Below, piece after piece: positions 1 to 64,000 of a DNA stretch of 64,000 bases (positions within the stretch are counted from its first letter, which is position 1; the number at the start of each line of letters is the position of its first letter). The stretch is taken from positions 186,001 through 250,000 of the IMG/VR virus record IMGVR_UViG_3300043399_000877; one strand, 5' to 3'. A program made the translations under genes and the position numbers. The notes below the pieces were generated by a model, which did no database searches, was not told the DNA's origin, and worked only from the letters and a program-made list of their open reading frames with translations.

Positions 1-1128
1 GTCAGCAATACCGATTTCTCTAACAGTATCTATAGCGTTTTTACTTCGTTTAAAGTATACTTTACCATCGGTATTGTTTACAAAAAGTTCAGCTTTTTCA
101 AGTGTTGACGCAGGTGGTATGTACCCAATTAAATCGGTATTTTTTAATATTATAATACTATCTTGAATTCTGCCTTGTTCAAAGAGAGTATTTTTAATTC
201 TACTACCTGGTAGAACTTCTAAGTCACCAGTCACTGCCAATTCAGTTTTTAAATTTGTTATACCACCAACAGCGCCGATGTTGATTACTTGCCCAGCACC
301 AAATGCGTTTATTGTTGAAGAATTTGTGTTGAAAAGATTTACATTTGGTTTAGTTGTTTCGAGATCAGTTTTAAAGCTAACTTTATCTTCAAAAAATTCA
401 GTTGTCGTAGTTCCATCTATAGATATTTTAGCATAACTTGATGGATATCCTTCTTCTGTAGAAAAAACTTCAACTCGAGTATTGCCTTCTGGTACTGGCG
501 CAACTATTTTGTTTTGCCAGTTATACAAGTTATAAGCAGTTACATAATCGATCATACCTCGCACGTTTACAAGTGCGTCATCATCTTTAGGATCGGCTAA
601 GTTGTTTGGATTTTCGTCGTTAAATTCAATGTATCCAGTTTCTGAATCATAAACGAAAACTTGTTGCTCATAATCGGTTGTATTCTTAACAGTGACAATT
701 CCGGTACCGGATCCGACTAGATAAAGATCCTGATTGTCATCTGTTAAGATAGCTCTAGTATAAAGCGATGCTAGATCCTGATTTTCGTATGTTAAACTAA
801 ATGAACCAGTTCTTGTAGAATCTGAAACTGGATCGTACCAAGTTTTGGATTCATCAAAAAGTATTCTTGCTTTGGGTTCTGAACCACGATCTATTAATAC
901 ACCAGAAACACCAAGGGTTACGCCGGCACCGGTTTCGCCCTTGTTAATTACTATAACATTGTCGGTGATATCTAAATCTTGTGACTCAACACTGGTTGTC
1001 GTACCGTAAACAACCATGTTACCTTTAACGTATACTGTACCAGTATTGTCAGTATCTAGAGTAATATTACCCCCTGGATTAACTATTAACTGGTAGTCAT
1101 CTACGCCGTATAGATCAATTTTAGACAT
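1..1128 (-). CDS. Virion structural / tail-fibre-like protein, 3' end truncated by the window edge
   Basis: Not in the ORF track. I translated both ends by hand: ATG at 1128 (MSKIDLYGVDDYQLIVNPGGNITLDTDNTGTVYVKGNMVVYGTTTSVESQDLDITDNVIVINKGETGAGV...) and, in the same frame at base 1, ...AELFVNNTDGKVYFKRSKNAIDTVREIGIAD. The middle was not fully checked. GGAG lies upstream. The 'V.GTTT.V.S..L.I.DN.I.LN' and 'ELF.N..DGKVYFK' motifs are typical of phage fibre/shaft proteins. Confidence 0.75.
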   Translation of the reverse strand, partial: MSKIDLYGVDDYQLIVNPGGNITLDTDNTGTVYVKGNMVVYGTTTSVESQDLDITDNVIVINKGETGAGVTLGVSGVLIDRGSEPKARILFDESKTWYDPVSDSTRTGSFSLTYENQDLASLYTRAILTDDNQDLYLVGSGTGIVTVKNTTDYEQQVFVYDSETGYIEFNDENPNNLADPKDDDALVNVRGMIDYVTAYNLYNWQNKIVAPVPEGNTRVEVFSTEEGYPSSYAKISIDGTTTTEFFEDKVSFKTDLETTKPNVNLFNTNSSTINAFGAGQVINIGAVGGITNLKTELAVTGDLEVLPGSRIKNTLFEQGRIQDSIIILKNTDLIGYIPPASTLEKAELFVNNTDGKVYFKRSKNAIDTVREIGIAD

Positions 1129-1145
1129 CGAAGTTCTCCGTTAAA

Positions 1146-1535
1146 TTAGATAGCTGTTAGTACTATGTAATCGTTTGAAGAATCGTTTTCTAGATACCAT
1201 GTATAGCGATTACCACTAAAGTCTTTTGCAGTTCTCTTGTTGATTTTTGCTAGGTTTATTTCTGCACCGCTGTTAGATGCAACGTAACCAAACAGTCTCA
1301 TTTCTTTAGCAGCACTCGGTGCACCGTCTTTTAACACGCAAGTTATATATTTGGTGCTATCACCTATATCGCCAACACGGCAAACGCGAAATGTTTTTGC
1401 GCCACGTTGTTTTAAAATTACACCGTCTGTACGTAGTGCAGTTCCATCGTGAAACTCAACACGCACACCAGTATTGCTTGCAAAAGTACCGATTACGTCA
1501 GTACCAAACACATCTTTTCTTAGAGGTCGTCCCAT
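1146..1535 (-). CDS. Hypothetical phage protein (MGRPL... family), probably structural
   Basis: 129-aa ORF with an AAGGAG Shine-Dalgarno and an upstream GATAAATA late promoter; co-oriented with the structural gene downstream. Confidence 0.75.
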   Translation of the reverse strand: MGRPLRKDVFGTDVIGTFASNTGVRVEFHDGTALRTDGVILKQRGAKTFRVCRVGDIGDSTKYITCVLKDGAPSAAKEMRLFGYVASNSGAEINLAKINKRTAKDFSGNRYTWYLENDSSNDYIVLTAI

Positions 1536-1635
1536 TTATTTCTCCTTTTGACGTTCTAGGTCATACGCCGGGAAGCGTAAGTCCGTGAGGACATTTACAT
1601 GACATAGTATTTATCAAATGGAGGTAAGAATAAAA

Positions 1636-1660
1636 AAGCCCGTTTAACACGGGCTTATTT
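1636..1660 (-). terminator. Rho-independent terminator
   Basis: AAGCCCG-N7-CGGGCTT hairpin followed by a T-run on the minus strand, right at the stop of ORF 1655-1921. Confidence 0.8.
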
Positions 1661-1921
1661 TCCAGAAAGTGTAGCAATAAATTCGTGTTTAGAAAATGTT
1701 TTAAACTCTGATACAGCTTTGTTTAAAATATCCTCAGCTTCTTTCTTATATCTGGGATTTTTTGTTTGAGATTGTTTAACTAGCAGTGAGAAATATTCTT
1801 TTTTAAGACGTTCAAATCTTTTCTGAAAAATAACAATCTGTGGTGCGTAACCGGGATGGTTTTTACGCCATTGTTTTATCGTGCGTTCGTATTCGTCCCA
1901 GGATGCATCAATGTTTGTCAT
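1655..1921 (-). CDS. Hypothetical basic protein (88 aa), probably from a leaderless mRNA
   Basis: ORF has its own sigma70-type promoter, with the ATG 5 nt after the -10 box, and a terminator at its end. Confidence 0.75.
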   Translation of the reverse strand: MTNIDASWDEYERTIKQWRKNHPGYAPQIVIFQKRFERLKKEYFSLLVKQSQTKNPRYKKEAEDILNKAVSEFKTFSKHEFIATLSGK

Positions 1922-1926
1922 GCTAT

Positions 1927-1955
1927 AATATAAAAAAAATAGCTGTTGTTGTCAA
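1927..1955 (-). promoter_or_regulatory. Sigma70-type promoter TTGACA-N17-TATATT, overlapping a terminator hairpin
   Basis: Minus strand: TTGACA (1955-1950), 17-nt spacer, TATATT (1932-1927). Confidence 0.8.
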
Positions 1956-1964
1956 CAGCTATTT
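1932..1964 (-). terminator. Rho-independent terminator (12-bp stem)
   Basis: AAATAGCTGTTG-N4-CAACAGCTATTT followed by a T-run on the minus strand. Confidence 0.75.
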
Positions 1965-1998
1965 CAGTTATTTTACACAGAGAAGTTTTTATTTAGAC

Positions 1999-2261
1999 GG
2001 CGGGTGGAGTAGATTAACAGCTGAGCAAATTGCAAGGTGAACCAGCACCTGTATACAATCCACAATTCACAACCTACAACGATTTGCATAAATCCGGGTA
2101 GCAAAAGACAGTCAACTAAGTTGATAATATAAACCCAGAACACGCAAATTGAATCTTATTTGAATAAGAGTATGACGGTTTCCCATAAAAGGAAAAATAG
2201 CCTTAATCCCATTCTCCACCCAACCGGGTAGTTTCCCTGGATCTCTCCGGGGTATACTACC
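1999..2261 (-). ncRNA. Candidate structured RNA downstream of the DIP1984-like gene
   Basis: Long-range pairings 2002-2009/2214-2221 (GGGTGGAG/CTCCACCC) and 2011-2017/2203-2209; a GAGA-tetraloop hairpin at 2227-2261; small hairpins at 2112-2124 and 2154-2169; no credible ORF. Confidence 0.55.
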
Positions 2262-2264
2262 AAA

Positions 2265-2825
2265 TTAGATTAAGTTAAGATCTCGCAGCGTTTGTTCAGT
2301 CTTGCTGGTAACGCTTATCTCGGTCTTAACGTTAAGTTCAAGAAGTTGATCCTGCATTGCAACTTTGTTCTTCTTGTATGCAGCGAGAGCAACTTTGTAT
2401 TCAGCAATATCAGCTTCATCAAAGATGTTGCTGGCTACTGTTTCGTCACGGCCGTAATAGTCTTCAGTACGGCCCTTGATTTTGCCCAGCTTTCCGACAA
2501 GTACGTCGTTTGCTAAGGCAGGCTCAAGTTTTGCAAGGCGGTTGTAAAGAACAATGTCTTTTTCAAGTCTTGCAAGTCTGGCAAGCACTCCGTCGATTCC
2601 GCTTGCGCTGTTAGCAGCAGCAACTAGATCGCGAATCTCGTACAGAGCATCAAGCAGGTCGGAACGAACCTGCATATTCTGTTTCATTCTGGTCTTTGCA
2701 AAAGCAATCTTTTCAGAAGGCTTTTCAAATTCGTTCATCTTTACTTCCGTAGTCAAATCCAAAGCATTTACTGCTTCGTTAATCACGGCTTGTAGTGCAT
2801 TGGCTTTTCTTAAGGAAATCTTCAT
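2265..2825 (-). CDS. Coiled-coil protein resembling the DIP1984/DUF6847 family
   Basis: 186 aa, helical. It starts MKISLRKANALQ and ends ...MQDQLLELNVKTEI, compared with the family-like ending 'LD..IQELNW.TEL'. GAGG SD and its own promoter. Family assignment is by eye. Confidence 0.6.
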   Translation of the reverse strand: MKISLRKANALQAVINEAVNALDLTTEVKMNEFEKPSEKIAFAKTRMKQNMQVRSDLLDALYEIRDLVAAANSASGIDGVLARLARLEKDIVLYNRLAKLEPALANDVLVGKLGKIKGRTEDYYGRDETVASNIFDEADIAEYKVALAAYKKNKVAMQDQLLELNVKTEISVTSKTEQTLRDLNLI

Positions 2826-2852
2826 GTGTGCCTCTTCGTTTGTCTTAAGCTT

Positions 2853-2880
2853 AATATAGCATCAGCACAGGAATAGTCAA
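2853..2880 (-). promoter_or_regulatory. Sigma70-type promoter TTGACT-N16-TATATT with extended -10 (TGn)
   Basis: Minus strand: TTGACT (2880-2875) and TGC-TATATT (2861-2853), directly after the capsid terminator. Confidence 0.7.
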
Positions 2881-2881
2881 G

Positions 2882-2910
2882 AAAAAAATAGGGCCTAAAA
2901 GGCCCTATTT
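2882..2910 (-). terminator. Rho-independent terminator of the capsid operon
   Basis: AAATAGGGCC-N5-GGCCCTATTT stem followed by a T-run, about 20 nt after the gp23 stop. Confidence 0.85.
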
Positions 2911-2931
2911 CGTTATACTTTTTACAGTATA

Positions 2932-4119
2932 TTAGCTGAAGCTTAGGTTTGCAGTAGTGATAGCAACCTTGCCCAGATAGTCTGCTGCGTTACCAAGTGA
3001 CGAAGCAGTGTTAGTCAATTCGACATAACCATAGCGAGTCATGAAGCTCACGACTGGTTCCATGGTTGACGGATCAAGAACAACACCGCTGCTCATCAAT
3101 GGAATGTATGGGCAGTAGAATGCTGGTGCGTCGCTTTCGCTTGCGCCCTTGTAACCGATTAGTACGTCATCGCTAGTTGCATATGTGTTAACATATACTT
3201 TCATAGCGTTGTTTAGAGTACCAACAAACTTGGTGTTAGTTGGGGCTTCAAAAGTACCTTCAGTAGTGCGAGCAAAAGCTGAAGTAGTTGCGCTCTGTAG
3301 GATAGTTAGAGCAGTTGGCGAAACAACAGCCCAGTTACCAGCGCCACGACGTGTACGCTGAGCGATTAGGTTTGATACCTTGTTGATTTGAACAGCTAGA
3401 GCAGCGTGTTCGTCACCAACGAAAGTAGCAGTACCACTTACTGATGCTTGGTCGTAGGTTTCAGCAGCAGCACCGGCTAGGATGCTTAGGCTACCAAGGA
3501 TTTCCTGGTCGATTTCAGCAGTAATTTCTTGTGCAAGAGCAGCCATGATTTCTGCTTCGACGTCAATACCGTGTTGTGCTTGAGCGTCTTGAGCAGCCTC
3601 GAAGGTCCAGCGAGCGCTGAGCTTACGGCTCTTTGCTTCGACTGTTTGCTTCAAGATTTGGATGCTCATACGCTTACCGATCTGACCTTCAAGAGCAGCA
3701 GTAGTGTTAGGACCACGGCTGTTGTAGGTAGCGGCATTACCAGCGCCTGAGTAGCCTTCAGCAATCTTGAATGGGCTTAGTGCTTCTTCACCAGCAGTGA
3801 TTCCAGTTCCGCTGCTTGCCATGCTGTCAGCATAGCGAACACGTAGAGTATGAATCTGTGCTACTGGGCCAGTCATTGGTTGAACACCAACAAGCTCGTT
3901 AGCGATAACTGTTGGCATCACACGGCGGATCACTGGAAGGATCACGCGGTTTAGGGTTGCGATATTACCGGCAGAAGTTGCACCAGCAGTTGCACTTTCA
4001 GCTAGGTACTTGCGAGTATTTTCTAGCGTGACAGACATAACTGCTTTCTTGTTGCCACCGAGGCCTTCAAGAAGTGCGTTTTTAGTCTCCTGCCAGCGAC
4101 TTTCTAATAGTTCTGACAT
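2932..4119 (-). CDS. gp23: T4-like major capsid protein
   Basis: Motifs RRVMPTVIANELVGVQPMTGP, KSRKLSARWTFEAAQDAQAQHGID.EAE, FYCPYIPL and MTRYG. Confidence 0.97.
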   Translation of the reverse strand: MSELLESRWQETKNALLEGLGGNKKAVMSVTLENTRKYLAESATAGATSAGNIATLNRVILPVIRRVMPTVIANELVGVQPMTGPVAQIHTLRVRYADSMASSGTGITAGEEALSPFKIAEGYSGAGNAATYNSRGPNTTAALEGQIGKRMSIQILKQTVEAKSRKLSARWTFEAAQDAQAQHGIDVEAEIMAALAQEITAEIDQEILGSLSILAGAAAETYDQASVSGTATFVGDEHAALAVQINKVSNLIAQRTRRGAGNWAVVSPTALTILQSATTSAFARTTEGTFEAPTNTKFVGTLNNAMKVYVNTYATSDDVLIGYKGASESDAPAFYCPYIPLMSSGVVLDPSTMEPVVSFMTRYGYVELTNTASSLGNAADYLGKVAITTANLSFS

Positions 4120-4133
4120 TTTTTATAATCTCC

Positions 4134-5225
4134 TTAGTTTAATCCTGCTAGACGTTTGATGTCTATTACATTGGTGTCAGCTGTTGACTTTGTGTTGTTT
4201 TCTCTATTGCCTGTAATTTCTTTGCCTTCAGTTATAATTGCCTTAGTTTGCTTTGCTGGAGATTTACCGTCTATTACTGCCGGTAGGTACTTCTCAAATG
4301 CAGCCTGTAGTCTGTTGGTCTGTACACTTTCCAGTAAGTCTTTCATTATTTCTTTTTGATCCCGACCCAACGGAGCCAAAAGTTCGTTTAATTTCTTTTC
4401 TCTGCTAACTGATTCGACTAAACGCTTGTTTTCGGCGTCCTTTGATTCAGCCAACTGCTTTGCCTTGACGGCAAAAGCCTTTGCTTCTGAAAGTTGACGA
4501 TCTTTTATTTCGATAACTTTCAATAATTTTGATGCTTCACTTTTCTCATTCAAATGACTGCCCATGTATTCAGCAGCAAATGATTCAAATAGTCTACGTC
4601 CAAAATCATTTTTACGTGCTTGGTCGATATCTTCTTTTAGTTGAGAGATTTCTGACTTCAAGCCTTTTTCTACAGTTTCCGCAACTAGTGCAGCACTGCG
4701 TTTGATGAATTGCTCTTTAACACGAGCAACATGTGACTTAGCTTCACGAACAAGTCTTACCTTTGTTTCAGCCAAATCTTTTTTGTCTTCTTGGAACTCT
4801 GCGATTTCTTTTGCAAGTTGCTCTACAATAAAATCTTCAAGCAAGCCAAATTTAGTAGCCATTGCTTTTTGATCTTCATGTAGTTCTGTGATCTCTTTCT
4901 TGAGTGATTCCATCACGAATGACTTCATAAGATTGGAATTTTCTCTCATTGCAATAGCAAATCTTGCTCTTGCTTCTGCGAGACTCTTACGATCTTCATG
5001 GAGTTCAGCAAGTTCGCTAGCCAGTCTTTCTTCAAGCATGGTTGCTACTGATTCTGCCATAACACTCTTGTCGTGTTCGTACTTTTGTGCGAACTCTTCA
5101 CGAAGTTCAGCAGTTGCGGCAAGGCGATTTTCCTTGACCTTGGCTTGCCAAGCTTCTTCGATTTCACTACGCATTTGCTCTGTAATCACATTGTTTTCAA
5201 ATAGTGATTTTAGTGCGTCCAACAT
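4134..5225 (-). CDS. gp22: Prohead core scaffolding protein (gp22-like)
   Basis: Glu/Lys-rich coiled coil with many LxE sites, located between the protease and the major capsid gene as in T4-like phages. Confidence 0.8.
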   Translation of the reverse strand: MLDALKSLFENNVITEQMRSEIEEAWQAKVKENRLAATAELREEFAQKYEHDKSVMAESVATMLEERLASELAELHEDRKSLAEARARFAIAMRENSNLMKSFVMESLKKEITELHEDQKAMATKFGLLEDFIVEQLAKEIAEFQEDKKDLAETKVRLVREAKSHVARVKEQFIKRSAALVAETVEKGLKSEISQLKEDIDQARKNDFGRRLFESFAAEYMGSHLNEKSEASKLLKVIEIKDRQLSEAKAFAVKAKQLAESKDAENKRLVESVSREKKLNELLAPLGRDQKEIMKDLLESVQTNRLQAAFEKYLPAVIDGKSPAKQTKAIITEGKEITGNRENNTKSTADTNVIDIKRLAGLN

Positions 5226-5238
5226 TTCTTTCTCCTCG

Positions 5239-5865
5239 TTATTGGAGACCGCTGATGATTTTCATCAAGCTCTCTTTTAAGTATTTTTGTGCCTTTACGT
5301 CGCCTTGAACTTCTCTCGCAATATTCATTGCTCGATACCCGCCTCTTGAATTCATTAAATGTTCGTATATTGGAGTCGGATAGGCGCCGGGGGCGCTGGG
5401 TTGCGCCACCACGTCAACAGTAATGATTTCAAAATCACTCACATGTCCGTTGCCATCTTCCGAAACGTTACCACTACCCCGAGAGGAAACACCCAGTTTG
5501 ACTCCGCTTTCTAGCATTGTTTTTACCAAGTTCCCCATCGGGGTAGGAAGTATTTTTAACTTACCATAACCGTTTGCGCCATCCATCCACATTTCTGTAA
5601 TCATATGGCTTACACGATCTAAGTTTATGTTGAGACCATCCGGATGATCCACTTCTCCGAGAACACTATAACCACCGGTTATCTGCTCGTTGAGAGAGTT
5701 GACAGCCCTACTGATTTCGCTTACAGGATAAACTCGCTGATTGGCGTTTCGTACTCCACCTTGAATGCAAATACCTTTCATGTAAAGATTTTTGCCTTCG
5801 TCGACAGACTCAATTACCATTCTAGCTTGGTCATAACTGAGATGCTCTCGTAAATAGTTCATCAT
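5239..5865 (-). CDS. gp21: Prohead maturation protease
   Basis: Motifs N.NQRVYP, LGEVDHP, RVSHMIT, GVSSRGSG and DVVAQPSAP.AY. Confidence 0.95.
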   Translation of the reverse strand: MMNYLREHLSYDQARMVIESVDEGKNLYMKGICIQGGVRNANQRVYPVSEISRAVNSLNEQITGGYSVLGEVDHPDGLNINLDRVSHMITEMWMDGANGYGKLKILPTPMGNLVKTMLESGVKLGVSSRGSGNVSEDGNGHVSDFEIITVDVVAQPSAPGAYPTPIYEHLMNSRGGYRAMNIAREVQGDVKAQKYLKESLMKIISGLQ

Positions 5866-5882
5866 CCTGCCTCTTTATCTGC

Positions 5883-6917
5883 TTACTTTGCGCGACTTGA
5901 AAGCTTTGTTAGTGTGCTTACAGCGCCTTTGTCAGCAGTCTCACCTGCGCCTTTTTTCTCAGCGCCGTGGCCCTTTGGTTGTGATTTAAGGTGCTTTACG
6001 CCAGCTTTACCGCCAGGAACGTTTACGTTCTTGGTGTTCATGTCTTTTGCAGTGCCCTTAAACACTCCGTTACCTTGTAGTTGACCTTTGTTGGCTTCAA
6101 CACCCTTTTCAACATCAGTTCTTAGAATGTTTTGAGTAGTTCCGCCCATATCATTCTTTCCTGCAACTGCTGATTTAGTGTTTGCACCGTTGTCGCCCAT
6201 TTTGCCGTACTGATTGTAGTGTGATCCACCAATCTTTTCGACATATTCTCTCATCTCTTCTGCGCTAGACTTTTTTGTCTTTTTGTCGTCCTTCTTAGCG
6301 TCCTTCTTGGCTTCGAAAGCAAATGATTCTTTTTCTTCTTCGCCTTCTTCGTCTTCGCCTTCTTCGTCGCCGAAGTCCATTTCGCCTTCTTCGTCGCCTT
6401 CTTCGTCTTCGCCTTCTTCATCACCACCGAACATGTCGTCGTGCTCTGGTTCGTTTTCTTCACCTGCCATCAAACGATCAAATTCTGCTTTTAGATCTTC
6501 TAGTGCGTCTTCTAGGTCTTGGATTCTTGCATCGGTGTCGCCGCCCATACCGTCGTCATCACCTAGTTCGCCCATGTCGTCGTCGCCCATGCCGTCGTCA
6601 GCAGCAACATCACCCATCATATCATCGGTTGCATCGCCACCCATTGGGGCTTCCATTTCGTACTCATCTTCGAGGCCGAACATTTCTTCGAGTTCGTCGC
6701 CATCGTCTTCTTCAGCTTCATCAACAGCTTCATCATCTTCATCTTCTTCAGCTGCTTCATCAACTTCCTCGTCATCCTCATAATCGCTTTCGAGAATGTC
6801 TTGATAAATCTCACGTGACTTTTCCACGACAATCTCATGGAATAGTTCTTCTGCGCCGGCGCGGTCTTCATTAACCAAGCGCTCTAGCATTTCTTCAAAT
6901 TTACTACGATCAGTCAT
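5883..6917 (-). CDS. Highly acidic prohead core / scaffold-like protein
   Basis: Asp/Glu-rich N-terminal half and Lys/Gly-rich C-terminal half; lies between portal and protease; upstream TAAATA at 6951-6956. Confidence 0.75.
   Translation of the reverse strand: MTDRSKFEEMLERLVNEDRAGAEELFHEIVVEKSREIYQDILESDYEDDEEVDEAAEEDEDDEAVDEAEEDDGDELEEMFGLEDEYEMEAPMGGDATDDMMGDVAADDGMGDDDMGELGDDDGMGGDTDARIQDLEDALEDLKAEFDRLMAGEENEPEHDDMFGGDEEGEDEEGDEEGEMDFGDEEGEDEEGEEEKESFAFEAKKDAKKDDKKTKKSSAEEMREYVEKIGGSHYNQYGKMGDNGANTKSAVAGKNDMGGTTQNILRTDVEKGVEANKGQLQGNGVFKGTAKDMNTKNVNVPGGKAGVKHLKSQPKGHGAEKKGAGETADKGAVSTLTKLSSRAK
6338..6425 (-). repeat. Imperfect coding tandem repeat (DEEGE units)
   Basis: Repeated GAAGAAGGCGA(A/C)GAC encoding DEEGEDEEGDEEGE...DEEGEDEEGEEE. 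Confidence 0.8.
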
Positions 6918-7010
6918 TTTATATCTCCTGTATAGCTAAGGCTGTCAGTTTATTTACACATTATTTGAAAAAAGTGTTTAAAATACATTGAAAATGCAGG
7001 TTTTTGGATG

Positions 7011-7610
7011 CTAAATAGTTTCCAAATTAAACTTACTTATAAAGTCTTGTTTATTAATATGTGTTAAGTTGTTTAACCTGGTGAATTCCTCCGGAATAAA
7101 ACTATTTTTATCATCTATAACTCTATAATAATTTATACCAGAATTGTTTTTTATGCATGTTTCGGTCTGTCTTAACCAATTTTTATAATAAGTTGCTGGT
7201 TGATCTGGTTGTTTATAATTTTCAGTACCGGTATATATATTGTTTACAAACTCATGTGAATCACCAATTCCTAGATAATCAAAACCTAAAATAAAAATTT
7301 GATCATATTTTTTTGATGAGGCAAAGTGTAGTGCTGTTGGACCGCTACTCCAACCAAGACTTGGATTAAAAATGTTTAGATTTCTATCGTTTTTTGTATT
7401 TTGTGATGAGTTTGTCCATACTGGATTCTTTAAATGATATTGAGATTGTACGATCTCTAAAATCATTTTAGTATCGACTGCTATGAGGTAATCAGGCTCA
7501 AACTCACGATATACTGCATTGCATGCATATATTTTTCCAATTCGCCTCAGTGATTCAAGAACTATACCGGCCCTACTGGTACCGTTTCCGACCACCACTG
7601 CGGAATCCAA
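7011..7610 (-). CDS. Enzyme-like protein of MptE/DUF115 (sialyltransferase-like) type inside the head operon
   Basis: VVVGNGTSR, ACNAVYR, GWSSGPTAL and ILGFDY motifs. Confidence 0.55.
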   Translation of the reverse strand: MDSAVVVGNGTSRAGIVLESLRRIGKIYACNAVYREFEPDYLIAVDTKMILEIVQSQYHLKNPVWTNSSQNTKNDRNLNIFNPSLGWSSGPTALHFASSKKYDQIFILGFDYLGIGDSHEFVNNIYTGTENYKQPDQPATYYKNWLRQTETCIKNNSGINYYRVIDDKNSFIPEEFTRLNNLTHINKQDFISKFNLETI

Positions 7611-7612
7611 AA

Positions 7613-7879
7613 TTACAATCCTTCTTGTGGTTGTTGTGCTGCCAAGCCATACATAGCTTGTATTCTGGAAAGATCTTTTTGCTTTTCTTTGCGATGCATA
7701 TCATCTGCGCGGCGGGCGCGATTTATGTCACGCAATGTGAGACGAGTTTTTCTAGTGTCGTCAGATTGTACTACAGAGTCGTCATAATCGGGATCGTATC
7801 TACCATCCTCGACCGGCTCCATAGTTTCTTTATCTAAGTAATAAATCTCACGTAACTGCATAACTTTATTTATCATCAA
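7613..7879 (-). CDS. Small head-assembly-associated protein
   Basis: 88 aa, overlaps the portal stop (ATGA-type coupling); DTRKTRLTLRDINR motif. Confidence 0.7.
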   Translation of the reverse strand: MMINKVMQLREIYYLDKETMEPVEDGRYDPDYDDSVVQSDDTRKTRLTLRDINRARRADDMHRKEKQKDLSRIQAMYGLAAQQPQEGL

Positions 7880-9603
7880 ACTGGAGGAGTTGCTGCCGGT
7901 GCCGCTGCGCCACCTGCTGCGGGAGTTGGGCTTCCGACACCAGCGGCCGGAGTCATTCCCTCGGGCTCGGCTTCGGTTTCAATGTTGCCCAAGTCACTGC
8001 TCAAATCACTACCGCTTATACCAGCGTCACGCATCTGTTGTCCACTATCAACAACAGCTTCGCCCATATCGGCATTTTCTTCCTGCCACAGTCTTTCGTT
8101 TTCAGCAATTTCAGCTTCAGTCAAACCAAGGAATCGTTTTAGAGCAAAACGATTACTGATATAAGGCAACGCAGCCATGGATCCAAATGTGCTAACTCTG
8201 TTATTATCAAGTTCAGCTTGACGATAACTAGCAAAGTTTTGCGGCGGATGCATAACTAAATCAAACATGCTAAAGTCGATATTAACTCCGCGCTTGTTTA
8301 AATAGAGTTTAAATTCTTGGCTAAACGATTCCACAAACAGTGTTTGCAGGCGTTCGCAGTACTTGTTAAATCTAAGTTCTTGAATATAAGCTGTACCCAC
8401 ACGTCCATCGTTATATTGTGCAGCACTGTCGTCAGCACCGGTAGGCAAATAACTGCTGGGAATTCTTAAACCACGAACTAATTTGTTTGTAAAATAACGA
8501 AGATCGTCAATTTCACCCAAGTTAGTACCGCCTGGCAGTGTTTCAACTTTACTACCACGACCTTCAGCAGTTTGCGGGAAGAAGTAATCTTCGTTAATAC
8601 TCAATGGGTTATAGCTACTATCAATTACGTTTGTGCCACCACCGGTCTTGCTCGGAATACGACGCTGGTGTATTTCTGTCTTAACACGTTCTACGAACTG
8701 CATAGCCAAGTGACTGGGCATATTACCTACGTCGATATAAAACACACGTCTTTCCGGCGCACGTTGTACACGATATATAATAATAGCATCTTCCAGCAAT
8801 TCCTTTTGCTTGTACACTTTGAAAACAGTCTCAAGCAAGCTGTTACCAAATGGATGATTTGGATCTAGCCCTTCGCTCAAACTCAAATGTATAACATGCT
8901 CGGCATTGATTGCTATTTCATTTTGATCTTGTCCAAAACGGTTTGCGTTTGCTGGACTGGTGGTTCCAGTAGGATATCGGCTGTCAACTACTGCTGCGCC
9001 GGGTAAACCTGCGCCGGGACCGAAGCTGTTGGTTGTGTTGATAGGTGTAGCTGCGAGTTGATCAAAACTTATGTTTATGTTTCTAAAAATGTATTGCTCA
9101 GGGCGTTTACCTTCGCTTTCGTTTACAATAATTTTAGTAACGTTGCTGGGATCAACGTGCATCCATTTTTGTGTTTCAGGATCACGAATAAAGAATTGGT
9201 CGCCATACTTAAAAGCATTGCGAACAATTTTAAACATTCGAGTATCAAATTCTTGAAGTTTGCACCACTGCTTCAGATATTTTTCAATAATAGTAACTTC
9301 GGAATTGGTAGGTTGATTGTGGTACTTTACAATAAACGGACTGTCGTTTTCGTCATTTTTTTCAGTACAAAACTCAGCAAGGATGTCCAGCGCAGCGTTT
9401 ACTTCGCTGTCGGTGTCCATGGTATTGTATTGGTTGTAGCGTTCAATACGATTTGGACTACCAACATAAACATCCGGTAAGTAACTGCTGTAATTGGTTG
9501 CAGCAGGACCAACTCCGCCCAGTCGTGTTAGGCTAAATGGGCTGTAGTTGCCGCCGGCGCCGCCACTTGATGGTGTAGGAGTGAAATAACGTTTCCAACT
9601 CAT
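7876..9603 (-). CDS. gp20: Portal vertex protein
   Basis: Motifs LLEDAIIIYRVQRAPERRVFYIDVGNMP, EDYFFP...EGRGSKVETLPGG and LRIP.SYL. Confidence 0.96.
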   Translation of the reverse strand: MSWKRYFTPTPSSGGAGGNYSPFSLTRLGGVGPAATNYSSYLPDVYVGSPNRIERYNQYNTMDTDSEVNAALDILAEFCTEKNDENDSPFIVKYHNQPTNSEVTIIEKYLKQWCKLQEFDTRMFKIVRNAFKYGDQFFIRDPETQKWMHVDPSNVTKIIVNESEGKRPEQYIFRNINISFDQLAATPINTTNSFGPGAGLPGAAVVDSRYPTGTTSPANANRFGQDQNEIAINAEHVIHLSLSEGLDPNHPFGNSLLETVFKVYKQKELLEDAIIIYRVQRAPERRVFYIDVGNMPSHLAMQFVERVKTEIHQRRIPSKTGGGTNVIDSSYNPLSINEDYFFPQTAEGRGSKVETLPGGTNLGEIDDLRYFTNKLVRGLRIPSSYLPTGADDSAAQYNDGRVGTAYIQELRFNKYCERLQTLFVESFSQEFKLYLNKRGVNIDFSMFDLVMHPPQNFASYRQAELDNNRVSTFGSMAALPYISNRFALKRFLGLTEAEIAENERLWQEENADMGEAVVDSGQQMRDAGISGSDLSSDLGNIETEAEPEGMTPAAGVGSPTPAAGGAAAPAATPPV

Positions 9604-9606
9604 AGT

Positions 9607-12306
9607 TTACACACTCCTAAATAAATCACCACCCATACCGCGCATGCTGTTGAGTGTTTGCTTTTCAATTTCATTAGTTTTTCTTATTTCCGATAATACT
9701 GCTACCATAGTACTATTTAATTGAATTAAGTATTTTATCAGGTTCTCTTGGTCAGTGCTGCTTCGTCCACCAGCAGTCTGTGTTACTGGTTGTGTTTTTG
9801 CTTGCCAGTCATTAGTAAAATATCGATCTAGGAAATCACCAGCTGGGGTATTTCTAGGAACGACTGCTTCGACTCCGTGTAGTGTTGCAACACTTTGATC
9901 TCCGAAATTTTGAAAACCACTAGTACCTTTTGCAAAACCAGACCCCATTGGGTCACCCATGGGAATGTCTGGTGACTCTGGGGTTTCTGTTTGTTCTGCA
10001 CCGGGCATGTATCCGCTTCTAGTCCACCTATTGAACATGCCAGCCAAATCTGCGTCTAAATCATTTTGAATACCCATTAAGTTTGCTGCACCGTATATGG
10101 TGTCACCAAGAAGGTCGGAAGTAAAAAGCAAACTTTCAACAGTGGCATTTGTGGCTTCTAATAATTCTGACGTATCAGCCTCATAACGTTCCTCTGCCAA
10201 AGTTGCTTTTTGTTCCGGTGTTACTGCTAGCCCGGCGTTAATTCTTTTTTCAATAATTGCACCTGCTTCATCACCAAAAAGTGCGCCTGCTGTGTACTTG
10301 TTGATACTTAAAATAAGACTATCAACTAGATTTTCAAAAAATCCAGAAATAGTATTTTTAAGTTCTGTACCATTTGGGCCTTCCCAAAAGTTAATTAATT
10401 GATTTTTTGCGAGATCAAATACGCTCCAAAATCCATCAACAATTGTTTTTAAAAATCCACCGGTTCTCAACTCACTGCCAGCGGCCTTTGCTGCTGCCGC
10501 CAATGCAGGATCCACCGCATTTTCACCATATCCCACATCAGCAACTTCACCATAAAAGAAATCTTTTAAAACTGGACCTATGTAGTTGGTTATTGCATCT
10601 TTAACTAAATTAAAAGTACTTACAAATCCTTCATAAATTACATCAAAGATTGTTTTTTCACCATTAAAAACTTGCTCAAAAGTAGTATAAATGTTTTCAA
10701 AAAGCCCACCAACTCTTTCGGTAGTCCTGCTGTCGGGGTCGCCCCCGGTTGTAACTTTTTTTCCAAAAAAGAAATCAATTAGATTATTTGTAACACGTTT
10801 TACGGTATCGAAAAACGCATCCATATTTTTTTCAAAATCTGGATCGCTTAAAAATTCAGTAAACCAATCTATAGCTTTGGTTACTGTGCCGTCTTTTCCA
10901 AAAAAGTAATTAAACAATCGATCGAGTCCAGATGAAAATCCATCTATACTTCCGTTATCACTTATCAATGTTAGAAGTTTTTCACCGAGTCGTTCGAGAG
11001 AACTAAATGCTTCGCTTTTTATAAATGCCGATATTAATCGTCCGCGAGCACTTTGTACGGTTTGTTCGAAATTACCAAATAGAGTAGTAAGTTTACTTCT
11101 TTGATCGGCTTCGAGTTTGTATTGTTCGGTGTTTATTTCAAGAACTTTGTTAAGTTCAAAAAGACTATCCAACATTGTGGCATACTCGGCAGTTATGCCA
11201 CCAGCTTGTCGCATTGCTGCTATCTGTTCTGTGCTGAATTGTTTCTGTAATCGATCTATCTGAGGTTTAAATTGTTTTAATTGATCTATAAAATCAACTT
11301 CGCTAATTTCACCACGAAACGCACGTTGCATAAGCGGACCTAAACCTTTTATTTGTGTCTGCATCAACACACCTAAGTCAGTTTGTGCAAGTCCGTCCAT
11401 AATATCTTCGAATCCGCTAGCAAGCCCGGGCATGCTGGAACGAACAAATGTCAATACTCCTTCAAGATTCTTTCTGTTTTCACCCTCGAGAGAATTAATC
11501 TGTCGTCGTAGTCCGGCATCTTGCTGCAATTGTGCCATTTCTTGGGCAAGCTGTTCACGTTGTTTTCCTGTGAGTTTTGCCAATTTATCCAATTGCATCA
11601 TGTATTCGCTACTGGATTCCATTAAACTTCGATCACGTAGTTCAATTCGTCTACCGGACATAAGTTGTGCATCCAAGTAAGTTGCAAGACTGCTGTTTAT
11701 TTCGTTAATTGTAAAACCCATGCCCATGAGTTCTTGACCGATCTTACTTGTGCGAAGATTTCTAGAAAAAATACCAAACTGTTTTGCGCCTTCGCTAGTG
11801 GTACCGCCCAGCTTTGCAAATAGTTGAGAATTGTTTCTAACAAGTGATGTAAAATCGTCAAATGCTACTTCACTTTCAGCAGCAGCCAGTCTCATATCAA
11901 AAAGACTGTTGTTAAAACTTGCACCGTACGTACTGAGATCACGGAATGCATCGGTCAACCCTTCGGTATAGCGTATTAGTTCCCCCATAGCCGTACCGGC
12001 ACCCAAAACCATTTCGGCAAAATCGCCCATGCGATCACCGCCGGTAATGAGTTCTTTACCGAAATAACCCAATCCCTTGACGCTGTCGGTTATACCGCTT
12101 ATAAAACCTTTGCGCGCTGCACCTTCATCCCTGATAGTTCGTGTATTGGCTTCTCTAGCTATTCTTTCTAATCGCGAAGCTTGATCTGTACCGTTGCGGC
12201 TGCGGCTAAGGGTGTCAACCAGTGCAGAAAGAGTGGCTTCACTTGCTACGCCAAACTTGCCACCTACATTTTTAATTTCTACTTCGTCAACCATTACCGA
12301 ATCCAA
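9607..12306 (-). CDS. Tape-measure-like protein
   Basis: 899 aa, Ala/Gly-rich helical, LAKLTGKQREQL segment, C-terminal G.F.(A)KGT.GF...G......LHGVEAVVP motif typical of tail-length determinants; sits next to the gp26-like gene. Confidence 0.75.
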   Translation of the reverse strand: MDSVMVDEVEIKNVGGKFGVASEATLSALVDTLSRSRNGTDQASRLERIAREANTRTIRDEGAARKGFISGITDSVKGLGYFGKELITGGDRMGDFAEMVLGAGTAMGELIRYTEGLTDAFRDLSTYGASFNNSLFDMRLAAAESEVAFDDFTSLVRNNSQLFAKLGGTTSEGAKQFGIFSRNLRTSKIGQELMGMGFTINEINSSLATYLDAQLMSGRRIELRDRSLMESSSEYMMQLDKLAKLTGKQREQLAQEMAQLQQDAGLRRQINSLEGENRKNLEGVLTFVRSSMPGLASGFEDIMDGLAQTDLGVLMQTQIKGLGPLMQRAFRGEISEVDFIDQLKQFKPQIDRLQKQFSTEQIAAMRQAGGITAEYATMLDSLFELNKVLEINTEQYKLEADQRSKLTTLFGNFEQTVQSARGRLISAFIKSEAFSSLERLGEKLLTLISDNGSIDGFSSGLDRLFNYFFGKDGTVTKAIDWFTEFLSDPDFEKNMDAFFDTVKRVTNNLIDFFFGKKVTTGGDPDSRTTERVGGLFENIYTTFEQVFNGEKTIFDVIYEGFVSTFNLVKDAITNYIGPVLKDFFYGEVADVGYGENAVDPALAAAAKAAGSELRTGGFLKTIVDGFWSVFDLAKNQLINFWEGPNGTELKNTISGFFENLVDSLILSINKYTAGALFGDEAGAIIEKRINAGLAVTPEQKATLAEERYEADTSELLEATNATVESLLFTSDLLGDTIYGAANLMGIQNDLDADLAGMFNRWTRSGYMPGAEQTETPESPDIPMGDPMGSGFAKGTSGFQNFGDQSVATLHGVEAVVPRNTPAGDFLDRYFTNDWQAKTQPVTQTAGGRSSTDQENLIKYLIQLNSTMVAVLSEIRKTNEIEKQTLNSMRGMGGDLFRSV

Positions 12307-12352
12307 TCTTTAAAATGATGTATATATACAATATATTTATCGGAGATTATAT

Positions 12353-13207
12353 ATGCATAATTCTGCCAATCCACTGTCAAGACATTTTAGACAACCCAAG
12401 TTATATATTAAATTACCCAGTAACGGAAATTTTTATCCGGATGGTGCCATTGATCGCACCACCAATAATGAATACCCGGTTTACAGTATGACAGCCAAGG
12501 ATGAATTAAGATTTAAAACTCCGGATGCATTGCTTAACGGACAAGCGACGGTGGATGTCGTTCAAAGTTGTATTCCAAATATTCGTGATGCTTGGTCAAT
12601 ACCCAGTATCGACGTTGACGCCATATTGATTGCTATAAGAATAGCAACTTATGGTGAAAAGATGGATATAACCACCACACTGCCCAACACCGAGATAGAA
12701 AAAACTTTTGAAGTTGATTTACGTCATTTATTGGATAACTTAGCCATTGCTGAATACGATAACGTTATTAAAATCGGAGATTTTACTATCGAAATAGCGC
12801 CGTTAAACTATCGTTCTTTTACAGAAACTGCTATGAAAACATTTGAAGAGCGAAGATTATTTCGAACTATAAACGACAGCGATCTTTCTGAAGAAGAAAA
12901 AATCAGTCGTTTTAACGAAAGTTTCAATCGTATAACCGAAATGAACATACGAATTGTTACTCGCAGCGTAGTATCTGTAAGATACAAATCTGAAGCGCCG
13001 GTGTTTGATCCAGATTACATAAACGAATTCTTTGACAACATTGACAAGGATGTGTTTAAGGCTATCATAAAACATGTTGAGGCCCAACGTGACCGATTCC
13101 GTATACCACCGTTAGAGGCTACCACTACCGAAGAAGAACAAGCTGCTGGTGCTCCGGATAAGTTTTCAATACCGGTTAACTTCGATCAATCAAATTTTTT
13201 CGCCTAA
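12353..13207 (+). CDS. gp26: Baseplate hub / tail-assembly chaperone (gp26-like)
   Basis: NPL..HFRQPKLYIKLPS.G.FY, VYSMTAKDEL..KTPDALLNG, D.DAILIAIRIATYG and C-terminal NFF motifs. Confidence 0.8.
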   Translation: MHNSANPLSRHFRQPKLYIKLPSNGNFYPDGAIDRTTNNEYPVYSMTAKDELRFKTPDALLNGQATVDVVQSCIPNIRDAWSIPSIDVDAILIAIRIATYGEKMDITTTLPNTEIEKTFEVDLRHLLDNLAIAEYDNVIKIGDFTIEIAPLNYRSFTETAMKTFEERRLFRTINDSDLSEEEKISRFNESFNRITEMNIRIVTRSVVSVRYKSEAPVFDPDYINEFFDNIDKDVFKAIIKHVEAQRDRFRIPPLEATTTEEEQAAGAPDKFSIPVNFDQSNFFA

Positions 13208-13431
13208 GGATCTCTAATTGGTCAGTTGACCAGATACTGGCCGAAGTAGAGGTCCTGGAGCAGCAAACCAAGCAGATGAAGTACAACCTCAGCAAGTTGT
13301 GCTGGCACATGCGCGGCGGGCTCAGCTTGACCGAAGCCTATGAGCTGAGCCCGGATGATCGGGAAGTAATGGGTAGATTGATCAAAGACAACTTTGAAGT
13401 GGCCAAGAAAACCGGCCAACCCTATTGGTAA
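13195..13431 (+). CDS. gp51-like ORF in the -1 frame, probably reached by frameshift from the gp26-like gene
   Basis: Not in the ORF track. The frame is open from the T-run at 13195 to TAA at 13429-13431: FFRLRISNWSVDQILAEVEVLEQQTKQMKYNLSKLCWHMRGGLSLTEAYELSPDDREVMGRLIKDNFEVAKKTGQPYW. No start codon at its 5' end. Confidence 0.75.
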   Translation, partial: FFRLRISNWSVDQILAEVEVLEQQTKQMKYNLSKLCWHMRGGLSLTEAYELSPDDREVMGRLIKDNFEVAKKTGQPYW

Positions 13432-14004
13432 TTAGGGATTACCGGTGGGTGGGGCGCCAGTACCACCCAACATGGCCAACAGCGCAGCCTTCTGTTGAGG
13501 GGTCATTCCGGCAACCGCGCTGGCTATATTAGGTGGGACCTGCTGTGTGCGGCGACTTCTAAAATTACCAGCATTTCTAGTTACCGGAGCAGCAAATGCA
13601 CCGCGCTTGACAGTTGTAGCAGCACCAGCAGCACCCTGGGTAGCTTTGAGCACTATCTGATCTATTTCTTTATTGCTCAACGGAGCATTTGCCGGTGTTC
13701 CTGCCGGTCTAACAGTGCGCATTATGTTTCTGACATTGTCACCGTATCCCTTTTGGGTAAGGAATGTGGTCATCTGTTGTGGAGTCAGTGCATTACGTGC
13801 TATACCGGCTCTTCCCATGAACTGACTGAGCTCTGCGCGAACTTTGTTTGCTTCATCACCGGCCTGAAGAGCACCGGTTGCTCTAGCACCTATCTGACCT
13901 GGGACCTTACTAGCAATCTTTTGACCCATTTTTTTGAACATACCCACCGGTGCTTCGGTTATGTCTGTGTCCGTTGATTCACTTAGAACTTCATATACTT
14001 TCAT
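13432..14004 (-). CDS. Hypothetical protein, possibly an internal head protein
   Basis: 190 aa, basic and Ala/Gly-rich. N-terminus MKVYEVLSES...ITEA; GAGG SD; late promoter GATAAATA around 14027-14032. Confidence 0.7.
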   Translation of the reverse strand: MKVYEVLSESTDTDITEAPVGMFKKMGQKIASKVPGQIGARATGALQAGDEANKVRAELSQFMGRAGIARNALTPQQMTTFLTQKGYGDNVRNIMRTVRPAGTPANAPLSNKEIDQIVLKATQGAAGAATTVKRGAFAAPVTRNAGNFRSRRTQQVPPNIASAVAGMTPQQKAALLAMLGGTGAPPTGNP

Positions 14005-14034
14005 GTTTAGATTCCCTCATTTGTTTTATTTATC

Positions 14035-14155
14035 CGGATATTATCAGGATGAGCTTGACGCTCATCCGTTCGTTTGTTCATATATACTCACTGACGTTCG
14101 TATATATTCACAACCTCACTGATGCTTCGCATAGCTAATATCCGATAAATTTATC
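14035..14155. repeat. Nested inverted-repeat (multi-hairpin) cluster
   Basis: CGGATATTA/TAATATCCG outer stem; GGATGAGC/GCTCATCC and ATATATAC/GTATATAT inner hairpins; palindrome GATAAATTTATC at 14144-14155. Confidence 0.8.
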
Positions 14156-14625
14156 AAGATGTCGATAAGATACTACGAGACTCAATGTCGAATGTTTCAT
14201 GTAGATCTAATTCAGTCAGACGGAACCGGTTTACGGTTCCGTCATCTTGAGCTTCATGTGAGTCTCACCCAGCCAAGACATGGAAGCAGGTATTTCTGTT
14301 TATACACCAACTCCAGGGACTCTAACCTTTTCCCTACCTGCGTCGACCCGGCAAATGCGTCATAAACAATGCACTCGATGCGTTGTTTGTGCTGCACTCA
14401 CCGTCCTTGAGCTCGTTCCTCAATCCTCAAGGTGTTTAGGAGTGTGCGGTGTGTTCGAACGACAGCAAGCATCCTACGCCAATACCTAACTCACTTCCAT
14501 TTTTCAGGATACAACGAATTCCTCGAGGGGGAGGGTATCAGAGTGTCACGTGTGCAGCCACGGTTTAACTGCTTTTTCCACAGCGGTATTATCTATCCGG
14601 CCCGCCAACCTTATGTGCTGTTATA
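14154..14625 (-). ncRNA. Candidate large (~470 nt) structured non-coding RNA
   Basis: GC-richer than the flanks, no credible ORF, at least six perfect 6-10 bp stems, including two interleaved 8-bp stems that would form a pseudoknot. Strand is inferred from the upstream operon. Confidence 0.65.
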
Positions 14626-14821
14626 TTGCGCCTTTGGGTAACCAGGTGACCCATTTGCCACCACAGGTTTTGCATATAATTTTGCCTGCATGTGGGCCTG
14701 GTACATCAAGTACAACGTCCCACTCGTGATTTTCGTGCTTGCCTAAGTTTATTTCAGTGTAATCCGGTAGCCTAGTTTGTGGCCTGTATCTTTTTCTAGC
14801 TGTTAGGTCATAATCATCCAT
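14621..14821 (-). CDS. Small zinc-finger-like protein
   Basis: 66 aa with PH.GKII-CKTC-GGKWVTWL (H + CxxC); coupled to the resolvase stop. Confidence 0.7.
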   Translation of the reverse strand: MDDYDLTARKRYRPQTRLPDYTEINLGKHENHEWDVVLDVPGPHAGKIICKTCGGKWVTWLPKGAI

Positions 14822-15338
14822 GATGTATTCCCTTGCAGCTATTCATAAAATTGTCTTTGTTTAATTCAAAAAAATCTTCAAAGCCTGTGATGCGCCAAAA
14901 GTTGCCTTGTTCGTCCTGATAGTCAATATAACGATGATTTTCAAAGCCTGCGGTTAATTTATAAGCTATGTATCTGCCTTTGCGATTGAACTTCATAAAA
15001 ATGATTGAAATGTCGCCTGGATCTGCTGCCTCAAGTGTTTGTTTCATCCATGATTCAAGTAAACCTATTTTGCCTTGTGTTAACAACTGGTGGAAAGGAA
15101 ATTCTGCGTAATTTTTACATTCACAATTGAATTTTTTCCATGAATCCGGTGGTATAACGTCGCCTTTGTATGCCCTAATCTGTCCCTCAGTAAGTGTTTC
15201 TTTTCTAACTGAATTTTTTCCGCCTGTAAATGCGCCTGAATGTGGTACTCTAGTAAAGCTATCATTGTAAAGGTCCGAAAGGTATTTCGCGACTTCCCTT
15301 TCAAATCCTTTACCCTTGGTCTTGCTTTTGCTCGCCAT
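14814..15338 (-). CDS. Holliday-junction resolvase, PD-(D/E)XK type
   Basis: SK.KGKGFEREVA, RVPHSGA, GDVI and ECKNY motifs; next to gp46/gp47. Confidence 0.8.
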   Translation of the reverse strand: MASKSKTKGKGFEREVAKYLSDLYNDSFTRVPHSGAFTGGKNSVRKETLTEGQIRAYKGDVIPPDSWKKFNCECKNYAEFPFHQLLTQGKIGLLESWMKQTLEAADPGDISIIFMKFNRKGRYIAYKLTAGFENHRYIDYQDEQGNFWRITGFEDFFELNKDNFMNSCKGIHHG

Positions 15339-15645
15339 CGTCGCTATCCTTCTTTATAGTAGATAGCGTTTTTATATTTTTCTCCTTGCGAATCTGATAT
15401 TTTTCAGGGTCGAGCTCTTTGAGTTTTGCGTTATGCTGTTTGATTATTTCAGATCTGCGTCGTTGTGCAAGAATTATTATTTCCTGCAACAGTTGTCGTG
15501 TTGACCAACGTGTTCTCCAGCTACAACGCTTTTCAAAATTTTCGTTTTCTTTAAAGTATTTTAAATAGGTTTGAACCAACAAGTCGTGAGTGTCGGTATC
15601 CTCACCCTTGTCAGCCTCAAACCTATTTCTATGCTTTTTTGTCAT
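15310..15645 (-). CDS. Basic helical protein, possibly Hc1 (histone H1-like) DNA-binding
   Basis: Pattern 'Y.K..ENFEK......R..L.EI..LA..RR.EI' resembles Hc1-type proteins; assignment by eye only. Confidence 0.5.
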   Translation of the reverse strand: MTKKHRNRFEADKGEDTDTHDLLVQTYLKYFKENENFEKRCSWRTRWSTRQLLQEIIILAQRRRSEIIKQHNAKLKELDPEKYQIRKEKNIKTLSTIKKDSDDGEQKQDQG

Positions 15646-17420
15646 TCGATTATATCAATATCCGTTTCATACGACGTAAATCCGTTCTCTTTTATAACTT
15701 TTAATACGTTATTAACACGGCCTATGAGTTCATCTTTGTGAGATATTAAGAAAATGTTCTTATCTCGTTCACGTCCCATCTTTTTAAGTATGGCTATCGA
15801 GTTTTCAACACCGGCAGTATCCATACCACTGTCAATAAGTTCATCAATGAACAGTAAGTTAACACCTTCGTACAAACTTTCCCAAACATCTCGGAATGCC
15901 CAGCTAAGTCCCAGTATGAGACGATTGCGTTCACCACGACTTAGGTTGTCAAAGTCCAAATCTTGTCCCAGTTGTGTAATTTCTACATTGAGGTCGTTTT
16001 GGAATACAACTTGATGTGGTAACCCTATGGTTTCCAAGTAATGACTCAATCTAGCATTTAAATAAGCCAAGTTTTGATCAATAATTTTCTTTCTAATAAA
16101 GCTGTCTTTGCTGGTTAACAACTTCAATAAGAATTCTTGATGCTCTTTTAGGGTGTTTAACTCGTTTATAGTTTTCCAATCTACTTCTTGGATAGCGGTG
16201 TTGTTTAAATCATCTATTTGATCTTGGTAAGGATCGGTTTCTTCTTTACGACCTTCCATGGCCCGTATTAAGCCGTCAACGTTGTTACGGTGTTCATATG
16301 CTTCACGAGCAGTTTCGTAAAAAGTAACCGGTTTAGACTCCGCTTCACCCAACTCTGATAAGTTGTTTACGATAATTTCAATCTTAATACCCACTTCACC
16401 AAGATACTTCTCAACATCAGCAAGCTCTTTTTGCTTTTTTTCTAATATTTCAGTCTTCTTGTGATCATGTAGGGCTTGCCCACATGCATAACAAAGTGCG
16501 CTATCTAGTTCACCGATGTCTTTTTGTATTTTCTTAAGAGTTTTATCAGACTGCATGTATGCACTCTCAAGTGCAGCCAGTTCTTTTGTAAAGCTCGAGC
16601 GTTTGTTGTTTATTTCAGTCCAACTTGCAAGCTTTTCATGTTTAGCAAGCTCGGATTCAATATCTAACTTTTCTAACTCAGCAATAGATTCCATAAACCG
16701 TTCAATATCTTGAGATTTCTTAAGATTCCATGCACGTTGCCGTGACTTGAGTGACTCGATGCTTTGTTTGATCTTTTCGTTGCTTGCCTGAACAGCATTT
16801 ATGCGGCTATTCTCTTCTTGAATAGCGTCTTTTGTGAATTTTATTTGTTCTTTTAGTGCTTCGGCCTTTTCGCTCAGTATAGTAATGCCCAACAGTTGCT
16901 CAATAATCTGTCGTTGATCACCACTGCGCATACTCAAGAATGGTTCAGTATAGGTGTTTAGTGCCACAATGTGTTTAAACATATCATGACTCATTCCTAT
17001 AACATCGTTTATGCTTTCTTGAGTTTTTCTACTATCACCCTGACTTTCATCCATGGTTTCGTCTACTTGCTCAGTACCGTTAACGTAATATTTTAAAATG
17101 TTTGGGCTCCTACCGCGTTCTATGCGATAGGAGACACCATTTCGTTCAAAGTTAAGAGTAACCAACATACCTTTACCGTTGGTTTTGTTTATAAGATTAC
17201 CCTTCTTGATATTAGTTAAAGCTTGGCCGTACAGTGCATATGATAATGCGTTGATTATCGTACTCTTGCCTGTACCGTTACGCGAACCAGAATCGTCACC
17301 TCCTTGATCTAAGTTTTCGCCAAGCACCAGGGTAAGTTGTTCCCTGTTAAAGTCGATAGCCTGTGTAACATTTCCGATTGAAAGAAAGTTTTTGGCTGTT
17401 AAATCTTTTAGTTTAATCAT
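15642..17420 (-). CDS. gp46: Recombination endonuclease ATPase subunit (SbcC/Rad50-like)
   Basis: Walker A NGTGKS, coiled coil with CYAC zinc hook, signature LSRGE and Walker B LFIDE. Confidence 0.96.
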   Translation of the reverse strand: MIKLKDLTAKNFLSIGNVTQAIDFNREQLTLVLGENLDQGGDDSGSRNGTGKSTIINALSYALYGQALTNIKKGNLINKTNGKGMLVTLNFERNGVSYRIERGRSPNILKYYVNGTEQVDETMDESQGDSRKTQESINDVIGMSHDMFKHIVALNTYTEPFLSMRSGDQRQIIEQLLGITILSEKAEALKEQIKFTKDAIQEENSRINAVQASNEKIKQSIESLKSRQRAWNLKKSQDIERFMESIAELEKLDIESELAKHEKLASWTEINNKRSSFTKELAALESAYMQSDKTLKKIQKDIGELDSALCYACGQALHDHKKTEILEKKQKELADVEKYLGEVGIKIEIIVNNLSELGEAESKPVTFYETAREAYEHRNNVDGLIRAMEGRKEETDPYQDQIDDLNNTAIQEVDWKTINELNTLKEHQEFLLKLLTSKDSFIRKKIIDQNLAYLNARLSHYLETIGLPHQVVFQNDLNVEITQLGQDLDFDNLSRGERNRLILGLSWAFRDVWESLYEGVNLLFIDELIDSGMDTAGVENSIAILKKMGRERDKNIFLISHKDELIGRVNNVLKVIKENGFTSYETDIDIIE

Positions 17421-17421
17421 A

Positions 17422-18432
17422 TTATAGCTCGTTGTAGATACTTAGTAATACTGACTTGTCGAACGAGTCACTATCGATAGCTGCAATCTCTTTACTCACA
17501 ATTTGATCTATACTCTCAAATTGTGATATATCTAAGTCACTATCAACTACATCTGATCCTTTTTGTGGTATTAGTGTTATTTCACGACAGTTGTATTGTT
17601 GAATAAATGTTTCTTTAATAAAAGTAGCTTCTTCAAAACTGATGTCAATATCCAAGTTAACTCTCAGATACATTTTGCTCTTTATTATGTTTTCAGTGTT
17701 ATCAAGTAACTTGCTGAGAGTGGTTGTACGGTACTTGGGGGCATCTGCCCAGTCTATATACTGCGGTTCAAGCCCATTTTCTCGGTCCAATACCATCATA
17801 CCACGATGATCATCCCATGCGTCAGCATAGTTGTGCGGGAAAGCATTACCGATATAGTGTATTTTACCCTGCACTTGTCTTTTGTGAAAATGCCCACTAA
17901 AAACGTAATTTTGATTAACAAAATCTTCAGATTTTAGTTCACCGGTGTCTGGCATTTGTACCATTGCATTCATGTAGAAGTTTGGTAGCTCAAAATGCCC
18001 AAAAACATACTTGCTTTTCAGTTTGGGTATCTTTTTCCACTCATCACCCACCAACCAAGGAATAAGAGTCACGTCTTCTATTGTGGTTAATTCATTAACC
18101 ACAGTTATTCCCGGTATATGCTTTGCAAATTCTGTGCTTTTTATGTCGCGACGGTCTTTATAATAAAGATCGTGATTTCCTGGAAACATAAAAAACTGAT
18201 CAAATGCCTGTCCGAGTCTTTCTAGACAGCGTATACCGCTGTCCATTGTAGTTAAATTTAAACTATTTCTATTGTGGTTCCAGTCTCCACAAAAAATTCC
18301 AGTTTCACAACCTTCTGACTTGGCTTTTTCTATAAACCAGTCTACAAAATCTTCGCAATCTTGATTGTGAACTCTTGAATTTCCTTTCATACCAAAATGA
18401 ATATCCGTAAAAACGGCTGCTTTTTTAAACAC
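17422..18432 (-). CDS. gp47: Recombination endonuclease nuclease subunit (SbcD/Mre11-like)
   Basis: Metallophosphoesterase motifs TDIHFG, GDW.H, GNHD, GHFE and SGHFH. Confidence 0.96.
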   Translation of the reverse strand: MFKKAAVFTDIHFGMKGNSRVHNQDCEDFVDWFIEKAKSEGCETGIFCGDWNHNRNSLNLTTMDSGIRCLERLGQAFDQFFMFPGNHDLYYKDRRDIKSTEFAKHIPGITVVNELTTIEDVTLIPWLVGDEWKKIPKLKSKYVFGHFELPNFYMNAMVQMPDTGELKSEDFVNQNYVFSGHFHKRQVQGKIHYIGNAFPHNYADAWDDHRGMMVLDRENGLEPQYIDWADAPKYRTTTLSKLLDNTENIIKSKMYLRVNLDIDISFEEATFIKETFIQQYNCREITLIPQKGSDVVDSDLDISQFESIDQIVSKEIAAIDSDSFDKSVLLSIYNEL

Positions 18433-18456
18433 TTAGCACCTCTTACAACAGTTCAC

Positions 18457-18485
18457 AATATAGCAAAATGTTCATAAGATGTCAA
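18457..18485 (-). promoter_or_regulatory. Sigma70-type promoter TTGACA-N17-TATATT (extended -10) for gp47-gp46
   Basis: TTGACA (18485-18480) overlaps the gp55 TGA stop; TGC-TATATT ends at 18457. Confidence 0.8.
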
Positions 18486-19303
18486 CGACTATTATTGTAA
18501 TCTCTCAACATTGCTTCCCATTCACCAGCATGTTGCCGTGTATAACTTGGATCCAAGTCGTTCATCTCAAGTATATCGTCTCGAATATTTTGATTTCTTT
18601 TTTCTAAATTAATGACTTTAATGAAACTGTTGGTAACAACTGCTGTGTAATAAGCAAACGGGTTGTTTGATTTTGATTCATCAAATTTAAGACCGATTTG
18701 GCTCAGTTGTAATATTGCCTGTCCCTTCATCTCATCATTGTAAGTGTATCCACGGACGTTGCCACGGGTTGCGTACCTATCACAAAGCTTCATCCACATA
18801 AGTGCAAGTTTGTTTGTAACCTGTCCATGATCTTTGCTAAAGTGACCGTTTTCCATACCGCCCACCCAGTGGCTCTTGCCAACACACACTAATTCATCAT
18901 TTTCGTTGTATTTCCAATGCTGGAACGGCGGAAAATTAAGTTTTACTTTACGGTCGTCAATACTTTTGGGTGTTTTTTTGCGACCGGGTTCATCTGGGAT
19001 ATGATCAAATGTCATTATTCTAAATATTAAATCAGTTTTTTTAATATCTTTGTAATCAACTTCGCAATCAACCATACGAATCTTTTTATCAGTATATTTT
19101 AACTCTTCGTAAGCTTCTTGTGACAGCTTTTTTGCGCGATTCTTTTTTGCTTCTGCTACAGTTTTTTGATTTATCTTGTCTACATCAGATAAGATAATAT
19201 CGTAATCGCAATACTCTGGTTCAACATAACTACAGTATGTGTTTTTGCTTCGGTGAATTTCCAGTAGCATGTCTTTGTTATTAAGGTAATTTACTTTTTT
19301 CAA
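18482..19303 (-). CDS. gp55: Late-transcription sigma factor
   Basis: NYLNNKD..., RGYTYNDEMKGQAILQL...KFDESKS.NPFAYYT motifs of T4 gp55-like sigmas; TTG start. Confidence 0.9.
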   Translation of the reverse strand: MKKVNYLNNKDMLLEIHRSKNTYCSYVEPEYCDYDIILSDVDKINQKTVAEAKKNRAKKLSQEAYEELKYTDKKIRMVDCEVDYKDIKKTDLIFRIMTFDHIPDEPGRKKTPKSIDDRKVKLNFPPFQHWKYNENDELVCVGKSHWVGGMENGHFSKDHGQVTNKLALMWMKLCDRYATRGNVRGYTYNDEMKGQAILQLSQIGLKFDESKSNNPFAYYTAVVTNSFIKVINLEKRNQNIRDDILEMNDLDPSYTRQHAGEWEAMLRDYNNSR

Positions 19304-19327
19304 ATTTCAGATCTCCAAACTTACTTA

Positions 19328-19356
19328 AATATAATATATGTATATAATTTTGTCAA
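19328..19356 (-). promoter_or_regulatory. Sigma70-type promoter TTGACA-N17-TATATT for gp55, back-to-back with a late TAAATA promoter (19358-19363, + strand)
   Basis: TTGACA at 19356-19351 and TATATT at 19333-19328. Confidence 0.8.
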
Positions 19357-19381
19357 CTAAATACCACTGGGGATACATTCT

Positions 19382-20245
19382 ATGTCTTTAAGCAATTTTT
19401 TAAACACTATAAGCACAACTGCTAACTCTATTGGACAAATTTTTGAAAATGGTCAAAATTTGGTTAATAATGTTAACAGCATCATAAATGATTTTTCAAA
19501 TCCTTGGCGAATTTTAACAAATCGCCGATCGGGTTCAATTCCAGTTGGTGCTGAGTCAGCAACACAGGTTTTTACCACCGGTACTTGGGTATCGGATCAA
19601 AGCGACGATTGGCGAGTACGCATATCAATACCGCCACTACCGCAATTCGATTCTAGTCCCATATTTGCTCCTTTGCGACTTTCTAATAATGCAATGGTGT
19701 GGCCAGTAACTCCCCAGGTTATGGTAAACCATAGTGCTACTTACAACAATATGACCCCCACACATACTAATTATCCGTTTCAAGTATATCAGCACAGCCA
19801 AGTAGAAGATATAACTATATCTGGAGACTTTCCGGTGGAAAATGAAGATGACGGCCGCTATTGGATTGCAGCAGTTCATTTTATGCGAAGTATGACAAAA
19901 ATGTTTTATGGTGAATCAACTTTGCGCGGGTCTCCACCCGCAGTTACACGTTTAAACGGATACGGCGGGTTTGTATTTAAAGATCTACCAGTGGTTGTAA
20001 AACTTTTTACTATGGACTTGCCTAACGGTGTTGATTACATTAAAGTTCCAGTTTCAGATGCAAGTTCTGTAGATCTTTCAACCGGAGAGACTGCAATTGC
20101 TTCTTCAGGAAACTTTGTATATGTTCCAACTTTGAGTATGATAACTGTGACTCTTGGCATAGCACAAAGCAGAGATGATACCAGAAGATTTAGTTTGGAC
20201 AGGTTTGTTCGTGGAGATTATATTTCGGAAGGTAAGTTTATATGA
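19382..20245 (+). CDS. Baseplate / tail-tube initiator-like protein
   Basis: DWRVRIS, WP.TPQV...HSATY....THTNYP and PP.V.RLNGYG..VF..LPVVV motifs; first gene of the baseplate operon. Confidence 0.65.
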   Translation: MSLSNFLNTISTTANSIGQIFENGQNLVNNVNSIINDFSNPWRILTNRRSGSIPVGAESATQVFTTGTWVSDQSDDWRVRISIPPLPQFDSSPIFAPLRLSNNAMVWPVTPQVMVNHSATYNNMTPTHTNYPFQVYQHSQVEDITISGDFPVENEDDGRYWIAAVHFMRSMTKMFYGESTLRGSPPAVTRLNGYGGFVFKDLPVVVKLFTMDLPNGVDYIKVPVSDASSVDLSTGETAIASSGNFVYVPTLSMITVTLGIAQSRDDTRRFSLDRFVRGDYISEGKFI

Positions 20246-20547
20246 TTGGAAATTACGGACAGTTTAGCCCATATGCGAGTACACCTATTTCACCTGAAGG
20301 GTATCTTGACTTGATGGTAAAGAGACCAGTGTTGGCTGAAGATGATGATTATCTTTATGAGATTGAACCACAGTATACGTTTAGACCCGATTTATTGGCA
20401 TTTGACCTCTATGAAAATGCTAAAATTTGGTGGATATTTGCGTTGAGAAATCCCAATGTTATTCAAGATCCGGTTTTTGATTTTGTATCAGGAACAAAGA
20501 TATTTTTACCCAAGGCTTCAAAGTTGAGAGTTTATATAGGAATATAA
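20242..20547 (+). CDS. gp53: Baseplate wedge LysM-like protein (gp53-like)
   Basis: Y..RPDLLAFDLY....WWIFA.RNP motif. Confidence 0.75.
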   Translation: MIGNYGQFSPYASTPISPEGYLDLMVKRPVLAEDDDYLYEIEPQYTFRPDLLAFDLYENAKIWWIFALRNPNVIQDPVFDFVSGTKIFLPKASKLRVYIGI

Positions 20548-20548
20548 T

Positions 20549-22879
20549 ATGTCAACACTTCTCCCAAATGAGCTTTCTAATTTTGCATCGTTTAACTATA
20601 TTTGGACATTTGCTGTTTTAACAGCTGATGAAATAAACAATGCTGAATATTTGGGGAAAGAACCAACTTACATACTTGCAAGAACCGGTGGTTACACAAA
20701 ACCCAGCACAATAACTACCGCAGCAGAAGATTTACTGGGAGTAAACGTTGAGTATTTTGTTGATAATGTAGAAATAAATTCGATCTATGCCCCAAATCCA
20801 AGATCTGGAATAACATCAGCTGTAAAGATAGATTTTAAAATCATCGAGCCATACAGTGTTGGATTATTTTTCCAAACAATGGCGTTAGCATCTAGCAAAT
20901 TGGGGCACGGTTCAAGTTATGCATCTATGCCTTGTTTGTTGCGTTGTGAATTTATAGGTTATAATAGTGATGGCTCTGTTGTTCAAAAAATAGTAAGAGA
21001 TCTTGCTATAAGTTTAATAAACATGAAATTCACAGTAGACGCCGGCGGTGCAACGTATAGTGTTGAAGCTATTCCGTGGAATCAGCTTGCGCTTGGTGAC
21101 CGCGCACAAAAAATGAGATCTGATATCAAGATATCTGGATTTAGCGTTGAAGAGATATTGGCATCTGGGCCAAACAGCCTAGTTCGTTATTTGAATCAGT
21201 ATGAAGAAAATTTAAGGACAGAGACTGGCGCACAGTTTGCGAATGAATATTTTATAGAATTTCCAGATAGTTTAGGTAGTTATGTTCAAACGGCCTATAC
21301 CCCCGTAGTCGGTTACACCCCGGGCACAGTTGATCCCGGATTGGCAGCCGCTGCAAATGCAGCAGCGGGCACAATTCAAGTAACAACCACACCGGTGTCA
21401 TCAATATCACGCCCGGGACTAAACTCTATAGGTGCAAGTTCTATAAGTGATGACTTTAACCAAATGGGCAACCAACCGCACGGTCTCGATTTAGTAGTTC
21501 TTGATGAAGCAAATAATACGTATAATAATGACTTGTTAACAATATTGCCTGATAGACAGTTTACGTTTAGACAAGGTGTTAGAATAGCTGAAATAATTGA
21601 ACAAGTTATTTTAACAAGCACTTGGGCTCGTAGTATTTTGGATAGGCTTGACGTTGCCAGTACTGGACGAGTTGATTGGTTTCGTATAGAAACTAATGTT
21701 TTTACATATGAAAACGGTGCAAAAACACGATATGTTTACAAAATTATACCATATCAGGTAGACAGAAGTATATTTGAAACTAAAACTGAAACACGCGATT
21801 ATACTCAAACGTTACCAAATGTAAAAAAAGGCTACAACTACATATACACCGGACTTAATTCTGATATTTTAAGTTTTGATATAAACATAAATTTTGCATT
21901 TTTTCAAAATATAATACCAGATGCAGGCGCCGGCGCAAATACTATTTTTACAGAGCTTTCAGCAGCTATCCCACAATTAAATGTGCCGTTTGTGTCAATA
22001 TCAAATGCATTTACAAACATTACAAACACGCTTATTAATACTGTTAATGCTGCCGGTGACTTAATCAGCTCGGCTTCTCAGATTGGATCCGGAACCGGAA
22101 TTGGTGCAAACAAGATAACTTCGACTCCAAATCCCGGAGGTGCTGGGGTTGATGACTCAAAGCTGCGAGTAGCAAATGAATTCCACAATGTATTGTTAAA
22201 CAGTGATGTTGAACTCATTGCAATTGATTTGGAAGTATGGGGAGACCCATACTTTTTGCCGGATAGTGGAATTGGTAACCATACGACTTCTCGTGGAATG
22301 GATTATCAAAATGGTGAAGTGGATATAGCTTTTAACTTTAATACGCCTATTGATATAAAAAGCGGATTGCTACAGATGAATGCAATAGGTTATTTTATAG
22401 GTTTGTATAAAATCGTAAAAATAACACACACGTTTAATAATGGTGAATTTAAACAATTGTTGAACATGATAAGAAGACCGAGTCAAGATCAAAAAACACT
22501 CGATGCTGTTAGAGCAATGATGATCGAATATATAACCGGCGTAGAAGTTCCTAATCTTTTAGAAATGGTTACTGGTTCACCAAGTCAACTTACATCTTTT
22601 GTGTACAGTCAAATTTTACAAACCACAACTGCACTAAACAGCATACTTTCAAAAGTTGTAGCTTTTCAAAACATATCAAATATTTTACCACTCCCAGCCG
22701 ATCTTCTCAATTTATTTGGGACAATAACCAACTTTGGTAACACAATTGCGGGTATAACTAACAGTGTAAATCAAGTTTTTGAAACTTTCAACTCAGCGGC
22801 GTCTCAAGTTACATCAGCCATATCCGGAATACAGTCGTCGTTCACTAATACAATAAATTCATTTAATTCATTATTTTAA
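20549..22879 (+). CDS. Baseplate hub protein (gp27/VgrG-like)
   Basis: N..SNFASFNYIWT, EPYSVGLF and L.V.GDPY motifs; G.Y.I..I.H.F..G.F.Q.L terminal motif; directly before gp5. Confidence 0.65.
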   Translation: MSTLLPNELSNFASFNYIWTFAVLTADEINNAEYLGKEPTYILARTGGYTKPSTITTAAEDLLGVNVEYFVDNVEINSIYAPNPRSGITSAVKIDFKIIEPYSVGLFFQTMALASSKLGHGSSYASMPCLLRCEFIGYNSDGSVVQKIVRDLAISLINMKFTVDAGGATYSVEAIPWNQLALGDRAQKMRSDIKISGFSVEEILASGPNSLVRYLNQYEENLRTETGAQFANEYFIEFPDSLGSYVQTAYTPVVGYTPGTVDPGLAAAANAAAGTIQVTTTPVSSISRPGLNSIGASSISDDFNQMGNQPHGLDLVVLDEANNTYNNDLLTILPDRQFTFRQGVRIAEIIEQVILTSTWARSILDRLDVASTGRVDWFRIETNVFTYENGAKTRYVYKIIPYQVDRSIFETKTETRDYTQTLPNVKKGYNYIYTGLNSDILSFDININFAFFQNIIPDAGAGANTIFTELSAAIPQLNVPFVSISNAFTNITNTLINTVNAAGDLISSASQIGSGTGIGANKITSTPNPGGAGVDDSKLRVANEFHNVLLNSDVELIAIDLEVWGDPYFLPDSGIGNHTTSRGMDYQNGEVDIAFNFNTPIDIKSGLLQMNAIGYFIGLYKIVKITHTFNNGEFKQLLNMIRRPSQDQKTLDAVRAMMIEYITGVEVPNLLEMVTGSPSQLTSFVYSQILQTTTALNSILSKVVAFQNISNILPLPADLLNLFGTITNFGNTIAGITNSVNQVFETFNSAASQVTSAISGIQSSFTNTINSFNSLF

Positions 22880-22891
22880 GAAAGGCATTTA

Positions 22892-25800
22892 ATGATAACG
22901 CCACGCCCAAATATAAATGCACGTACACCAAGAAATATGGACCGATCTGGTGGAATTCTTAATGGGCCCGGGCCGTATTTGGCACGGGTAGTTAACCACC
23001 TCGACCGTAAATTTGGTGGTGCTCTTGAGGTTGAACTTATAAAGTTTTCAACAACATCAAACACATATGAAACTGATAATCAACTGCGTGTTGTAAAATA
23101 CGCAAGTCCTTTTTACGGTGTGACACCGTTAAGAAATAACGAAACCAACGATGGATATGCGAGTTCACAACAGAGTTACGGATTCTGGGCAGTTCCACCA
23201 GATGTGGGATCGAAAGTTTTAGTGATTTTTATTGAAGGTCGCGACGATCAAGGATTTTGGATAGCCTGTGTTCAGGATGATTATATGAATTTTATGATTC
23301 CCGATCCTCGTGCAAGTACAACATTGACAACACCGTCAACACCGCCAGGGCTTGCTGGTAAAAAGTTGCCGGTTGGTGAATACAACAAGTTTTTAGCAAA
23401 TCCAAATAACAATTATCCAACAAGTCAACCCAAACCAGTAAATCTAGATTTTGTTGAAAAACTACAAGAACAGGGATTGATTGATGATGACATTCGTGGA
23501 GTGACGTCGACTAGTGCTCGTCGTGAAGCACCTAGCAATGTGTATGGGATGAGTACACCGGGACCTCTAGATAAAAGAAACGGTGCACCAAAAAATCCCA
23601 GAGGACCGCAAGGCTCACAAGCAAACATGTTTAGTAGCAGACTTGGTGGTCATAGTATAGTAATGGACGACGGTGACGAAACAATATTGCGTATTGGTTC
23701 AGCAGAATCCAGTCCAAAAGAATATGTGAGGTTCACTCCAGGATCAGTAACGACTGGGGATCCAGAACTACCTGCAAACGAATTATTTAGAATACGTACA
23801 AGAACCGGGCATCAAATTTTATTACACAATACTGAAGATTTAATTTACATAGGTAATGCTCGCGGTACTACTTGGATAGAACTTACTAGCAACGGTAAAA
23901 TTGATATATTTTCTCAAGATAGCGTAAGTTTGCACACACAACAAGATTTGAACGTAACTGCTGATCGTGATATAAACTTTTTTGCTAATGAAAATATCAA
24001 CATGGTTGCTGGAAAAGAATTAAAAATAAGCTCAGGAGCCAGCACAAGTCTTAAAACTGGTGAATTTTTCGCAGTTGACTCAGGGGACAATGTATCATTT
24101 AAGGCAAATACATTTATAGCAGGATACGCACAGACCAGTGTTACATTAACTGGCTCTACAGGTGCAGTAAATCTTTCGTCTGGAAAGTCGACAATACTTC
24201 AATCAACAGGTGATGTTGGTATTATAACTGAATCATCATATAGAATAAATGCGAGAGGAGATTTGCATTTGGGTTCAGAAGCCAGTGTATATATTTCATC
24301 ATCAGCTGGTGATATGCATATGAGTGCTAAAAATATTCAACAAGAAGCTAGTAGTAATTTTAATTCTAAAGCTGGAGGTAGTATATATCAACAAGCATCT
24401 TCAGGTTCAGTAAACATAAAAGCCGGAGGATCTATAAACACTGCATCATCAGCCTCGTTTAACATACAGTCTTCGTTAATTGCATTTGATGGTGAAAAGA
24501 TATCATTGAATAGTACTGATAGTTCACCAACAACCGGTGCTACTGATAGTGAAGAACTTGTAGCTTTTGGATCAGCAAGCGCAGGAACACCGCCCGCACC
24601 GAACCCACAAGACCCAATCCCAGTTAAACCGGCTCTAATGCCTTCAAGAATTCCACAACACGAACCATGGTTACAGCACGAGAACTTGAATCCAAATGTG
24701 TATACTCCTGAATATACTAGAGCAGGTATGCAAAGTATTGATTCATTCACACAACCACTACCAGATACGTTTGTTCCTACTTCAGGCAGTACGATTGGTA
24801 CTACTGTAACTGGACAAAGTTATCCAGCTGGTGGTGTGCCTTCCGGTTATGTTGATCAAAATCCAGAATTTGAAGATGGTTTGGAAGAACTTAATCGCAC
24901 AGATCTTGGAAATCCAAGAGCAATTAAAGTATTTGAATACTTCAAAGGAGTTGGATTTACTGCTGCACAAGCTTCTGGAATTGTCGGAAACTTAATGGTA
25001 GAAAGTGGTATTACTATAGACCATACAGCTACTGGAGACAGTGGCAATGCATATGGCATTGCACAGTGGAATGACAAAGGTTCACCTGATCGCGTAGCTA
25101 ACTTTGCTAAAATAATCGGAACTCCGTTGCGGAGTTCAACATTTGAACAGCAGCTTGATTTTATATGGTGGGAATTGCAGAATGAAAGTGGTGGAAAGGA
25201 AGCCAACACTAAGATCAGGGCGCTAGTTGATCCCCCGGATAACAATTTGCAGAAACTCATGCAAATAGCTGAGCAATCTGCAGCAATTTTTGATGAACAT
25301 TATGAAAGATCTCACAGAATTCATGGTCATCGTGAGAGACGTGAAAGTCTTGCGTCATCATTCTATGTTCAATCCACTGCCAACTTCGATCTAGCTTCAA
25401 ATCCAGGATTGATACAATCTGCGCAAACAGCTATTGATGGATCAAATGCTCCTGGATACCCAAATGTTCCGTCAGGACCGGTTAACATTATTGATCCGGG
25501 TTCTGGTAACTTGGCGATGCGAGTGGTTGAAAATCAGGGAGGCGCAACACGCAGACTTCCGATTCAAGAAGGGCTAAAAAATATTCTAAATCGCGCCGCC
25601 CATGCTGCAAGCATTGACCAAGTAGTAGTTTACAGTGGTGGACAACCTCCATATCCCAATGGGCCTCGCACTGGATCTCAAAGACACGACAACGGTCGTG
25701 CGGCTGACGTTTATCTTGTTGTGGGTGGACGAAAAATAGACAACGTGACCGGTAGGGGTTACATGGAAGCATTCATAACATCATGTGTAAAATACGGTGC

Positions 25801-25963
25801 AAGGGCAATCGGACATGCGAATGACTACATGGGACCAAGTAACATTCACGTCGATGTAATTGGTGCATGGGGATCAGGACAGTTAATCACATGGGGCGCT
25901 GGCGGGTCTTCAAGCACTAGATTACAATGGGTTGACGCGGCGGCGCGTAGGGGATTATTATAA
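22892..25963 (+). CDS. gp5: Central spike protein: OB-fold, beta-helix, phage-tail lysozyme and M15-type peptidase
   Basis: GPYLARVV, SYGFWAVPPDVG..VLV.F and R.RTRTGHQILLH motifs; GFTAAQASGIVGNLMVES..GIAQW lysozyme; S.RH..GRAAD...HVD peptidase. Confidence 0.85.
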   Translation: MITPRPNINARTPRNMDRSGGILNGPGPYLARVVNHLDRKFGGALEVELIKFSTTSNTYETDNQLRVVKYASPFYGVTPLRNNETNDGYASSQQSYGFWAVPPDVGSKVLVIFIEGRDDQGFWIACVQDDYMNFMIPDPRASTTLTTPSTPPGLAGKKLPVGEYNKFLANPNNNYPTSQPKPVNLDFVEKLQEQGLIDDDIRGVTSTSARREAPSNVYGMSTPGPLDKRNGAPKNPRGPQGSQANMFSSRLGGHSIVMDDGDETILRIGSAESSPKEYVRFTPGSVTTGDPELPANELFRIRTRTGHQILLHNTEDLIYIGNARGTTWIELTSNGKIDIFSQDSVSLHTQQDLNVTADRDINFFANENINMVAGKELKISSGASTSLKTGEFFAVDSGDNVSFKANTFIAGYAQTSVTLTGSTGAVNLSSGKSTILQSTGDVGIITESSYRINARGDLHLGSEASVYISSSAGDMHMSAKNIQQEASSNFNSKAGGSIYQQASSGSVNIKAGGSINTASSASFNIQSSLIAFDGEKISLNSTDSSPTTGATDSEELVAFGSASAGTPPAPNPQDPIPVKPALMPSRIPQHEPWLQHENLNPNVYTPEYTRAGMQSIDSFTQPLPDTFVPTSGSTIGTTVTGQSYPAGGVPSGYVDQNPEFEDGLEELNRTDLGNPRAIKVFEYFKGVGFTAAQASGIVGNLMVESGITIDHTATGDSGNAYGIAQWNDKGSPDRVANFAKIIGTPLRSSTFEQQLDFIWWELQNESGGKEANTKIRALVDPPDNNLQKLMQIAEQSAAIFDEHYERSHRIHGHRERRESLASSFYVQSTANFDLASNPGLIQSAQTAIDGSNAPGYPNVPSGPVNIIDPGSGNLAMRVVENQGGATRRLPIQEGLKNILNRAAHAASIDQVVVYSGGQPPYPNGPRTGSQRHDNGRAADVYLVVGGRKIDNVTGRGYMEAFITSCVKYGARAIGHANDYMGPSNIHVDVIGAWGSGQLITWGAGGSSSTRLQWVDAAARRGLL

Positions 25964-27327
25964 TGAACACACCTGAAAAATTCGATGGTATGACGGATCA
26001 GCAGATAATCGACTATCTGAATACACCTGGAAATTTGAATAACCTAGTTTCATACGATATAGCCTGGCTATTGACTGAAAAACAAACGGTGTTCAATGGA
26101 TTTACATTTGATACTTTAGAAGAATTTAATACTTTGTTGGCAACTGTTGACTTGAGTAATGACTTAACGTCATCTCAAATAATCTCAGTAACAAACGACC
26201 CAGTATTAAATGCAGTTCAAAAAACCAAGACAGTAACTGAGACTACTAGCGACGATCCACCAATTACGATAGTTAAAGAATCTACTACAATAAAACTTGA
26301 TATTCCGGCATTTGCAGCAAAAACAGCATCTGGACCGGGTGCAAGCCTTTCTGACATCATAGCATCAGCCAGTTTCTTAAACCAGTTGATAGGAGTTGTT
26401 TCAATACTTGACATGATTGCAAAAGGTATCCCCTCGATACAAACACTCTCGCAAACATTCTCGCAGACTTTAAATTCGATTTATAAAGATTTTTATTCTT
26501 CATTACAAACGTTGTCATCATCATTGCAAAACTTTCCAGTATCAGATATACGAAACAATACCGACCCTGGTTTTGGATTCGTGAATGGTTTGGGCGGGAC
26601 CGACAACACCGGCAATTCTCTCAGTTACGGTGGGGTACAAGATAACACACCGCAACCGACTCCAAATACTGAAATTTATGCGAAACTCGAAAACGTTATA
26701 AACACAACTTTGAGGCAAGATTGGCGAGCAAAAAACGCTAAACCCGGAAATCCATTGATTCTAGAAGCCTACGCAATAAGTGGCAGAAATTATGATAGAG
26801 ATGGAAACACCGGAGAATATGCTTGGGCCGCACCGTTTGTAAGTTGGGTTTTATATAAAACAGGTTTGCCATATTTAAAAGTCATGAGCCCCATGGCTTA
26901 TGCTGGATACGGAAATCCAGTAGAAATTGGTACTCTTAAAAAAATAAGAAAATATGATATTATAGTTTTTAATAGTGCATCCACTATATCACATGTTGGA
27001 TTTGTAATGTCGATCAACAAAAACGATAATACAATATCTGTATTGGGTGGAAACCAAGCAGGAACAGTAAAAATTACCAAGTTCCCGATAACACAAAATT
27101 CAGCACAGTTGTATATTTCGCATATAAGAAGAAATTGGGCAATTCCGGCTGATCGAGATACACCATTGATTCCAGTCACCCAGCCGACACGACCAGGACA
27201 ACAGACAAGCGGTGTAGTTCCTGCGGCAAGTTCGGGAGGAATAGCAAGATACACTCCTGAAACCCCTGCTGAACGTTCTGACAGACTATCCGGTGGTACC
27301 GCAGCATCCGGTGGTGTAATGCTTTGA
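25963..27327 (+). CDS. TIGR02594/CHAP-like protein with the catalytic Cys replaced
   Basis: AWAAPFVSWVL...GDIVVF-like YDIIVF...SHVGFV...VLGGNQ. Confidence 0.7.
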   Translation: MNTPEKFDGMTDQQIIDYLNTPGNLNNLVSYDIAWLLTEKQTVFNGFTFDTLEEFNTLLATVDLSNDLTSSQIISVTNDPVLNAVQKTKTVTETTSDDPPITIVKESTTIKLDIPAFAAKTASGPGASLSDIIASASFLNQLIGVVSILDMIAKGIPSIQTLSQTFSQTLNSIYKDFYSSLQTLSSSLQNFPVSDIRNNTDPGFGFVNGLGGTDNTGNSLSYGGVQDNTPQPTPNTEIYAKLENVINTTLRQDWRAKNAKPGNPLILEAYAISGRNYDRDGNTGEYAWAAPFVSWVLYKTGLPYLKVMSPMAYAGYGNPVEIGTLKKIRKYDIIVFNSASTISHVGFVMSINKNDNTISVLGGNQAGTVKITKFPITQNSAQLYISHIRRNWAIPADRDTPLIPVTQPTRPGQQTSGVVPAASSGGIARYTPETPAERSDRLSGGTAASGGVML

Positions 27328-27339
27328 GGTAAATACGAT

Positions 27340-27771
27340 ATGACTGATTTGTACAAAACGCCCACAATATCTGCTAAAACGGCAACCAAGAAACCGGTGA
27401 CAGCAAAAACCTATAAAGGTTTAAGCACTGTTGACCCGGATTCAGCATCTTTTAAAATTTACGATATTGAGTTAATAAAGCGTGATATTGTAAATCACTT
27501 TCATATACGTTATGGCGAGAAATTAGAAAATCCCACATTTGGTACAATCATTTGGGATGTATTATACGATCCGTTAACTGACAGCCTTAAAGAAGCAATC
27601 GTAAAAAATGTTTCTGATATCATAAACTATGACCCTCGAGTAAATGTTGATAAAATATCTGTTAATTCATTTGAAAGTGGTATACAAATTGAATGTGTTT
27701 TGACATATATTCCCTATTGTATCTCTGAAACTCTGCAATTTAATTTTGATAGAGAAAATGGTTTGATTTAA
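27340..27771 (+). CDS. gp25: Baseplate wedge subunit
   Basis: D.ELIKRDI.NHF.IR.GEKL.NP.FGT.IWD.LYDP and DPRV motifs. Confidence 0.9.
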   Translation: MTDLYKTPTISAKTATKKPVTAKTYKGLSTVDPDSASFKIYDIELIKRDIVNHFHIRYGEKLENPTFGTIIWDVLYDPLTDSLKEAIVKNVSDIINYDPRVNVDKISVNSFESGIQIECVLTYIPYCISETLQFNFDRENGLI

Positions 27772-27790
27772 CTGCGCACTTTATATTTTG

Positions 27791-27798
27791 TATAAATA
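27791..27798 (+). promoter_or_regulatory. T4-type late promoter TATAAATA
   Basis: Exact consensus 33 nt upstream of the gp6 start. Confidence 0.8.
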
Positions 27799-27831
27799 CA
27801 CTACGAAATATTCAAAGGAAAGTTAGCAAAC

Positions 27832-30800
27832 ATGTCATCAACTGATAGACAAAACGGTCTTTTACTAGCTGAAGATTGGAAAAAAATATACCAAAGCTTC
27901 AAAAATGCTGAATTCAAAAGCTATGATTTTGACACCCTACGTCGAACAATGATAGCATATATTCGCGAAAATTATCCTGAAGACTTTAATGATTACATAG
28001 AAAGTAGCGAATATCTAGCATTAATCGATCTTATAGCTTTCCTTGGACAAAACTTAAGTTTTAGAATTGATTTAAATGCTCGCGAAAACTTTATTGAATT
28101 AGCCGAACGTCGCGAAAGCATACTTCGTCTAGCTAGACTTCTAGCCTATAATCCTAAAAGAAATCGCCCAGCAAACGGTCTGCTAAAAATAGAAGCTGTG
28201 AGCACCAGTGAAAATATAGTAGATAGTAACGGTTTCAACGTAAAAGGTAGAACTGTTCTTTGGAATGATACAACTAATGAAAATTGGTACGAGCAATTTA
28301 TAAAAATAATAAATGCGGCATTGCCATCAAGTAATACTTTTGGAAAACCAGTAAACAGCCAGGTTGTTGCAAACATACCAACCGAACAGTACAGATTTAA
28401 CTCGACGTTGCAAACTGTGCCGGTTTTTACTTTTAGCAAAACAATAAACAACTTAAACACTGTTTTTGAAATAGTGAGTACAGCAGTATCAGGTGGAGTT
28501 ATTTATGAAGAATCACCAGTAACCGGGCAGCAAGTCTCGTTCATTTATCGTGATAATGGACAAGGTCCCAGCAGCAGCAATACTGGATTCTTTATGCACT
28601 TTAGACAAGGATCAATGCAGCGTTCTGATTTTTCTATAGACTTTCCAGTTCCAAATCAACGGGTAAACATAGATACTGATAATATAAACCAATCAGACAT
28701 TTGGCTTTATAGACTTGATAATCAAAATTCGGAAACTGAACTCTGGACCCGCGTTGACGCTGTTGAAGGAAACAATGTAATATACAACAGTTTGAATAAA
28801 AAAATTAGAAATGTATACAATGTTCTTACTAGAGAAAACGATAGAGTAAGCCTTATTTTTACTGATGGCGTGTTTGGTAATCTCCCACAAGGCAATTTTA
28901 GGCTTTACTATAGAACCAGTAATAACAGAAATTTTGCTATTTCTCCAAATGAAATACGAAATGTTTCTATAAGAATACCCTACATAAGTCGCAGCGGTAG
29001 AAACGAGATTATAACCCTTTATCTGGACTTAAAAACTTCAGTAAACAACGCAAGTGCCAGTGAAACTGACGCAGAGATAAAATCAAGAGCACCATCAACA
29101 TATTATACACAAAACCGTTTAATAACTGGTGAAGACTATAATATAGGTCCATTAGGTGTAAGTCAGGATATACTAAAAGTAAAGTCAATTAATAGAACAG
29201 CGAGTGGTATAAGCAGATATTACGATATTGTTGACCCTACTGGAAAATACAGTAAAACAAATCATTTTTCGGATGACGGTGTCATATATGAAGAAGATTT
29301 AGAAAATCAGTTGGAATTTACTTTTAATACTTTTACTGACGTAAACTTTGTAGTTGAGAATACGATATCACCGTTGTTGTCAGATATAAAAGTACGAGAT
29401 TTTTATTTAAAAAAATATCCATCAATAGATGTAATGACGTCAGCTGATATAAAATGGAACGCGACATCAAATAATACAAACATAAGCACTGGAGTATTTG
29501 AAAATTCCGCAAAGTTGCCTTATCAAGTGGGATCATTTACCAGCAGTATTCTCAAATTTATTGAGACGGGCGCAATGGTAAAATTTGTTCCACCCGCTGG
29601 ATATTATTTTAATGCAAATTCTCAGCTAGTAGCCGGGACACCATCCAAGATAGAAGATAGAATGTATCTATGGACCAAAGTTGTTTCAGTAAGTGGTGAT
29701 GGTACAACGGTGTCAAACAGTGTTGGACCAGTGGTTCTAAATGATGAAATACCCACCGGAGCCGTTTTATCAAAAATAAAACAAAAGTTTTCAATAAACC
29801 TTTCGTCATCCATAAAGACTAGAATAGCTGATCAAATATTTTCGTATAAAATATTTGGACTAAGATATGATAGAACTACTCGCCAATGGTCTATCATAAC
29901 TGAATCAAATCTGAATGTAAAAGATCAATTTAGCTTGTTAAATGAAGGTGACAAAACAAATCAAAAATTAGACTCAAGTTGGGTTATACTGTTTTCAACA
30001 AACGGTGAAAAGTACACAGTAACATATCGCGGTTATAGATATGTATTCGAAAGTGAAAAACAGGTAAGATTCTACTATGACTCAGTAACTCGCACGTTTA
30101 ATAACCGCACTGGTAGGATAATAAAGGATTCGATAAAGGTTTTGAATATAAATTCAATACCCAATGGTACAACTCCATTTACACAAGATTATGACTGGGA
30201 AGTTGTATCAGAGTTTACAAACGACCTCGGATACATTAACAACAACAAAATACAAATATCTTTTTTTGATAACGATAGTGACGGAATAATAGACGATCCG
30301 GATCTTTTTGAAAATATAGTAGGAACAAATTCTCTAGTTTTCTTTAAAAAGTCAGATTCTGATGGGATTGAAAATTACAAGTATGTAAATCAAACAGATG
30401 AAAACATTTTTGTAGTTAATAGTCAAAGAGAAATTAACGTATCACTATATAATTCCGGTGATATTTTTTATATTAAAAATACAAATGTTTTCAGAAAACT
30501 TACCAAGAATCCCACTCGTCTGACTATGATTTATGATTATAAAGCTAGAAACGGACGTGGTGGACTAAAATTCCAATACATTCATTCAAGTGATGAAAAC
30601 AACAGAATAGATCCTAGCAGCACTAATATTATTGATTTGTATTTGCTTACAAAACAGTATGATACACAATTTAGGCAGTACCTAAACGGTGCAGTAATAG
30701 CCAAACCTGAAGCACCTACTCCGGATTATCTGTTTAGGACTTATGGAAACGAAATAAACAAAATAAAAAGTATAAGCGATGAAGTAATATATCATCCAGT

Positions 30801-31230
30801 AAGATACAAAATACTCTTTGGAAATAAAAGTGATCCAAACTTGCAAGCAACATTTAAAGTTATAAAAAATTCAGACCGAGTAGTAAATGATAACGAAATA
30901 AAGTCAAAAATAGTGCAATACATAAATGAGTTCTTTTCGCTAGACAATTGGGATTTTGGTGATACATTCTACTTTAGTGAGCTGTCAGCTTACATAATGA
31001 AGCAAATGAGTCCAGACATAACCAGCATTGTGATTGTCCCCAAGCAAGCGTCACAATCTTTTGGTAGCATGTTTGAATTAAAATGCTCAAGTGACGAAAT
31101 CTTTATAAGCAGCGCAGGTGTTGATGACATTGAAATAATTTCAGGAATCACAGCTGACCGGTTGAGAACAACCGGAAACATAATTACTACAACAGAACCA
31201 ACAAGTGATCTAGGAGGCACAGTTATATAA
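27832..31230 (+). CDS. gp6: Baseplate wedge protein, extended
   Basis: YDFDTLRRTMI.Y....YPE.FND..ESS...ALID..A, NARE.FIE.AERRES and YTQNR..T.EDY motifs. Confidence 0.88.
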   Translation: MSSTDRQNGLLLAEDWKKIYQSFKNAEFKSYDFDTLRRTMIAYIRENYPEDFNDYIESSEYLALIDLIAFLGQNLSFRIDLNARENFIELAERRESILRLARLLAYNPKRNRPANGLLKIEAVSTSENIVDSNGFNVKGRTVLWNDTTNENWYEQFIKIINAALPSSNTFGKPVNSQVVANIPTEQYRFNSTLQTVPVFTFSKTINNLNTVFEIVSTAVSGGVIYEESPVTGQQVSFIYRDNGQGPSSSNTGFFMHFRQGSMQRSDFSIDFPVPNQRVNIDTDNINQSDIWLYRLDNQNSETELWTRVDAVEGNNVIYNSLNKKIRNVYNVLTRENDRVSLIFTDGVFGNLPQGNFRLYYRTSNNRNFAISPNEIRNVSIRIPYISRSGRNEIITLYLDLKTSVNNASASETDAEIKSRAPSTYYTQNRLITGEDYNIGPLGVSQDILKVKSINRTASGISRYYDIVDPTGKYSKTNHFSDDGVIYEEDLENQLEFTFNTFTDVNFVVENTISPLLSDIKVRDFYLKKYPSIDVMTSADIKWNATSNNTNISTGVFENSAKLPYQVGSFTSSILKFIETGAMVKFVPPAGYYFNANSQLVAGTPSKIEDRMYLWTKVVSVSGDGTTVSNSVGPVVLNDEIPTGAVLSKIKQKFSINLSSSIKTRIADQIFSYKIFGLRYDRTTRQWSIITESNLNVKDQFSLLNEGDKTNQKLDSSWVILFSTNGEKYTVTYRGYRYVFESEKQVRFYYDSVTRTFNNRTGRIIKDSIKVLNINSIPNGTTPFTQDYDWEVVSEFTNDLGYINNNKIQISFFDNDSDGIIDDPDLFENIVGTNSLVFFKKSDSDGIENYKYVNQTDENIFVVNSQREINVSLYNSGDIFYIKNTNVFRKLTKNPTRLTMIYDYKARNGRGGLKFQYIHSSDENNRIDPSSTNIIDLYLLTKQYDTQFRQYLNGAVIAKPEAPTPDYLFRTYGNEINKIKSISDEVIYHPVRYKILFGNKSDPNLQATFKVIKNSDRVVNDNEIKSKIVQYINEFFSLDNWDFGDTFYFSELSAYIMKQMSPDITSIVIVPKQASQSFGSMFELKCSSDEIFISSAGVDDIEIISGITADRLRTTGNIITTTEPTSDLGGTVI

Positions 31231-34200
31231 TGTCAACTTTTAAGCAAAATGAATCAGCTCTACCAGTACCGGGTACAAACGAAAAAAAGAGCGAGTATTT
31301 GCTACCAAAGTTCTTTAGAACTGATACTAACAAAAAATTTCTAGGTAGCACAGTTGACCAACTTATATCCTCTGGCTCTGTTGAAAAAATAAATGCGTTT
31401 GTTGGACGAAGAACAGCAAAATCTAAAGATATAACAAAAGTTGAAAACTACTTGCCGGATGTAACTCCTGATAGAGAAAATTATCAGTTTGAACCATCAT
31501 TAATAGAAGTTGATGAGCTTGATAACGTAACATACTATAAGGATTATATAGATTATGTTGGTCAGTTAAAAAACTTTAAATCACAAGCAGCTAACCATAG
31601 TAAGATGAATAGTCAAGAATTTTATGTTTGGAATCCAAATATAGATTTTGACAAGTTTACAAACTTTAGAGAATACTATTGGTTGCCAAACGGACCGTTG
31701 TCAATTCCAGTTTATGGAAAATCACGAGAGATTGAAAGTACTTATACTGTAAAAACTGAGAGAGATGACGATAACGTTGCATACGTGTTTTCACCAAACG
31801 GATTTACGAGAAATCCCACATTAACCCTGTACCGTGGAGAAACATATTACTTTGAAATCAATGCCAAAGGTTACGGCATGGCTTTTGCTATTAACAGAAC
31901 TTTTCTTGATTTAGATCCAGTAAAAGTAAATGATCGTGGTCAAAATGTGAGCGCACTTTATACCAAGGGAGTTGACAGCTCAGAAGACTATGTTGAAAAG
32001 GGGACAATTAAATTTAAAGTTCCTGACGATGCGCCGGATACTTTGTTTTATGTAAGCGAAACTGACATTAACGTAAGTGGTGTTATAAACATAAAAAATA
32101 TTGAAGAAAATACCTTTATTGATGTAGACAACGAGATTGTTGGCAAAAAAACTTATAACTCAACTCAGGGGATTGCATTTTCAAATGGTATGAAGGTGAG
32201 TTTTTTGGGAGATGTTACTCCTGAAAAATACAACACAGGTAACTGGTATGTTGAGGGTGTCGGTGATGCAATACGTTTGGTTTCAGAAATCGATCTAGAC
32301 ATTCCTGCACAATTTACTGAAGTAAAAAATACTCCTTTTGATGGTGTAGAATTTGACACTTTTCCGTTAGAGAATTCTTCCGGATTCCCTTCAGAAAAAG
32401 ATTATATTGTTATAAATCGTGCAAGTGCAGACGGCAATCCGTGGAGTAGATACAATCGTTGGTTCCACCAAGATGTTATTTTGCAAAGTGCAAAAATAAA
32501 CAATCAGTCAATAGCATTAGATCAAGACGCTAGAGCAAAAAGACCTATTATTGAATTTGAAGCAGGGCTTCGCCTTTTCAATCATGGAACTCAAGTAAAA
32601 GGTATTGTTGATTTAGTGGATAATTTTACTCGTGACGTCTTTAGCACTGTAGAAGGCAGTCTTGGCTATTACGTAGATAACACACCGTTGTCTGATGGCA
32701 TGAGAGTTTTGTTTACTGCTGATACGGATCCGCGAGTGCGTGGTAGAATATATCAAGTAAAGTTTATAGTTCACAATGCAAAGACAATAATTACGCTGAT
32801 TCCAACTGACGATAGCGAGCCAGCTGTTGATCAAGTTGTTGTGGTAAGAATGGGTGAAAAATTCGCCGGTTCTACATTTTATTATTCCGGATCAAACTGG
32901 CGCCAATCACAGAAAAAAACAAAAATAAATCAGCATCCGTTGTTTGATTTATATGATTCAAACGGGGTGTCATTTGCTAACAAGTCAGTGTACCCAGCAT
33001 CCAACTTTGTTGGTAATAGAATATTTGGATATAAAATAGGAAGCAGCGTAGTTGATGCTGAATTGGGATTTTCGTTAACATATCAAAATATTGCAAATAT
33101 TGGTGACATTGTTTTTGAATTTGACTTGTTGAAAAAATCGTTTATATATCAAAAAGATAACACAAATTTTGAAATTACCACCGACACTGGATTTGTAAGA
33201 AAATACAATTACCTTGGAAATAGATTTGAATATGTTTCGGGTTGGGTTAAATCTGATGAACCAAGCAAGCAATATGTTATTAGACAATATACTGCTTCTG
33301 GATTAAATGAATCATTTAAAATAGATGTTTATAAGGATTCTGCATCACTTAATGATTTAGACGTTAAAGTATTCGTAAACAACAATTTTAAATTTATAAC
33401 TAAAGATTATACTTTAGTTAAGATTTTTAGTGATTTGTACGTAAAGTTTAATTACAGTTTAGAAGAAAATGATAATGTTGTTATAAAGTGCCATAGTTCT
33501 GCAAATAAAACAGCTAATGGTTATTATGAAATACCTTTAAACTTTGAAAAAAATCCGTTAAATGAAAATATAACAGACTTTACCCTTGGGCAAGTTAATG
33601 ATCACGTTTCTTCTATTATAGAAGATCTTACAGCATTTTCTGGAACCTTCCCGGGATCTGGTAACTTGCGTGATCTTGGAAATTATAAAGTTTTTGGTAA
33701 AAAGTTTTTACAACACAGTGGTCCGGTAAACTTGGCCCTGTTTAACGTAACAAACCAAACAGCAAATGCCGTTAAAGCTATAAGAAAATCTAAAAAAGAT
33801 TACGCACTCTTTAAAAAGCAATTTTTAAAAGCAGCATACGACTCGCCTTTTACTGGTGGTGCAAGAGAACATGTGGATTATATTTTTTCAGTTTTAAATG
33901 CTGATAAAACTGAAAGTATGCCATATTTTTCAAGCGACATGGTTCCTTATACCGGAAACAGATTTGTTGAATACAATGTAATCGATGCTGGAAGTGTATA
34001 TTATGCCCTACCCGAAGTGTTTTCTTTGGATAACTTGTGCACCAGAGCAGTGTTGGTTTATATAAACGAAAACCAGCTAATACATGATATTGACTATATC
34101 TTTGACGCAGACGGTTTTGTAAAAATAAATAAACCGCTAGCAATTGGCGATGTTATACAAATATCTTATTATGAAAATACAAACGGTAGTTTTGTTCCAC

Positions 34201-37200
34201 AAACTCCAACAAAGTTGGGATTATATCCAAAATTCGTTCCTGAGATATATGTAGATGACACTTACTTAGAACCCAAAACACTCATACGTGGGCACGACGG
34301 TAGTGTAACATTGGCTTACGGTGACTATCGTGACGAGTTAATTCTTGAACTTGAAAAAAGAATATACAATAATATAAAAGTCAAGTACGATCCAAACATT
34401 TTAGATGTCCGTGAGTTTGTTGGTGGATCATTTAGAAACACTGGTTTTTCAAGTAAAGAAATAGATGATATACTAATAACTGACTTTTCACAGTGGATAA
34501 GTTCCCTGGGACCGGTTGATTATAACACAAATACGGCATGGGACGTTTCAAATCCGTTTACATATAATTATAAAAATGCACAAACAGTTACTGATGCAAC
34601 AATAAGCGGATCTTGGAGAAAGATCTTTATGGATCTGTACGACACTGACCGCCCGCACACCCATCCTTGGGAAATGTTGGGGTTCTACAATAAACCATCT
34701 TGGTGGGAAACAGTATATGGTCCTGCACCATACACAAGTAACAACCTAATTCTATGGAATGACATTGAACAGGGAGTAATACGTGAACCAAATAAGTCAG
34801 TAATTAAAAATTCAAAGTATACTAGATTTGGTATAAAATCTTATCTTCCAGTTGACGAAAATGGAAACCTGCTGAGTCCGTATGAAAATAATTATATATC
34901 TCAGATTTCTGTTTACGAGACTAACAAGCCGTTTGTGTTTGGTGACTGGTCACCTGCAGAAACAGCTTGGAGAAAAAGTAGCGAATACCCGTTTGCAATT
35001 ATAACAGCTTGGATGGTCTTACAACCACCAAAAGTTTTTGGATTGGGATTTGATCGTGCAAACATAGTGCGAGATATAAGTGGATCGTTAGTTTATAGAC
35101 ATACTCAAAAGAGAATAAAACTTTCCGATATACTTTTCCCTCAAAAAACAGACACCGTATGCAAAATAACTGGTAATTTGTTAAGCAAGTCTTTGACTGC
35201 CGGTTTAGTAAATTATATTTCCGAATATTTGACAGACGAAACTGCGAGATACGACGAATATTGTTCACGATACAAGAAATTACAAAATAATCTTGCATTT
35301 AGACTTGGTGGTTTTGCAGAAAAATCTAAACTTAAATTAGTGCTTGATAGCAGATCGCCGCTTAACAAGGGTAATGTGTTTGTTCCAGATGAAAATTACA
35401 AAATAATACTCAACAAAAGCAGTGCTCTTGAAACAGTAACTTATAGTGGTGTAATAATTGAAAAACTTTCACAAGGTTTTAGAATTTCCGGTTACGACGT
35501 TGATTCTCCATATTTTGAATTTAATCAACCAACTGTAACACAAACGGATGCATCCGTTGTTATCGGTGGGGTGAGCGAATCTTTTGTCGAATGGAATGAA
35601 AATAATACCTATGCATTAGGCACTGTTGTAAGGTATAACGGATCCTATTATAGAGCAAAAATATCCCACACAAGCGGAGCATCATTTGATGCATCAAAAT
35701 TTGCACAATTGCCCGACCTACCGTTAGTGGGTGGCCGTCGAATACTTATAAGAAAGTTGTTTGATCAAAATACATCTATTATGATGTATGGAACTATTTT
35801 AACAGATATACAGCATGTGGTTGACTTTCTTCTAGGATATCAAAACAGATTAAAAAATATTGGATTTAAGTTTGAATATGTAAATCCCAATACACAGGCA
35901 TTGGAAGACTGGTTACTTGCAGCAAAAGAATTTGTATTCTGGACTACACAAAATTGGGATGCTGGAAGCGTTATAACACTAAGTCCGAGCGCAAATAAAC
36001 TTATATTTGAAAAACCGTATTTTGTAGTTGATAACATTTATGATAGATTCTACAATTATAAAATATTAAAATCTGATGGAACTCCACTTTCTCAGGATTT
36101 AATAAACACTGTTAGAAGTAGCAGTAATGAGTTTAGTCTTGTTACAAAAACAACTACTGAAGACGGAATATATTTTGTAAAGTTACCATTGGTACAAAAA
36201 GAACATGTGGTTCTTGTTGATAACCGAACAGTATTTAACGACGTAATATACGATACTGCACCGGGATATAGACAAGAAAGACTATTAGTTGTCGGTTATC
36301 GTACAGATAACTGGAACGGAAGTTTGAATATACCGGGATTTGTTTATGATCAAGCATTTGTTCGCCAATGGACTCCATGGCAAGATTATCAAGTTGGTGA
36401 TTTGGTAAAATACAAGGAGTTTTACTATAGCTGTAATCAGCACCATGCCGGTCTCGAGCTGTTTAATGACGATTTTTGGAACATTCTACCAGAAAAACCA
36501 ACAACTGCGCTGCTGCCAAACTGGGATTACAAGGCCGGTCAAATAACGCAGTTTTACAGTCTTGAGGTCGAAAACTTTGACACAGAGCAACAACGGCTCG
36601 CACAACACTTGATAGGCTATCAGAAGAGACAGTATCTTGAAAATATAATAAATGACGAGGTAAGCCAATATAAATTCTATCAAGGATTTATACAAGACAA
36701 AGGTACAAAGAATGCTCTTGAAAAATTGTTTAATGCACTTGGAAATAGTGAAAAAGACAGCCTTGAGTTTTATGAAGAATGGGCAATAAGAGTTGGACAA
36801 TACGGTGCTGTTGATACTTTTAAAGAAGTAGAGTTTAAACTTGATGAACGAAAGTACAGACTTGAACCACAAACTGTTGAGCTTGTTGGTATTGAAGATC
36901 CCGACCGCACAGATCTGATTTATCAACTTCCAAAAAGTGAAGTTTACCTAGCACCTGTTGATTATAACAACAATCCGTTCCCACCGATGTATGTTAACAA
37001 AACATACACAAAAAATTCTGGTTATGTAAATCCAACAGATGTTCAATTTACCGTTACTACTTATGACAATATACTATCTCTTGATATTAATCAAATAAAA
37101 GTGGATGATTATGTATGGGTACTAAATCAAAATCAAAGTTGGGACATTTTAAAAGTAGTTAACACTGATTATAAAATAATTCAAATAACTTCTGAAAATA

Positions 37201-40200
37201 ATCAATATTTGATAAAATTCGATAATGTTGTATCCATTAATCCTGGAGATATAGTTGGTATATTCAGTAATGATACAATATTGCAAAAACTATACAAAGT
37301 TAATGAAATTTCTTTAGACACAATATATGTAGATAGTGAAAATGATTTAACTTCAATAGATTTTGAAAGCCTAATATCAACAACGTTTGTTTTTGAGTCA
37401 AGAAGATTTGAAACTTTTGAAGACGTTAATAATTCACTTAAAAATAATCTATATTATGATAATTTAGGTAAAATTTGGATAGACTCTGACGTGAATAACA
37501 AGTGGGTAGTTCTTGAAAATATTCCCACCGGTGAGTCAGTATCTAATATAACTCCGGTGACTGGATATGCAAATTCCGGTTATGGAAAATCATTAGCTGT
37601 AAGCGCAGATAATGCTATTATGGTGGTAGGATTGCCATCCAGTAAGACGGTTGGTGCAATTTTTGTATATCGCAGAACTACTGAATCAACACCTTTTAAT
37701 TCTAAAAATAACTTAATTCAAGTAATTTCTCCAATATCGGGTATAGGTTCAACTCCTAGTTATGGTCATGCTGTTGAAATAACAGCTGATGGCAAATTTA
37801 TCTTTGTGTCAGCACCCAATGCTTCAAATGTAAAAACTTTTTATACTGGGGAAATTAATACAGAAATATCACAGGCATACAACAAAGGTGATATTGTAAG
37901 TGATAATGGCAAACTCTGGAAAGCTAAAAAGAATATATCTTATTCTAATGCAGCAGACTTCCTGGATGACTGGGAACCAACTTATGCTATAAGTCATAAT
38001 AGCGATGGTGTGTCTTCTGGACTCGACAATCAAGGCTTGGTTTTTATATATGAAAAAGATATAACTTCAAATGTTTATATATTTAAAGATGCAATAACGA
38101 GCCCCTTCCCAGATCAAAATGAGCAATTCGGTTATACAATAAAATCATCAATAGAGAATAATGTCTACACGTTGTTTGTTGGTGCGCCCGGTAGCGGAAC
38201 TGTTTATGTAATTGACAATGCCAATGGAAGTTTTGGTTATAGGACAGCAAACGCATACGTTGGTAGTTACAAAGACACTTATTACTATTCCGAAGATGAT
38301 ATAGTTTGGCACAGTGGAAACTTTTATAAAGCAATAACAAATGTTGAATTTGAAGCAACTTTTGATGCTGAAAAATGGACACTTCTTTCAAACGCGGTGG
38401 CTTATACGTCTGCAATTCCGGGCATGGTTCCTGACACTGGATTACTGGGTTCTGAAGATGTGGGTAAAGCGTTCGATGTGAGTGATGATGGCTTGGTAAT
38501 TGCTGTTGTTGGAAAAAGAAGTTTAGAAAACGGCCCCAACAATGTTGTTAGCATTTATCGTATGATAGACGGCAATTATACATACGCTCAAACTATACAA
38601 AGTTTGAATAATTACGAATCTTTTGGAACTTCAGTATCTGTATCAGCTGACGGAAACAAGGTAGCAATCGGTGCGCCCAATAACGATTCACAAGGTGTAG
38701 ATAACGGGCAGGTGTATGTTTACAGACTTGTAAACACAAATTACACATTAGAACAAACTATTGTAAGTCCTGCAAACGAATTTAACGAAATGTTTGGGCA
38801 AGTGGTTCAGTTCAACGGATTAAACCTGTTAATTGGGAGTAAAAACGGTGATACAAAAGTTGCAACAACATTTGATGAAAACAGTACTACATTTGATAAT
38901 GGATTTACAGTTTTTAGTTCAACAAATATAAACACCGGAAACATATATGTTTATGAAAATTTAAGTAATTATTTGGTTTATGCTGAAACAAAATATGCAA
39001 CAGCACTAGGCACATATGAACTTACTGGATTTGTTGCCGTAGACAATCACATATATGTAGCTTTGCCAACTTTTGGAAATACTGGAAAAATAGTTGACAT
39101 TAGATCTGATAACCAAAATGCATGGAATGAAATTGCTTCACCAGTTGACGCTGTGGATCTAAACCGTATTAAAAATGTTTATCTTTACAGTACTGAAACA
39201 AACAGCATTTTGTTAAATCTGGATTATGTTGATCCAAGACAGGGAAAAATAGCAGGTCCAGCAGACCAAGAAATAGCTTTTAAAACATATTACGATCCTG
39301 CGGTTTACAATTATACAGACGGTGAGCAAAATGTTATAGTTGATGAGGATATGGCTTGGACTTTCCAAAATGTAGGAAAACTTTGGTGGGATGTGAGTAC
39401 TTCAAAATGGTTTAACCCTTACCAGGGCGACTCACAATATCGAGTTACATACTGGAATCAACTTCTGCCAGATTCAACTGTTGATGTGTACGAGTGGGTG
39501 GAAACAACACTATTACCAAGCCAATGGGATAGTATTGCTGATACAAATGAGGGATTTGCAAGAGGTGTAAGTGGTCAGAGCCTGTATGGTGATGCAGTTT
39601 ACACTTCTCGTAAAATATTTAATGATTCAAATACTGAATATACCGACTTGTATTATTATTGGGTTAAGAACAAAAGAATACTGCCCAATACAACGTTCAG
39701 AAGCTTGACTGCTGAAGCAGTAACCAATCTTATAAGAAATCCGCAATCATTTGGATATAGATTTATTGCTTTTACTGGTACTGATCGGTTTACAATTTAT
39801 AACAGTAAATCATTGATTGATGAAAACAATGTTGTACTACATGTATCATATTACAATGACAACGCACCCATTAATTTAAATATTCATAACGAGTATCAAA
39901 TACTGAGTGAAAACCTAAGTACAAGCAGGCCATCAAACGAAGTAGAGAAAAAATGGATAGACAGTCTTGTCGGTTATGATATAAATCGCAAAACGGTACC
40001 TGATGCATCACTTCCTGTTAAAAACAAATATGGTATTTTGAATTCACCTAGACAGGGAATGTTTGTAAATCGCACATATGCATTGCAACAAACAATTGAA
40101 AGAATCAACTCTGTTTTTACAGAAAATAACATTGCAGACGGGTATGATTTGACACTGCTGTATTCCAAAGATTCTGTACCAAATGCACTATCTGGGTTGT

Positions 40201-43200
40201 ATGATGTAGTTGTTGACACTCATAGCGAATTGCGCTTTGTGAATGTTGCAAGAGTTGAACAGGCAAAGTTAACACCGATTATTGAAGATGGAAGAATAAT
40301 TGAAATACAGATAGATAATCCAGGCCGCGGCTACAAGTTCGCTCCTAATGTTTTTGTAAACGACACATACGGTCGTGGAGCAACATTTAGTGTGACTTTA
40401 GATACTCTTGGAAAAATTGCAAGTGTTGAAGTTATAAAATCTGGAGAAAATTATTCAGAAGAATCAAGTATCTATGTTCGAGAATTCTCAGTATTAGTAA
40501 ACACTGATGAAACATCCGATAACAAGTGGACGATATATGAGTGGAACGTCTTAACTCAAGAATGGAATAGATCAATTGTACAGAGTTACGATACTACACA
40601 ATATTGGTTCTTTACTGACTGGTACAGCCCAGGTTACTCAAGTGCAACAAAAATAGATTATGTTGTAGATTATCCATATCTTTTAAGCTCTATACAAGAC
40701 AAAATAGGCGACATAACCAAAGTAAACAACCTTGGATCCGGTGGTTGGGCAATACTCAAGAAAATAGACAGCAAAAATACAACAGACTACACTGTCAATT
40801 ATCAAACCATTGCTAGACAAAATGGTACTATACAATTGAGTACAAAACTTTACGATTTTGCTGCAAACCTATCCGGATTTGACGCAAACATTTATGGAAC
40901 CGCAAGTTATGACACTGAGCCAGTTGTTGAACTTAGAAAAATATTTGAATGTTTAAAGAACGACATATTTGTGGGTGATCTTGAAATTGAGTGGAATAAA
41001 TTGTTCTTCTCAAGCTTGCGTTATGTATTGAGTGAACAACCAAATGTTGATTGGGTATTCAAAACTTCGTTTGTTAAAGTAAAACACAATTTTGGTAAAT
41101 TAGATCAAAAGGTTACTTTTAAAAATAACAATTTGGATAGTTACCAAGATTATGTAAATGAGGTAAAGCCGTATAGCACTAAGATTAGAGAATTTGTAAG
41201 TTCTTACGAACAAACTGATCCTACTGGAACAGCCACATTTGACTTTGACAATCCAGCTTTTTATAATCCAGAAACTATGAAAATAGAAAATACCTATGAA
41301 GTAGTGCTTGGTGGAAAACTAGCCGGAGTTTCCGATAACACAAATAACATATGGCTTGACAACGTGGGGTATAAAGTTGTTGAGATACGAATAATAAATT
41401 CAGGAAAGGACTTTGCAGTCCCGCCAAAAGTAATGGTTGACGGCGGAACGGTTCCGGTTAAGGTTTACCTACAACGTGGAAAAATAAACTACATTGAAGT
41501 ACTGCCACATAACAAGAGATACCTAACAGCCCCAGAAGTTGTGATAGAAGTATTGGATGAAGATAACGAGTCCAAGCCAAAAGCCATTGCAATATTGGGC
41601 GATGGTTTAACAAAAACGTTCAATATAGGAATGAATTTTGATCGTATATCCAAGACTCCACTGTATCAAAGCGTAAGGGCAACTGAACAATTTTTTGGAA
41701 CAGGGACTAAAACCGAATTTGCGCTTAAATGGCCAATAAACATTGATAATAAAAAAGTAGAAGTTTTTGTTGATGGAACAGAAATTCTATTTGACGAATA
41801 TGATGTTCTAAACGTGTCTGATGACAAAAAAACATACAAACGCATGTTGGGTATGCTTGAATTTAAACAGCCTCCGGTACAAGGTAGTAAAATAATAATA
41901 AATTATGATCGCGATGTATCAATGTTTGATGCAGTTGATCGCATAACATATTTTTACAAGCCTTCAGCCGGCATGCCTGGAGAGTTAGCACAACTTATGT
42001 CAGGAATTGAATATGGCGGAGTAAATGTAACCAGTTACGGATTTGGTAACGAACAAGGGTATGGGGCCGGTGGATTTGGTACAGTGCCGTGGGACACATA
42101 CGACTTGCTTTCCGACGACCGTCAGTACACAATTAATACTAGAAGAAGAAGACTGACTCTTGAAAAACCGTTTGACCGCGGAGAAATATACAACGTATAC
42201 CTTAATAATGTTCGCGTAGATGATCCAAATTACGGAACAGTCAGACCAGTTACCAACCCCAATGCAATGCTAAAAAGTATAATTGGAAACGGAACTTCGT
42301 TGACCTATACAATACCAAATACTCTAGTATATGTGGATGGCGATACTCTTATTTTTAGAAAGAGCACAAGTGACGGAAGTTTTGCTCCGAGAGACTTTAG
42401 TTATGACAGCATAGTACAGGGCGGGACCTTCCTGCCAGGATCAGCATCTGGTCTTGCTGCAAGCGACATAACAGTAGACGGTGAAGGTTTTGTAACTCGC
42501 ACAACAAGCGAGGGACCAGAAGAACTAGTTCCTGGACAGATAACAGACACACTTGACGTTAGTGTATATCATTCACCAACCGACGGATCAGGTCTCATAA
42601 GTTCAATTATACATAAAATTTACAATGGTCAAAAGACTTTTGCAATACCGGGTGATCCGATCACAAATGAAGCTATTTTTGTAAAAATAGAAAATGAGAT
42701 ATTGGGCGACGACGAGTATACAATCAATCATAAAAACGATGCTATAGTACTTAAAAATTCATATCCAGACGGTACATTCCTGTCAATACTAACAGTTGGA
42801 CCGAGCGGTAAAAACATTTATGAATATAACAAATTTGTTATAAGAAATAGAGTTTACAAATATCAACTTCCAGTAGTTTATCCATCAAACGCAGTGGTTG
42901 TATTGTCTCTAAATGGCGAGTTTTTGAGACAAAATGTTGATTACTCGGTAGCAGTGTCATCATCCGGAAAATTAGAAATAATATTCCCAACTGATAAGGT
43001 GATTGCAAACGATGTGGTAAATTATATAATATTTGCAGATACCGTAAACAATTTCAGTAGAGTTTCAATAGACAACACATTTATACCAGATGGTATAAAA
43101 ACTGTACATAAATTTGACGGTATGAAAAACCCTGTACCATTTAATACAAAACCGCTGGCACATAAAGTTTTAGTAAAAGTTGATGATACGATTCTAAATG

Positions 43201-44798
43201 CTGGATATTCGAAAAAGTTTGTAATACAACCAGGAGCAACATATAAAGTTGATACTTGGGCAATTGAATCTTCTGTAACTATAACAGAGTCAACTATAGT
43301 TGTTTTCCTTGATGGTCAAGAATTACCAAAATCTAGATACAATTGGAATCCATCCACAAAGTCTATAGAATTAATAGAACCAGAAAAATTCACAACTGGG
43401 TCAGAATTAGAAGTTACTGCTATAGACAATGCAGATTATTACTTTGTGGATACAGTAGTTGACGTTTTTGACATTTATAATGATCCACTCAATATGGAAC
43501 AAATATTGTCAGGTCGCAATAGTTTTGTTCTTACAGCCTTTGATGGAACAACCTATAACATAAACAAATTTACAGTTTCTAAAAATACAATAACTATGGA
43601 TTCATATTTAAATAATTTACCAGAGATTGTTTTACAAAACCCGCTTATGGGTATTGTTGTGCCTCCGCTAATTTATACTGTAAATATCAGAAATATACGT
43701 TACGTTGCTTCGTCTACTATGACGTTCGATCAGCCACCACCAGTGGGATCAAAGGTTGAAATATATCAGTTTAGTAACCATGATATAAACAACTTTGAAA
43801 GAGTGTCTTATGATCTTCTGGAAAGAAACAGTTTGATTTTAGATCCAAATGACGAAACTCAAAGAAACCTAGTGTCAAGTGGATTTATTAACCTGCGTTC
43901 GCCAGTTTATGGCACAAATTATGCATGGGTTATAAAAAATGGAAAACTGTTAACTCCTAATGCTGATTATGTTATTACACTTGACAAAGCTGCAATCGAA
44001 ATGAAAACACAGTTAATTACTGGTGATCATATTGAAGTTTTGACTTTTAACTCGGTTCCGAGCTTAAAGCGTTACGGATTCCGCATATTTAAGGACATGC
44101 TTGATAGATTCTCATATAAGAGAATCAATCAAAATAAAGTTTTTAGACTTGCAAAGCCTTTGAATTTTTATGACAAAAACATAACGCTTGTGTCTGCGGA
44201 AGGACTTTTTGTACCAAATCGAATAAACAACGTGCCGGGCATATTGTTTATTGGTAGTGAACGTATAGAATACTTTGAAATAAATGGAAATGTTATTTCA
44301 GATATACGCCGAGGCACTCTTGGTACCGGTGTGAGTGAACAATACGCAGTTGGGGCATTGGCATATGATCAAAACACTTACGAAAACGTAAAATATGCTG
44401 ACGAGTTTGTAACACAAACGTTCACATCAGACGGGATACAAACAAGATTTACTCTAGACTTTGCTTTAACTGAATGGATGCAAAGATTTGGATTAAGCGA
44501 AAATGACCTAAAAGACATGTTCGATGTCAAAGTAGCAGGCCGCCGTTTGGAAAAGAATTCAACTAAAAAGTATAACCCAAATATTGAGTTGGATAGCCCA
44601 GAAGCTGATCAGACAGTGCAGTCCGAGTACTACATAGACGTGAACAATAACCAACTTGTGTTGAGAAAAGTACCAGTTAACGGAGTTAAAATTGTAATAA
44701 TGAGAAAACTCGGAAAAATATGGAATGATTATGGTAAGTCTCTTGCTGATAGTTTAACTGATGTGTCGGCTTTCTTGCTAGATACAAGTGGGCAATAA
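31230..44798 (+). CDS. Giant (4522 aa) baseplate/structural protein with FG-GAP propeller and CBM5/12-like repeats
   Basis: Single uninterrupted ORF directly after gp6 (the gp7 position); DF.KF.NFREYYW motif; FG-GAP-like repeats around 37570-39100; 'Y..GD.V.Y.G..Y.A' repeats. Confidence 0.85.
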   Translation: MSTFKQNESALPVPGTNEKKSEYLLPKFFRTDTNKKFLGSTVDQLISSGSVEKINAFVGRRTAKSKDITKVENYLPDVTPDRENYQFEPSLIEVDELDNVTYYKDYIDYVGQLKNFKSQAANHSKMNSQEFYVWNPNIDFDKFTNFREYYWLPNGPLSIPVYGKSREIESTYTVKTERDDDNVAYVFSPNGFTRNPTLTLYRGETYYFEINAKGYGMAFAINRTFLDLDPVKVNDRGQNVSALYTKGVDSSEDYVEKGTIKFKVPDDAPDTLFYVSETDINVSGVINIKNIEENTFIDVDNEIVGKKTYNSTQGIAFSNGMKVSFLGDVTPEKYNTGNWYVEGVGDAIRLVSEIDLDIPAQFTEVKNTPFDGVEFDTFPLENSSGFPSEKDYIVINRASADGNPWSRYNRWFHQDVILQSAKINNQSIALDQDARAKRPIIEFEAGLRLFNHGTQVKGIVDLVDNFTRDVFSTVEGSLGYYVDNTPLSDGMRVLFTADTDPRVRGRIYQVKFIVHNAKTIITLIPTDDSEPAVDQVVVVRMGEKFAGSTFYYSGSNWRQSQKKTKINQHPLFDLYDSNGVSFANKSVYPASNFVGNRIFGYKIGSSVVDAELGFSLTYQNIANIGDIVFEFDLLKKSFIYQKDNTNFEITTDTGFVRKYNYLGNRFEYVSGWVKSDEPSKQYVIRQYTASGLNESFKIDVYKDSASLNDLDVKVFVNNNFKFITKDYTLVKIFSDLYVKFNYSLEENDNVVIKCHSSANKTANGYYEIPLNFEKNPLNENITDFTLGQVNDHVSSIIEDLTAFSGTFPGSGNLRDLGNYKVFGKKFLQHSGPVNLALFNVTNQTANAVKAIRKSKKDYALFKKQFLKAAYDSPFTGGAREHVDYIFSVLNADKTESMPYFSSDMVPYTGNRFVEYNVIDAGSVYYALPEVFSLDNLCTRAVLVYINENQLIHDIDYIFDADGFVKINKPLAIGDVIQISYYENTNGSFVPQTPTKLGLYPKFVPEIYVDDTYLEPKTLIRGHDGSVTLAYGDYRDELILELEKRIYNNIKVKYDPNILDVREFVGGSFRNTGFSSKEIDDILITDFSQWISSLGPVDYNTNTAWDVSNPFTYNYKNAQTVTDATISGSWRKIFMDLYDTDRPHTHPWEMLGFYNKPSWWETVYGPAPYTSNNLILWNDIEQGVIREPNKSVIKNSKYTRFGIKSYLPVDENGNLLSPYENNYISQISVYETNKPFVFGDWSPAETAWRKSSEYPFAIITAWMVLQPPKVFGLGFDRANIVRDISGSLVYRHTQKRIKLSDILFPQKTDTVCKITGNLLSKSLTAGLVNYISEYLTDETARYDEYCSRYKKLQNNLAFRLGGFAEKSKLKLVLDSRSPLNKGNVFVPDENYKIILNKSSALETVTYSGVIIEKLSQGFRISGYDVDSPYFEFNQPTVTQTDASVVIGGVSESFVEWNENNTYALGTVVRYNGSYYRAKISHTSGASFDASKFAQLPDLPLVGGRRILIRKLFDQNTSIMMYGTILTDIQHVVDFLLGYQNRLKNIGFKFEYVNPNTQALEDWLLAAKEFVFWTTQNWDAGSVITLSPSANKLIFEKPYFVVDNIYDRFYNYKILKSDGTPLSQDLINTVRSSSNEFSLVTKTTTEDGIYFVKLPLVQKEHVVLVDNRTVFNDVIYDTAPGYRQERLLVVGYRTDNWNGSLNIPGFVYDQAFVRQWTPWQDYQVGDLVKYKEFYYSCNQHHAGLELFNDDFWNILPEKPTTALLPNWDYKAGQITQFYSLEVENFDTEQQRLAQHLIGYQKRQYLENIINDEVSQYKFYQGFIQDKGTKNALEKLFNALGNSEKDSLEFYEEWAIRVGQYGAVDTFKEVEFKLDERKYRLEPQTVELVGIEDPDRTDLIYQLPKSEVYLAPVDYNNNPFPPMYVNKTYTKNSGYVNPTDVQFTVTTYDNILSLDINQIKVDDYVWVLNQNQSWDILKVVNTDYKIIQITSENNQYLIKFDNVVSINPGDIVGIFSNDTILQKLYKVNEISLDTIYVDSENDLTSIDFESLISTTFVFESRRFETFEDVNNSLKNNLYYDNLGKIWIDSDVNNKWVVLENIPTGESVSNITPVTGYANSGYGKSLAVSADNAIMVVGLPSSKTVGAIFVYRRTTESTPFNSKNNLIQVISPISGIGSTPSYGHAVEITADGKFIFVSAPNASNVKTFYTGEINTEISQAYNKGDIVSDNGKLWKAKKNISYSNAADFLDDWEPTYAISHNSDGVSSGLDNQGLVFIYEKDITSNVYIFKDAITSPFPDQNEQFGYTIKSSIENNVYTLFVGAPGSGTVYVIDNANGSFGYRTANAYVGSYKDTYYYSEDDIVWHSGNFYKAITNVEFEATFDAEKWTLLSNAVAYTSAIPGMVPDTGLLGSEDVGKAFDVSDDGLVIAVVGKRSLENGPNNVVSIYRMIDGNYTYAQTIQSLNNYESFGTSVSVSADGNKVAIGAPNNDSQGVDNGQVYVYRLVNTNYTLEQTIVSPANEFNEMFGQVVQFNGLNLLIGSKNGDTKVATTFDENSTTFDNGFTVFSSTNINTGNIYVYENLSNYLVYAETKYATALGTYELTGFVAVDNHIYVALPTFGNTGKIVDIRSDNQNAWNEIASPVDAVDLNRIKNVYLYSTETNSILLNLDYVDPRQGKIAGPADQEIAFKTYYDPAVYNYTDGEQNVIVDEDMAWTFQNVGKLWWDVSTSKWFNPYQGDSQYRVTYWNQLLPDSTVDVYEWVETTLLPSQWDSIADTNEGFARGVSGQSLYGDAVYTSRKIFNDSNTEYTDLYYYWVKNKRILPNTTFRSLTAEAVTNLIRNPQSFGYRFIAFTGTDRFTIYNSKSLIDENNVVLHVSYYNDNAPINLNIHNEYQILSENLSTSRPSNEVEKKWIDSLVGYDINRKTVPDASLPVKNKYGILNSPRQGMFVNRTYALQQTIERINSVFTENNIADGYDLTLLYSKDSVPNALSGLYDVVVDTHSELRFVNVARVEQAKLTPIIEDGRIIEIQIDNPGRGYKFAPNVFVNDTYGRGATFSVTLDTLGKIASVEVIKSGENYSEESSIYVREFSVLVNTDETSDNKWTIYEWNVLTQEWNRSIVQSYDTTQYWFFTDWYSPGYSSATKIDYVVDYPYLLSSIQDKIGDITKVNNLGSGGWAILKKIDSKNTTDYTVNYQTIARQNGTIQLSTKLYDFAANLSGFDANIYGTASYDTEPVVELRKIFECLKNDIFVGDLEIEWNKLFFSSLRYVLSEQPNVDWVFKTSFVKVKHNFGKLDQKVTFKNNNLDSYQDYVNEVKPYSTKIREFVSSYEQTDPTGTATFDFDNPAFYNPETMKIENTYEVVLGGKLAGVSDNTNNIWLDNVGYKVVEIRIINSGKDFAVPPKVMVDGGTVPVKVYLQRGKINYIEVLPHNKRYLTAPEVVIEVLDEDNESKPKAIAILGDGLTKTFNIGMNFDRISKTPLYQSVRATEQFFGTGTKTEFALKWPINIDNKKVEVFVDGTEILFDEYDVLNVSDDKKTYKRMLGMLEFKQPPVQGSKIIINYDRDVSMFDAVDRITYFYKPSAGMPGELAQLMSGIEYGGVNVTSYGFGNEQGYGAGGFGTVPWDTYDLLSDDRQYTINTRRRRLTLEKPFDRGEIYNVYLNNVRVDDPNYGTVRPVTNPNAMLKSIIGNGTSLTYTIPNTLVYVDGDTLIFRKSTSDGSFAPRDFSYDSIVQGGTFLPGSASGLAASDITVDGEGFVTRTTSEGPEELVPGQITDTLDVSVYHSPTDGSGLISSIIHKIYNGQKTFAIPGDPITNEAIFVKIENEILGDDEYTINHKNDAIVLKNSYPDGTFLSILTVGPSGKNIYEYNKFVIRNRVYKYQLPVVYPSNAVVVLSLNGEFLRQNVDYSVAVSSSGKLEIIFPTDKVIANDVVNYIIFADTVNNFSRVSIDNTFIPDGIKTVHKFDGMKNPVPFNTKPLAHKVLVKVDDTILNAGYSKKFVIQPGATYKVDTWAIESSVTITESTIVVFLDGQELPKSRYNWNPSTKSIELIEPEKFTTGSELEVTAIDNADYYFVDTVVDVFDIYNDPLNMEQILSGRNSFVLTAFDGTTYNINKFTVSKNTITMDSYLNNLPEIVLQNPLMGIVVPPLIYTVNIRNIRYVASSTMTFDQPPPVGSKVEIYQFSNHDINNFERVSYDLLERNSLILDPNDETQRNLVSSGFINLRSPVYGTNYAWVIKNGKLLTPNADYVITLDKAAIEMKTQLITGDHIEVLTFNSVPSLKRYGFRIFKDMLDRFSYKRINQNKVFRLAKPLNFYDKNITLVSAEGLFVPNRINNVPGILFIGSERIEYFEINGNVISDIRRGTLGTGVSEQYAVGALAYDQNTYENVKYADEFVTQTFTSDGIQTRFTLDFALTEWMQRFGLSENDLKDMFDVKVAGRRLEKNSTKKYNPNIELDSPEADQTVQSEYYIDVNNNQLVLRKVPVNGVKIVIMRKLGKIWNDYGKSLADSLTDVSAFLLDTSGQ

Positions 44799-44813
44799 AC
44801 TAATAAATAATGT

Positions 44814-45440
44814 ATGGGGAATAAAATGACATCAGGTATAAACGAAACTAGCGGAATACACGTTGAAGGGCACTTAAAAATATTTTGTCCAGAAACATCT
44901 CAAGTGTTTGTTAACAAAAGAAATGCAATACACTTTGAAAATATGAGTTATGCCTTGGCCCAAAGTTTGGCAAATGTTGGGCAAGGGTACATACAAGAAA
45001 TGGTTTTAGGAAACGGTGGGACTAGTATTGACCCAACCGGAATTATAACTTACTTGACACCCAATGTTTCTGGAACAAATGCAAGTTTGTACAATCAAAC
45101 TTACTCAAAGGTTGTAAATCCTCGGAGTTCGTCAAACTCTGATCCTACAAGAAACAAAACAGAAATACGCCATGTTACTGGTACAACATATACTGATATA
45201 TTGATATCTTGCTTATTAGACTACGGCGAGCCTGATGGTCAAGCAGCATATGATAATGTCAGTGACATGGAGCAATCATTTGTATTTGATGAAATAGGAT
45301 TGAGAAGTTTTAGTTCTTCTGGAACTGGCCGTTTGCTTACACATGTAATATTCCACCCCGTACAAAAGAGTTTAAATCGTTTGATACAAATAGATTACAC
45401 TATACGGGTCCAGAGCCTAAGTGGATTTAACGAGGTATAA
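44814..45440 (+). CDS. Baseplate-associated structural protein
   Basis: G.LKIF......V..RNAIHFENMS, FDEIGL and THVIFHPVQKSLNR.IQIDYT motifs; late TAAATA at 44804-44809; the real start may be the second ATG at 44826. Confidence 0.7.
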   Translation: MGNKMTSGINETSGIHVEGHLKIFCPETSQVFVNKRNAIHFENMSYALAQSLANVGQGYIQEMVLGNGGTSIDPTGIITYLTPNVSGTNASLYNQTYSKVVNPRSSSNSDPTRNKTEIRHVTGTTYTDILISCLLDYGEPDGQAAYDNVSDMEQSFVFDEIGLRSFSSSGTGRLLTHVIFHPVQKSLNRLIQIDYTIRVQSLSGFNEV

Positions 45441-45442
45441 CA

Positions 45443-47506
45443 ATGTCATACACAATAAATTTTACCGACAGTGTTAACAAAGGATCCATTGTTGTTGAAG
45501 ATGGAACAATAAACGTTGAAACCAGCTTGAGACTTCCTGGAAAGGATACAACCAGTTATGGACCATCAATATTAGAAAATTTTCTTCATATTTTAGAAAA
45601 TTTTGCAAACAACCAAAGTCCATCGAATCCAGTCGAAGGACAATTGTGGTATGACACATCTATCGGTGTTGATCAATTAAAAATATATAATGGCACAAAC
45701 TGGATAAGTGCCAGCGGCGTAAAAAAAGGTATAAGCCAGCCAGCAGTTGCGCAAAGTAGCACAGGCGATCTTTGGGTCAACACAACAACACAACAGGTTT
45801 TTGTGTTTTCTGGAGCAGCTTGGGTGTTGGTCGGACCGGAATTTTCTGATGGAACTGTTTCTGGAACGCGATATCAAACAATCATCTCCAGTGATAACAC
45901 AGAAGTTCCGGTAATTGTGTCTTATATACAAGACATTCCGGTTATGATTTTAAGTAAAAATGATTTTATACCTAAGCAAGTCATACCGGGATTTTCTAGA
46001 ATATATCCAGGAACAAACTTAAATCAAAACATATACGCAAAATATCGGGGAGTCGCTGAAAGCGCCGAACGATTAGTATACGGGTCAACATCTTTTTCAG
46101 CAGACACGGTTGTACGTAAAGATATTGAAAACACGTTATCAAAACCTTTAAGAATTAGAAATAATTCCGGATTGGATGTCGGTGAAACACAGACACTCAC
46201 TCTCACTGTTGAAGGAACATCCAGTGTTATAACCCATAGAGCAACTGGGTCGTCATTAGATTTCAGAATAAACGACACTGGCGGAATAACAAACGTAGTA
46301 AGAATTAAATCTGGTGTATCTGCACCGGTAGTTGGAATAAACAACCTTAGCCCAACTGAAGCCTTGGATGTGGTGGGAAATATAAAGTCATCTGGTAGAC
46401 TATTTTTAAGTGGCAATGCCGGCAGTAGTTCTATAAGTTCTGGTACACTCGTAGTAACCGGTGGTGTTGGTATCAGCCAGAATATGTTTGTTGGCGGTGT
46501 TCTAGATGTAAACGGTACAACATCAAAGATAAAAAACATAGAACCGAAAACATCTGGTACATTTAACATTGGGTCAGAAGTTGCAAAGTTTAACAACATT
46601 TATGCAAATAAGTTTGTTGGATCCTTTGAGGGTAACATAACCGGTAACATTGAAGGAACTTCATCTGTTGCTACCAAACTGGCAACAGTTACTACGTTTA
46701 GCCTAACCGGTGATGTTGTATCAGACAGTGTAACTTTTGACGGACAAGCTGGTGGCACTGTAAAAGTATTCAATACTGAAATAAGCACTGGATTTATAGA
46801 AAATAAACCGCTTGAATCGCAAAATATATATCCTGGAGACGAAATTCTTATAAATCGCCCAACTGTTGGGTTGTTTAGGGTACCACAATCAAAGTTAGTA
46901 TCAACTGTTCCAGTAACACCGTACGGTACAATTGTTGCCTTTGCTGGTAGAATAGCACCACCGGGTTGGGAGTTGTGTGACGGTCGAGAAATATTTTTTG
47001 CAGGACAAGCACCGGTGGGAATAGATTACGAACCTTCAGATTATGCTCCGTTTGTTGCAGCAATGGGATATGATTCAACAGATACTGCAAACTGGGGTTG
47101 GGGAATAACAGCCACACCGTCAGCATCTATATTTTTACCAGATTTGCGAGGAAGATTCCTACTAGGACATCTTGCAACAGCACAGACATTACTTAATGAT
47201 CGTGTCACCGACACTACTGCAACAAAAATTGGAAATTACGGCGGTAAACAAAAAACAAAAATAACCACAAATCAGTTACCAAATCACTCACATAGCCTAG
47301 TTAGTAATAACGGAACGCAGTTTTATGCAGTATCAGGTACAACCACCACTGATACTGACGTAGTTGCGTATAACGGCGTGGGGACTGGCACTGGGTCAGC
47401 GTTAACAAGAACACGAGGCGTAAACGGTACTACTGGTGATGATTTTAGCTTAGTAAATCCTTACGCAACAGTCAATTACATAATTTATACTGGAGTTATA
47501 AGATAA
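45443..47506 (+). CDS. Tail fibre protein with tail-collar domain
   Basis: PYGTIVAFAG..APPGWELCDG and PDLRGRF collar motifs; C-terminal NPY..VNYII.TG. Confidence 0.85.
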   Translation: MSYTINFTDSVNKGSIVVEDGTINVETSLRLPGKDTTSYGPSILENFLHILENFANNQSPSNPVEGQLWYDTSIGVDQLKIYNGTNWISASGVKKGISQPAVAQSSTGDLWVNTTTQQVFVFSGAAWVLVGPEFSDGTVSGTRYQTIISSDNTEVPVIVSYIQDIPVMILSKNDFIPKQVIPGFSRIYPGTNLNQNIYAKYRGVAESAERLVYGSTSFSADTVVRKDIENTLSKPLRIRNNSGLDVGETQTLTLTVEGTSSVITHRATGSSLDFRINDTGGITNVVRIKSGVSAPVVGINNLSPTEALDVVGNIKSSGRLFLSGNAGSSSISSGTLVVTGGVGISQNMFVGGVLDVNGTTSKIKNIEPKTSGTFNIGSEVAKFNNIYANKFVGSFEGNITGNIEGTSSVATKLATVTTFSLTGDVVSDSVTFDGQAGGTVKVFNTEISTGFIENKPLESQNIYPGDEILINRPTVGLFRVPQSKLVSTVPVTPYGTIVAFAGRIAPPGWELCDGREIFFAGQAPVGIDYEPSDYAPFVAAMGYDSTDTANWGWGITATPSASIFLPDLRGRFLLGHLATAQTLLNDRVTDTTATKIGNYGGKQKTKITTNQLPNHSHSLVSNNGTQFYAVSGTTTTDTDVVAYNGVGTGTGSALTRTRGVNGTTGDDFSLVNPYATVNYIIYTGVIR

Positions 47507-49167
47507 TGAGTTATCGTATTAATAAAACAGACGGAAGTTTGTTAGTAAATCTTATAGACGGTAGAATTGACCGAGATACTGCTGATGTTGCATTATTTGG
47601 AAAAAATGTAACAAGTTTTGGTGAGCTGCTAAACGAAAACTTTGTAAAATTAACTGAAAACTTTGCTAACTCTGCGCCTCCAGCAAATCCATTACGTGGA
47701 CAACTTTGGTTTGATACTAGTGAAAACCGTATGAAAGTTTTTGACGGGATACAATTTAAATCTACCGATACTACAGTAATAAGTACCTCCATGCCAATTA
47801 TGACAGCCGGAGACCTATGGATAGACTCTAGAAATAGGCAAATATATTTTTCAGATGGTAATGTAACACAACTTATTGGTCCAGCATACACGGCTTCACA
47901 AGGTGAATCCGGTTTTAAAATAGAAACAGTATTTGATGTTGCTGGAAATCCAAAAGTAATAGCCAAATTACTTATTGGTGGATCACTAATAGCAATTTTT
48001 AGTAAAGAAGAATTTACTCCCAATGCTACACAGATAGGGTTTACAGGTAACATAAAAAAAGGTATAAGTTTAAGTTCACTTTATACAGATTTTAAATTTT
48101 TTGGACAAGCTGAATCTGCTACCTCTTTATCTGACCCTGCGGGAAATTTATTAAATATTGACACCTTTTACAAAACAAACCAGAATACGACTGTGACTGG
48201 CTCGTTGTATATAAAGAATAACTCTGGTTTGCGTGTGGGCGCAAACAGCAATCATACAATACAACTATTAAATAACAATATAGTTGCACAAAATAACATA
48301 TTAAATCAAAATTACTCAATAAGAGTGACTAGGGGCAACGGAACAACTGACGCAGTATTTGTTAACACAGCCAATTCAAGAGTGGGTATATTTAGGAACA
48401 ACCCCCAATACACACTTGATGTGGCTGGTGACATGAGAGTATCCGGAAACCTTATAGTAGGCGGCGACAGTATATCACTCCAAGTTGGAAATTTAGAAGT
48501 TGAAAATAAGATAATTTATCTTTCAGTCGCAAATCCGTTGCTTTCCGACACTGACTTAAATGGATCGGGGATGATTATACGGGGATTAGTATCGGATAAA
48601 TCGTTTACATGGAAAGATTTGTCGGATTCCTGGTATAGTTCAGAAAACATTGAGATTCCATCTGACAAAACATACAAAATTGGTGTAGAAAATGTTCTCA
48701 GCCTAACCGCATTGGGCGAATCAGTAACTGATGCACTGGGTTTGCTGAGAATTGGTAAACTTGAATCTTTAGAAGTAGACGAGATACAATTAAACGGCTC
48801 AACAATAACCACTACTACACCTCTCGTAATAGCTAGTTCTGGTAATATAACAATAACCAATAATCGAAAAATAACAGGTTTGGGAAATCCAACATCAAAT
48901 CAAGATGCCTCAAACAAGTTGTATGTTGACAACAGCCACAAATCACAATCAGTTGCACTTTCATTAGATATAACCGGGCTCGATAATACCCAAATAGCAA
49001 GTATAATTGAAGATTTGGTTCCGGCAGCATCCAAAAATGCGAGCGTTACAGCAAAAATACATACAGTTATTAGATCTGGTGCATCAACACTGCGTGGACT
49101 CAAACAATTTATTGTTGTTTCTGGTTCATGGGTTTTTGACCAAGATTTGGTATCTAGCGTTAACTGA
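47506..49167 (+). CDS. Tail fibre / virion structural protein (paralogous N-terminal attachment domain)
   Basis: Shares the 'GK....G...ENF..L.ENFA...P..P..GQ.WFD' N-terminus with 45443 and 49200. Confidence 0.75.
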   Translation: MSYRINKTDGSLLVNLIDGRIDRDTADVALFGKNVTSFGELLNENFVKLTENFANSAPPANPLRGQLWFDTSENRMKVFDGIQFKSTDTTVISTSMPIMTAGDLWIDSRNRQIYFSDGNVTQLIGPAYTASQGESGFKIETVFDVAGNPKVIAKLLIGGSLIAIFSKEEFTPNATQIGFTGNIKKGISLSSLYTDFKFFGQAESATSLSDPAGNLLNIDTFYKTNQNTTVTGSLYIKNNSGLRVGANSNHTIQLLNNNIVAQNNILNQNYSIRVTRGNGTTDAVFVNTANSRVGIFRNNPQYTLDVAGDMRVSGNLIVGGDSISLQVGNLEVENKIIYLSVANPLLSDTDLNGSGMIIRGLVSDKSFTWKDLSDSWYSSENIEIPSDKTYKIGVENVLSLTALGESVTDALGLLRIGKLESLEVDEIQLNGSTITTTTPLVIASSGNITITNNRKITGLGNPTSNQDASNKLYVDNSHKSQSVALSLDITGLDNTQIASIIEDLVPAASKNASVTAKIHTVIRSGASTLRGLKQFIVVSGSWVFDQDLVSSVN

Positions 49168-49199
49168 TAAATACAGTATCACATAAGGACTAAGAACAC

Positions 49200-50714
49200 A
49201 TGGCTTATATAATAAACAGATTTAACGGCACTGTCCTAACTACTGTTGAAGACGGCACCATTAACCAGACAACTGATTTAAAGTTTATTGGTAAAAATTA
49301 CTCCGGGTACGGAGAAGCCCAAAACGAAAATCTTGTTTTCTTGCTAGAAAACTTTGCAGGAGCAACTCCTCCCCCAAGAGCACTAAGTGGTCAAATATGG
49401 TTTGATGCAGTTGCAAGTAAAATCAAGTTTTATGACGGTGTTAAATGGAGAACTGCCGGAACTGCGGAAGTTTCAAATAATGAACCAGTTGGATTAGTTG
49501 AAGGAGATCTGTGGTATAAGCCAACCACACGTCAGCTGTACGCAAGAACTGGTGATAATAACTTTGTTCTTATTGGTCCACAAGTTGCAGGAACGGATAC
49601 AACCCAGCTAGTAAGTGATACTGTAGTAGACTCGACTAGCGTAGTACGTCCCATAATTAAAGCTACCGTAAATGGTGTAGTTGTGTTTGTGACAAGTAAT
49701 ACTGAATTTACGTTGTCTCAAACTGACCCAATACCGGGATTTGACGTTATAAAACGTGGTATTACTTTGGTGAATACTCTTGCTAATACAAACGGTGTTA
49801 CCACAAATGCTGGGCAATCAGGTCAGCCTATTATATGGGGAACAGCTAGTAATGCTCTATTATTAAATGGTAAGACTGCTGCCGATTTTGCTACAATAGA
49901 AAATAATACATTTACTACAGTTGTAAACTTCCCAGATGATGGTATAGATATTGACGATCGTTATAAAATTTACGTTGGTTCCGAAGGTAATGGACGGCAT
50001 GACCTGTATGGTGCTAAACTTATAAGATTTGCCGTTACAAATATTGATAATAACGAAACTACCCCCACACTTATTGTTAAGGTAGCACCAGACGGATTCC
50101 ATCCAGAAACAACCGATTTGTTTAATCTTGGAAAACCGAGTCTGCGTTGGTCCAAAGTATATGCTGAAGAGTTTATTGGAACAGTTTCTCAATCTGATAA
50201 GCTAAAACTCGGAACTAGTTACATAAACGCATCAACTGTTGCAACACCAAATACAATTGCAGCAAGAACTACGGCAGATGAAACAATAAATGGCCAAACA
50301 ATAACTGCTGGCGCGCTAAAGGCAACTTTCTTTGTTGGAAGAGCAACACAGGCACAATACGCAGACTTGGCAGAAAAGTATACTACTGATCAAAAATATC
50401 CAACTGGAACTGTTATGACAGTATGTGATCATGGTGAACATGAAACAGAAGCATGCAGTGAAACATCAATTGCAGTTGGTGTAATTTCAGAAAAACCAGC
50501 ATATCTTATGAATTCAGAAATTGACGGCCAACCATTGGCACTTAAGGGACGAGTTCCGGTAAGAGTTGTTGGACCAGTAAAAAAAGGTCAAGCAGTTTAC
50601 ACTTTTGAGAACGGAACGGCTTCAACAAAAATTACTGGAAGTTTAGTGGGTGTTGCATTGGAATCAAATTTTGATGCTGCTGAGAAGTTAGTTGAGTGTG
50701 TTTTAAAGCTATAA
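49200..50714 (+). CDS. Tail fibre / virion structural protein with C-terminal intramolecular-chaperone (peptidase G2-like) domain
   Basis: Paralogous N-terminus; C-terminal ADLAEKY...VGVISEKPAYLMN...ALKGRVPVRV motif; late TAAATA at 49168-49173. Confidence 0.75.
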   Translation: MAYIINRFNGTVLTTVEDGTINQTTDLKFIGKNYSGYGEAQNENLVFLLENFAGATPPPRALSGQIWFDAVASKIKFYDGVKWRTAGTAEVSNNEPVGLVEGDLWYKPTTRQLYARTGDNNFVLIGPQVAGTDTTQLVSDTVVDSTSVVRPIIKATVNGVVVFVTSNTEFTLSQTDPIPGFDVIKRGITLVNTLANTNGVTTNAGQSGQPIIWGTASNALLLNGKTAADFATIENNTFTTVVNFPDDGIDIDDRYKIYVGSEGNGRHDLYGAKLIRFAVTNIDNNETTPTLIVKVAPDGFHPETTDLFNLGKPSLRWSKVYAEEFIGTVSQSDKLKLGTSYINASTVATPNTIAARTTADETINGQTITAGALKATFFVGRATQAQYADLAEKYTTDQKYPTGTVMTVCDHGEHETEACSETSIAVGVISEKPAYLMNSEIDGQPLALKGRVPVRVVGPVKKGQAVYTFENGTASTKITGSLVGVALESNFDAAEKLVECVLKL

Positions 50715-50738
50715 ATAGTTAAAATTTAGGAAAGTTTA

Positions 50739-51629
50739 ATGACTGTCGGATCATTAATTACAGCAGCAAGATATAATGCTATGCAATCAAAAGTTGCAAA
50801 TGTTCTTGGCGTCGGTCAAGAGCAATTTGGCTATGGGCAAATAGTTTCTAGTACACAACTAAGTGTAAGGTCAGTAGTAACTGAGCTAGAAATGCAAAAG
50901 TTAAAAACAGACATTGAAAAAACACATGTGCACCAATTTGGTGCACTACCTTCCGTACCAACCATAACCAACACACAGCTAATAACAAACGCTCAATATA
51001 CTAGTTATGAAACGGCTTCTGAATCTGTTTTAACAAATAAAAACCTAATACATCCCACACAGGCAAGTTTAGAAAACAAAATACAGTCTACTAGATCTTT
51101 ACCGTGGGGAGTTATTACTAGAGACGATACAATAGTTCATCGTGTAAGAGTACAATTTAATTCGACCAACCATGCAAGATATTTTTTTAATGCTGGTGGA
51201 GAAATAAGATTTTCAGCTAATATAGCAAATGGTACAGGATTCAAAACAGCAAACTGGGCAAATACGCTTAACTCTATAGGAACTGTTCGATTTGATTATA
51301 GAAGGACATATGCCGGGAACCTACCTGTCAGAAACATTGGATTTTTTCAATTAACAACAGAATATCAAACAGTGTTTGTTAAAGGTAATACCGATTTATA
51401 TCAAAATCCAACCGATCCTTATGAGAGCAATTACTATATGATAGATGCTCGACTTAGCGACAGCCTAAAAGATATTATTTTTAGAATAACATTTTATGAT
51501 GGTAACTCAAACGAGTACGATGAGTCAGTAAATGGCACACTAACCAGTAGTGTTTCACAGTATCGCCCGACCGGAAATTACGTCGAGGTCGCAACACCCG
51601 GTTATGTAAACGAAGTGCTGTTAGTATAA
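50739..51629 (+). CDS. Virion structural protein
   Basis: ITAARYN, ARYFFNAGGEIRFS motifs; exact TATAAATA at 50710-50717; AGGA SD. Confidence 0.7.
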   Translation: MTVGSLITAARYNAMQSKVANVLGVGQEQFGYGQIVSSTQLSVRSVVTELEMQKLKTDIEKTHVHQFGALPSVPTITNTQLITNAQYTSYETASESVLTNKNLIHPTQASLENKIQSTRSLPWGVITRDDTIVHRVRVQFNSTNHARYFFNAGGEIRFSANIANGTGFKTANWANTLNSIGTVRFDYRRTYAGNLPVRNIGFFQLTTEYQTVFVKGNTDLYQNPTDPYESNYYMIDARLSDSLKDIIFRITFYDGNSNEYDESVNGTLTSSVSQYRPTGNYVEVATPGYVNEVLLV

Positions 51630-51691
51630 CCATATTTGAGAACTAATACGAGTATCCCAGTTATATACTTTGTATAATATGGGATATTTCT

Positions 51692-52039
51692 ATGGACGAA
51701 AATTTAAAAAAAGCTCTTGAGTATAGCAAGTATATGATAACTCTAAATAATCAAAAAAGAGTTATATTAGAACAATACAACGAAAATTTAAATTTTTACT
51801 TTAACGGTGGAAAATTTTTTATTAGCCAGCAATTATTAAGTTTTTGTAAGACTCTATTAGATTGCAATCAAAAATCTGTTGTATTAATAGATGATGATGG
51901 AATCCCCATAGAGATAGCCGACCTAGAATCATTTTTGAAATCTATACTATCTCAGTATTCATCGGTTTCTAACAAATATTTGGCAGAATACCAAAAATTG
52001 GCAAAACAACGAAGTGTGCAGGGAATAGTTAGCTTATGA
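51692..52039 (+). CDS. Hypothetical protein
   Basis: 115-aa ORF coupled to the glycosyltransferase-like genes; YFNGG.F and IDD...PI.I.DL motifs. Confidence 0.7.
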   Translation: MDENLKKALEYSKYMITLNNQKRVILEQYNENLNFYFNGGKFFISQQLLSFCKTLLDCNQKSVVLIDDDGIPIEIADLESFLKSILSQYSSVSNKYLAEYQKLAKQRSVQGIVSL

Positions 52040-52881
52040 GTCGAGGAGTATTACTTATAGCAAATAATAATTCAAATATCGATTATTTGTTGCAAGCTAT
52101 AAATTCTGCAAAACGCATTAAAAAGTATACTAGTTTGCCAGTGACATTGGTGACTGAAACTCCGGAAATATTAAACACTGAGTATAAAAAAGAAAAAAAC
52201 GTTTTCGATAGAGTCATAGCGTTAAAACCAACTTCTGATTATACTAAAAAAATTTATAGAGATGGGGAAAACCAAACAAAATCGTTGGATTTTAAAAATA
52301 CAACTCGTTCTAAAATATACGATCTTACACCATATGATGAAACATTAGCACTAGATACTGACGTGATTATTTCTAATGACAATTTTTTAAAATGTTTTGA
52401 ACAAAAACACGATTTCTTGATTTATAAAAAGTCTTTTGATGTATGCGCCCACAGACATATAAAAGAATTTGATAACATAGTGGATCAAGGCATAGAGTTC
52501 TATTGGGCTACCTGTGTGTTTTTTAGAAAAACTGCAACTAATGAAATATTTTTTAACTTGATAAAGCACATACACGAAAATTACCTGCATTACAAAAATC
52601 TTTATTATGTTACATCGGGAATTTTTAGAAATGACTTTGTTTTCAGTATAGCTATTCATATTATGAATGGTTACCAAAAAGGAGACTTTGCAAAATCTAT
52701 GCCAGGCACTTTGTACTTTTCTTCTGACAAAGACGAGCTTGTGTATTTGAATGACAATCAATTAATTTTGTTACTTGAAAGCACGTCCAATAAGGAACAG
52801 TCAATAGTATCCCTTACAAACGCAAATGTCCATGTAATGAATAAATTTAGTATTGAAAGAATATTAAAAAATGACAGTTAA
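52036..52881 (+). CDS. GT-A fold nucleotide-diphospho-sugar transferase (GT8-like)
   Basis: DY...A..SAKRIK, TPYDETLALDTD (DxD) and FRND..FSIA motifs. Confidence 0.7.
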   Translation: MSRGVLLIANNNSNIDYLLQAINSAKRIKKYTSLPVTLVTETPEILNTEYKKEKNVFDRVIALKPTSDYTKKIYRDGENQTKSLDFKNTTRSKIYDLTPYDETLALDTDVIISNDNFLKCFEQKHDFLIYKKSFDVCAHRHIKEFDNIVDQGIEFYWATCVFFRKTATNEIFFNLIKHIHENYLHYKNLYYVTSGIFRNDFVFSIAIHIMNGYQKGDFAKSMPGTLYFSSDKDELVYLNDNQLILLLESTSNKEQSIVSLTNANVHVMNKFSIERILKNDS

Positions 52882-53707
52882 TTTTACTATGATGGCACAA
52901 AACAGTGATGTTGATTATGTTCAACAAGCAGCAGTTTGTGCTATGAGTATAAAAAACTCAATACCTGATAGCAAAGTATGCCTAATAACCAACGATGTAG
53001 TACCATCCAAATATAAATCATTATTTTCTGATATAGTAGAAATTCCCTGGGAAGATTTTTCAAAAAACAAAACATGGAAAATACAGAACAGATGGAAAAG
53101 TTATCATGCATGCCCATATGAGTCTACTATAATTTTAGACACTGACATGCTTGTTCTAGATGATATAACAAATTGGTGGAATGAATTACAAAAATATGAT
53201 TTGTATTTTGTTTCAGAACCAAAAACTTATAGACAAAACACGGTATCAAGTGTATATTATCGACAGGCGTTTGTAAATCATCAGTTGCCTAATGTTTATA
53301 CTGGATTTCATTTTTTTAAAAAAACGGATTCAGCACACACATTTTATAAATGGTTAGAACTTGTAATGAATAACTGGGAATTATTTCATGGGCAATTTGC
53401 TGGTGGTGCTTATTTTCAAAAATTCTTAAGCATGGATGTTAGTGCTGCTATTGTTACAAAAATATTAGATTGGGAAAGATTTGTGACTTCCAAAAACGGA
53501 CCTTACTTTGTTCATATGAAATCACAATGCCAAGATTGGAATAAGTTTCTCGGAGATTCATGGCAAACATACGTGAAATCTTTTGTTACTGACAATTTAC
53601 AACTTTATGTTGGCAACTATCGGCAATCTGGAGTATTTCACTATACCGAAGACAGCTTTTTAACTCCAAACATAATAAAAAAATATGAAAAGGTGTTGGG
53701 AATATGA
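52871..53707 (+). CDS. GT-A fold nucleotide-diphospho-sugar transferase (GT8-like), paralogue of 52036
   Basis: DY...A...AMSIK, CPYESTIILDTD (DxD), FVHMK and FHY motifs. Confidence 0.7.
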   Translation: MTVNFTMMAQNSDVDYVQQAAVCAMSIKNSIPDSKVCLITNDVVPSKYKSLFSDIVEIPWEDFSKNKTWKIQNRWKSYHACPYESTIILDTDMLVLDDITNWWNELQKYDLYFVSEPKTYRQNTVSSVYYRQAFVNHQLPNVYTGFHFFKKTDSAHTFYKWLELVMNNWELFHGQFAGGAYFQKFLSMDVSAAIVTKILDWERFVTSKNGPYFVHMKSQCQDWNKFLGDSWQTYVKSFVTDNLQLYVGNYRQSGVFHYTEDSFLTPNIIKKYEKVLGI

Positions 53708-54273
53708 CACAAACCTTTACGGTTCCCATGTATGTGCATTTTGATGAAAGTGGAAATGTATTAAAAATAACAAACTATAAATCTGAAGACAGTAGTTATA
53801 TCACAGTTACCTATCATGACGTAGAAAAAATTCTTGATGGTACCGAAACTATGAGTAATTTTTCTGTTAAAAAAGATAGTAGTAATATTTTTAAATTAGT
53901 AAAAAATTTAGCATATGATACAAACAACTATGATGTTGATCAGCGCATATATGCAATTCCTAAAAATAATCCCGGAGCAACTTTAAAAATATATCAGGAT
54001 GTAAAAAATAAAGAATGGATTTTTGACGTTGATCCTGATTTTAGAAAGTCGTATTTTGAAAATCAGTTTATAATTGATAACAGGATGTTTTTTAGTATAA
54101 CTGCAAGCGGTGATCCTAATGTCCTTTATCGATTTGTACAAATTAACTTTGCAGACGTAGTAAAACACAAAAAAGTTTTAAAGTTCATTACAGATGATGA
54201 ACAAAATAAAAATATTGAAATATACACGCATAAGAAAATAGACTCTTATACTCACGAGGTAATAAATGAATAA
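53704..54273 (+). CDS. Hypothetical protein
   Basis: 189-aa ORF coupled on both sides; FSIT..GDPN.LY motif. Confidence 0.7.
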   Translation: MTQTFTVPMYVHFDESGNVLKITNYKSEDSSYITVTYHDVEKILDGTETMSNFSVKKDSSNIFKLVKNLAYDTNNYDVDQRIYAIPKNNPGATLKIYQDVKNKEWIFDVDPDFRKSYFENQFIIDNRMFFSITASGDPNVLYRFVQINFADVVKHKKVLKFITDDEQNKNIEIYTHKKIDSYTHEVINE

Positions 54274-55183
54274 GAAATTTAAAGTTTTAGACTATGATAT
54301 AATATACTTGAGTTACGATGAACCAAATGCTGAAAAGAATTATGCGGATTTACTTAAAAAAGTTCCCTGGGCAAAACGAGTTCACGGTGTTGAGGGGTCT
54401 GATGCTGCACATAAGGCTTGTGCAAATTTAAGCGAAACCGATAGATTTATCACAGTTGACGGTGATAACATAATTCGCAGTGAGTTTTTATCTCAAGAAA
54501 TCGACTTTGATCAACATAAAGATTTGGAAAGTTGTGTTATAAGTTGGACAGCCCGAAATACCATAAACGGATTAATGTATGGAAATGGCGGAATAAAATG
54601 TTGGCCAAAGAAATATGTTTTAAACATGAAAACTCATGAAAATGCTGATCCAAACAATCCACATGCACAAGTTGATTTTTGTTGGGATGTGGAATACATA
54701 CAAATGAACAGTTGTTTTAGTGAAATACACAACAATGCAACGCCACAACAAGCATGGCGCGCTGGTTTTCGTGAAGGCGTTAAAATGGCACTGGATCGTG
54801 GTGTAAAACCTTCTATTGATGTTTTTCATAAAAATCATTGGAAAAATATGCATAGACTTTACATTTGGTTAATGGTTGGGGCAGACGCAGCGAATGGTGA
54901 TTGGGCAATATATGGTGCCCGACAGGGGCTAATTAAAACAATGCTCAGCGATTGGGATTACGTAAATGTTAGGAATTTCAAATGGCTCAACGATTTTTGG
55001 ATTAACGAAGTACAACATGTATCTGATATAAATGCGGATACTATCGAGTTTGGGCATATAATAAAAAACGAGTTGTCGCTGCCCATATCTGAAATGCCAC
55101 TTAACTCAGATCAAAGTAAGTTTTTTAAAACAGTTTACCAAAATCCACCTAGAGTTTCTCAAAAAATAATAGACAAAGAGTAA
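54266..55183 (+). CDS. Glycosyltransferase-like protein (GT-A, DxD)
   Basis: YDIIYLSYDEPNAE.NY, SD.AHKA, RFITVDGDN and AWRAGFREGVK motifs. Confidence 0.65.
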   Translation: MNKKFKVLDYDIIYLSYDEPNAEKNYADLLKKVPWAKRVHGVEGSDAAHKACANLSETDRFITVDGDNIIRSEFLSQEIDFDQHKDLESCVISWTARNTINGLMYGNGGIKCWPKKYVLNMKTHENADPNNPHAQVDFCWDVEYIQMNSCFSEIHNNATPQQAWRAGFREGVKMALDRGVKPSIDVFHKNHWKNMHRLYIWLMVGADAANGDWAIYGARQGLIKTMLSDWDYVNVRNFKWLNDFWINEVQHVSDINADTIEFGHIIKNELSLPISEMPLNSDQSKFFKTVYQNPPRVSQKIIDKE

Positions 55184-55187
55184 TATA

Positions 55188-56723
55188 ATGACTAACATTG
55201 ATAGCACAAATTGGGATAGAAACTCATCCGGTGAAATTATTAGAAATACTGAAAATGTAGAAAAATTAAAACCAATTTTGAATGCAGTTGGTCCGGGATT
55301 TTGTTTGGCAAAATTTACCCAAGTTAGTCTTCACTTGGGCACAGGATTGGTCCATAGTTGCCATCACCCAACACCACATAAGATTCCATTAGATGAACTA
55401 GAAAAAAATCCTGCTGCTTTGTTTAATACTGCTATTTTAAAATCTGCAAGATCAGAAATGTTAACTGGTGGTAAACCGTCTGAATGTGACTATTGTTGGA
55501 GAATTGAAAAAAATGGCGGTACAAGTGACCGGCATCATAAAAGTCTTGAACCCTGGGCATTGGATAACTTTGAAAATGTTATCTCACTTTCTGGTAAGGA
55601 ATTTATAAAACCAACCTACTTGGAAGTCAGCTTTGGTAACACTTGTAATTTAGCGTGTGCGTATTGCGGACCAGAGTTTAGTAGTAAGTGGGTTGAAGAG
55701 TTAAAACAGCAAGGGCCAATAATTATACGTGATTCCGGAAATAGCGATCAATGGGCGCAAGGCTGGCAGGATCTTGAAAATTTGTCATACCTAAATCGAG
55801 AGCATAATCCGTATGTTGAAGCTTTTTGGTCATGGTTTCCTGAAATATACCCAACTTTAAAACACTTTAGGATTACTGGCGGTGAACCGTTATTAAACAA
55901 AAATACTATGAAAAGTTTGGATTATATAATAGAAAATCCTCGTCCAGATCTCGAGTTGAGTATTAACACAAACTTATCGGTACCAGATGCAGTATGGGAT
56001 AGATTCTTAAATAAGATCATAACTCTTGAAAAGTCTTCAAAATTTAAAAAGATAACAATATTTACAAGCTTTGAGGGCTGGGAAGAACGGGCAACCTACA
56101 GTAGGCACGGTCTTGACTTTCAAAAACTTATATCTCGCTTTGAAGAACTTCTTGAAAAAACCGGTGTTCGATGTGTTGTAATGGCAACATATAACATACT
56201 TGCAATAACAAGTTTTCAAAAAGTTCTTGAATGGATCTTAGATCTAAAAGCTCGATTTAATAAAAATCACTATCGCACAGCACTGTATGAAAAAACAGGA
56301 TATGACTTTACAAATTCAGTTAAAAATATAGAAAATAGTTTTAGAGTGGGAATAGACGTTCCATATTTAAGACATCCTGAATGGTTAGATGTAATGTATT
56401 GTTCAGATGAGTTATTTGAAAAATACATGTTTCCAACATACGAGTTCATGGCAAAAAATACTGGGCATACTGAAGTCATGCAACACTATGGTTTTGAACC
56501 AGTTGAAACCAGTAAATTTGAAAGAATTGTTATGAATCGAGCATATTTTTTAAAAAAAGGGTTAGACGACAGTGTTCGAGATGATATTGTTAAAAATAGA
56601 TCAAAATTTTATGATTTTATAAACCAATTAGATTCTAGAAGAAATACTGATTTTGCTAAAACTTATCCAGAAATGGAAAATTTTTATAAATTGTGTAAAG
56701 AAAATAGGAATTTGTTAAAATGA
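55188..56723 (+). CDS. Radical SAM protein with N-terminal auxiliary Fe-S (twitch-like) motifs
   Basis: CNLACAYC (CxxxCxxC), ITGGEPL, INTN; N-terminal CLAK...SCHHP and ECDYCW. Confidence 0.9.
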   Translation: MTNIDSTNWDRNSSGEIIRNTENVEKLKPILNAVGPGFCLAKFTQVSLHLGTGLVHSCHHPTPHKIPLDELEKNPAALFNTAILKSARSEMLTGGKPSECDYCWRIEKNGGTSDRHHKSLEPWALDNFENVISLSGKEFIKPTYLEVSFGNTCNLACAYCGPEFSSKWVEELKQQGPIIIRDSGNSDQWAQGWQDLENLSYLNREHNPYVEAFWSWFPEIYPTLKHFRITGGEPLLNKNTMKSLDYIIENPRPDLELSINTNLSVPDAVWDRFLNKIITLEKSSKFKKITIFTSFEGWEERATYSRHGLDFQKLISRFEELLEKTGVRCVVMATYNILAITSFQKVLEWILDLKARFNKNHYRTALYEKTGYDFTNSVKNIENSFRVGIDVPYLRHPEWLDVMYCSDELFEKYMFPTYEFMAKNTGHTEVMQHYGFEPVETSKFERIVMNRAYFLKKGLDDSVRDDIVKNRSKFYDFINQLDSRRNTDFAKTYPEMENFYKLCKENRNLLK

Positions 56724-57916
56724 AAATACCTATGTACTTTGACTTTATTCAAAATGACGGAAATATAGAAAAGTTAAATGCAGTTGATATCACAATAAGT
56801 AAAAAATGTGCTGAGGGAAGCAATGCCTTAACAATGTTAGAAATTCAAGATCCTAAATCTGAAATAGAATTTATAAAAGAAAATTATTCAGGGTTTTTTT
56901 ATTATCCTATTTATTGGGTTTATAATGACATATATTTGAAATCTTTAACAATTCCAAAATTTGTGTTAAATGCAATTTCTAAAAATAAAGCGAAGATATT
57001 AATAGTTAACCTGTATGAGGGTTACGATATTTCAAATGCAGTTCGAGAGAATGTGTTATTAAAATTTAGTTTATCATTTGAAAATATTGTGCTTATGACT
57101 GGAAATAAATTTAAAATAGACGGGATAAACTCGATATACAATAATTATTGGGAACACATAGCGTCTTATGGGAACAAGTCACCGAGTAGTCTGTTTAACA
57201 AAGCACATAATTCAATATTTACTAAGAATAACTACCGGAAACACAAATTTATTTGCCTTCAAAGAAGACCAAAGCCATATCGTGTTGCATTATATTCTGA
57301 ATTATTTCCATATCGAGATATGGGAATTTTAACTTTAGGTCGTGGTGATTATGGAACCCACACATATAACAGATTTTATGATATAAATTTGTTTGGTGAC
57401 TCTTTCAAAGATAGCCATAAAAAATTTAAAAAAAACAAGTTGATATCAACGTTGCCCGCTGTGTATGATGTAGATGTTTCTTTAGAAAATCCTGCTTTTG
57501 ACGACGACGATGAAAAGTTTTATTCAGCATATCTGCATATAGTTTCTGAAACTTTTTTTGAAAAAGATACTAATACAACATTTTTTAGTGAAAAAGTATT
57601 CAAACCAATAGTATGTTTTCAACCATTTATAATGTTTAACCAGCACAATACTTTGGAAGAGTTTCGTTCGTTGGGATATGAAACTTTTCCTGACGTCATT
57701 GATGAAGCATATGACAAAATTCAAGATGATGAAAAAAGATTTTACACAGCGGTATCGTCAACTATTAATTTTATAAACCAAAACAACAAAACACTTTCTA
57801 AAATAATGAAAAAATTATTTCCAGTAATGGCACATAATTTTTACAATTTATTTTACACGGCTAATACAAAACAGGCTAAAATAAAAGCTGAACTGATATC
57901 TTTATTATATAACTAA
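56720..57916 (+). CDS. Putative GT-B glycosyltransferase (ET.F..SEK..KP family)
   Basis: HIVSETFF...FSEKVFKPI...QPF...L..LGYETF..VIDEAYD. Confidence 0.55.
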   Translation: MKIPMYFDFIQNDGNIEKLNAVDITISKKCAEGSNALTMLEIQDPKSEIEFIKENYSGFFYYPIYWVYNDIYLKSLTIPKFVLNAISKNKAKILIVNLYEGYDISNAVRENVLLKFSLSFENIVLMTGNKFKIDGINSIYNNYWEHIASYGNKSPSSLFNKAHNSIFTKNNYRKHKFICLQRRPKPYRVALYSELFPYRDMGILTLGRGDYGTHTYNRFYDINLFGDSFKDSHKKFKKNKLISTLPAVYDVDVSLENPAFDDDDEKFYSAYLHIVSETFFEKDTNTTFFSEKVFKPIVCFQPFIMFNQHNTLEEFRSLGYETFPDVIDEAYDKIQDDEKRFYTAVSSTINFINQNNKTLSKIMKKLFPVMAHNFYNLFYTANTKQAKIKAELISLLYN

Positions 57917-59104
57917 TTTTTTAAAAAAATATTTTGGTATGTTTTTTATGTGTCGACGGTTATGCAATAGGATGTCATTCATTTCAAAAAGAATTTTTTC
58001 TAAATCTTCTAGGTCATGCGACAAAATTTTTTGAATTAAACTATAAACCATGGCAAATCTTATGTTATGTTTTTTTTCGTCGTCATATGATTCGTCCCAC
58101 CATTTATCAAAGGTTTTAAATCCCATATGTTTGAGAAGGGCTAAGGTGTGTGGTGGGCCGAGAATTATAAACGGTCTGTTAACCATCATAGGTTTCAATG
58201 TTTTTTCACTTATGTATTGGATTGGCGTGCAAAATCTAGTTTCAGTTACTAAATTTACAAAACTGCGTTCAGTTAAGTTGTATATAGAATTGATATTTTG
58301 TGTTAATCCATTTAGATTTGTTCTAAGATTGTGCTGTTTAACAATGGAGCCATCGTCATCTACAAAAGTTATTGGTTCTGAATCATACTTTTTTATTTGA
58401 TCCAACAAATTAGATTTAAATGGATCTTTATATTTGTTAAAATTAATATAAGGATTTTTAAGAATAGCCGAATACTTATATTTGTTTGAATTAGTCAAAA
58501 ACACTCCGGCTTTATCAAATAACAGTGCAGACATCAGGTGTCGTTGCCAATCTCTTCTATGATTAAAACAAGTTACTTTATAGTCTAATGGAAGTTTTTG
58601 TACATAATTTTCATTTTTTTTAAAATAAACCCAATCATTTAAGTAAACATCGAAATAATTAATTTTATATTTAAATTTTTTAAGAAGTTTTTTTGGTATT
58701 CTCTCGCAGTGAAAAATTTTAAAATCTGATATTTTTGTTTGATTTAAAATGATTTCAATTAATCCTAATTCTAAAAAAATAGTATTCTCAAAATCTTTTT
58801 CTATAGTATGAGTATCCATTAAGTTTACAGACTGATCTGTTTTATGCCGTATTCTAAATACATCATCTATAAAAAAGTAAATTTTAGTTATATTGGATTG
58901 CACGAGCTCGTCTATAACATGCTGATAATATTTGTATTCTTGATTTAAGATTAAAATTGCAGATTGATGATTGCTATTAATTGATAATGATTTTTTTAAA
59001 TCTCTTATTAGTTTGTTGTTGTATACAATTGGTTTTTTATCTTTTTTTCCTGAATGGTATGTGAATCTTTTATTGTGGGTGATTAATACCATGTTTGGAA
59101 ACAT
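57905..59104 (-). CDS. Putative GT-B glycosyltransferase (ET.F..SEK..KP family)
   Basis: NLVTETRF...ISEKTLKPM..RPFIILG...GFKTFDKWWDESYD. Confidence 0.55.
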   Translation of the reverse strand: MFPNMVLITHNKRFTYHSGKKDKKPIVYNNKLIRDLKKSLSINSNHQSAILILNQEYKYYQHVIDELVQSNITKIYFFIDDVFRIRHKTDQSVNLMDTHTIEKDFENTIFLELGLIEIILNQTKISDFKIFHCERIPKKLLKKFKYKINYFDVYLNDWVYFKKNENYVQKLPLDYKVTCFNHRRDWQRHLMSALLFDKAGVFLTNSNKYKYSAILKNPYINFNKYKDPFKSNLLDQIKKYDSEPITFVDDDGSIVKQHNLRTNLNGLTQNINSIYNLTERSFVNLVTETRFCTPIQYISEKTLKPMMVNRPFIILGPPHTLALLKHMGFKTFDKWWDESYDDEKKHNIRFAMVYSLIQKILSHDLEDLEKILFEMNDILLHNRRHIKNIPKYFFKKLVI

Positions 59105-59652
59105 TATAGAATTCCTGTTATTTGCAATGTATAACGGTTATGTGGTCCTAGGTTAGCAGCCATATGTGGTACGTCGTAATTCCAGAGTACATAGTCGCCA
59201 GATTTATAGTTATATATTGGCACACCGTCTATTTCAAATATATGCCCCGGCTGCCAATCTTCTAAAAATACCAGAGCTCGATAAATCTTACTTGCATCTT
59301 CTATTTTATTATATTTTATAAATTTTACATATGCATCTTTATGATATGGTAATATTGTTCCCGGCTTCATTCTATAAAAACTACTACCAGATTTTTGCAA
59401 TCCCACTTCTTTAACAATTTGTGCAGTCCATTCTGGTTGAATTCCACGATAATCTACCATTTCGCCAGTGTCGTATATTTTACCATATACGCGATTCCAT
59501 TCTTCAACAGCAGCTGGGTCGTTAAATGGTTCTTTGATATATGACAACTTTTTAAAACTATCATCGATAATATCTGGTTTGATTTTTCCCAGTTTCCAAA
59601 CGGTCTTCTCAATAATTAACATTATTCTCTCTCCAAGTCCAAAGTTACACAA
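59104..59652 (-). CDS. 2-oxoglutarate/Fe(II) oxygenase-like protein (cupin fold)
   Basis: M.PG..LPYHKD (HxD), distal H in VPHMAAN and RYTLQITG; the true start may be about 59616. Confidence 0.75.
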   Translation of the reverse strand: MCNFGLGERIMLIIEKTVWKLGKIKPDIIDDSFKKLSYIKEPFNDPAAVEEWNRVYGKIYDTGEMVDYRGIQPEWTAQIVKEVGLQKSGSSFYRMKPGTILPYHKDAYVKFIKYNKIEDASKIYRALVFLEDWQPGHIFEIDGVPIYNYKSGDYVLWNYDVPHMAANLGPHNRYTLQITGIL

Positions 59653-60536
59653 TGATGCCCTCCCCCGAGAGTTCTACTGTGCCTAAGATTTATACCGATA
59701 CTTTCTACATTATATTTTTCCAGTTTTTTTCTTAATATATTTTGATTTGGGTCGCAAATTATTAAATTTGAATTAACAGTCAAAAAATTAAGTGCGATAT
59801 ATTTACTTGCATATGGATATCCAACAAAACCCTGTGGAATTATGTCATCTCCTGACATCCAAATAATATCCCAATTTTCAAAAACCTGTGGTAAATTCTT
59901 TTCCGATATTCGATCTTGATTTATTACTACTAAACCTTCGCGTATGGGAGATATAGTGCTATCGATGTGTACCCCGCTGTATATATTGTCTAATATATGA
60001 ACCTTGTATGAATCCCCAAGCGTTTCTTGAAGCCATTCCCCGCCTGTACGGTTTCCACTGCTACTTACCAAATACAGCAGATCTTTTCCAAGTCTGCATA
60101 CGTTAGCTGCGTCAAAAAAAGCATTTTGGTTATCGCAAGACACTGTTTTGGGTAAAAACTTTTTTAGTGCGTCTATTTCTGGCAATCTTGTGGGATAAAC
60201 CATTGGGGCATCTATAGCAACATCACCCACTATTAGTACACGATCTCTTGGGCAGTAGTTGTACATCCCATCAAAGTTTTTAAAATCTAAAATTTCTGGT
60301 CTTACAACATTTACACCTAGCTTTTCTAGTGTATTTGTTAAATTTTCTAAATCTTCATTTGCTTCTGAAATTATAAATTCTGATACCGGGCCAGCCGGCA
60401 GCGGGGTCTCCTGCCACAAGGAAGTTTTTTCTAAAGACCTAAATTTTTCGCAGTTAACTGGCCAATGTGCGTTTGTTGCACTCCCGACTACTATTTTTTT
60501 TAAAACGCCCCATTCGTTTTGAGAATATATCATCAA
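59622..60536 (-). CDS. Amidinotransferase (glycine / inosamine-phosphate amidinotransferase family)
   Basis: NEWG.LK..VVG, YCPRD, FDAAN (Asp), HIDST (His) and GGGHHCVTLD (Cys) catalytic motifs. Confidence 0.9.
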   Translation of the reverse strand: MMIYSQNEWGVLKKIVVGSATNAHWPVNCEKFRSLEKTSLWQETPLPAGPVSEFIISEANEDLENLTNTLEKLGVNVVRPEILDFKNFDGMYNYCPRDRVLIVGDVAIDAPMVYPTRLPEIDALKKFLPKTVSCDNQNAFFDAANVCRLGKDLLYLVSSSGNRTGGEWLQETLGDSYKVHILDNIYSGVHIDSTISPIREGLVVINQDRISEKNLPQVFENWDIIWMSGDDIIPQGFVGYPYASKYIALNFLTVNSNLIICDPNQNILRKKLEKYNVESIGINLRHSRTLGGGHHCVTLDLERE

Positions 60537-60590
60537 TTACCTTTTTATAAAATGATACAAAATGTATAATTATTTTCAATAAATATTGAC

Positions 60591-61565
60591 ATGATTGTAA
60601 ATGGATCACATCTTATAGGTTATTTATCAGACAAATTTACTGTATTTGATCTCTATGGTTATGACTTGTCGGTCTTTGACATTGACTCTATTAAACAAAA
60701 TAGCGTTGTATACGTAGATGATGAAATGATGTGTTTTAATCGTATGTTGCGCGTGTTTTTAAATTTAATAAAAGATAGAGATGACATAGTTTGGGTAGTC
60801 AAAATACCTTTTGTGTATGAAAAAATTATTAGTCTCGGTAAACGTGCAGTATTAGAACCTTATTTTCATATTATAGATGACCTCATGGGAATGAAAATTC
60901 AAAATGAACCTAGGGTAATTCCCATATACGGAGATAAAACATTTTTTTGTTTGAACAGAAATTTCAACGATCAACGACAAACATTATTAAAACAATTAAA
61001 AAAACATGATTTAATAAAATTTGGATATGTAACAGCAAACTCTGAAAGATTTAAAGATAGACATTTATTCGTGTGTGATCCCATGGATAACTATGTTGCG
61101 TCCACGTCTGGCTACGAGCGATGTAATGAAACAGACCTAATCTCATTAAATGTTAAAAATTTTTATAATATAGCAGCTAAACCAGGACAAATAGCAGTGG
61201 TTGTTGAGACCGGTTATTACCCATTGGAATACAAAAGGTTTTTCCCTACAGAAAAAACAATAATTCCGTTTATAACACACCGATTGCCTTTGATACACGG
61301 TGACTCCGGCATCCTTCGTAATTTAGAAAAGGATGGTATCGACATATTTAGAGATTTAATTAACCACTCCTATGATTTAATGGAATACCACGATCCCAAA
61401 AAGTCTAAAAAAATGATCAAAGATAACATTGAAATATTAAAAAACGGAGTTAACATACAAAAATTACAAAAACGATTAAAAAGAAATTATGATTTTTTAA
61501 CAAATCAGTGGTTTGAAGTCAAGTTGCAAAACTTTATAACTAATATTTCACAAAATCTCGATTAA
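60591..61565 (+). CDS. Putative GT-B glycosyltransferase (ET...TEK family), divergent
   Basis: CLNRN....R..L, VVETGY...FPTEKTIIPF and DIF.DLINHSYD motifs; TAAATA at 60580-60585 just before the ATG. Confidence 0.5.
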   Translation: MIVNGSHLIGYLSDKFTVFDLYGYDLSVFDIDSIKQNSVVYVDDEMMCFNRMLRVFLNLIKDRDDIVWVVKIPFVYEKIISLGKRAVLEPYFHIIDDLMGMKIQNEPRVIPIYGDKTFFCLNRNFNDQRQTLLKQLKKHDLIKFGYVTANSERFKDRHLFVCDPMDNYVASTSGYERCNETDLISLNVKNFYNIAAKPGQIAVVVETGYYPLEYKRFFPTEKTIIPFITHRLPLIHGDSGILRNLEKDGIDIFRDLINHSYDLMEYHDPKKSKKMIKDNIEILKNGVNIQKLQKRLKRNYDFLTNQWFEVKLQNFITNISQNLD

Positions 61566-62168
61566 TCTGCAATCAGGATATATTACTTTTTTTGATTGAA
61601 ACTTTCCGGTTTTTTTGTATCGTTTTAATGCCCTAGAGCCCCTGACACACTCTTCTGGATTTAGCTTATAATGATAACCCAACGTAAAACTTTTTTGATT
61701 TTGCCAAGGGAGTATGCTTAAATCTCGCCCGTCATATCTTAATTTTGACAAAACACAATAGTCATCGTACGAGTCAGTTAATATAGCACCACCACGGCCA
61801 ATATCAACTGGTTTTCCGTATCCAAAACTCAAGCATTGTAATTGGCCAGCCTTATACATATTTGGTTCAAGTTTTCTTGCACTATCCCAAATTCTGGTAT
61901 TATAAAACTGATACTCGCCAACCCATTCTTCGTCTATCAAATTATATGATATTTTTAGTTTATGCATAAGTTGGGGTATGCTTAAATATGTATATGCTGT
62001 AAAATGACAATCTTTTATGTTATCAAGTATCATACACAATTCTATTGCGTGAGTACAGCAATCGGTTGATACGGCATATTTTGCACCAGAAAACTCAGCA
62101 AGTTCATCTTCAAATTTTTTAATTTTTTCAAACATACCATATTTAATACCATAAAATAACACAGTCAT
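61548..62168 (-). CDS. Truncated DegT/DnrJ/EryC1/StrS-family PLP aminotransferase
   Basis: FE.ELAEFSGAKYAV..D.CT.AI, WDSAR and LSFGYGK...GRGGAILTD (Schiff-base Lys); only about 200 aa; real start probably at MFEKIKK. Confidence 0.8.
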   Translation of the reverse strand: MTVLFYGIKYGMFEKIKKFEDELAEFSGAKYAVSTDCCTHAIELCMILDNIKDCHFTAYTYLSIPQLMHKLKISYNLIDEEWVGEYQFYNTRIWDSARKLEPNMYKAGQLQCLSFGYGKPVDIGRGGAILTDSYDDYCVLSKLRYDGRDLSILPWQNQKSFTLGYHYKLNPEECVRGSRALKRYKKTGKFQSKKVIYPDCRLIEIL

Positions 62169-62174
62169 AAATAA

Positions 62175-63419
62175 ATGAAAAGGATTTTACACATGGATAT
62201 AGGGTTTATAGGTCTTGGAAAATTAGGCAAGGCCTGTGCAGAAGTTATTGCAAAAAAAGGATATAATGTAGCTGGTTATGATATAGCGCCGGTTACTAGC
62301 GAAGTTGTGGCAGTAAAAAACACCATTAAAGACTGTGTGACTGACCGCGATATAGTATTTGTTGCAGTACCTACACCACATAGTCCAGAATACGATGGTA
62401 GATATCCTACAATGCATTTGCCGCCTAAAGATTTTGATTATTCTATTGTAAAGTCGGTGATAACAGAAGCCACCAGTCACATGAATAAAAATCAAATACT
62501 GGTGTTAATATCAACAGTGCTTCCCGGAACAGTTCGTAGAGAATTTCAACAATTAGTAAAAAATGTAAAATTCGTGTACAACCCATATTTAATTGCAATG
62601 GGGTCTGTCGAGTGGGACATGGTAAATCCAGAGATGGTTATTATTGGAACTGACCACGGGTCGATTACTGATGAAGCTGCGGATCTTATTGATTTTTACA
62701 AAAATATTATGGAAAATGACCCGAAGTACCATGTTGGGACCTGGGACGAAGCAGAATGTATAAAGATTTTTTATAATACATGGATTAGCACTAAAATCGG
62801 GCTTTCTAATATGATAATGGATGTATCAGAAAGACTTGGAAATATAAATGTAGATATAGTAACAACTGCACTGTCACAAGCATCAATGCGCATTACTGGC
62901 CCGCAGTACATGAAAGCTGGTATGGGCGACGGCGGCGCATGTCATCCACGTGACAACATTGCATTGCGTTATTTGGCAAAAGAGCTTGATTTAAAGTACG
63001 ATCTTTTTGACGCCATTATGGGCGCCAGAGAACAACAAGCGTTTAATTTAGCAAATGAGTTAGTAACACACTCACAAAAAAATGGCTATCCAATTTATAT
63101 TCATGGTAAAGCATATAAGCCAAAAGTTTCATATGAAGATGGTAGTTACAGTATTTTGATTGGTGAATATTGTAAAAAATTAGGTGTTGAGCCCAGCTAT
63201 ATTGATCCGTTGACTGGTGACAACAACGTTCCTGTTGGTCCCTGTGTTATTCTGTTGGCCCATTCGCCAAGCACTACCTACAAATATACTAGACAAAACA
63301 ATACTGATGTGTTATATTGTGAAATACCCGATGGCAGTATCGTAGTTGATCCATGGAGATCTTATTATAATGATAGCTGCACAGTTATTCATTATGGAAA
63401 CACTCGAAAAGATGTATGA
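62175..63419 (+). CDS. ugd: UDP-glucose/GDP-mannose dehydrogenase family protein
   Basis: GFIGLGKLG Rossmann motif, VFVAVPTP, ISTV.PGT, K..YN...STKI and GMGDGGACHPRD (catalytic Cys). The start is probably ATG 62193, since late promoter 62168-62173 and SD AAGGA precede it. Confidence 0.9.
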   Translation: MKRILHMDIGFIGLGKLGKACAEVIAKKGYNVAGYDIAPVTSEVVAVKNTIKDCVTDRDIVFVAVPTPHSPEYDGRYPTMHLPPKDFDYSIVKSVITEATSHMNKNQILVLISTVLPGTVRREFQQLVKNVKFVYNPYLIAMGSVEWDMVNPEMVIIGTDHGSITDEAADLIDFYKNIMENDPKYHVGTWDEAECIKIFYNTWISTKIGLSNMIMDVSERLGNINVDIVTTALSQASMRITGPQYMKAGMGDGGACHPRDNIALRYLAKELDLKYDLFDAIMGAREQQAFNLANELVTHSQKNGYPIYIHGKAYKPKVSYEDGSYSILIGEYCKKLGVEPSYIDPLTGDNNVPVGPCVILLAHSPSTTYKYTRQNNTDVLYCEIPDGSIVVDPWRSYYNDSCTVIHYGNTRKDV

Positions 63420-64000
63420 TATTTTTTATGTAAGTGAACACGCTCCTTCAGAAGAATACCGTAAGTTAAAACAACGATTCCCTTTTACAAAACTTGTAGC
63501 ATCGTTTGATGATGCAAGGCAACAGTCACTTACTGACTTTTTTTGGGTAGTATGGGACGACTTGATCCCTCTTGAAACTTTTAACTTTGACTACGCCCCA
63601 GATGAGTGGAGCAAGAATTATATTCACTTATTTTTAAATTCGGAACATTATGATGGTATTTCGTTAATTCCAAAACATGCGCAAATAACCAATAAAGAAA
63701 TACAGCATAGATTTTTTATAAATCATAAAAAGGTTGAAATAATTGCAAGTATGCCCAAACCTTTTGACGTGTTTGTAATTGAAGACTACTCAGAGTACGA
63801 ACTTGCTTTTGAAACAACTACGACAGAAATGTTTTGGATGGTTAGTAATAACTTAACATATGACCATCAATTTGTTGAATCTTTCTATATAAGTCATCAC
63901 AACAGGTATGATAGAAATGAAAACCATGCCTTTGTACACGAAGCAAACGAGCAACGATTATACAATGGTATTTTTTTATTATCAAAGAATAAAAAAATAA
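63412..64000 (+). CDS. Glycosyltransferase-like protein (paralogue of 54266), truncated by the window edge
   Basis: Not in the ORF track. Hand translation of the 5' part: MYDIFYVSEHAPSEEYRKLKQRFPFTKLVASFDDARQQSLTDFFWVVWDD...; ATG overlaps the ugd stop. Confidence 0.7.
   Translation, partial: MYDIFYVSEHAPSEEYRKLKQRFPFTKLVASFDDARQQSLTDFFWVVWDDLIPLETFNFDYAPDEWSKNYIHLFLNSEHYDGISLIPKHAQITNKEIQHRFFINHKKVEIIASMPKPFDVFVIEDYSEYELAFETTTTEMFWMVSNNLTYDHQFVESFYISHHNRYDRNENHAFVHEANEQRLYNGIFLLSKNKKI

What the first reader, a model, noticed from the sequence alone, without database searches (positions are those of the whole stretch)
51692..55183. Glycosyltransferase-like genes run on directly from the tail-fibre operon
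Two GT8-like paralogues (LDTD) and a DGD-type transferase follow the last fibre gene on the same strand with overlapping start and stop codons. A paralogue of the third begins at 63412. The position suggests glycosylation of fibres or capsid. Virion glycosylation is established for some mycobacteriophages and giant viruses but is poorly described for T4-like jumbo phages.
Basis: partly seen in the sequence, partly recalled or inferred. Interest (0 to 1): 0.6.

Follow-up and report, generated by a model that had tools for sequence, protein, structure and literature searches.

The report
Glycosyltransferase operon beside phage tail fibres
Right after the tail-fibre genes, a freshwater jumbo phage carries a conserved five-gene operon with three divergent sugar-transferring enzymes; it opens a ~36-kb island holding 14 radical-SAM enzyme genes, and what gets glycosylated (virion, host surface or another product) is still open.

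Summary
The observation largely holds. Window 51692-55183 holds five tightly overlapping + strand genes, not three: A0 (115 aa), A (281), B (278), X (189) and C (305).

- **A and B:** they are paralogues. B folds confidently (pLDDT 93.7) into a GT-A domain whose nearest solved structures are GT8/GT24 enzymes (glycogenin, UGGT, LgtC). Its DxD is invariant.
- **C:** it folds confidently (pLDDT 93.5) into a weaker GT2-like GT-A domain plus a helical domain, with an invariant DGD. It belongs to a large unnamed family: more than 8000 clusters at 90% identity and 1284 at 50%.
- **Annotation:** none of the five matches Pfam, PHROGs or NCBIfam.

The cassette does not overlap the last fibre-module gene. 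A 62-nt spacer with a hairpin separates them. In about half of the relatives a consensus sigma-70-type promoter sits in front of A0 and never in front of the fibre paralogues.

Gene order fibres-A0-A-B-(X)-C holds in every one of the 80 related viral contigs whose flank reaches those genes, and in Ralstonia phage RsoM2USA.

The cassette leads a sugar and radical-SAM island (14 rSAM genes, a UDP-sugar dehydrogenase). A similar region was described for pelagimyophages, where host O-chain modification was proposed.

The acceptor is unresolved. I favour a phage-made protein, weakly. DNA glycosylation is unlikely.

The parts
45443..50714 (+). Three receptor-binding fibre paralogues (687, 553 and 504 aa; 45443-47506, 47506-49167, 49200-50714). 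They share an N-terminal anchor domain and have different C-termini. Context for the finding, not part of the cassette.
   Evidence: PHROG tail, tail-fibre and virion-protein hits. The shared N-terminal sequence is visible. Orthologues precede the cassette in the related contigs.
50739..51629 (+). Last gene of the fibre module (296 aa, no family match). It is often duplicated in relatives. A TATAAATA box lies just upstream at 50710-50717.
51630..51691 (+). 62-nt spacer between the fibre module and the cassette. It folds into a hairpin (arms TATCCCA / TGGGATA) that encloses TTTGTATAATATGG. No strong sigma-70 promoter is present in this phage.
   Evidence: Sequence. Fold -17.2 kcal/mol, z -3.1. 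Best -35/-10 match is 8 of 12. In relatives, 40 of 79 have TTGACA-N16-18-TATAnT here.
51692..52039 (+). A0: 115-aa protein of unknown function and first gene of the cassette. It is conserved with the cassette.
   Evidence: No family hit. Found in 86 ORFs of the related loci, always directly before A.
52036..52881 (+). A: divergent GT8-like GT-A glycosyltransferase candidate (281 aa), a paralogue of B, with DxD at D107/D109.
   Evidence: Invariant D107, D109, H266 and K270. hhalign to the B family gives probability 100%, E 4e-41. Its own profile against PDB is only weak: SseK1 E 0.15, glycogenin E 0.3.
52871..53707 (+). B: divergent GT8-like GT-A glycosyltransferase candidate (278 aa), with DxD at D90/D92.
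   Evidence: AF2 pLDDT 93.7. Foldseek PDB top hits are the UGGT catalytic domain, glycogenin, LgtC and LARGE1, E ~3e-8, TM ~0.5. The profile hits glycogenin at E 4e-4 across the DxD. 411 homologues.
53704..54273 (+). X: 189-aa protein of unknown function, found in about 60% of related cassettes. It is the least conserved member (median 29% identity).
54266..55183 (+). C: founding example here of a large unnamed family. It has an N-terminal GT-A (GT2-like) domain at residues 4-157, with an invariant DGD at D65/D67, and a C-terminal helical domain. It is the most conserved gene of the module (median 67% identity).
   Evidence: AF2 pLDDT 93.5. VIA Z 9.7 to 8.5 to B4GALNT1, STIV A197, SpsA and SunS. 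Foldseek matches SunS, ThuS and PBCV-1 A64R at E ~1e-3. In BFVD, apart from unnamed proteins, only glycosyltransferases appear. More than 8000 clusters at 90% and 1284 at 50%. Invariant residues; conservation.
55188..56723 (+). First of 14 radical-SAM genes: an N-terminal-twitch radical-SAM protein (511 aa), 4 nt after C.
   Evidence: NCBIfam NF033640 E 1e-92 and Pfam PF04055.
56720..57916 (+). 398-aa protein of unknown function that ends the operon. It overlaps the rSAM gene by 4 nt.
61548..62168 (-). 206-aa ORF with a partial DegT/DnrJ/EryC1 sugar-aminotransferase match.
   Evidence: Pfam PF01041 E 3.5e-12.
62175..63419 (+). Nucleotide-sugar (UDP-glucose/GDP-mannose type) dehydrogenase, 414 aa.
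   Evidence: PF00984, PF03721 and TIGR03026 E 1.6e-42.
63412..64000 (+). Start of a 652-aa protein (C2). By eye it has four degenerate repeats of the first part of the C fold. A complete C-like domain with DGD follows beyond the window end.

Best explanation
**What it is.** Window 51692-55183 is a five-gene operon, A0-A-B-X-C. It continues into a twitch-type radical-SAM gene and a 398-aa gene.
- Three of its products are soluble, cytoplasmic, metal-dependent (DxD) GT-A glycosyltransferase candidates.
- A and B are divergent GT8-like paralogues.
- C belongs to a very large, unnamed GT2-like family with an added helical domain.

**Where it sits.** The operon is the leading edge of a single-strand island of about 36 kb (G000 237.7-273.5 kb). 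The island holds a UDP-sugar dehydrogenase, a sugar-aminotransferase fragment, a second C-type protein, 14 radical-SAM enzymes (8 of the N-terminal-twitch type, one B12-dependent), two PP-loop ATPases and an Asp/Asn beta-hydroxylase.

**Inferred mechanism.** The transferases take nucleotide sugars, possibly tailored by island enzymes, and build a short glycan in the cytoplasm on a conserved acceptor made by the phage. Virion proteins of the adjacent fibre and baseplate module are the leading candidates.

**Shown versus inferred.**
- Shown: gene structure, folds, invariant DxD, synteny and island content.
- Inferred: catalytic activity, sugar donor, acceptor, and any link to the rSAM enzymes.

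**My odds.**
- These are active glycosyltransferases: about 0.85.
- The cassette is its own transcription unit: about 0.7.
- The acceptor is a phage protein or virion: about 0.35-0.4.
For: **Fold and motifs**
- B: pLDDT 93.7, with GT8/GT24 structures as top Foldseek hits at E ~3e-8. The profile hits glycogenin at E 4e-4 across the DxD.
- A is homologous to B.
- C: pLDDT 93.5. Its GT-A domain scores Z 9.7-8.5 to glycosyltransferases, including the viral ones STIV A197 and PBCV-1 A64R. In the BFVD list, apart from unnamed proteins, only glycosyltransferases appear.
- The DxD aspartates are invariant in all three families.

**Context**
- Sugar metabolism: a nucleotide-sugar dehydrogenase and a DegT fragment lie nearby.
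- In cells, C homologues sit among GT2, GT4, GT28-like and PMT_2 genes.

**Arguments for a phage-side acceptor**
- The order fibres-A0-A-B-(X)-C holds in every one of the 80 related viral contigs whose flank reaches those genes, and in RsoM2USA at 45% identity.
- C is far more conserved (median 67%) than the fibres (33-46%). That fits a constant acceptor better than variable host O-antigens.
- No island protein has a membrane-spanning segment: no flippase, GtrA/C or Wzx/Wzy.
Against: - No assay or virion data exist.
- No curated family matches A, B or C.
- C's structural matches are only moderately above background. Nucleotidyltransferases of the same fold (MobA, IspD) score Z ~8.
- The cassette is separated from the fibre genes by a spacer and hairpin.
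- In 40 of 79 relatives it is preceded by a consensus sigma-70-type promoter that the fibre paralogues lack (0 of 172). In T4-type phages such promoters drive early rather than late genes; that rule is established knowledge and was not tested here.
- All syntenic relatives form one clade, so the adjacency may be inherited and not functional.
- C occurs without fibre genes in bacterial chromosomes.
- The fibres carry no obvious glycosylation tracts.
- The published reading of a similar pelagimyophage region is host O-chain modification.
Confidence: 0.4

Rival explanations
1. Host envelope remodelling. The transferases act at the inner face of the host membrane on lipid-linked LPS, O-antigen or capsule intermediates, as LgtC and other GT8 enzymes do. 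This changes the surface of the infected cell, for example to exclude competing phages or stop progeny re-adsorbing. The module sits in the host-recognition region because both co-evolve with the host surface.
For: - GT8-type enzymes such as LgtC are among B's structural neighbours.
- Pelagimyophage 'host recognition clusters' hold tail fibres, GT8-type transferases, UDP-glucose dehydrogenase and rSAM cassettes, and were interpreted this way (PMC7029224).
- An early-type promoter precedes A0 in about half of the relatives.
- In Bdellovibrionota, C homologues lie in glycan loci with GT2 and PMT_2 genes.
Against: - The cassette is not hypervariable. Gene order is the same in all 80 related contigs, and C keeps a median 67% identity across phages that presumably infect different hosts.
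- No membrane protein, flippase or polymerase lies in the island.
- The host is unknown.
Confidence: 0.3
2. One pathway with the radical-SAM battery. The transferases and the 14 rSAM enzymes jointly make a heavily tailored glycosylated product. This could be a modified peptide or protein (glycocin/RiPP-like, perhaps the conserved 74-aa protein encoded just before the rSAM run) or an unusual sugar-derived small molecule.
For: - C is followed directly by an rSAM gene. All 14 rSAM genes of the genome lie on the same strand within 30 kb downstream.
- rSAM genes lie near C in 60 of 80 viral loci and 16 of 32 Bdellovibrionota loci.
- C's best Foldseek hits include the peptide S-glycosyltransferases SunS and ThuS.
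- A 74-aa ORF before the rSAM run is strongly conserved, E down to 5e-41. A gene of the same size holds the same position next to a distant C homologue.
- SPASM/twitch rSAMs and a B12-rSAM resemble peptide maturases in NCBIfam sub-threshold hits.
Against: - The SunS match is weak (E ~1e-3, TM ~0.3) and not specific.
- Rhodobacterales have C with no rSAM nearby (0 of 23).
- In this phage about 6 kb of other genes, some on the opposite strand, separate the cassette from the main rSAM run.
- The 74-aa protein has no family match and is too conserved for a typical RiPP core.
- The binding test could not be run.
Confidence: 0.17
3. DNA glycosylation. The transferases add sugars to modified bases in phage DNA to evade restriction, as T4 alpha- and beta-glucosyltransferases do.
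For: - Phage glycosyltransferases classically serve this role (established knowledge).
- An early-type promoter in relatives would fit.
- PP-loop/QueC-like genes lie in the island.
Against: - The only ThyA-family gene is an ordinary thymidylate synthase (E ~1e-82 to 1e-90 to ThyA structures). No dCMP/dUMP hydroxymethylase is evident.
- There is no TGT/DpdA homologue.
- The folds are GT-A. The T4 enzymes have a GT-B fold (established knowledge).
- C homologues in cells sit in glycan loci and not in DNA-modification loci.
Confidence: 0.05
4. The proteins keep a GT-A fold but are not sugar transferases. C might be a nucleotidyltransferase that activates a sugar or a phosphonate, or the proteins might be non-catalytic scaffolds.
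For: - Nucleotidyltransferases (MobA, IspD, HddC, PntC) score nearly as well as glycosyltransferases for C.
- No curated glycosyltransferase model matches.
Against: - The invariant DxD sits just after a beta-strand, as expected for a GT-A DxD.
- The top structural ranks and nearly all named BFVD neighbours are glycosyltransferases.
- B's matches are specifically GT8/GT24.
Confidence: 0.08

Closest known systems
CAZy GT8 / GT24 retaining GT-A glycosyltransferases (glycogenin, LgtC, UGGT catalytic domain, LARGE1)
   Same: B's model superposes best on these (E ~3e-8, TM ~0.5). Its profile aligns to glycogenin across the DxD. The DxD is invariant, and A is B's paralogue.
   Different: There is no match to Pfam PF01501 even at E 10, and identity is only 10-14%. 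The genome has a separate canonical GT8 gene elsewhere. The third metal ligand has not been verified, and the acceptor is unknown.
GT2-like GT-A enzymes, including the viral ones (SpsA, SunS/ThuS, PBCV-1 A64R, STIV A197)
   Same: C's residues 4-157 adopt the same fold (Z 9.7-7.7), with the DxD in the expected place. A64R glycosylates a viral capsid protein according to its PDB title.
   Different: The matches are weak (Foldseek E ~1e-3). There is no PF00535 match. C has an extra conserved helical domain. Its own set of invariant residues is E19, W113, R169/E170 and D207. Nucleotidyltransferases score similarly.
Pelagimyophage 'host recognition cluster' (Zaragoza-Solas et al. 2020, PMC7029224)
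   Same: Both are T4-type aquatic phages with tail fibres, GT8-type transferases, UDP-glucose dehydrogenase and radical-SAM cassettes in one region after the structural genes. A T4-like marine genome with 12 rSAM genes was also noted earlier (PMC5332604).
   Different: That region is described as hypervariable and its transferases are recognisable as GT8. Here the cassette has fixed order, C is highly conserved, and none of its proteins matches a curated family. The genome is 382 kb, and its only relative in the phage collection searched is RsoM2USA.
Virion glycosylation systems (mycobacteriophages, Freeman et al. 2023; chlorovirus and mimivirus glycan machinery)
   Same: The virus encodes cytoplasmic glycosyltransferases and sugar-nucleotide enzymes placed beside structural genes. 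This comparison rests on my own knowledge; the Freeman paper was seen only as a citation.
   Different: No glycan has been demonstrated here. The fibres have no evident acceptor tracts. The large rSAM complement has no counterpart in those systems as far as I know.
T4 alpha/beta-glucosyltransferases and phage GtrABC seroconversion modules
   Same: They are phage-encoded sugar transferases.
   Different: The T4 enzymes have a GT-B fold and need hydroxymethyl-cytosine. This genome shows only a normal thymidylate synthase. Gtr modules are membrane proteins, and none is present here.

Membership tests
GT8 (CAZy; Pfam PF01501 Glyco_transf_8) | GT-A fold, with GT8 enzymes as the nearest structures | tested here: met
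   B: Foldseek top hits are UGGT, glycogenin, LgtC and LARGE1, E ~3e-8, probability 1.00. A: only through homology to B.
GT8 (CAZy; Pfam PF01501 Glyco_transf_8) | Conserved DxD metal and nucleotide-sugar motif after the fourth strand | tested here: met
   Invariant D90/D92 in B (40 sequences) and D107/D109 in A (27 sequences). In B they follow strand 85-89, and they align to glycogenin's DxD.
GT8 (CAZy; Pfam PF01501 Glyco_transf_8) | Sequence match to the family model at its curated threshold | tested here: not met
   No PF01501 hit for A or B at E up to 10. A genome-wide scan finds PF01501 only at G000 124297-124743.
GT8 (CAZy; Pfam PF01501 Glyco_transf_8) | C-terminal histidine as third metal ligand (H-x-x-G-x-x-K-P-W type) | tested here: inconclusive
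   B has nearly invariant H215, K217 and W223. A has invariant H266 and K270. No structural superposition of these residues was available.
GT8 (CAZy; Pfam PF01501 Glyco_transf_8) | Retaining transfer from a UDP-sugar | not testable with these tools
   Needs an enzyme assay.
GT2-like GT-A glycosyltransferases (Pfam PF00535 clan) | GT-A fold with a DxD at the end of the fourth strand | tested here: met
   C residues 4-157: Z 9.7 (B4GALNT1), 9.4 (STIV A197), 8.5 (SpsA, SunS). Invariant D65/D67 follow strand 60-65.
GT2-like GT-A glycosyltransferases (Pfam PF00535 clan) | Sequence match to a curated GT model | tested here: not met
   C has no Pfam, NCBIfam or PHROG hit and no PDB sequence hit even with a profile. 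The PF00535 genome scan hits only two other genes.
GT2-like GT-A glycosyltransferases (Pfam PF00535 clan) | Distinguishable from nucleotidyltransferases that share the fold | tested here: inconclusive
   MobA, IspD, HddC and PntC score Z 7.5-8.2, about one unit below the best transferases.
Virion-glycosylation systems | Transferase genes encoded next to virion structural genes | tested here: met
   The cassette directly follows the fibre module here, in the 80 related contigs and in RsoM2USA.
Virion-glycosylation systems | Glycan present on virion proteins and dependent on these genes | not testable with these tools
   Needs virions. The RsoM2USA virion proteome paper does not address glycans.
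Virion-glycosylation systems | Recognisable acceptor tracts in structural proteins (Ser/Thr-rich or collagen-like) | tested here: not met
   There are no G-X-Y runs and no strongly Ser/Thr-rich stretches in the fibres, the 296-aa protein or the 4522-aa protein. This is a weak criterion.
Pelagimyophage-type host recognition cluster | Tail fibres, glycosyltransferases, UDP-glucose dehydrogenase and rSAM cassettes in one region | tested here: met
   compared with PMC7029224.
Pelagimyophage-type host recognition cluster | Hypervariable gene content between related phages | tested here: not met
   The cassette order does not change across the 80 related contigs, and C has a median 67% identity. Content downstream of C does vary.
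T4-type DNA glucosylation | GT-B fold transferase plus a hydroxymethyl-pyrimidine pathway | tested here: not met
   The folds are GT-A. The sole ThyA-family gene is a true thymidylate synthase.
Phage GtrABC seroconversion | Membrane-embedded GtrA flippase and GtrC transferase | tested here: not met
   No 19-residue window reaches a mean hydropathy of 1.9 in any protein from G000 236 to 274 kb.

The most novel reading that the evidence does not exclude
The glycosyltransferase cassette and the 14 radical-SAM enzymes form one phage-encoded post-translational modification system. It would install a radical-SAM-tailored glycan, or glycan plus crosslinks, on a phage protein: the receptor-binding fibres or the strongly conserved 74-aa protein encoded before the rSAM run. 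That would be a kind of virion or effector maturation chemistry not described for any phage. It would also be widespread in aquatic jumbo phages, with relatives in Bdellovibrionota.
Probability: 0.15. Interest if true: 0.85.

Novelty: new variant of a known kind. Interest (0 to 1): 0.5.

Why it matters
Phage glycosyltransferases next to host-recognition genes are common in aquatic T4-type phages, but nobody has shown what they glycosylate.

This case defines three unannotated families. One of them, C, has more than a thousand 50%-identity clusters and no Pfam model. It occurs in phages, Bdellovibrionota and Rhodobacterales.

The case also ties these families to one of the densest radical-SAM gene clusters seen in a virus.

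It points to a culturable handle: Ralstonia phage RsoM2USA ORF349-354. With it, the competing ideas (virion glycosylation, host-surface remodelling, a new rSAM-glycan product) can be separated by ordinary knock-out, glycoproteomic and enzyme assays.

Tried and rejected
**Searches that found nothing**
- Pfam, PHROGs and NCBIfam gave nothing usable for A0, A, B, X or C. The only hits were one weak unnamed PHROG for B and chance-level Pfam hits.
- Single-sequence PDB searches for B and C were blank. A 50-sequence C profile against PDB gave only chance hits. A's own profile gave sub-significant hits: SseK1 E 0.15, glycogenin E 0.3.
- Nucleotide and protein searches of 50,697 phage records found only RsoM2USA.
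- Atlas searches for X and for the 282-aa protein gave only unnamed viral clusters. For the 282-aa protein there was also a weak methyltransferase lead.

**Ideas tested and dropped or left open**
- T4-type late promoter in front of A0: TATAAATA occurs only twice in the window, both times before structural genes, and not before A0. Only 1 of 86 relatives has it upstream of A0.
- Collagen-like or mucin-like acceptor tracts in the fibres: none found.
- 7-deazaguanine or hydroxymethyl-base DNA modification as a context: no TGT/DpdA, and the ThyA is ordinary.

**Steps that could not be run**
It gives no evidence either way.
- No RNA runs hold the locus, so read laying was not used and expression timing is untested.
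- The internal repeats of the 652-aa C2 protein were seen by eye only. BLAST self-comparison did not report them.

Full report
**Setting**

The window is bases 186001-250000 of a 381,886-bp IMG/VR virus record, estimated complete. Near-identical DNA occurs in freshwater, estuary and aquaculture metagenomes. No RNA runs hold it.

Upstream of the finding lies a myovirus baseplate and fibre module:
- hub and lysozyme-like proteins, wedge proteins, and a gp6-like 1132-aa wedge protein (PHROG E 1e-301);
- a 4522-aa ORF;
- three paralogous proteins of 687, 553 and 504 aa. They share an N-terminal anchor and carry tail-fibre or tail-protein-like C-termini;
- a 296-aa protein with no family match.

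'Tail-fibre operon' is therefore a fair description of what precedes the finding.

**Checking the observation**

The span 51692-55183 contains five + strand genes:

| Gene | Coordinates | Length |
|---|---|---|
| A0 | 51692-52039 | 115 aa |
| A | 52036-52881 | 281 aa |
| B | 52871-53707 | 278 aa |
| X | 53704-54273 | 189 aa |
| C | 54266-55183 | 305 aa |

- Successive genes overlap by 4, 11, 4 and 8 nt.
- A radical-SAM gene starts 4 nt after C, and a 398-aa gene overlaps that one by 4 nt.
- The quoted motifs are present: LDTD in A and B, DGD in C.
- The cassette does not overlap the last fibre-module gene. A 62-nt spacer folds into a hairpin of -17.2 kcal/mol, z -3.1.
- The 'paralogue of the third at 63412' is the start of a 652-aa protein. 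Its real C-like domain lies beyond the window end (E 1e-33 to 3e-36). The part inside the window resembles C only faintly (E 0.003).

**What the proteins are**

No curated library recognises A0, A, B, X or C.

B:
- It has 411 homologues.
- An alignment of 40 gave an AlphaFold model at pLDDT 93.7.
- Its best solved-structure matches are all GT8/GT24-type GT-A enzymes: the UGGT catalytic domain, glycogenin, LgtC and LARGE1, at E about 3e-8 and TM about 0.5.
- The same profile hits glycogenin sequences at E 4e-4, aligned across the DxD.
- D90 and D92 are invariant and follow strand 85-89.

A:
- It is homologous to B: BLASTP E 6e-9; profile-profile probability 100%.
- D107/D109 are invariant.
- Its own profile reaches PDB only at sub-significant levels.
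- Pfam's GT8 model matches neither A nor B, although it finds a canonical GT8 gene elsewhere in the genome.
- 'GT8-like' is therefore justified as a fold and distant-homology statement, not as family membership.

C:
Most are 70-77% identical.
- An exhaustive search counts 1284 clusters at 50% identity with E up to 0.001.
- Its model (pLDDT 93.5) has an N-terminal GT-A domain (residues 4-157) and a conserved helical C-terminal domain.
- A Foldseek-independent search gives Z 9.7 to 8.5 against B4GALNT1, STIV A197, a chondroitin synthase, SpsA and SunS. Nucleotidyltransferases of the same fold score about one unit lower.
- Foldseek hits are weak (E about 1e-3): SunS/ThuS, PBCV-1 A64R and TarP.
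- In the viral structure library, beyond two true homologues, all named neighbours are glycosyltransferases.
- D65 and D67 are invariant and follow strand 60-65. E19, W113, R169/E170 and D207 are also invariant.
- I read C as a new GT2-like GT-A family, with residual doubt about transferase versus nucleotidyltransferase chemistry.

**Conservation of the arrangement**

- In the 80 IMG/VR contigs fetched through C (59-75% identity) the order is always (208-aa gene), 687, 553, 504, 296 (once or twice), A0, A, B, (X), C, wherever the flank reaches those genes. This is followed by rSAM genes and/or the C2 and 282-aa genes.
- The same order holds in the isolated Ralstonia phage RsoM2USA (ORF355-347, C 45.7% identical). 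There the cassette follows virion genes confirmed by mass spectrometry.
- Several 'MAG' contigs assigned to unrelated bacteria carry the same fibre genes. They are evidently mis-binned phage DNA.
- C is the most conserved gene of the neighbourhood, at a median 67% identity. The fibres have 33-46%, A and B 44-45%, and X 29%.

**Is it part of the fibre operon?**

Probably not in the simple sense.
- In 40 of 79 relatives a strict TTGAC[AT]-N16-18-TA[TC]A[ACT]T promoter lies within 60 nt upstream of A0.
- It is found upstream of none of 172 fibre-paralogue genes and upstream of 5 of 102 copies of the 296-aa gene.
- These 40 sites make up 40 of only 96 + strand matches in 1.45 Mb.
- In T4-type phages such promoters drive early genes and TATAAATA drives late genes. 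This is established knowledge and was not tested here.
- In this window TATAAATA occurs only twice, against 8 expected. Both copies lie just upstream of structural genes, at 27791 and 50710.
- The window's own spacer lacks a good sigma-70 promoter (best 8 of 12). It has TTTGTATAATATGG inside the hairpin, so timing in this particular phage is open.

**Wider context**

- All 14 radical-SAM genes of the genome lie on the + strand between G000 241,296 and 271,422, starting directly after C. Eight pass the curated cut-off of NCBIfam NF033640 (N-terminal twitch rSAM), and one is B12-dependent.
- The island also holds a nucleotide-sugar dehydrogenase, a DegT fragment, two QueC-like PP-loop proteins and an Asp/Asn beta-hydroxylase. 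Opposite-strand polyamine genes follow.
- No island protein has a predicted membrane span.
- A 74-aa ORF just before the main rSAM run is strongly conserved (E to 5e-41). A gene of the same size and position accompanies a distant C homologue.
- rSAM genes lie near C in 60 of 80 viral loci and 16 of 32 Bdellovibrionota loci, but in 0 of 23 Rhodobacterales loci.
- In a Bacteriovoracaceae chromosome C sits among GT2, PMT_2 and rSAM genes. In Sulfitobacter it sits next to GT4, a GT28-like protein and a caspase-Sel1 protein.

**Function**

- The cellular neighbourhoods, the sugar-nucleotide genes and the folds all point to glycan synthesis.
- DNA glycosylation is unlikely. The only ThyA-family gene is a normal thymidylate synthase, there is no TGT/DpdA, and the folds are GT-A.
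- Between a phage-made acceptor and the host envelope the evidence is indirect.
  - For a constant, phage-side acceptor: the fixed order, the high conservation of C and the absence of membrane components.
  - For the host-envelope reading: the separate early-type promoter, the LPS-type relatives of GT8 and the published interpretation of pelagimyophage host-recognition clusters.
- I give about 0.35-0.4 to a virion or phage-protein acceptor, 0.3 to host-envelope glycans, 0.17 to a joint rSAM-glycan product, and the small remainder to DNA or non-transferase roles.

**Comparison with the literature**

- Zaragoza-Solas et al. 2020 described tail fibres, glycosyltransferases (GT8 the commonest), UDP-glucose dehydrogenase and rSAM cassettes together in pelagimyophages.
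- Nishimura et al. 2017 noted a T4-like marine genome with 12 rSAM genes.
- The RsoM2USA paper left ORF349-354 as hypothetical proteins.
- The kind of region is therefore known, and its chemistry and acceptor are not.
- New here: the fold-level identification of three unannotated families, the size and host range of the C family, the fixed cassette with its own promoter, and the concentration of every rSAM gene of the genome behind it.

**Limits**

- No enzyme, virion or expression data exist.
- The structure-based calls for C are moderate.
- A's assignment rests on its homology to B.
- Promoter timing is inferred from T4.
- The complex prediction could not be run.

Noticed in passing
window 55188-56723 and G000 252403-271464 (L004, L007): All 14 radical-SAM genes of the 382-kb genome lie on one strand within 30 kb directly downstream of gene C. 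Eight pass the NF033640 (N-terminal twitch rSAM) cut-off, and one is a B12-binding rSAM. The function is unknown.
   Followed up: partly
L004:2186-2410 (G000 252186-252410, just past the window end): A 74-aa ORF between the 282-aa gene and the first gene of the rSAM run is very strongly conserved in relatives (phmmer E 5e-41 to 1e-27). It has no family match. It could be a substrate or partner of the rSAM enzymes. A 74-aa gene holds the same position in a distant locus.
   Followed up: partly
window 51627-51694; the same position in L088-L167: The spacer before A0 folds into a hairpin that reaches the start codon (-17.2 kcal/mol, z -3.1). In relatives the same spot carries a near-consensus sigma-70 promoter, often followed by a short palindrome and an AGGAG ribosome site.
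   Followed up: partly
window 31230-44798: A giant 4522-aa ORF sits in the baseplate and fibre module. It has three CBM_5_12 carbohydrate-binding modules and an FG-GAP repeat, which suggests an adhesin-like virion protein. The RsoM2USA counterpart is a 2541-aa structural protein.
   Followed up: partly
window 27791-27798 and 50710-50717: TATAAATA occurs only twice in 64 kb, against about 8 expected. Both copies lie 20-40 nt upstream of structural-gene starts (27832 and 50739), as expected for T4-type late promoters.
   Followed up: partly
L024-L087 (genome-contig loci): The C family also occurs in bacterial chromosomes. In Roseibium, Ruegeria, Sulfitobacter and Tateyamaria isolates it lies next to GT4, a GT28-like protein and caspase-domain proteins. 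In many Bdellovibrionota it lies with C2-like, 282-aa-like, rSAM, GT2 and PMT_2 genes.
   Followed up: partly
L008-L022: Contigs filed under MAGs of unrelated taxa (Neomarinimicrobiota, Rickettsiales, Bifidobacterium, Fischerella, Polynucleobacter and others) carry the same fibre genes and cassette. They look like jumbo-phage contigs mis-binned into bacterial genomes.
   Followed up: no
window 63412-64000, continuing to G000 251370: The 652-aa C2 protein appears by eye to contain four degenerate repeats of the first ~60 residues of the C fold, with the DxD lost (recurring TEMFW motifs). A complete C-like domain with DGD follows. BLAST self-comparison did not report the repeats.
   Followed up: partly
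G000 271451-279226 (L007): The end of the island holds a QueC-like PP-loop protein and an Asp/Asn beta-hydroxylase. On the opposite strand follow a saccharopine-dehydrogenase-like enzyme, an AMP-binding enzyme and an Orn/Arg-type decarboxylase, a polyamine-type set.
   Followed up: no
G000 124297-124743, 150680-151150 and 178551-178838 (outside the window): The genome also encodes a canonical Pfam GT8 domain (in a 577-aa ORF) and two GT2 domains (one in a 1331-aa ORF). The phage therefore carries at least six or seven glycosyltransferase-like genes.
   Followed up: no
L004:1351-2199 (G000 251351-252199): A 282-aa protein travels with C2 in phages and with C in Bdellovibrionota. The only lead is a weak resemblance to SAM-dependent methyltransferases in the protein atlas.
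   Followed up: partly

What the first reader, a model, noticed from the sequence alone, without database searches (positions are those of the whole stretch)
59104..63419. Phage-encoded amidino/amino-sugar pathway resembling streptidine chemistry
Within about 4 kb lie an NDP-sugar dehydrogenase, a DegT-family PLP aminotransferase, an amidinotransferase with an intact Asp-His-Cys triad and a 2OG-Fe oxygenase, flanked by glycosyltransferase-like genes. In streptomycin biosynthesis, oxidation, DegT-type transamination and StrB1 amidino transfer yield a guanidinylated cyclitol. The same enzyme classes here could make a guanidino (cationic) sugar for decorating the virion or DNA, which would be an undescribed phage modification. 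The enzyme classes are seen in the sequence; the product is inferred.
Basis: partly seen in the sequence, partly recalled or inferred. Interest (0 to 1): 0.8.

Follow-up and report, generated by a model that had tools for sequence, protein, structure and literature searches.

The report
Phage glycan cassette with amidinotransferase
A jumbo T4-like phage from fresh water carries a tightly linked set of sugar-modifying genes, shared by many uncultured phages and built around a streptomycin-type amidinotransferase; it may make a positively charged (guanidino) sugar, but neither the product nor its target is known.

Summary
At 59104-63419 lie a UDP-glucose/GDP-mannose-family dehydrogenase with its catalytic Cys, a half-size DegT-like protein that keeps the PLP lysine, an amidinotransferase whose closest solved relative is StrB1 (205 bits, against 116 for glycine amidinotransferase), and a small 2OG/Fe(II) oxygenase (HxD...H...R motif; model matches only 2OG dioxygenases). 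Three paralogous GT-B-fold proteins flank or interrupt them. Just outside lie a twitch radical-SAM enzyme and possible GT2-like proteins.

This is not chance. Of 79 related viral loci, 71 carry the dehydrogenase, 74 the oxygenase and 70 the GT-B protein beside the amidinotransferase, on at least two unrelated phage backbones.

The streptidine analogy holds only in part:
- The dehydrogenase makes a uronic acid, not a ketone.
- No inositol dehydrogenase or kinase was recognised.
- The viral amidinotransferases form their own clade apart from StrB1 orthologues.
- Half of the loci lack the DegT-like gene.

My best reading is a virus-borne nucleotide-sugar tailoring and transfer pathway with an arginine-dependent amidination step. 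Product and acceptor are unresolved. Similar modules were noted, unexplained, in Campylobacter phages (2010) and cyanophage S-SCSM2R (2025).

The parts
62175..63419 (+). NDP-sugar 6-dehydrogenase (UDP-glucose/GDP-mannose dehydrogenase family), 414 aa, catalytic Cys kept
   Evidence: Pfam and PHROG hits. NCBIfam TIGR03026 scores 146 bits, below its cut-off. PDB alignment shows the motif GGACHPRD. Present beside the amidinotransferase in 71 of 79 viral loci.
61548..62168 (-). Half-size DegT-like PLP protein ('mini-DegT'), 206 aa
   Evidence: Pfam DegT 3.5e-12. Invariant K119 and D95; aligned with perosamine synthetase and WbpE over two blocks only; the N-terminal ~35 aa and the C-terminal domain are missing. 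Found in 31 of 79 viral loci, always next to the amidinotransferase.
60591..61565 (+). GT-B-family paralogue (p324), on the opposite strand between mini-DegT and amidinotransferase
   Evidence: hmmsearch with the p398/p399 family profile gives 3.9e-14. In related loci this slot holds a ~220-aa GDSL/SGNH-like protein instead.
59622..60536 (-). L-arginine-type amidinotransferase, StrB1-like, 304 aa
   Evidence: PDB phmmer: StrB1 9e-60, AGAT 2e-32. Catalytic and donor-binding positions are invariant. More than 7140 metagenomic relatives, 449 IMG/VR stretches. The viral sequences form a clade with SH-aLRT 98.
59104..59622 (-). Small Fe(II)/2-oxoglutarate oxygenase (double-stranded beta-helix), 172 aa; its start overlaps the amidinotransferase stop by 1 nt
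   Evidence: Invariant HxD...H...R motif. ESM Atlas structural matches to 2OG-FeII_Oxy_3/5 clusters. AF2 model pLDDT 92.6; best PDB matches are bacterial prolyl-4-hydroxylase, AsqJ and FtmOx1. Found in 74 of 79 viral loci with a median gap of 0 bp to the amidinotransferase.
57905..59104 (-). GT-B-fold glycosyltransferase-like protein (p399); its start overlaps the oxygenase stop by 1 nt
   Evidence: AF2 model pLDDT 84. Foldseek and VIA-align: T4 beta-glucosyltransferase Z 12.2, exostosin 10.9, FUT13 9.6. Other GT-B enzymes match in AFDB. The family is found in 70 of 79 loci. BFVD contains a fusion of this fold with a UDP-glucose dehydrogenase.
56720..57916 (+). GT-B-family paralogue (p398)
   Evidence: Family profile 9e-84. 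Syntenic homologues in related loci.
55188..56723 (+). Twitch-domain radical SAM enzyme, 511 aa, CxxxCxxC at residue 153
   Evidence: NCBIfam NF033640 scores 311 bits against a cut-off of 170. Pfam Radical_SAM. Motif located. Homologues in about 30 of 79 loci.
54266..55183 (+). Possible GT-A (GT2-like) glycosyltransferase (p305); paralogue of the C-terminal part of the ORF that starts at 63416
   Evidence: 67-72% identical in related loci. ESM Atlas clusters are named 'Glycosyltransferase 2-like'. A conserved DGD motif and only a weak match (E 0.33) to a GT2 structure. This is a lead, not a finding.
50739..54273 (+). Five conserved ORFs of unknown function (296, 115, 281, 278 and 189 aa), syntenic with the cassette in a subset of relatives
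   Evidence: blastp synteny with L005/L006/L010/L011/L017. No Pfam hit. The 281- and 278-aa proteins are paralogues.
50710..50717 (+). T4-type late-promoter-like TATAAATA, 22 bp before the ORF at 50739
   Evidence: One of only two exact matches in the window; the other lies 34 bp before the baseplate gene at 27832. Weak evidence.
63416..64000 (+). Start of a ~650-aa ORF that runs past the window end; its C-terminal part is a paralogue of p305. Two more radical SAM genes follow beyond the window.
   Evidence: L002 ORFs. The 36% paralogy to p305 comes from blastp. These radical SAM proteins are about 25% identical to those of Campylobacter phage CP220.

Best explanation
The region is a phage-borne pathway that tailors a nucleotide sugar and transfers it.

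Shown:
- The enzyme families.
- Their catalytic residues.
- Their tight, translationally coupled linkage.
- Their co-inheritance across many phages.

Inferred, step by step:
1. The dehydrogenase oxidises a host NDP-hexose to an NDP-uronic acid.
2. The 2OG oxygenase oxidises a ring carbon to a ketone, possibly with loss of the carboxylate as in ArnA chemistry. In some lineages an SDR sits in the same gene position; the twitch radical SAM enzyme may act likewise, in the manner of BtrN.
3. The mini-DegT aminates the ketone.
4. The StrB1-like amidinotransferase moves an amidino group from L-arginine to that amine and gives a guanidino sugar.
5. The GT-B-fold paralogues, and possibly GT2-like proteins, transfer the sugar or sugars to an acceptor.

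The acceptor is unresolved. No cassette protein has a membrane segment, so a soluble or particle-bound target such as a virion protein seems somewhat more likely than a lipid-linked host glycan. DNA is possible.
For: - Enzyme identities and catalytic residues.
- Linkage: of 79 viral loci holding the amidinotransferase, 71 have the dehydrogenase, 74 the oxygenase and 70 the GT-B protein. Median gaps are 0 to about 1.6 kb, and most absences lie at contig ends.
- Backbones: the core block occurs on T4-like genomes and on genomes with ClpX, Hsp20, UvdE and Pol III alpha neighbours.
- In the window, the amidinotransferase, oxygenase and p399 ORFs overlap by 1 nt each.
- In many loci the gene order is dehydrogenase, oxygenase, mini-DegT, amidinotransferase, which is the order of the proposed steps.
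- In Bdellovibrio sp. HCB2-146 the overlapping ORFs run dehydrogenase, SDR epimerase/dehydratase, mini-DegT. The amidinotransferase, three radical SAM genes and a GT-B homologue lie nearby. The SDR sits where phages have the oxygenase.
- Fusions tie the GT-B fold to NDP-sugar chemistry: with a UDP-glucose dehydrogenase, with an NDP-sugar epimerase/dehydratase and with a methyltransferase, and with a GDSL esterase.
- The donor-binding positions of StrB1/AGAT are invariant, so arginine is the likely donor (residue roles from my knowledge of the AGAT and StrB1 structures).
- No transmembrane segments.
Against: - No product is known.
- About half of the viral loci (those with an amidinotransferase 47-52% identical to the window's) have dehydrogenase, oxygenase and amidinotransferase but no mini-DegT or other aminotransferase within 9 kb. 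Either the amine comes from elsewhere or the acceptor is not an amino sugar made in the cassette.
- The mini-DegT lacks the whole C-terminal domain of DegT enzymes, so its activity is uncertain.
- The oxygenase's nearest structures are a protein prolyl hydroxylase and small-molecule oxygenases, not sugar enzymes.
- Cellular relatives of the amidinotransferase sit in heterogeneous contexts, including radical SAM/SPASM with ABC transporters, which look peptide-related.
- The dehydrogenase's substrate cannot be read from its sequence (below the NCBIfam cut-offs).
Confidence: 0.45

Rival explanations
1. The amidinotransferase and the oxygenase work on a non-sugar amine. Candidates are lysine or ornithine (free or in a protein or peptide), glycine, or a polyamine. 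The products would be, for example, homoarginine or an amidino-polyamine, which the oxygenase then hydroxylates. The dehydrogenase and the glycosyltransferases would then build a separate glycan or glycosylate the hydroxylated product.
For: - Characterised relatives act on glycine (AGAT, CyrA), lysine (AmtA) and other non-sugar amines, and acceptor use is flexible (PMC4887976).
- The mini-DegT is missing in half of the loci, while the oxygenase-amidinotransferase pair is constant.
- S-SCSM2R has a second, distant amidinotransferase that is also next to a 2OG oxygenase.
- The oxygenase's best structural match is a protein prolyl-4-hydroxylase.
- Several cellular homologues sit with radical SAM/SPASM enzymes and ABC transporters.
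Against: - The dehydrogenase and the GT-B protein are as constant as the oxygenase and are often translationally coupled to it.
- Where mini-DegT occurs, it is always adjacent to the amidinotransferase.
- Fusions link the GT-B fold to the dehydrogenase.
- StrB1, the nearest solved relative, uses an aminocyclitol.
Confidence: 0.22
2. The cassette hypermodifies phage DNA. The oxygenase would oxidise a base in the manner of TET/JBP enzymes. A GT-B enzyme like T4 beta-glucosyltransferase would add a uronic-acid-derived sugar, which would then be made cationic by amidination.
For: - The best solved match of p399 is T4 DNA beta-glucosyltransferase (Z 12.2).
- The window's p399 is very basic (net +18).
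- The phage is T4-like.
- All cassette proteins are soluble.
- Phages are known to combine 2OG dioxygenases and glycosyltransferases in DNA modification (abstracts listed).
Against: - The margin over other GT-B enzymes is small (12.2 against 10.9), and AFDB matches are ordinary lipid- and protein-directed GT-B enzymes.
- The GT-B family is otherwise acidic, net -5 to -19.
- The oxygenase shows no TET/JBP or AlkB match among its 50 best hits.
- No hydroxymethylase, DNA methyltransferase or nucleotide kinase was seen in the window or the flanks examined.
- Five or more glycosyltransferase-like genes suggest an oligosaccharide rather than a base adduct.
Confidence: 0.1
3. The genes make a diffusible aminoglycoside-like secondary metabolite. 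This is the 'antibiotic synthesis genes' reading given for S-SCSM2R.
For: - The enzyme classes (amidinotransferase, DegT-like protein, twitch radical SAM as in BtrN, glycosyltransferases) recall aminoglycoside pathways. The authors of PMC12801897 propose this reading.
Against: - No inositol-phosphate synthase, 2-deoxy-scyllo-inosose synthase, inositol dehydrogenase, kinase, exporter or resistance gene was recognised.
- The viral amidinotransferases are not StrB1 orthologues.
- A lytic phage has little time to profit from a secreted antibiotic (inference).
Confidence: 0.07
4. The gene neighbourhood is a chance mosaic of unrelated auxiliary genes or an assembly artefact.
For: - The genes alternate between strands in the window.
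- Consensus promoter scans are not above chance.
Against: - The co-occurrence across 79 loci and two genome backbones.
- The 1-nt ORF overlaps.
- The invariant catalytic residues.
- The stretch lies in one contig at even depth, and near-identical pieces occur in other samples.
Confidence: 0.02

Closest known systems
StrB1, L-arginine:inosamine-phosphate amidinotransferase of Streptomyces griseus (PDB 1BWD)
   Same: It is the best solved relative (205 bits, E 9e-60). The Cys-His-Asp catalytic residues and the arginine-binding positions are conserved. The residues before the catalytic His resemble StrB1 (LYAST-H against IYSGV-H) more than AGAT.
   Different: The viral protein is about 45 aa shorter: a segment of roughly 30 residues (StrB1 139-171) is missing. 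The viral proteins form a separate clade (SH-aLRT 98), whereas true StrB1-like proteins score 432 bits to 1BWD. The gene context has no streptidine genes.
Ugd-ArnA-ArnB route to UDP-4-amino-4-deoxy-L-arabinose (lipid A modification)
   Same: The logic is the same: a UDP-glucose dehydrogenase, then oxidation to a 4-keto sugar, then a DegT-family aminotransferase that gives a cationic sugar for transfer. ArnB is among the PDB matches of the mini-DegT. The Bdellovibrio cluster has dehydrogenase, SDR and mini-DegT in that order.
   Different: In the phages a 2OG oxygenase, not an SDR, sits between the dehydrogenase and the mini-DegT. There is an added amidinotransferase. There is no formyltransferase, no ArnC/ArnT-type membrane transferase and no membrane protein at all. 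The comparison rests on my knowledge of the Arn pathway.
Radical SAM plus amidinotransferase module of Campylobacter phages CP220 and CPt10 (Timms et al. 2010, PMC2853527)
   Same: These are T4-like phages. Their module has an amidinotransferase, several radical SAM genes and two nucleotide-sugar transferases. Its radical SAM proteins are about 25% identical to the two encoded just beyond the window end. Its function is also unknown.
   Different: Its amidinotransferase is only 25% identical and lies in the other half of the tree. No dehydrogenase, mini-DegT, GT-B family member or homologous oxygenase was found there.
Synechococcus phage S-SCSM2R ORF305-309 (BMC Biol 2025, PMC12801897)
   Same: It holds homologues of the mini-DegT (37%), the oxygenase (32%) and the amidinotransferase (38%), together with a radical SAM gene and five glycosyltransferases. 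It is the only cultured phage found with this trio.
   Different: Its dehydrogenase lies 35 kb away in another glycosyltransferase cluster. The GT-B family of the window is absent. The authors call the genes 'antibiotic synthesis genes' without a test.
T4 DNA beta-glucosyltransferase (GT-B fold)
   Same: It is the best structural match of p399 (Z 12.2 over about 275 residues), it is of similar size, and it is a phage enzyme.
   Different: Identity is 10-12%. The margin over exostosin, POGLUT2 and FUT13 is small. The family is mostly acidic. The conserved E-T...S-E-K...P motif recalls GT10 fucosyltransferases, but hhalign against a GT10 protein was not significant.
BtrN/BtrS of butirosin biosynthesis (twitch radical SAM dehydrogenase plus DegT-type aminotransferase)
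   Same: In both, a twitch-domain radical SAM enzyme neighbours a DegT-like protein. The idea of an oxidation-amination pair comes from my knowledge of that pathway.
   Different: The resemblance is a lead only.

Membership tests
Amidinotransferase family (AGAT/StrB1 branch of the guanidino-group-modifying superfamily) | Significant full-length sequence similarity to characterised members | tested here: met
   StrB1 9e-60, AGAT 2e-32, SxtG 1e-28, HsvA 3e-26, each over two blocks covering residues 3-303. Pfam and NCBIfam models do not detect it.
Amidinotransferase family (AGAT/StrB1 branch of the guanidino-group-modifying superfamily) | Catalytic Cys-His-Asp and the residues that hold the arginine donor | tested here: met
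   D98, D142, H190, D192, R209, S244 and C296 align to StrB1 D108, D179, H227, D229, R246, S280 and C332. They are invariant in 10 diverse viral sequences.
StrB1 orthologues (inosamine-phosphate specificity) | Groups with StrB1 in a tree | tested here: not met
   The viral sequences form their own clade of 37 rows (SH-aLRT 98). The StrB1 proxy (an Actinomycetota protein scoring 432 bits to 1BWD) lies in a different clade. The deep branching is unresolved.
StrB1 orthologues (inosamine-phosphate specificity) | Amidination of an aminocyclitol phosphate | not testable with these tools
   This needs an enzyme assay.
Streptidine pathway | myo-inositol dehydrogenase, inosamine kinase and phosphatase beside the aminotransferase and amidinotransferase | tested here: not met
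   No such family appears among the Pfam, NCBIfam or PHROG hits of the 20 neighbouring ORFs. The only dehydrogenase is of the UDP-glucose 6-dehydrogenase family.
DegT/DnrJ/EryC1/StrS aminotransferases | Pfam PF01041 match above the gathering score | tested here: met
   46.7 bits against a cut-off of 19.8, but only profile positions 23-74 in the best stretch. A profile search of PDB finds 35 DegT-type enzymes.
DegT/DnrJ/EryC1/StrS aminotransferases | PLP-binding lysine and the Asp that binds the pyridine nitrogen | tested here: met
   K119 and D95 are invariant in 15 sequences. The block holding K119 aligns to the perosamine synthetase block that holds its PLP lysine.
DegT/DnrJ/EryC1/StrS aminotransferases | Two-domain architecture of about 360-400 residues | tested here: not met
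   All homologues are 191-222 aa. The N-terminal ~35 residues, about 40 residues of the large domain and the whole C-terminal domain are absent.
UDP-glucose/GDP-mannose 6-dehydrogenases | NAD-binding and central domains with the catalytic Cys | tested here: met
   PF03721 and PF00984; the motif GGACHPRD aligns to GGSCFPKD.
UDP-glucose/GDP-mannose 6-dehydrogenases | Substrate-specific subfamily (equivalog) | tested here: inconclusive
   All NCBIfam scores lie far below their cut-offs (TIGR03026 146 against 190; AglM 98 against 670).
Fe(II)/2-oxoglutarate oxygenases | HxD/E...H iron triad, and a basic residue about 10 positions after the second His for 2OG | tested here: met
   H94, D96, H153 and R163 are invariant in 20 sequences.
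Fe(II)/2-oxoglutarate oxygenases | Double-stranded beta-helix fold | tested here: met
   Model pLDDT 92.6. It has 253 PDB matches at E<=0.001, and the 50 best are all 2OG dioxygenases. The Pfam sequence hit is below its cut-off.
GT-B glycosyltransferases | Two Rossmann-like domains (GT-B fold) | tested here: met
   Z 12.2-9.2 to six different GT-B families. AFDB and BFVD matches are glycosyltransferases.
GT-B glycosyltransferases | Membership of a named CAZy/Pfam family (GT10 was considered) | tested here: not met
   No Pfam, PHROG or NCBIfam hit. hhalign against a GT10 protein gives probability 0.07, aligned only at the S-E-K motif.
T4-type DNA glucosyltransferases | DNA as acceptor | tested here: inconclusive
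   T4 beta-glucosyltransferase is the best structural match but by a small margin. Family members are mostly acidic. No base-hydroxymethylating enzyme was seen in the DNA examined.

The most novel reading that the evidence does not exclude
Hundreds of phage lineages share a virus-specific route to a guanidino (permanently cationic) sugar. The route would run by uronic-acid formation, 2OG-dependent or radical oxidation, amination by a minimal PLP domain, and arginine-dependent amidination. The sugar would then be attached by a previously unnamed GT-B family to virion proteins or DNA. This would be the first guanidinylated glycan outside aminoglycoside antibiotics and a new kind of phage particle or genome decoration.
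Probability: 0.3. Interest if true: 0.85.

Novelty: new variant of a known kind. Interest (0 to 1): 0.62.

Why it matters
Phage-encoded sugar pathways are known: glucosyl and arabinosyl DNA, glycosylated mycobacteriophage virions, giant-virus fibril glycans. None of them contains an amidinotransferase.

This cassette is abundant. It has more than 7000 metagenomic relatives and 449 IMG/VR stretches, but only about 30 species-level cellular genomes carry a relative. It moves between unrelated phage backbones and has had no assigned function since related modules were first noticed in 2010.

Its components also have interest of their own:
- a 200-residue DegT-like domain that keeps the PLP lysine;
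- an unnamed GT-B family;
- a small 2OG oxygenase sitting where an SDR sits in a bacterial version.

These are candidates for new enzyme chemistry. If the product is a cationic glycan, it could affect adsorption, particle stability, DNA packaging or evasion of host defences. That would give a concrete biochemical handle on a large block of 'dark' genes in aquatic phages.

Tried and rejected
- Pfam, NCBIfam and PHROG searches did not name the amidinotransferase beyond an unnamed PHROG. They found nothing for the three GT-B paralogues or for the ORFs at 49200-54273.
- A tree with named reference sequences could not be built. Cluster names were automatic and uninformative. I did not type StrB1 or AGAT from memory. 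Instead, clades were labelled by PDB scores of three members.
- The GT10 relationship suggested by a motif and by an ESM Atlas lead was tested with hhalign and was not significant.
- DNA as the acceptor was considered because of the T4 beta-glucosyltransferase match. It was weakened by the acidic charge of the family, by the ordinary GT-B matches in AFDB and by the lack of TET/JBP-like matches for the oxygenase.
- A Pfam census of genes around 19 cellular homologues showed no common context.
- A census around 16 phage loci without mini-DegT found no aminotransferase.
- Timing of expression was not settled. One T4-type late-promoter motif lies before the + strand block at 50739. A sigma-70-like site lies before the amidinotransferase, but such sites are no more frequent than chance.
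- The second S-SCSM2R oxygenase (ORF267) is not detectably related to the cassette oxygenase.
- The radical SAM enzyme has no solved relative by sequence.
- No RNA run holding the stretch was found, so there is no transcript evidence.
For that reason the mini-DegT and the amidinotransferase were not modelled.

Full report
**What the window is**

The window carries T4-type genes for the major head protein, portal, SbcC-like nuclease and baseplate wedge. It also carries a 4522-aa ORF. The capsid protein is 69-72% identical to those of jumbo myoviruses: Vibrio phage 2.275.O, Serratia phage BF, Yersinia phage fHe-Yen9-04 and Sinorhizobium phage Phosso.

The window lies in IMG/VR contig UViG_3300043399_000877, which is 381,886 bp long. 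The stretch 57900-63500 stands whole in one 78-kb contig of a freshwater metagenome, the probable source. Near-identical pieces occur in retting and aquaculture metagenomes, and a diverged colinear relative occurs in an estuary run. So this is a real phage locus, not an assembly chimera.

**The observation**

- The dehydrogenase (62175-63419, +) has the NAD-binding and central domains of the UDP-glucose/GDP-mannose dehydrogenase family. It keeps the catalytic cysteine motif. It falls below every subfamily cut-off, so its substrate is open.
- The 'DegT' (61548-62168, -) passes the Pfam cut-off but has only 206 residues. In 15 homologues of 191-222 aa, Lys119 and Asp95 are invariant. The Lys block aligns to the perosamine synthetase block that holds its PLP lysine. 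The N-terminal 35 residues and the whole C-terminal domain of DegT enzymes are missing. It is a conserved half-size family, not a broken gene.
- The amidinotransferase (59622-60536, -) is invisible to Pfam and NCBIfam. It matches StrB1 at 9e-60 (205 bits), against 116 bits for AGAT, 103 for SxtG and 95 for HsvA. The residues aligned to the catalytic and donor-binding positions of StrB1 are invariant.
- The small protein at 59104-59622 (-) has an invariant HxD...H...R motif. Its AF2 model (pLDDT 92.6) matches only Fe(II)/2OG dioxygenases among its 50 best PDB hits, led by a bacterial prolyl-4-hydroxylase.
- The ORF at 57905-59104 (-) has no sequence-family hit. Its model (pLDDT 84) is a GT-B fold: Z 12.2 to T4 beta-glucosyltransferase, 10.9 to exostosin and 9.6 to a fucosyltransferase. 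The ORFs at 56720-57916 (+) and 60591-61565 (+) are paralogues.

**The surroundings**

- Upstream on the + strand lie a twitch-domain radical SAM enzyme (NF033640, 311 bits) and a 305-aa protein. The nearest ESM Atlas clusters of that protein are named GT2-like. It has a conserved DGD motif, but only a weak match (E 0.33) to a solved GT2 enzyme.
- Five conserved ORFs of unknown function precede them.
- Downstream, an ORF that starts at 63416 runs out of the window. Its C-terminal part is a paralogue of the 305-aa protein. Two more radical SAM genes follow.
- None of these proteins has a membrane segment.
- The amidinotransferase, oxygenase and GT-B ORFs overlap by one base each, which fits translational coupling.

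**Is the linkage more than chance?**

The amidinotransferase has over 7140 relatives at E<=1e-10 in metagenomes and 449 confirmed stretches in IMG/VR. Only 32 hits were found in one-genome-per-species bacterial and archaeal genomes, and none exceeded 52% identity.

In the 79 best viral loci other than the window, counts are as follows:

| Partner | Loci with it (of 79) |
|---|---|
| Dehydrogenase | 71 |
| 2OG oxygenase | 74 |
| GT-B family | 70 |
| mini-DegT | 31 |
| Homologue of the twitch radical SAM enzyme | 30 |

Most absences are at contig ends. The oxygenase and the mini-DegT are typically adjacent to the amidinotransferase.

Two architectures exist:
- Relatives with an amidinotransferase at least 53% identical to the window's usually carry mini-DegT and radical SAM genes. 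Their order is either dehydrogenase, oxygenase, mini-DegT, amidinotransferase, or dehydrogenase, mini-DegT, a GDSL-like protein, amidinotransferase, oxygenase.
- Relatives at 47-52% identity have a compact block of GT-B, dehydrogenase, oxygenase and amidinotransferase. It is set among ClpX, Hsp20, UvdE, PstS and Pol III alpha genes, which is a different genome backbone, and there is no aminotransferase within 9 kb.

The survey covers only the 80 best of 449 stretches, so it leans towards close relatives.

**Relatives with a name**

- The only cultured phage with the trio is Synechococcus phage S-SCSM2R, with mini-DegT at 37%, oxygenase at 32% and amidinotransferase at 38% identity. The genes sit among five glycosyltransferases and a radical SAM gene. 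Its authors call them antibiotic synthesis genes without a test. A second, distant amidinotransferase in that phage also sits next to a 2OG oxygenase, beside KdsA and KdsB. The paper reports it in the virion proteome.
- Campylobacter phages CP220 and CPt10 carry a module of five radical SAM genes, an amidinotransferase and two nucleotide-sugar transferases. It was noted in 2010 as unexplained. Its radical SAM proteins are distantly related to those just past the window end.
- A Bdellovibrio genome has overlapping ORFs for a dehydrogenase, an SDR epimerase/dehydratase and a mini-DegT. The amidinotransferase, three radical SAM genes and a GT-B homologue lie nearby.
- Other cellular homologues have no common context.

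**Phylogeny**

In a tree of 154 sequences, the window and both viral architectures form one clade (SH-aLRT 98). S-SCSM2R ORF309 and the Bdellovibrio protein lie in a neighbouring clade. A StrB1 proxy (432 bits to 1BWD) lies in a separate cellular clade. The CP220 protein lies in the other half of the tree. The deep branches are unresolved.

The answer to 'StrB1 or glycine amidinotransferase?' is that the protein is nearer to StrB1 but is not its orthologue. Acceptor use in this family is flexible (PMC4887976), so the acceptor cannot be inferred from kinship.

**How it most likely works**

The constant partners are an NDP-sugar dehydrogenase and a GT-B protein. Fusions join this GT-B fold to a UDP-glucose dehydrogenase, to an NDP-sugar epimerase/dehydratase and a methyltransferase, and to a GDSL esterase. 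This ties the cassette to nucleotide-sugar chemistry.

A 6-dehydrogenase with its Cys should make a uronic acid (my knowledge of the family). It therefore cannot be the ketone-forming step of the streptidine analogy. The oxygenase occupies the gene position that an SDR holds in the Bdellovibrio cluster, between the dehydrogenase and the mini-DegT.

I therefore infer this sequence:
1. uronic acid;
2. keto sugar, perhaps with decarboxylation as in ArnA;
3. amino sugar;
4. guanidino sugar;
5. transfer by the GT-B proteins.

The twitch radical SAM enzyme may offer a second, oxygen-independent oxidation, as BtrN does in butirosin biosynthesis. That is a recalled resemblance and was not tested. All steps after the assignment of enzyme families are inference.

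The main weakness is the compact architecture without mini-DegT. Either the amine comes from elsewhere, or the acceptor is a pre-existing amine.

**The acceptor**

- DNA is suggested by the T4 beta-glucosyltransferase match and by the basic charge of the window's p399 (+18). But the family is otherwise acidic, the margin over other GT-B enzymes is small, the AFDB matches are ordinary GT-B enzymes, and the oxygenase shows no TET/JBP-like match.
- The cassette has no membrane proteins. An exact T4-type late-promoter motif lies before the + strand block, and it is one of only two in the window. Several glycosyltransferase-like genes are present. Together these lean weakly towards an oligosaccharide on a soluble or virion target.
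- This question is not settled.

**Novelty and verdict**

The literature held here contains no functional assignment. The modules were noticed twice but not explained.

The cassette is best described as a new variant of phage-encoded glycan biosynthesis, with an unprecedented amidination step and several unnamed enzyme families.

Noticed in passing
window 31230-44798 (+): A single 4522-aa ORF sits between the baseplate genes and the glycan island. It has no collagen-like G-X-Y runs. It could be a fibre or adhesin and a candidate acceptor for glycosylation.
   Followed up: partly
L017:4102-7702 (-) and L005:6570-8702 (-): In related phages the dehydrogenase gene is 710 aa long and is followed by a separate 205-aa dehydrogenase fragment. 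It has a large insert between the NAD and central domains. It also has a weak Intein_splicing match (E 3e-4, below the cut-off) that begins right after the catalytic-Cys motif. This looks like intein or homing-element invasion of the dehydrogenase.
   Followed up: partly
L007:9343-10017, L005:9364-10023, L037:9903-11936: A ~220-aa protein with an N-terminal GDS motif (GDSL/SGNH-like; Pfam 8e-5 in a fused form) lies between mini-DegT and the amidinotransferase in many relatives. In some it is fused to the GT-B protein. In the window this slot holds the GT-B paralogue p324 on the other strand.
   Followed up: partly
L121:28354-31337 (Synechococcus phage S-SCSM2R ORF266-269): A second, very distant amidinotransferase overlaps a 2OG oxygenase gene and lies next to KdsA and KdsB. 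The published virion proteome lists this amidinotransferase and the 2OG oxygenase ORF269. That oxygenase family is not detectably related to the cassette's.
   Followed up: partly
L089 and L090 (two contigs of one Haliscomenobacter MAG): Both contigs carry the compact GT-B, dehydrogenase, oxygenase, amidinotransferase block, with amidinotransferases 52% and 44% identical to the window's. They fall inside the viral clade. They are either binned phage contigs or prophages, and could hint at a host.
   Followed up: no
L049-L088, downstream of the amidinotransferase: In 13 of the 16 compact-architecture loci sampled, a UvdE UV-damage endonuclease gene lies in the flank, downstream of the amidinotransferase where checked. 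A conserved 263-aa protein with metallophosphoesterase-like motifs lies beside the GT-B gene.
   Followed up: no
window 57905-59104 (-): The window's p399 has net charge +18, whereas 27 of 29 other family members range from -19 to +4 (the other two, +9 and the window's paralogue p398 at +3, included). The reason is unknown.
   Followed up: partly
window 27791-27798 and 50710-50717: TATAAATA occurs only twice in 64 kb, against 8 expected by chance. Both copies lie 22-34 bp before gene starts. NATAAATA variants precede several structural genes. This fits a T4-type late promoter that is avoided elsewhere.
   Followed up: partly
L097:10161-11135 (-) (Bdellovibrio) and L121:12146-12997 (S-SCSM2R ORF242): PP-loop ATPase-like genes (SGGxDS motif; annotated 'NAD(+) synthase' in the phage) sit next to the dehydrogenase clusters. 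They could amidate a uronic-acid carboxylate. No such gene was found in the window.
   Followed up: no
window 1-64000: No tRNA genes in the window. G+C falls from about 0.42 in the head-gene region to 0.29-0.35 in the glycan island.
   Followed up: no
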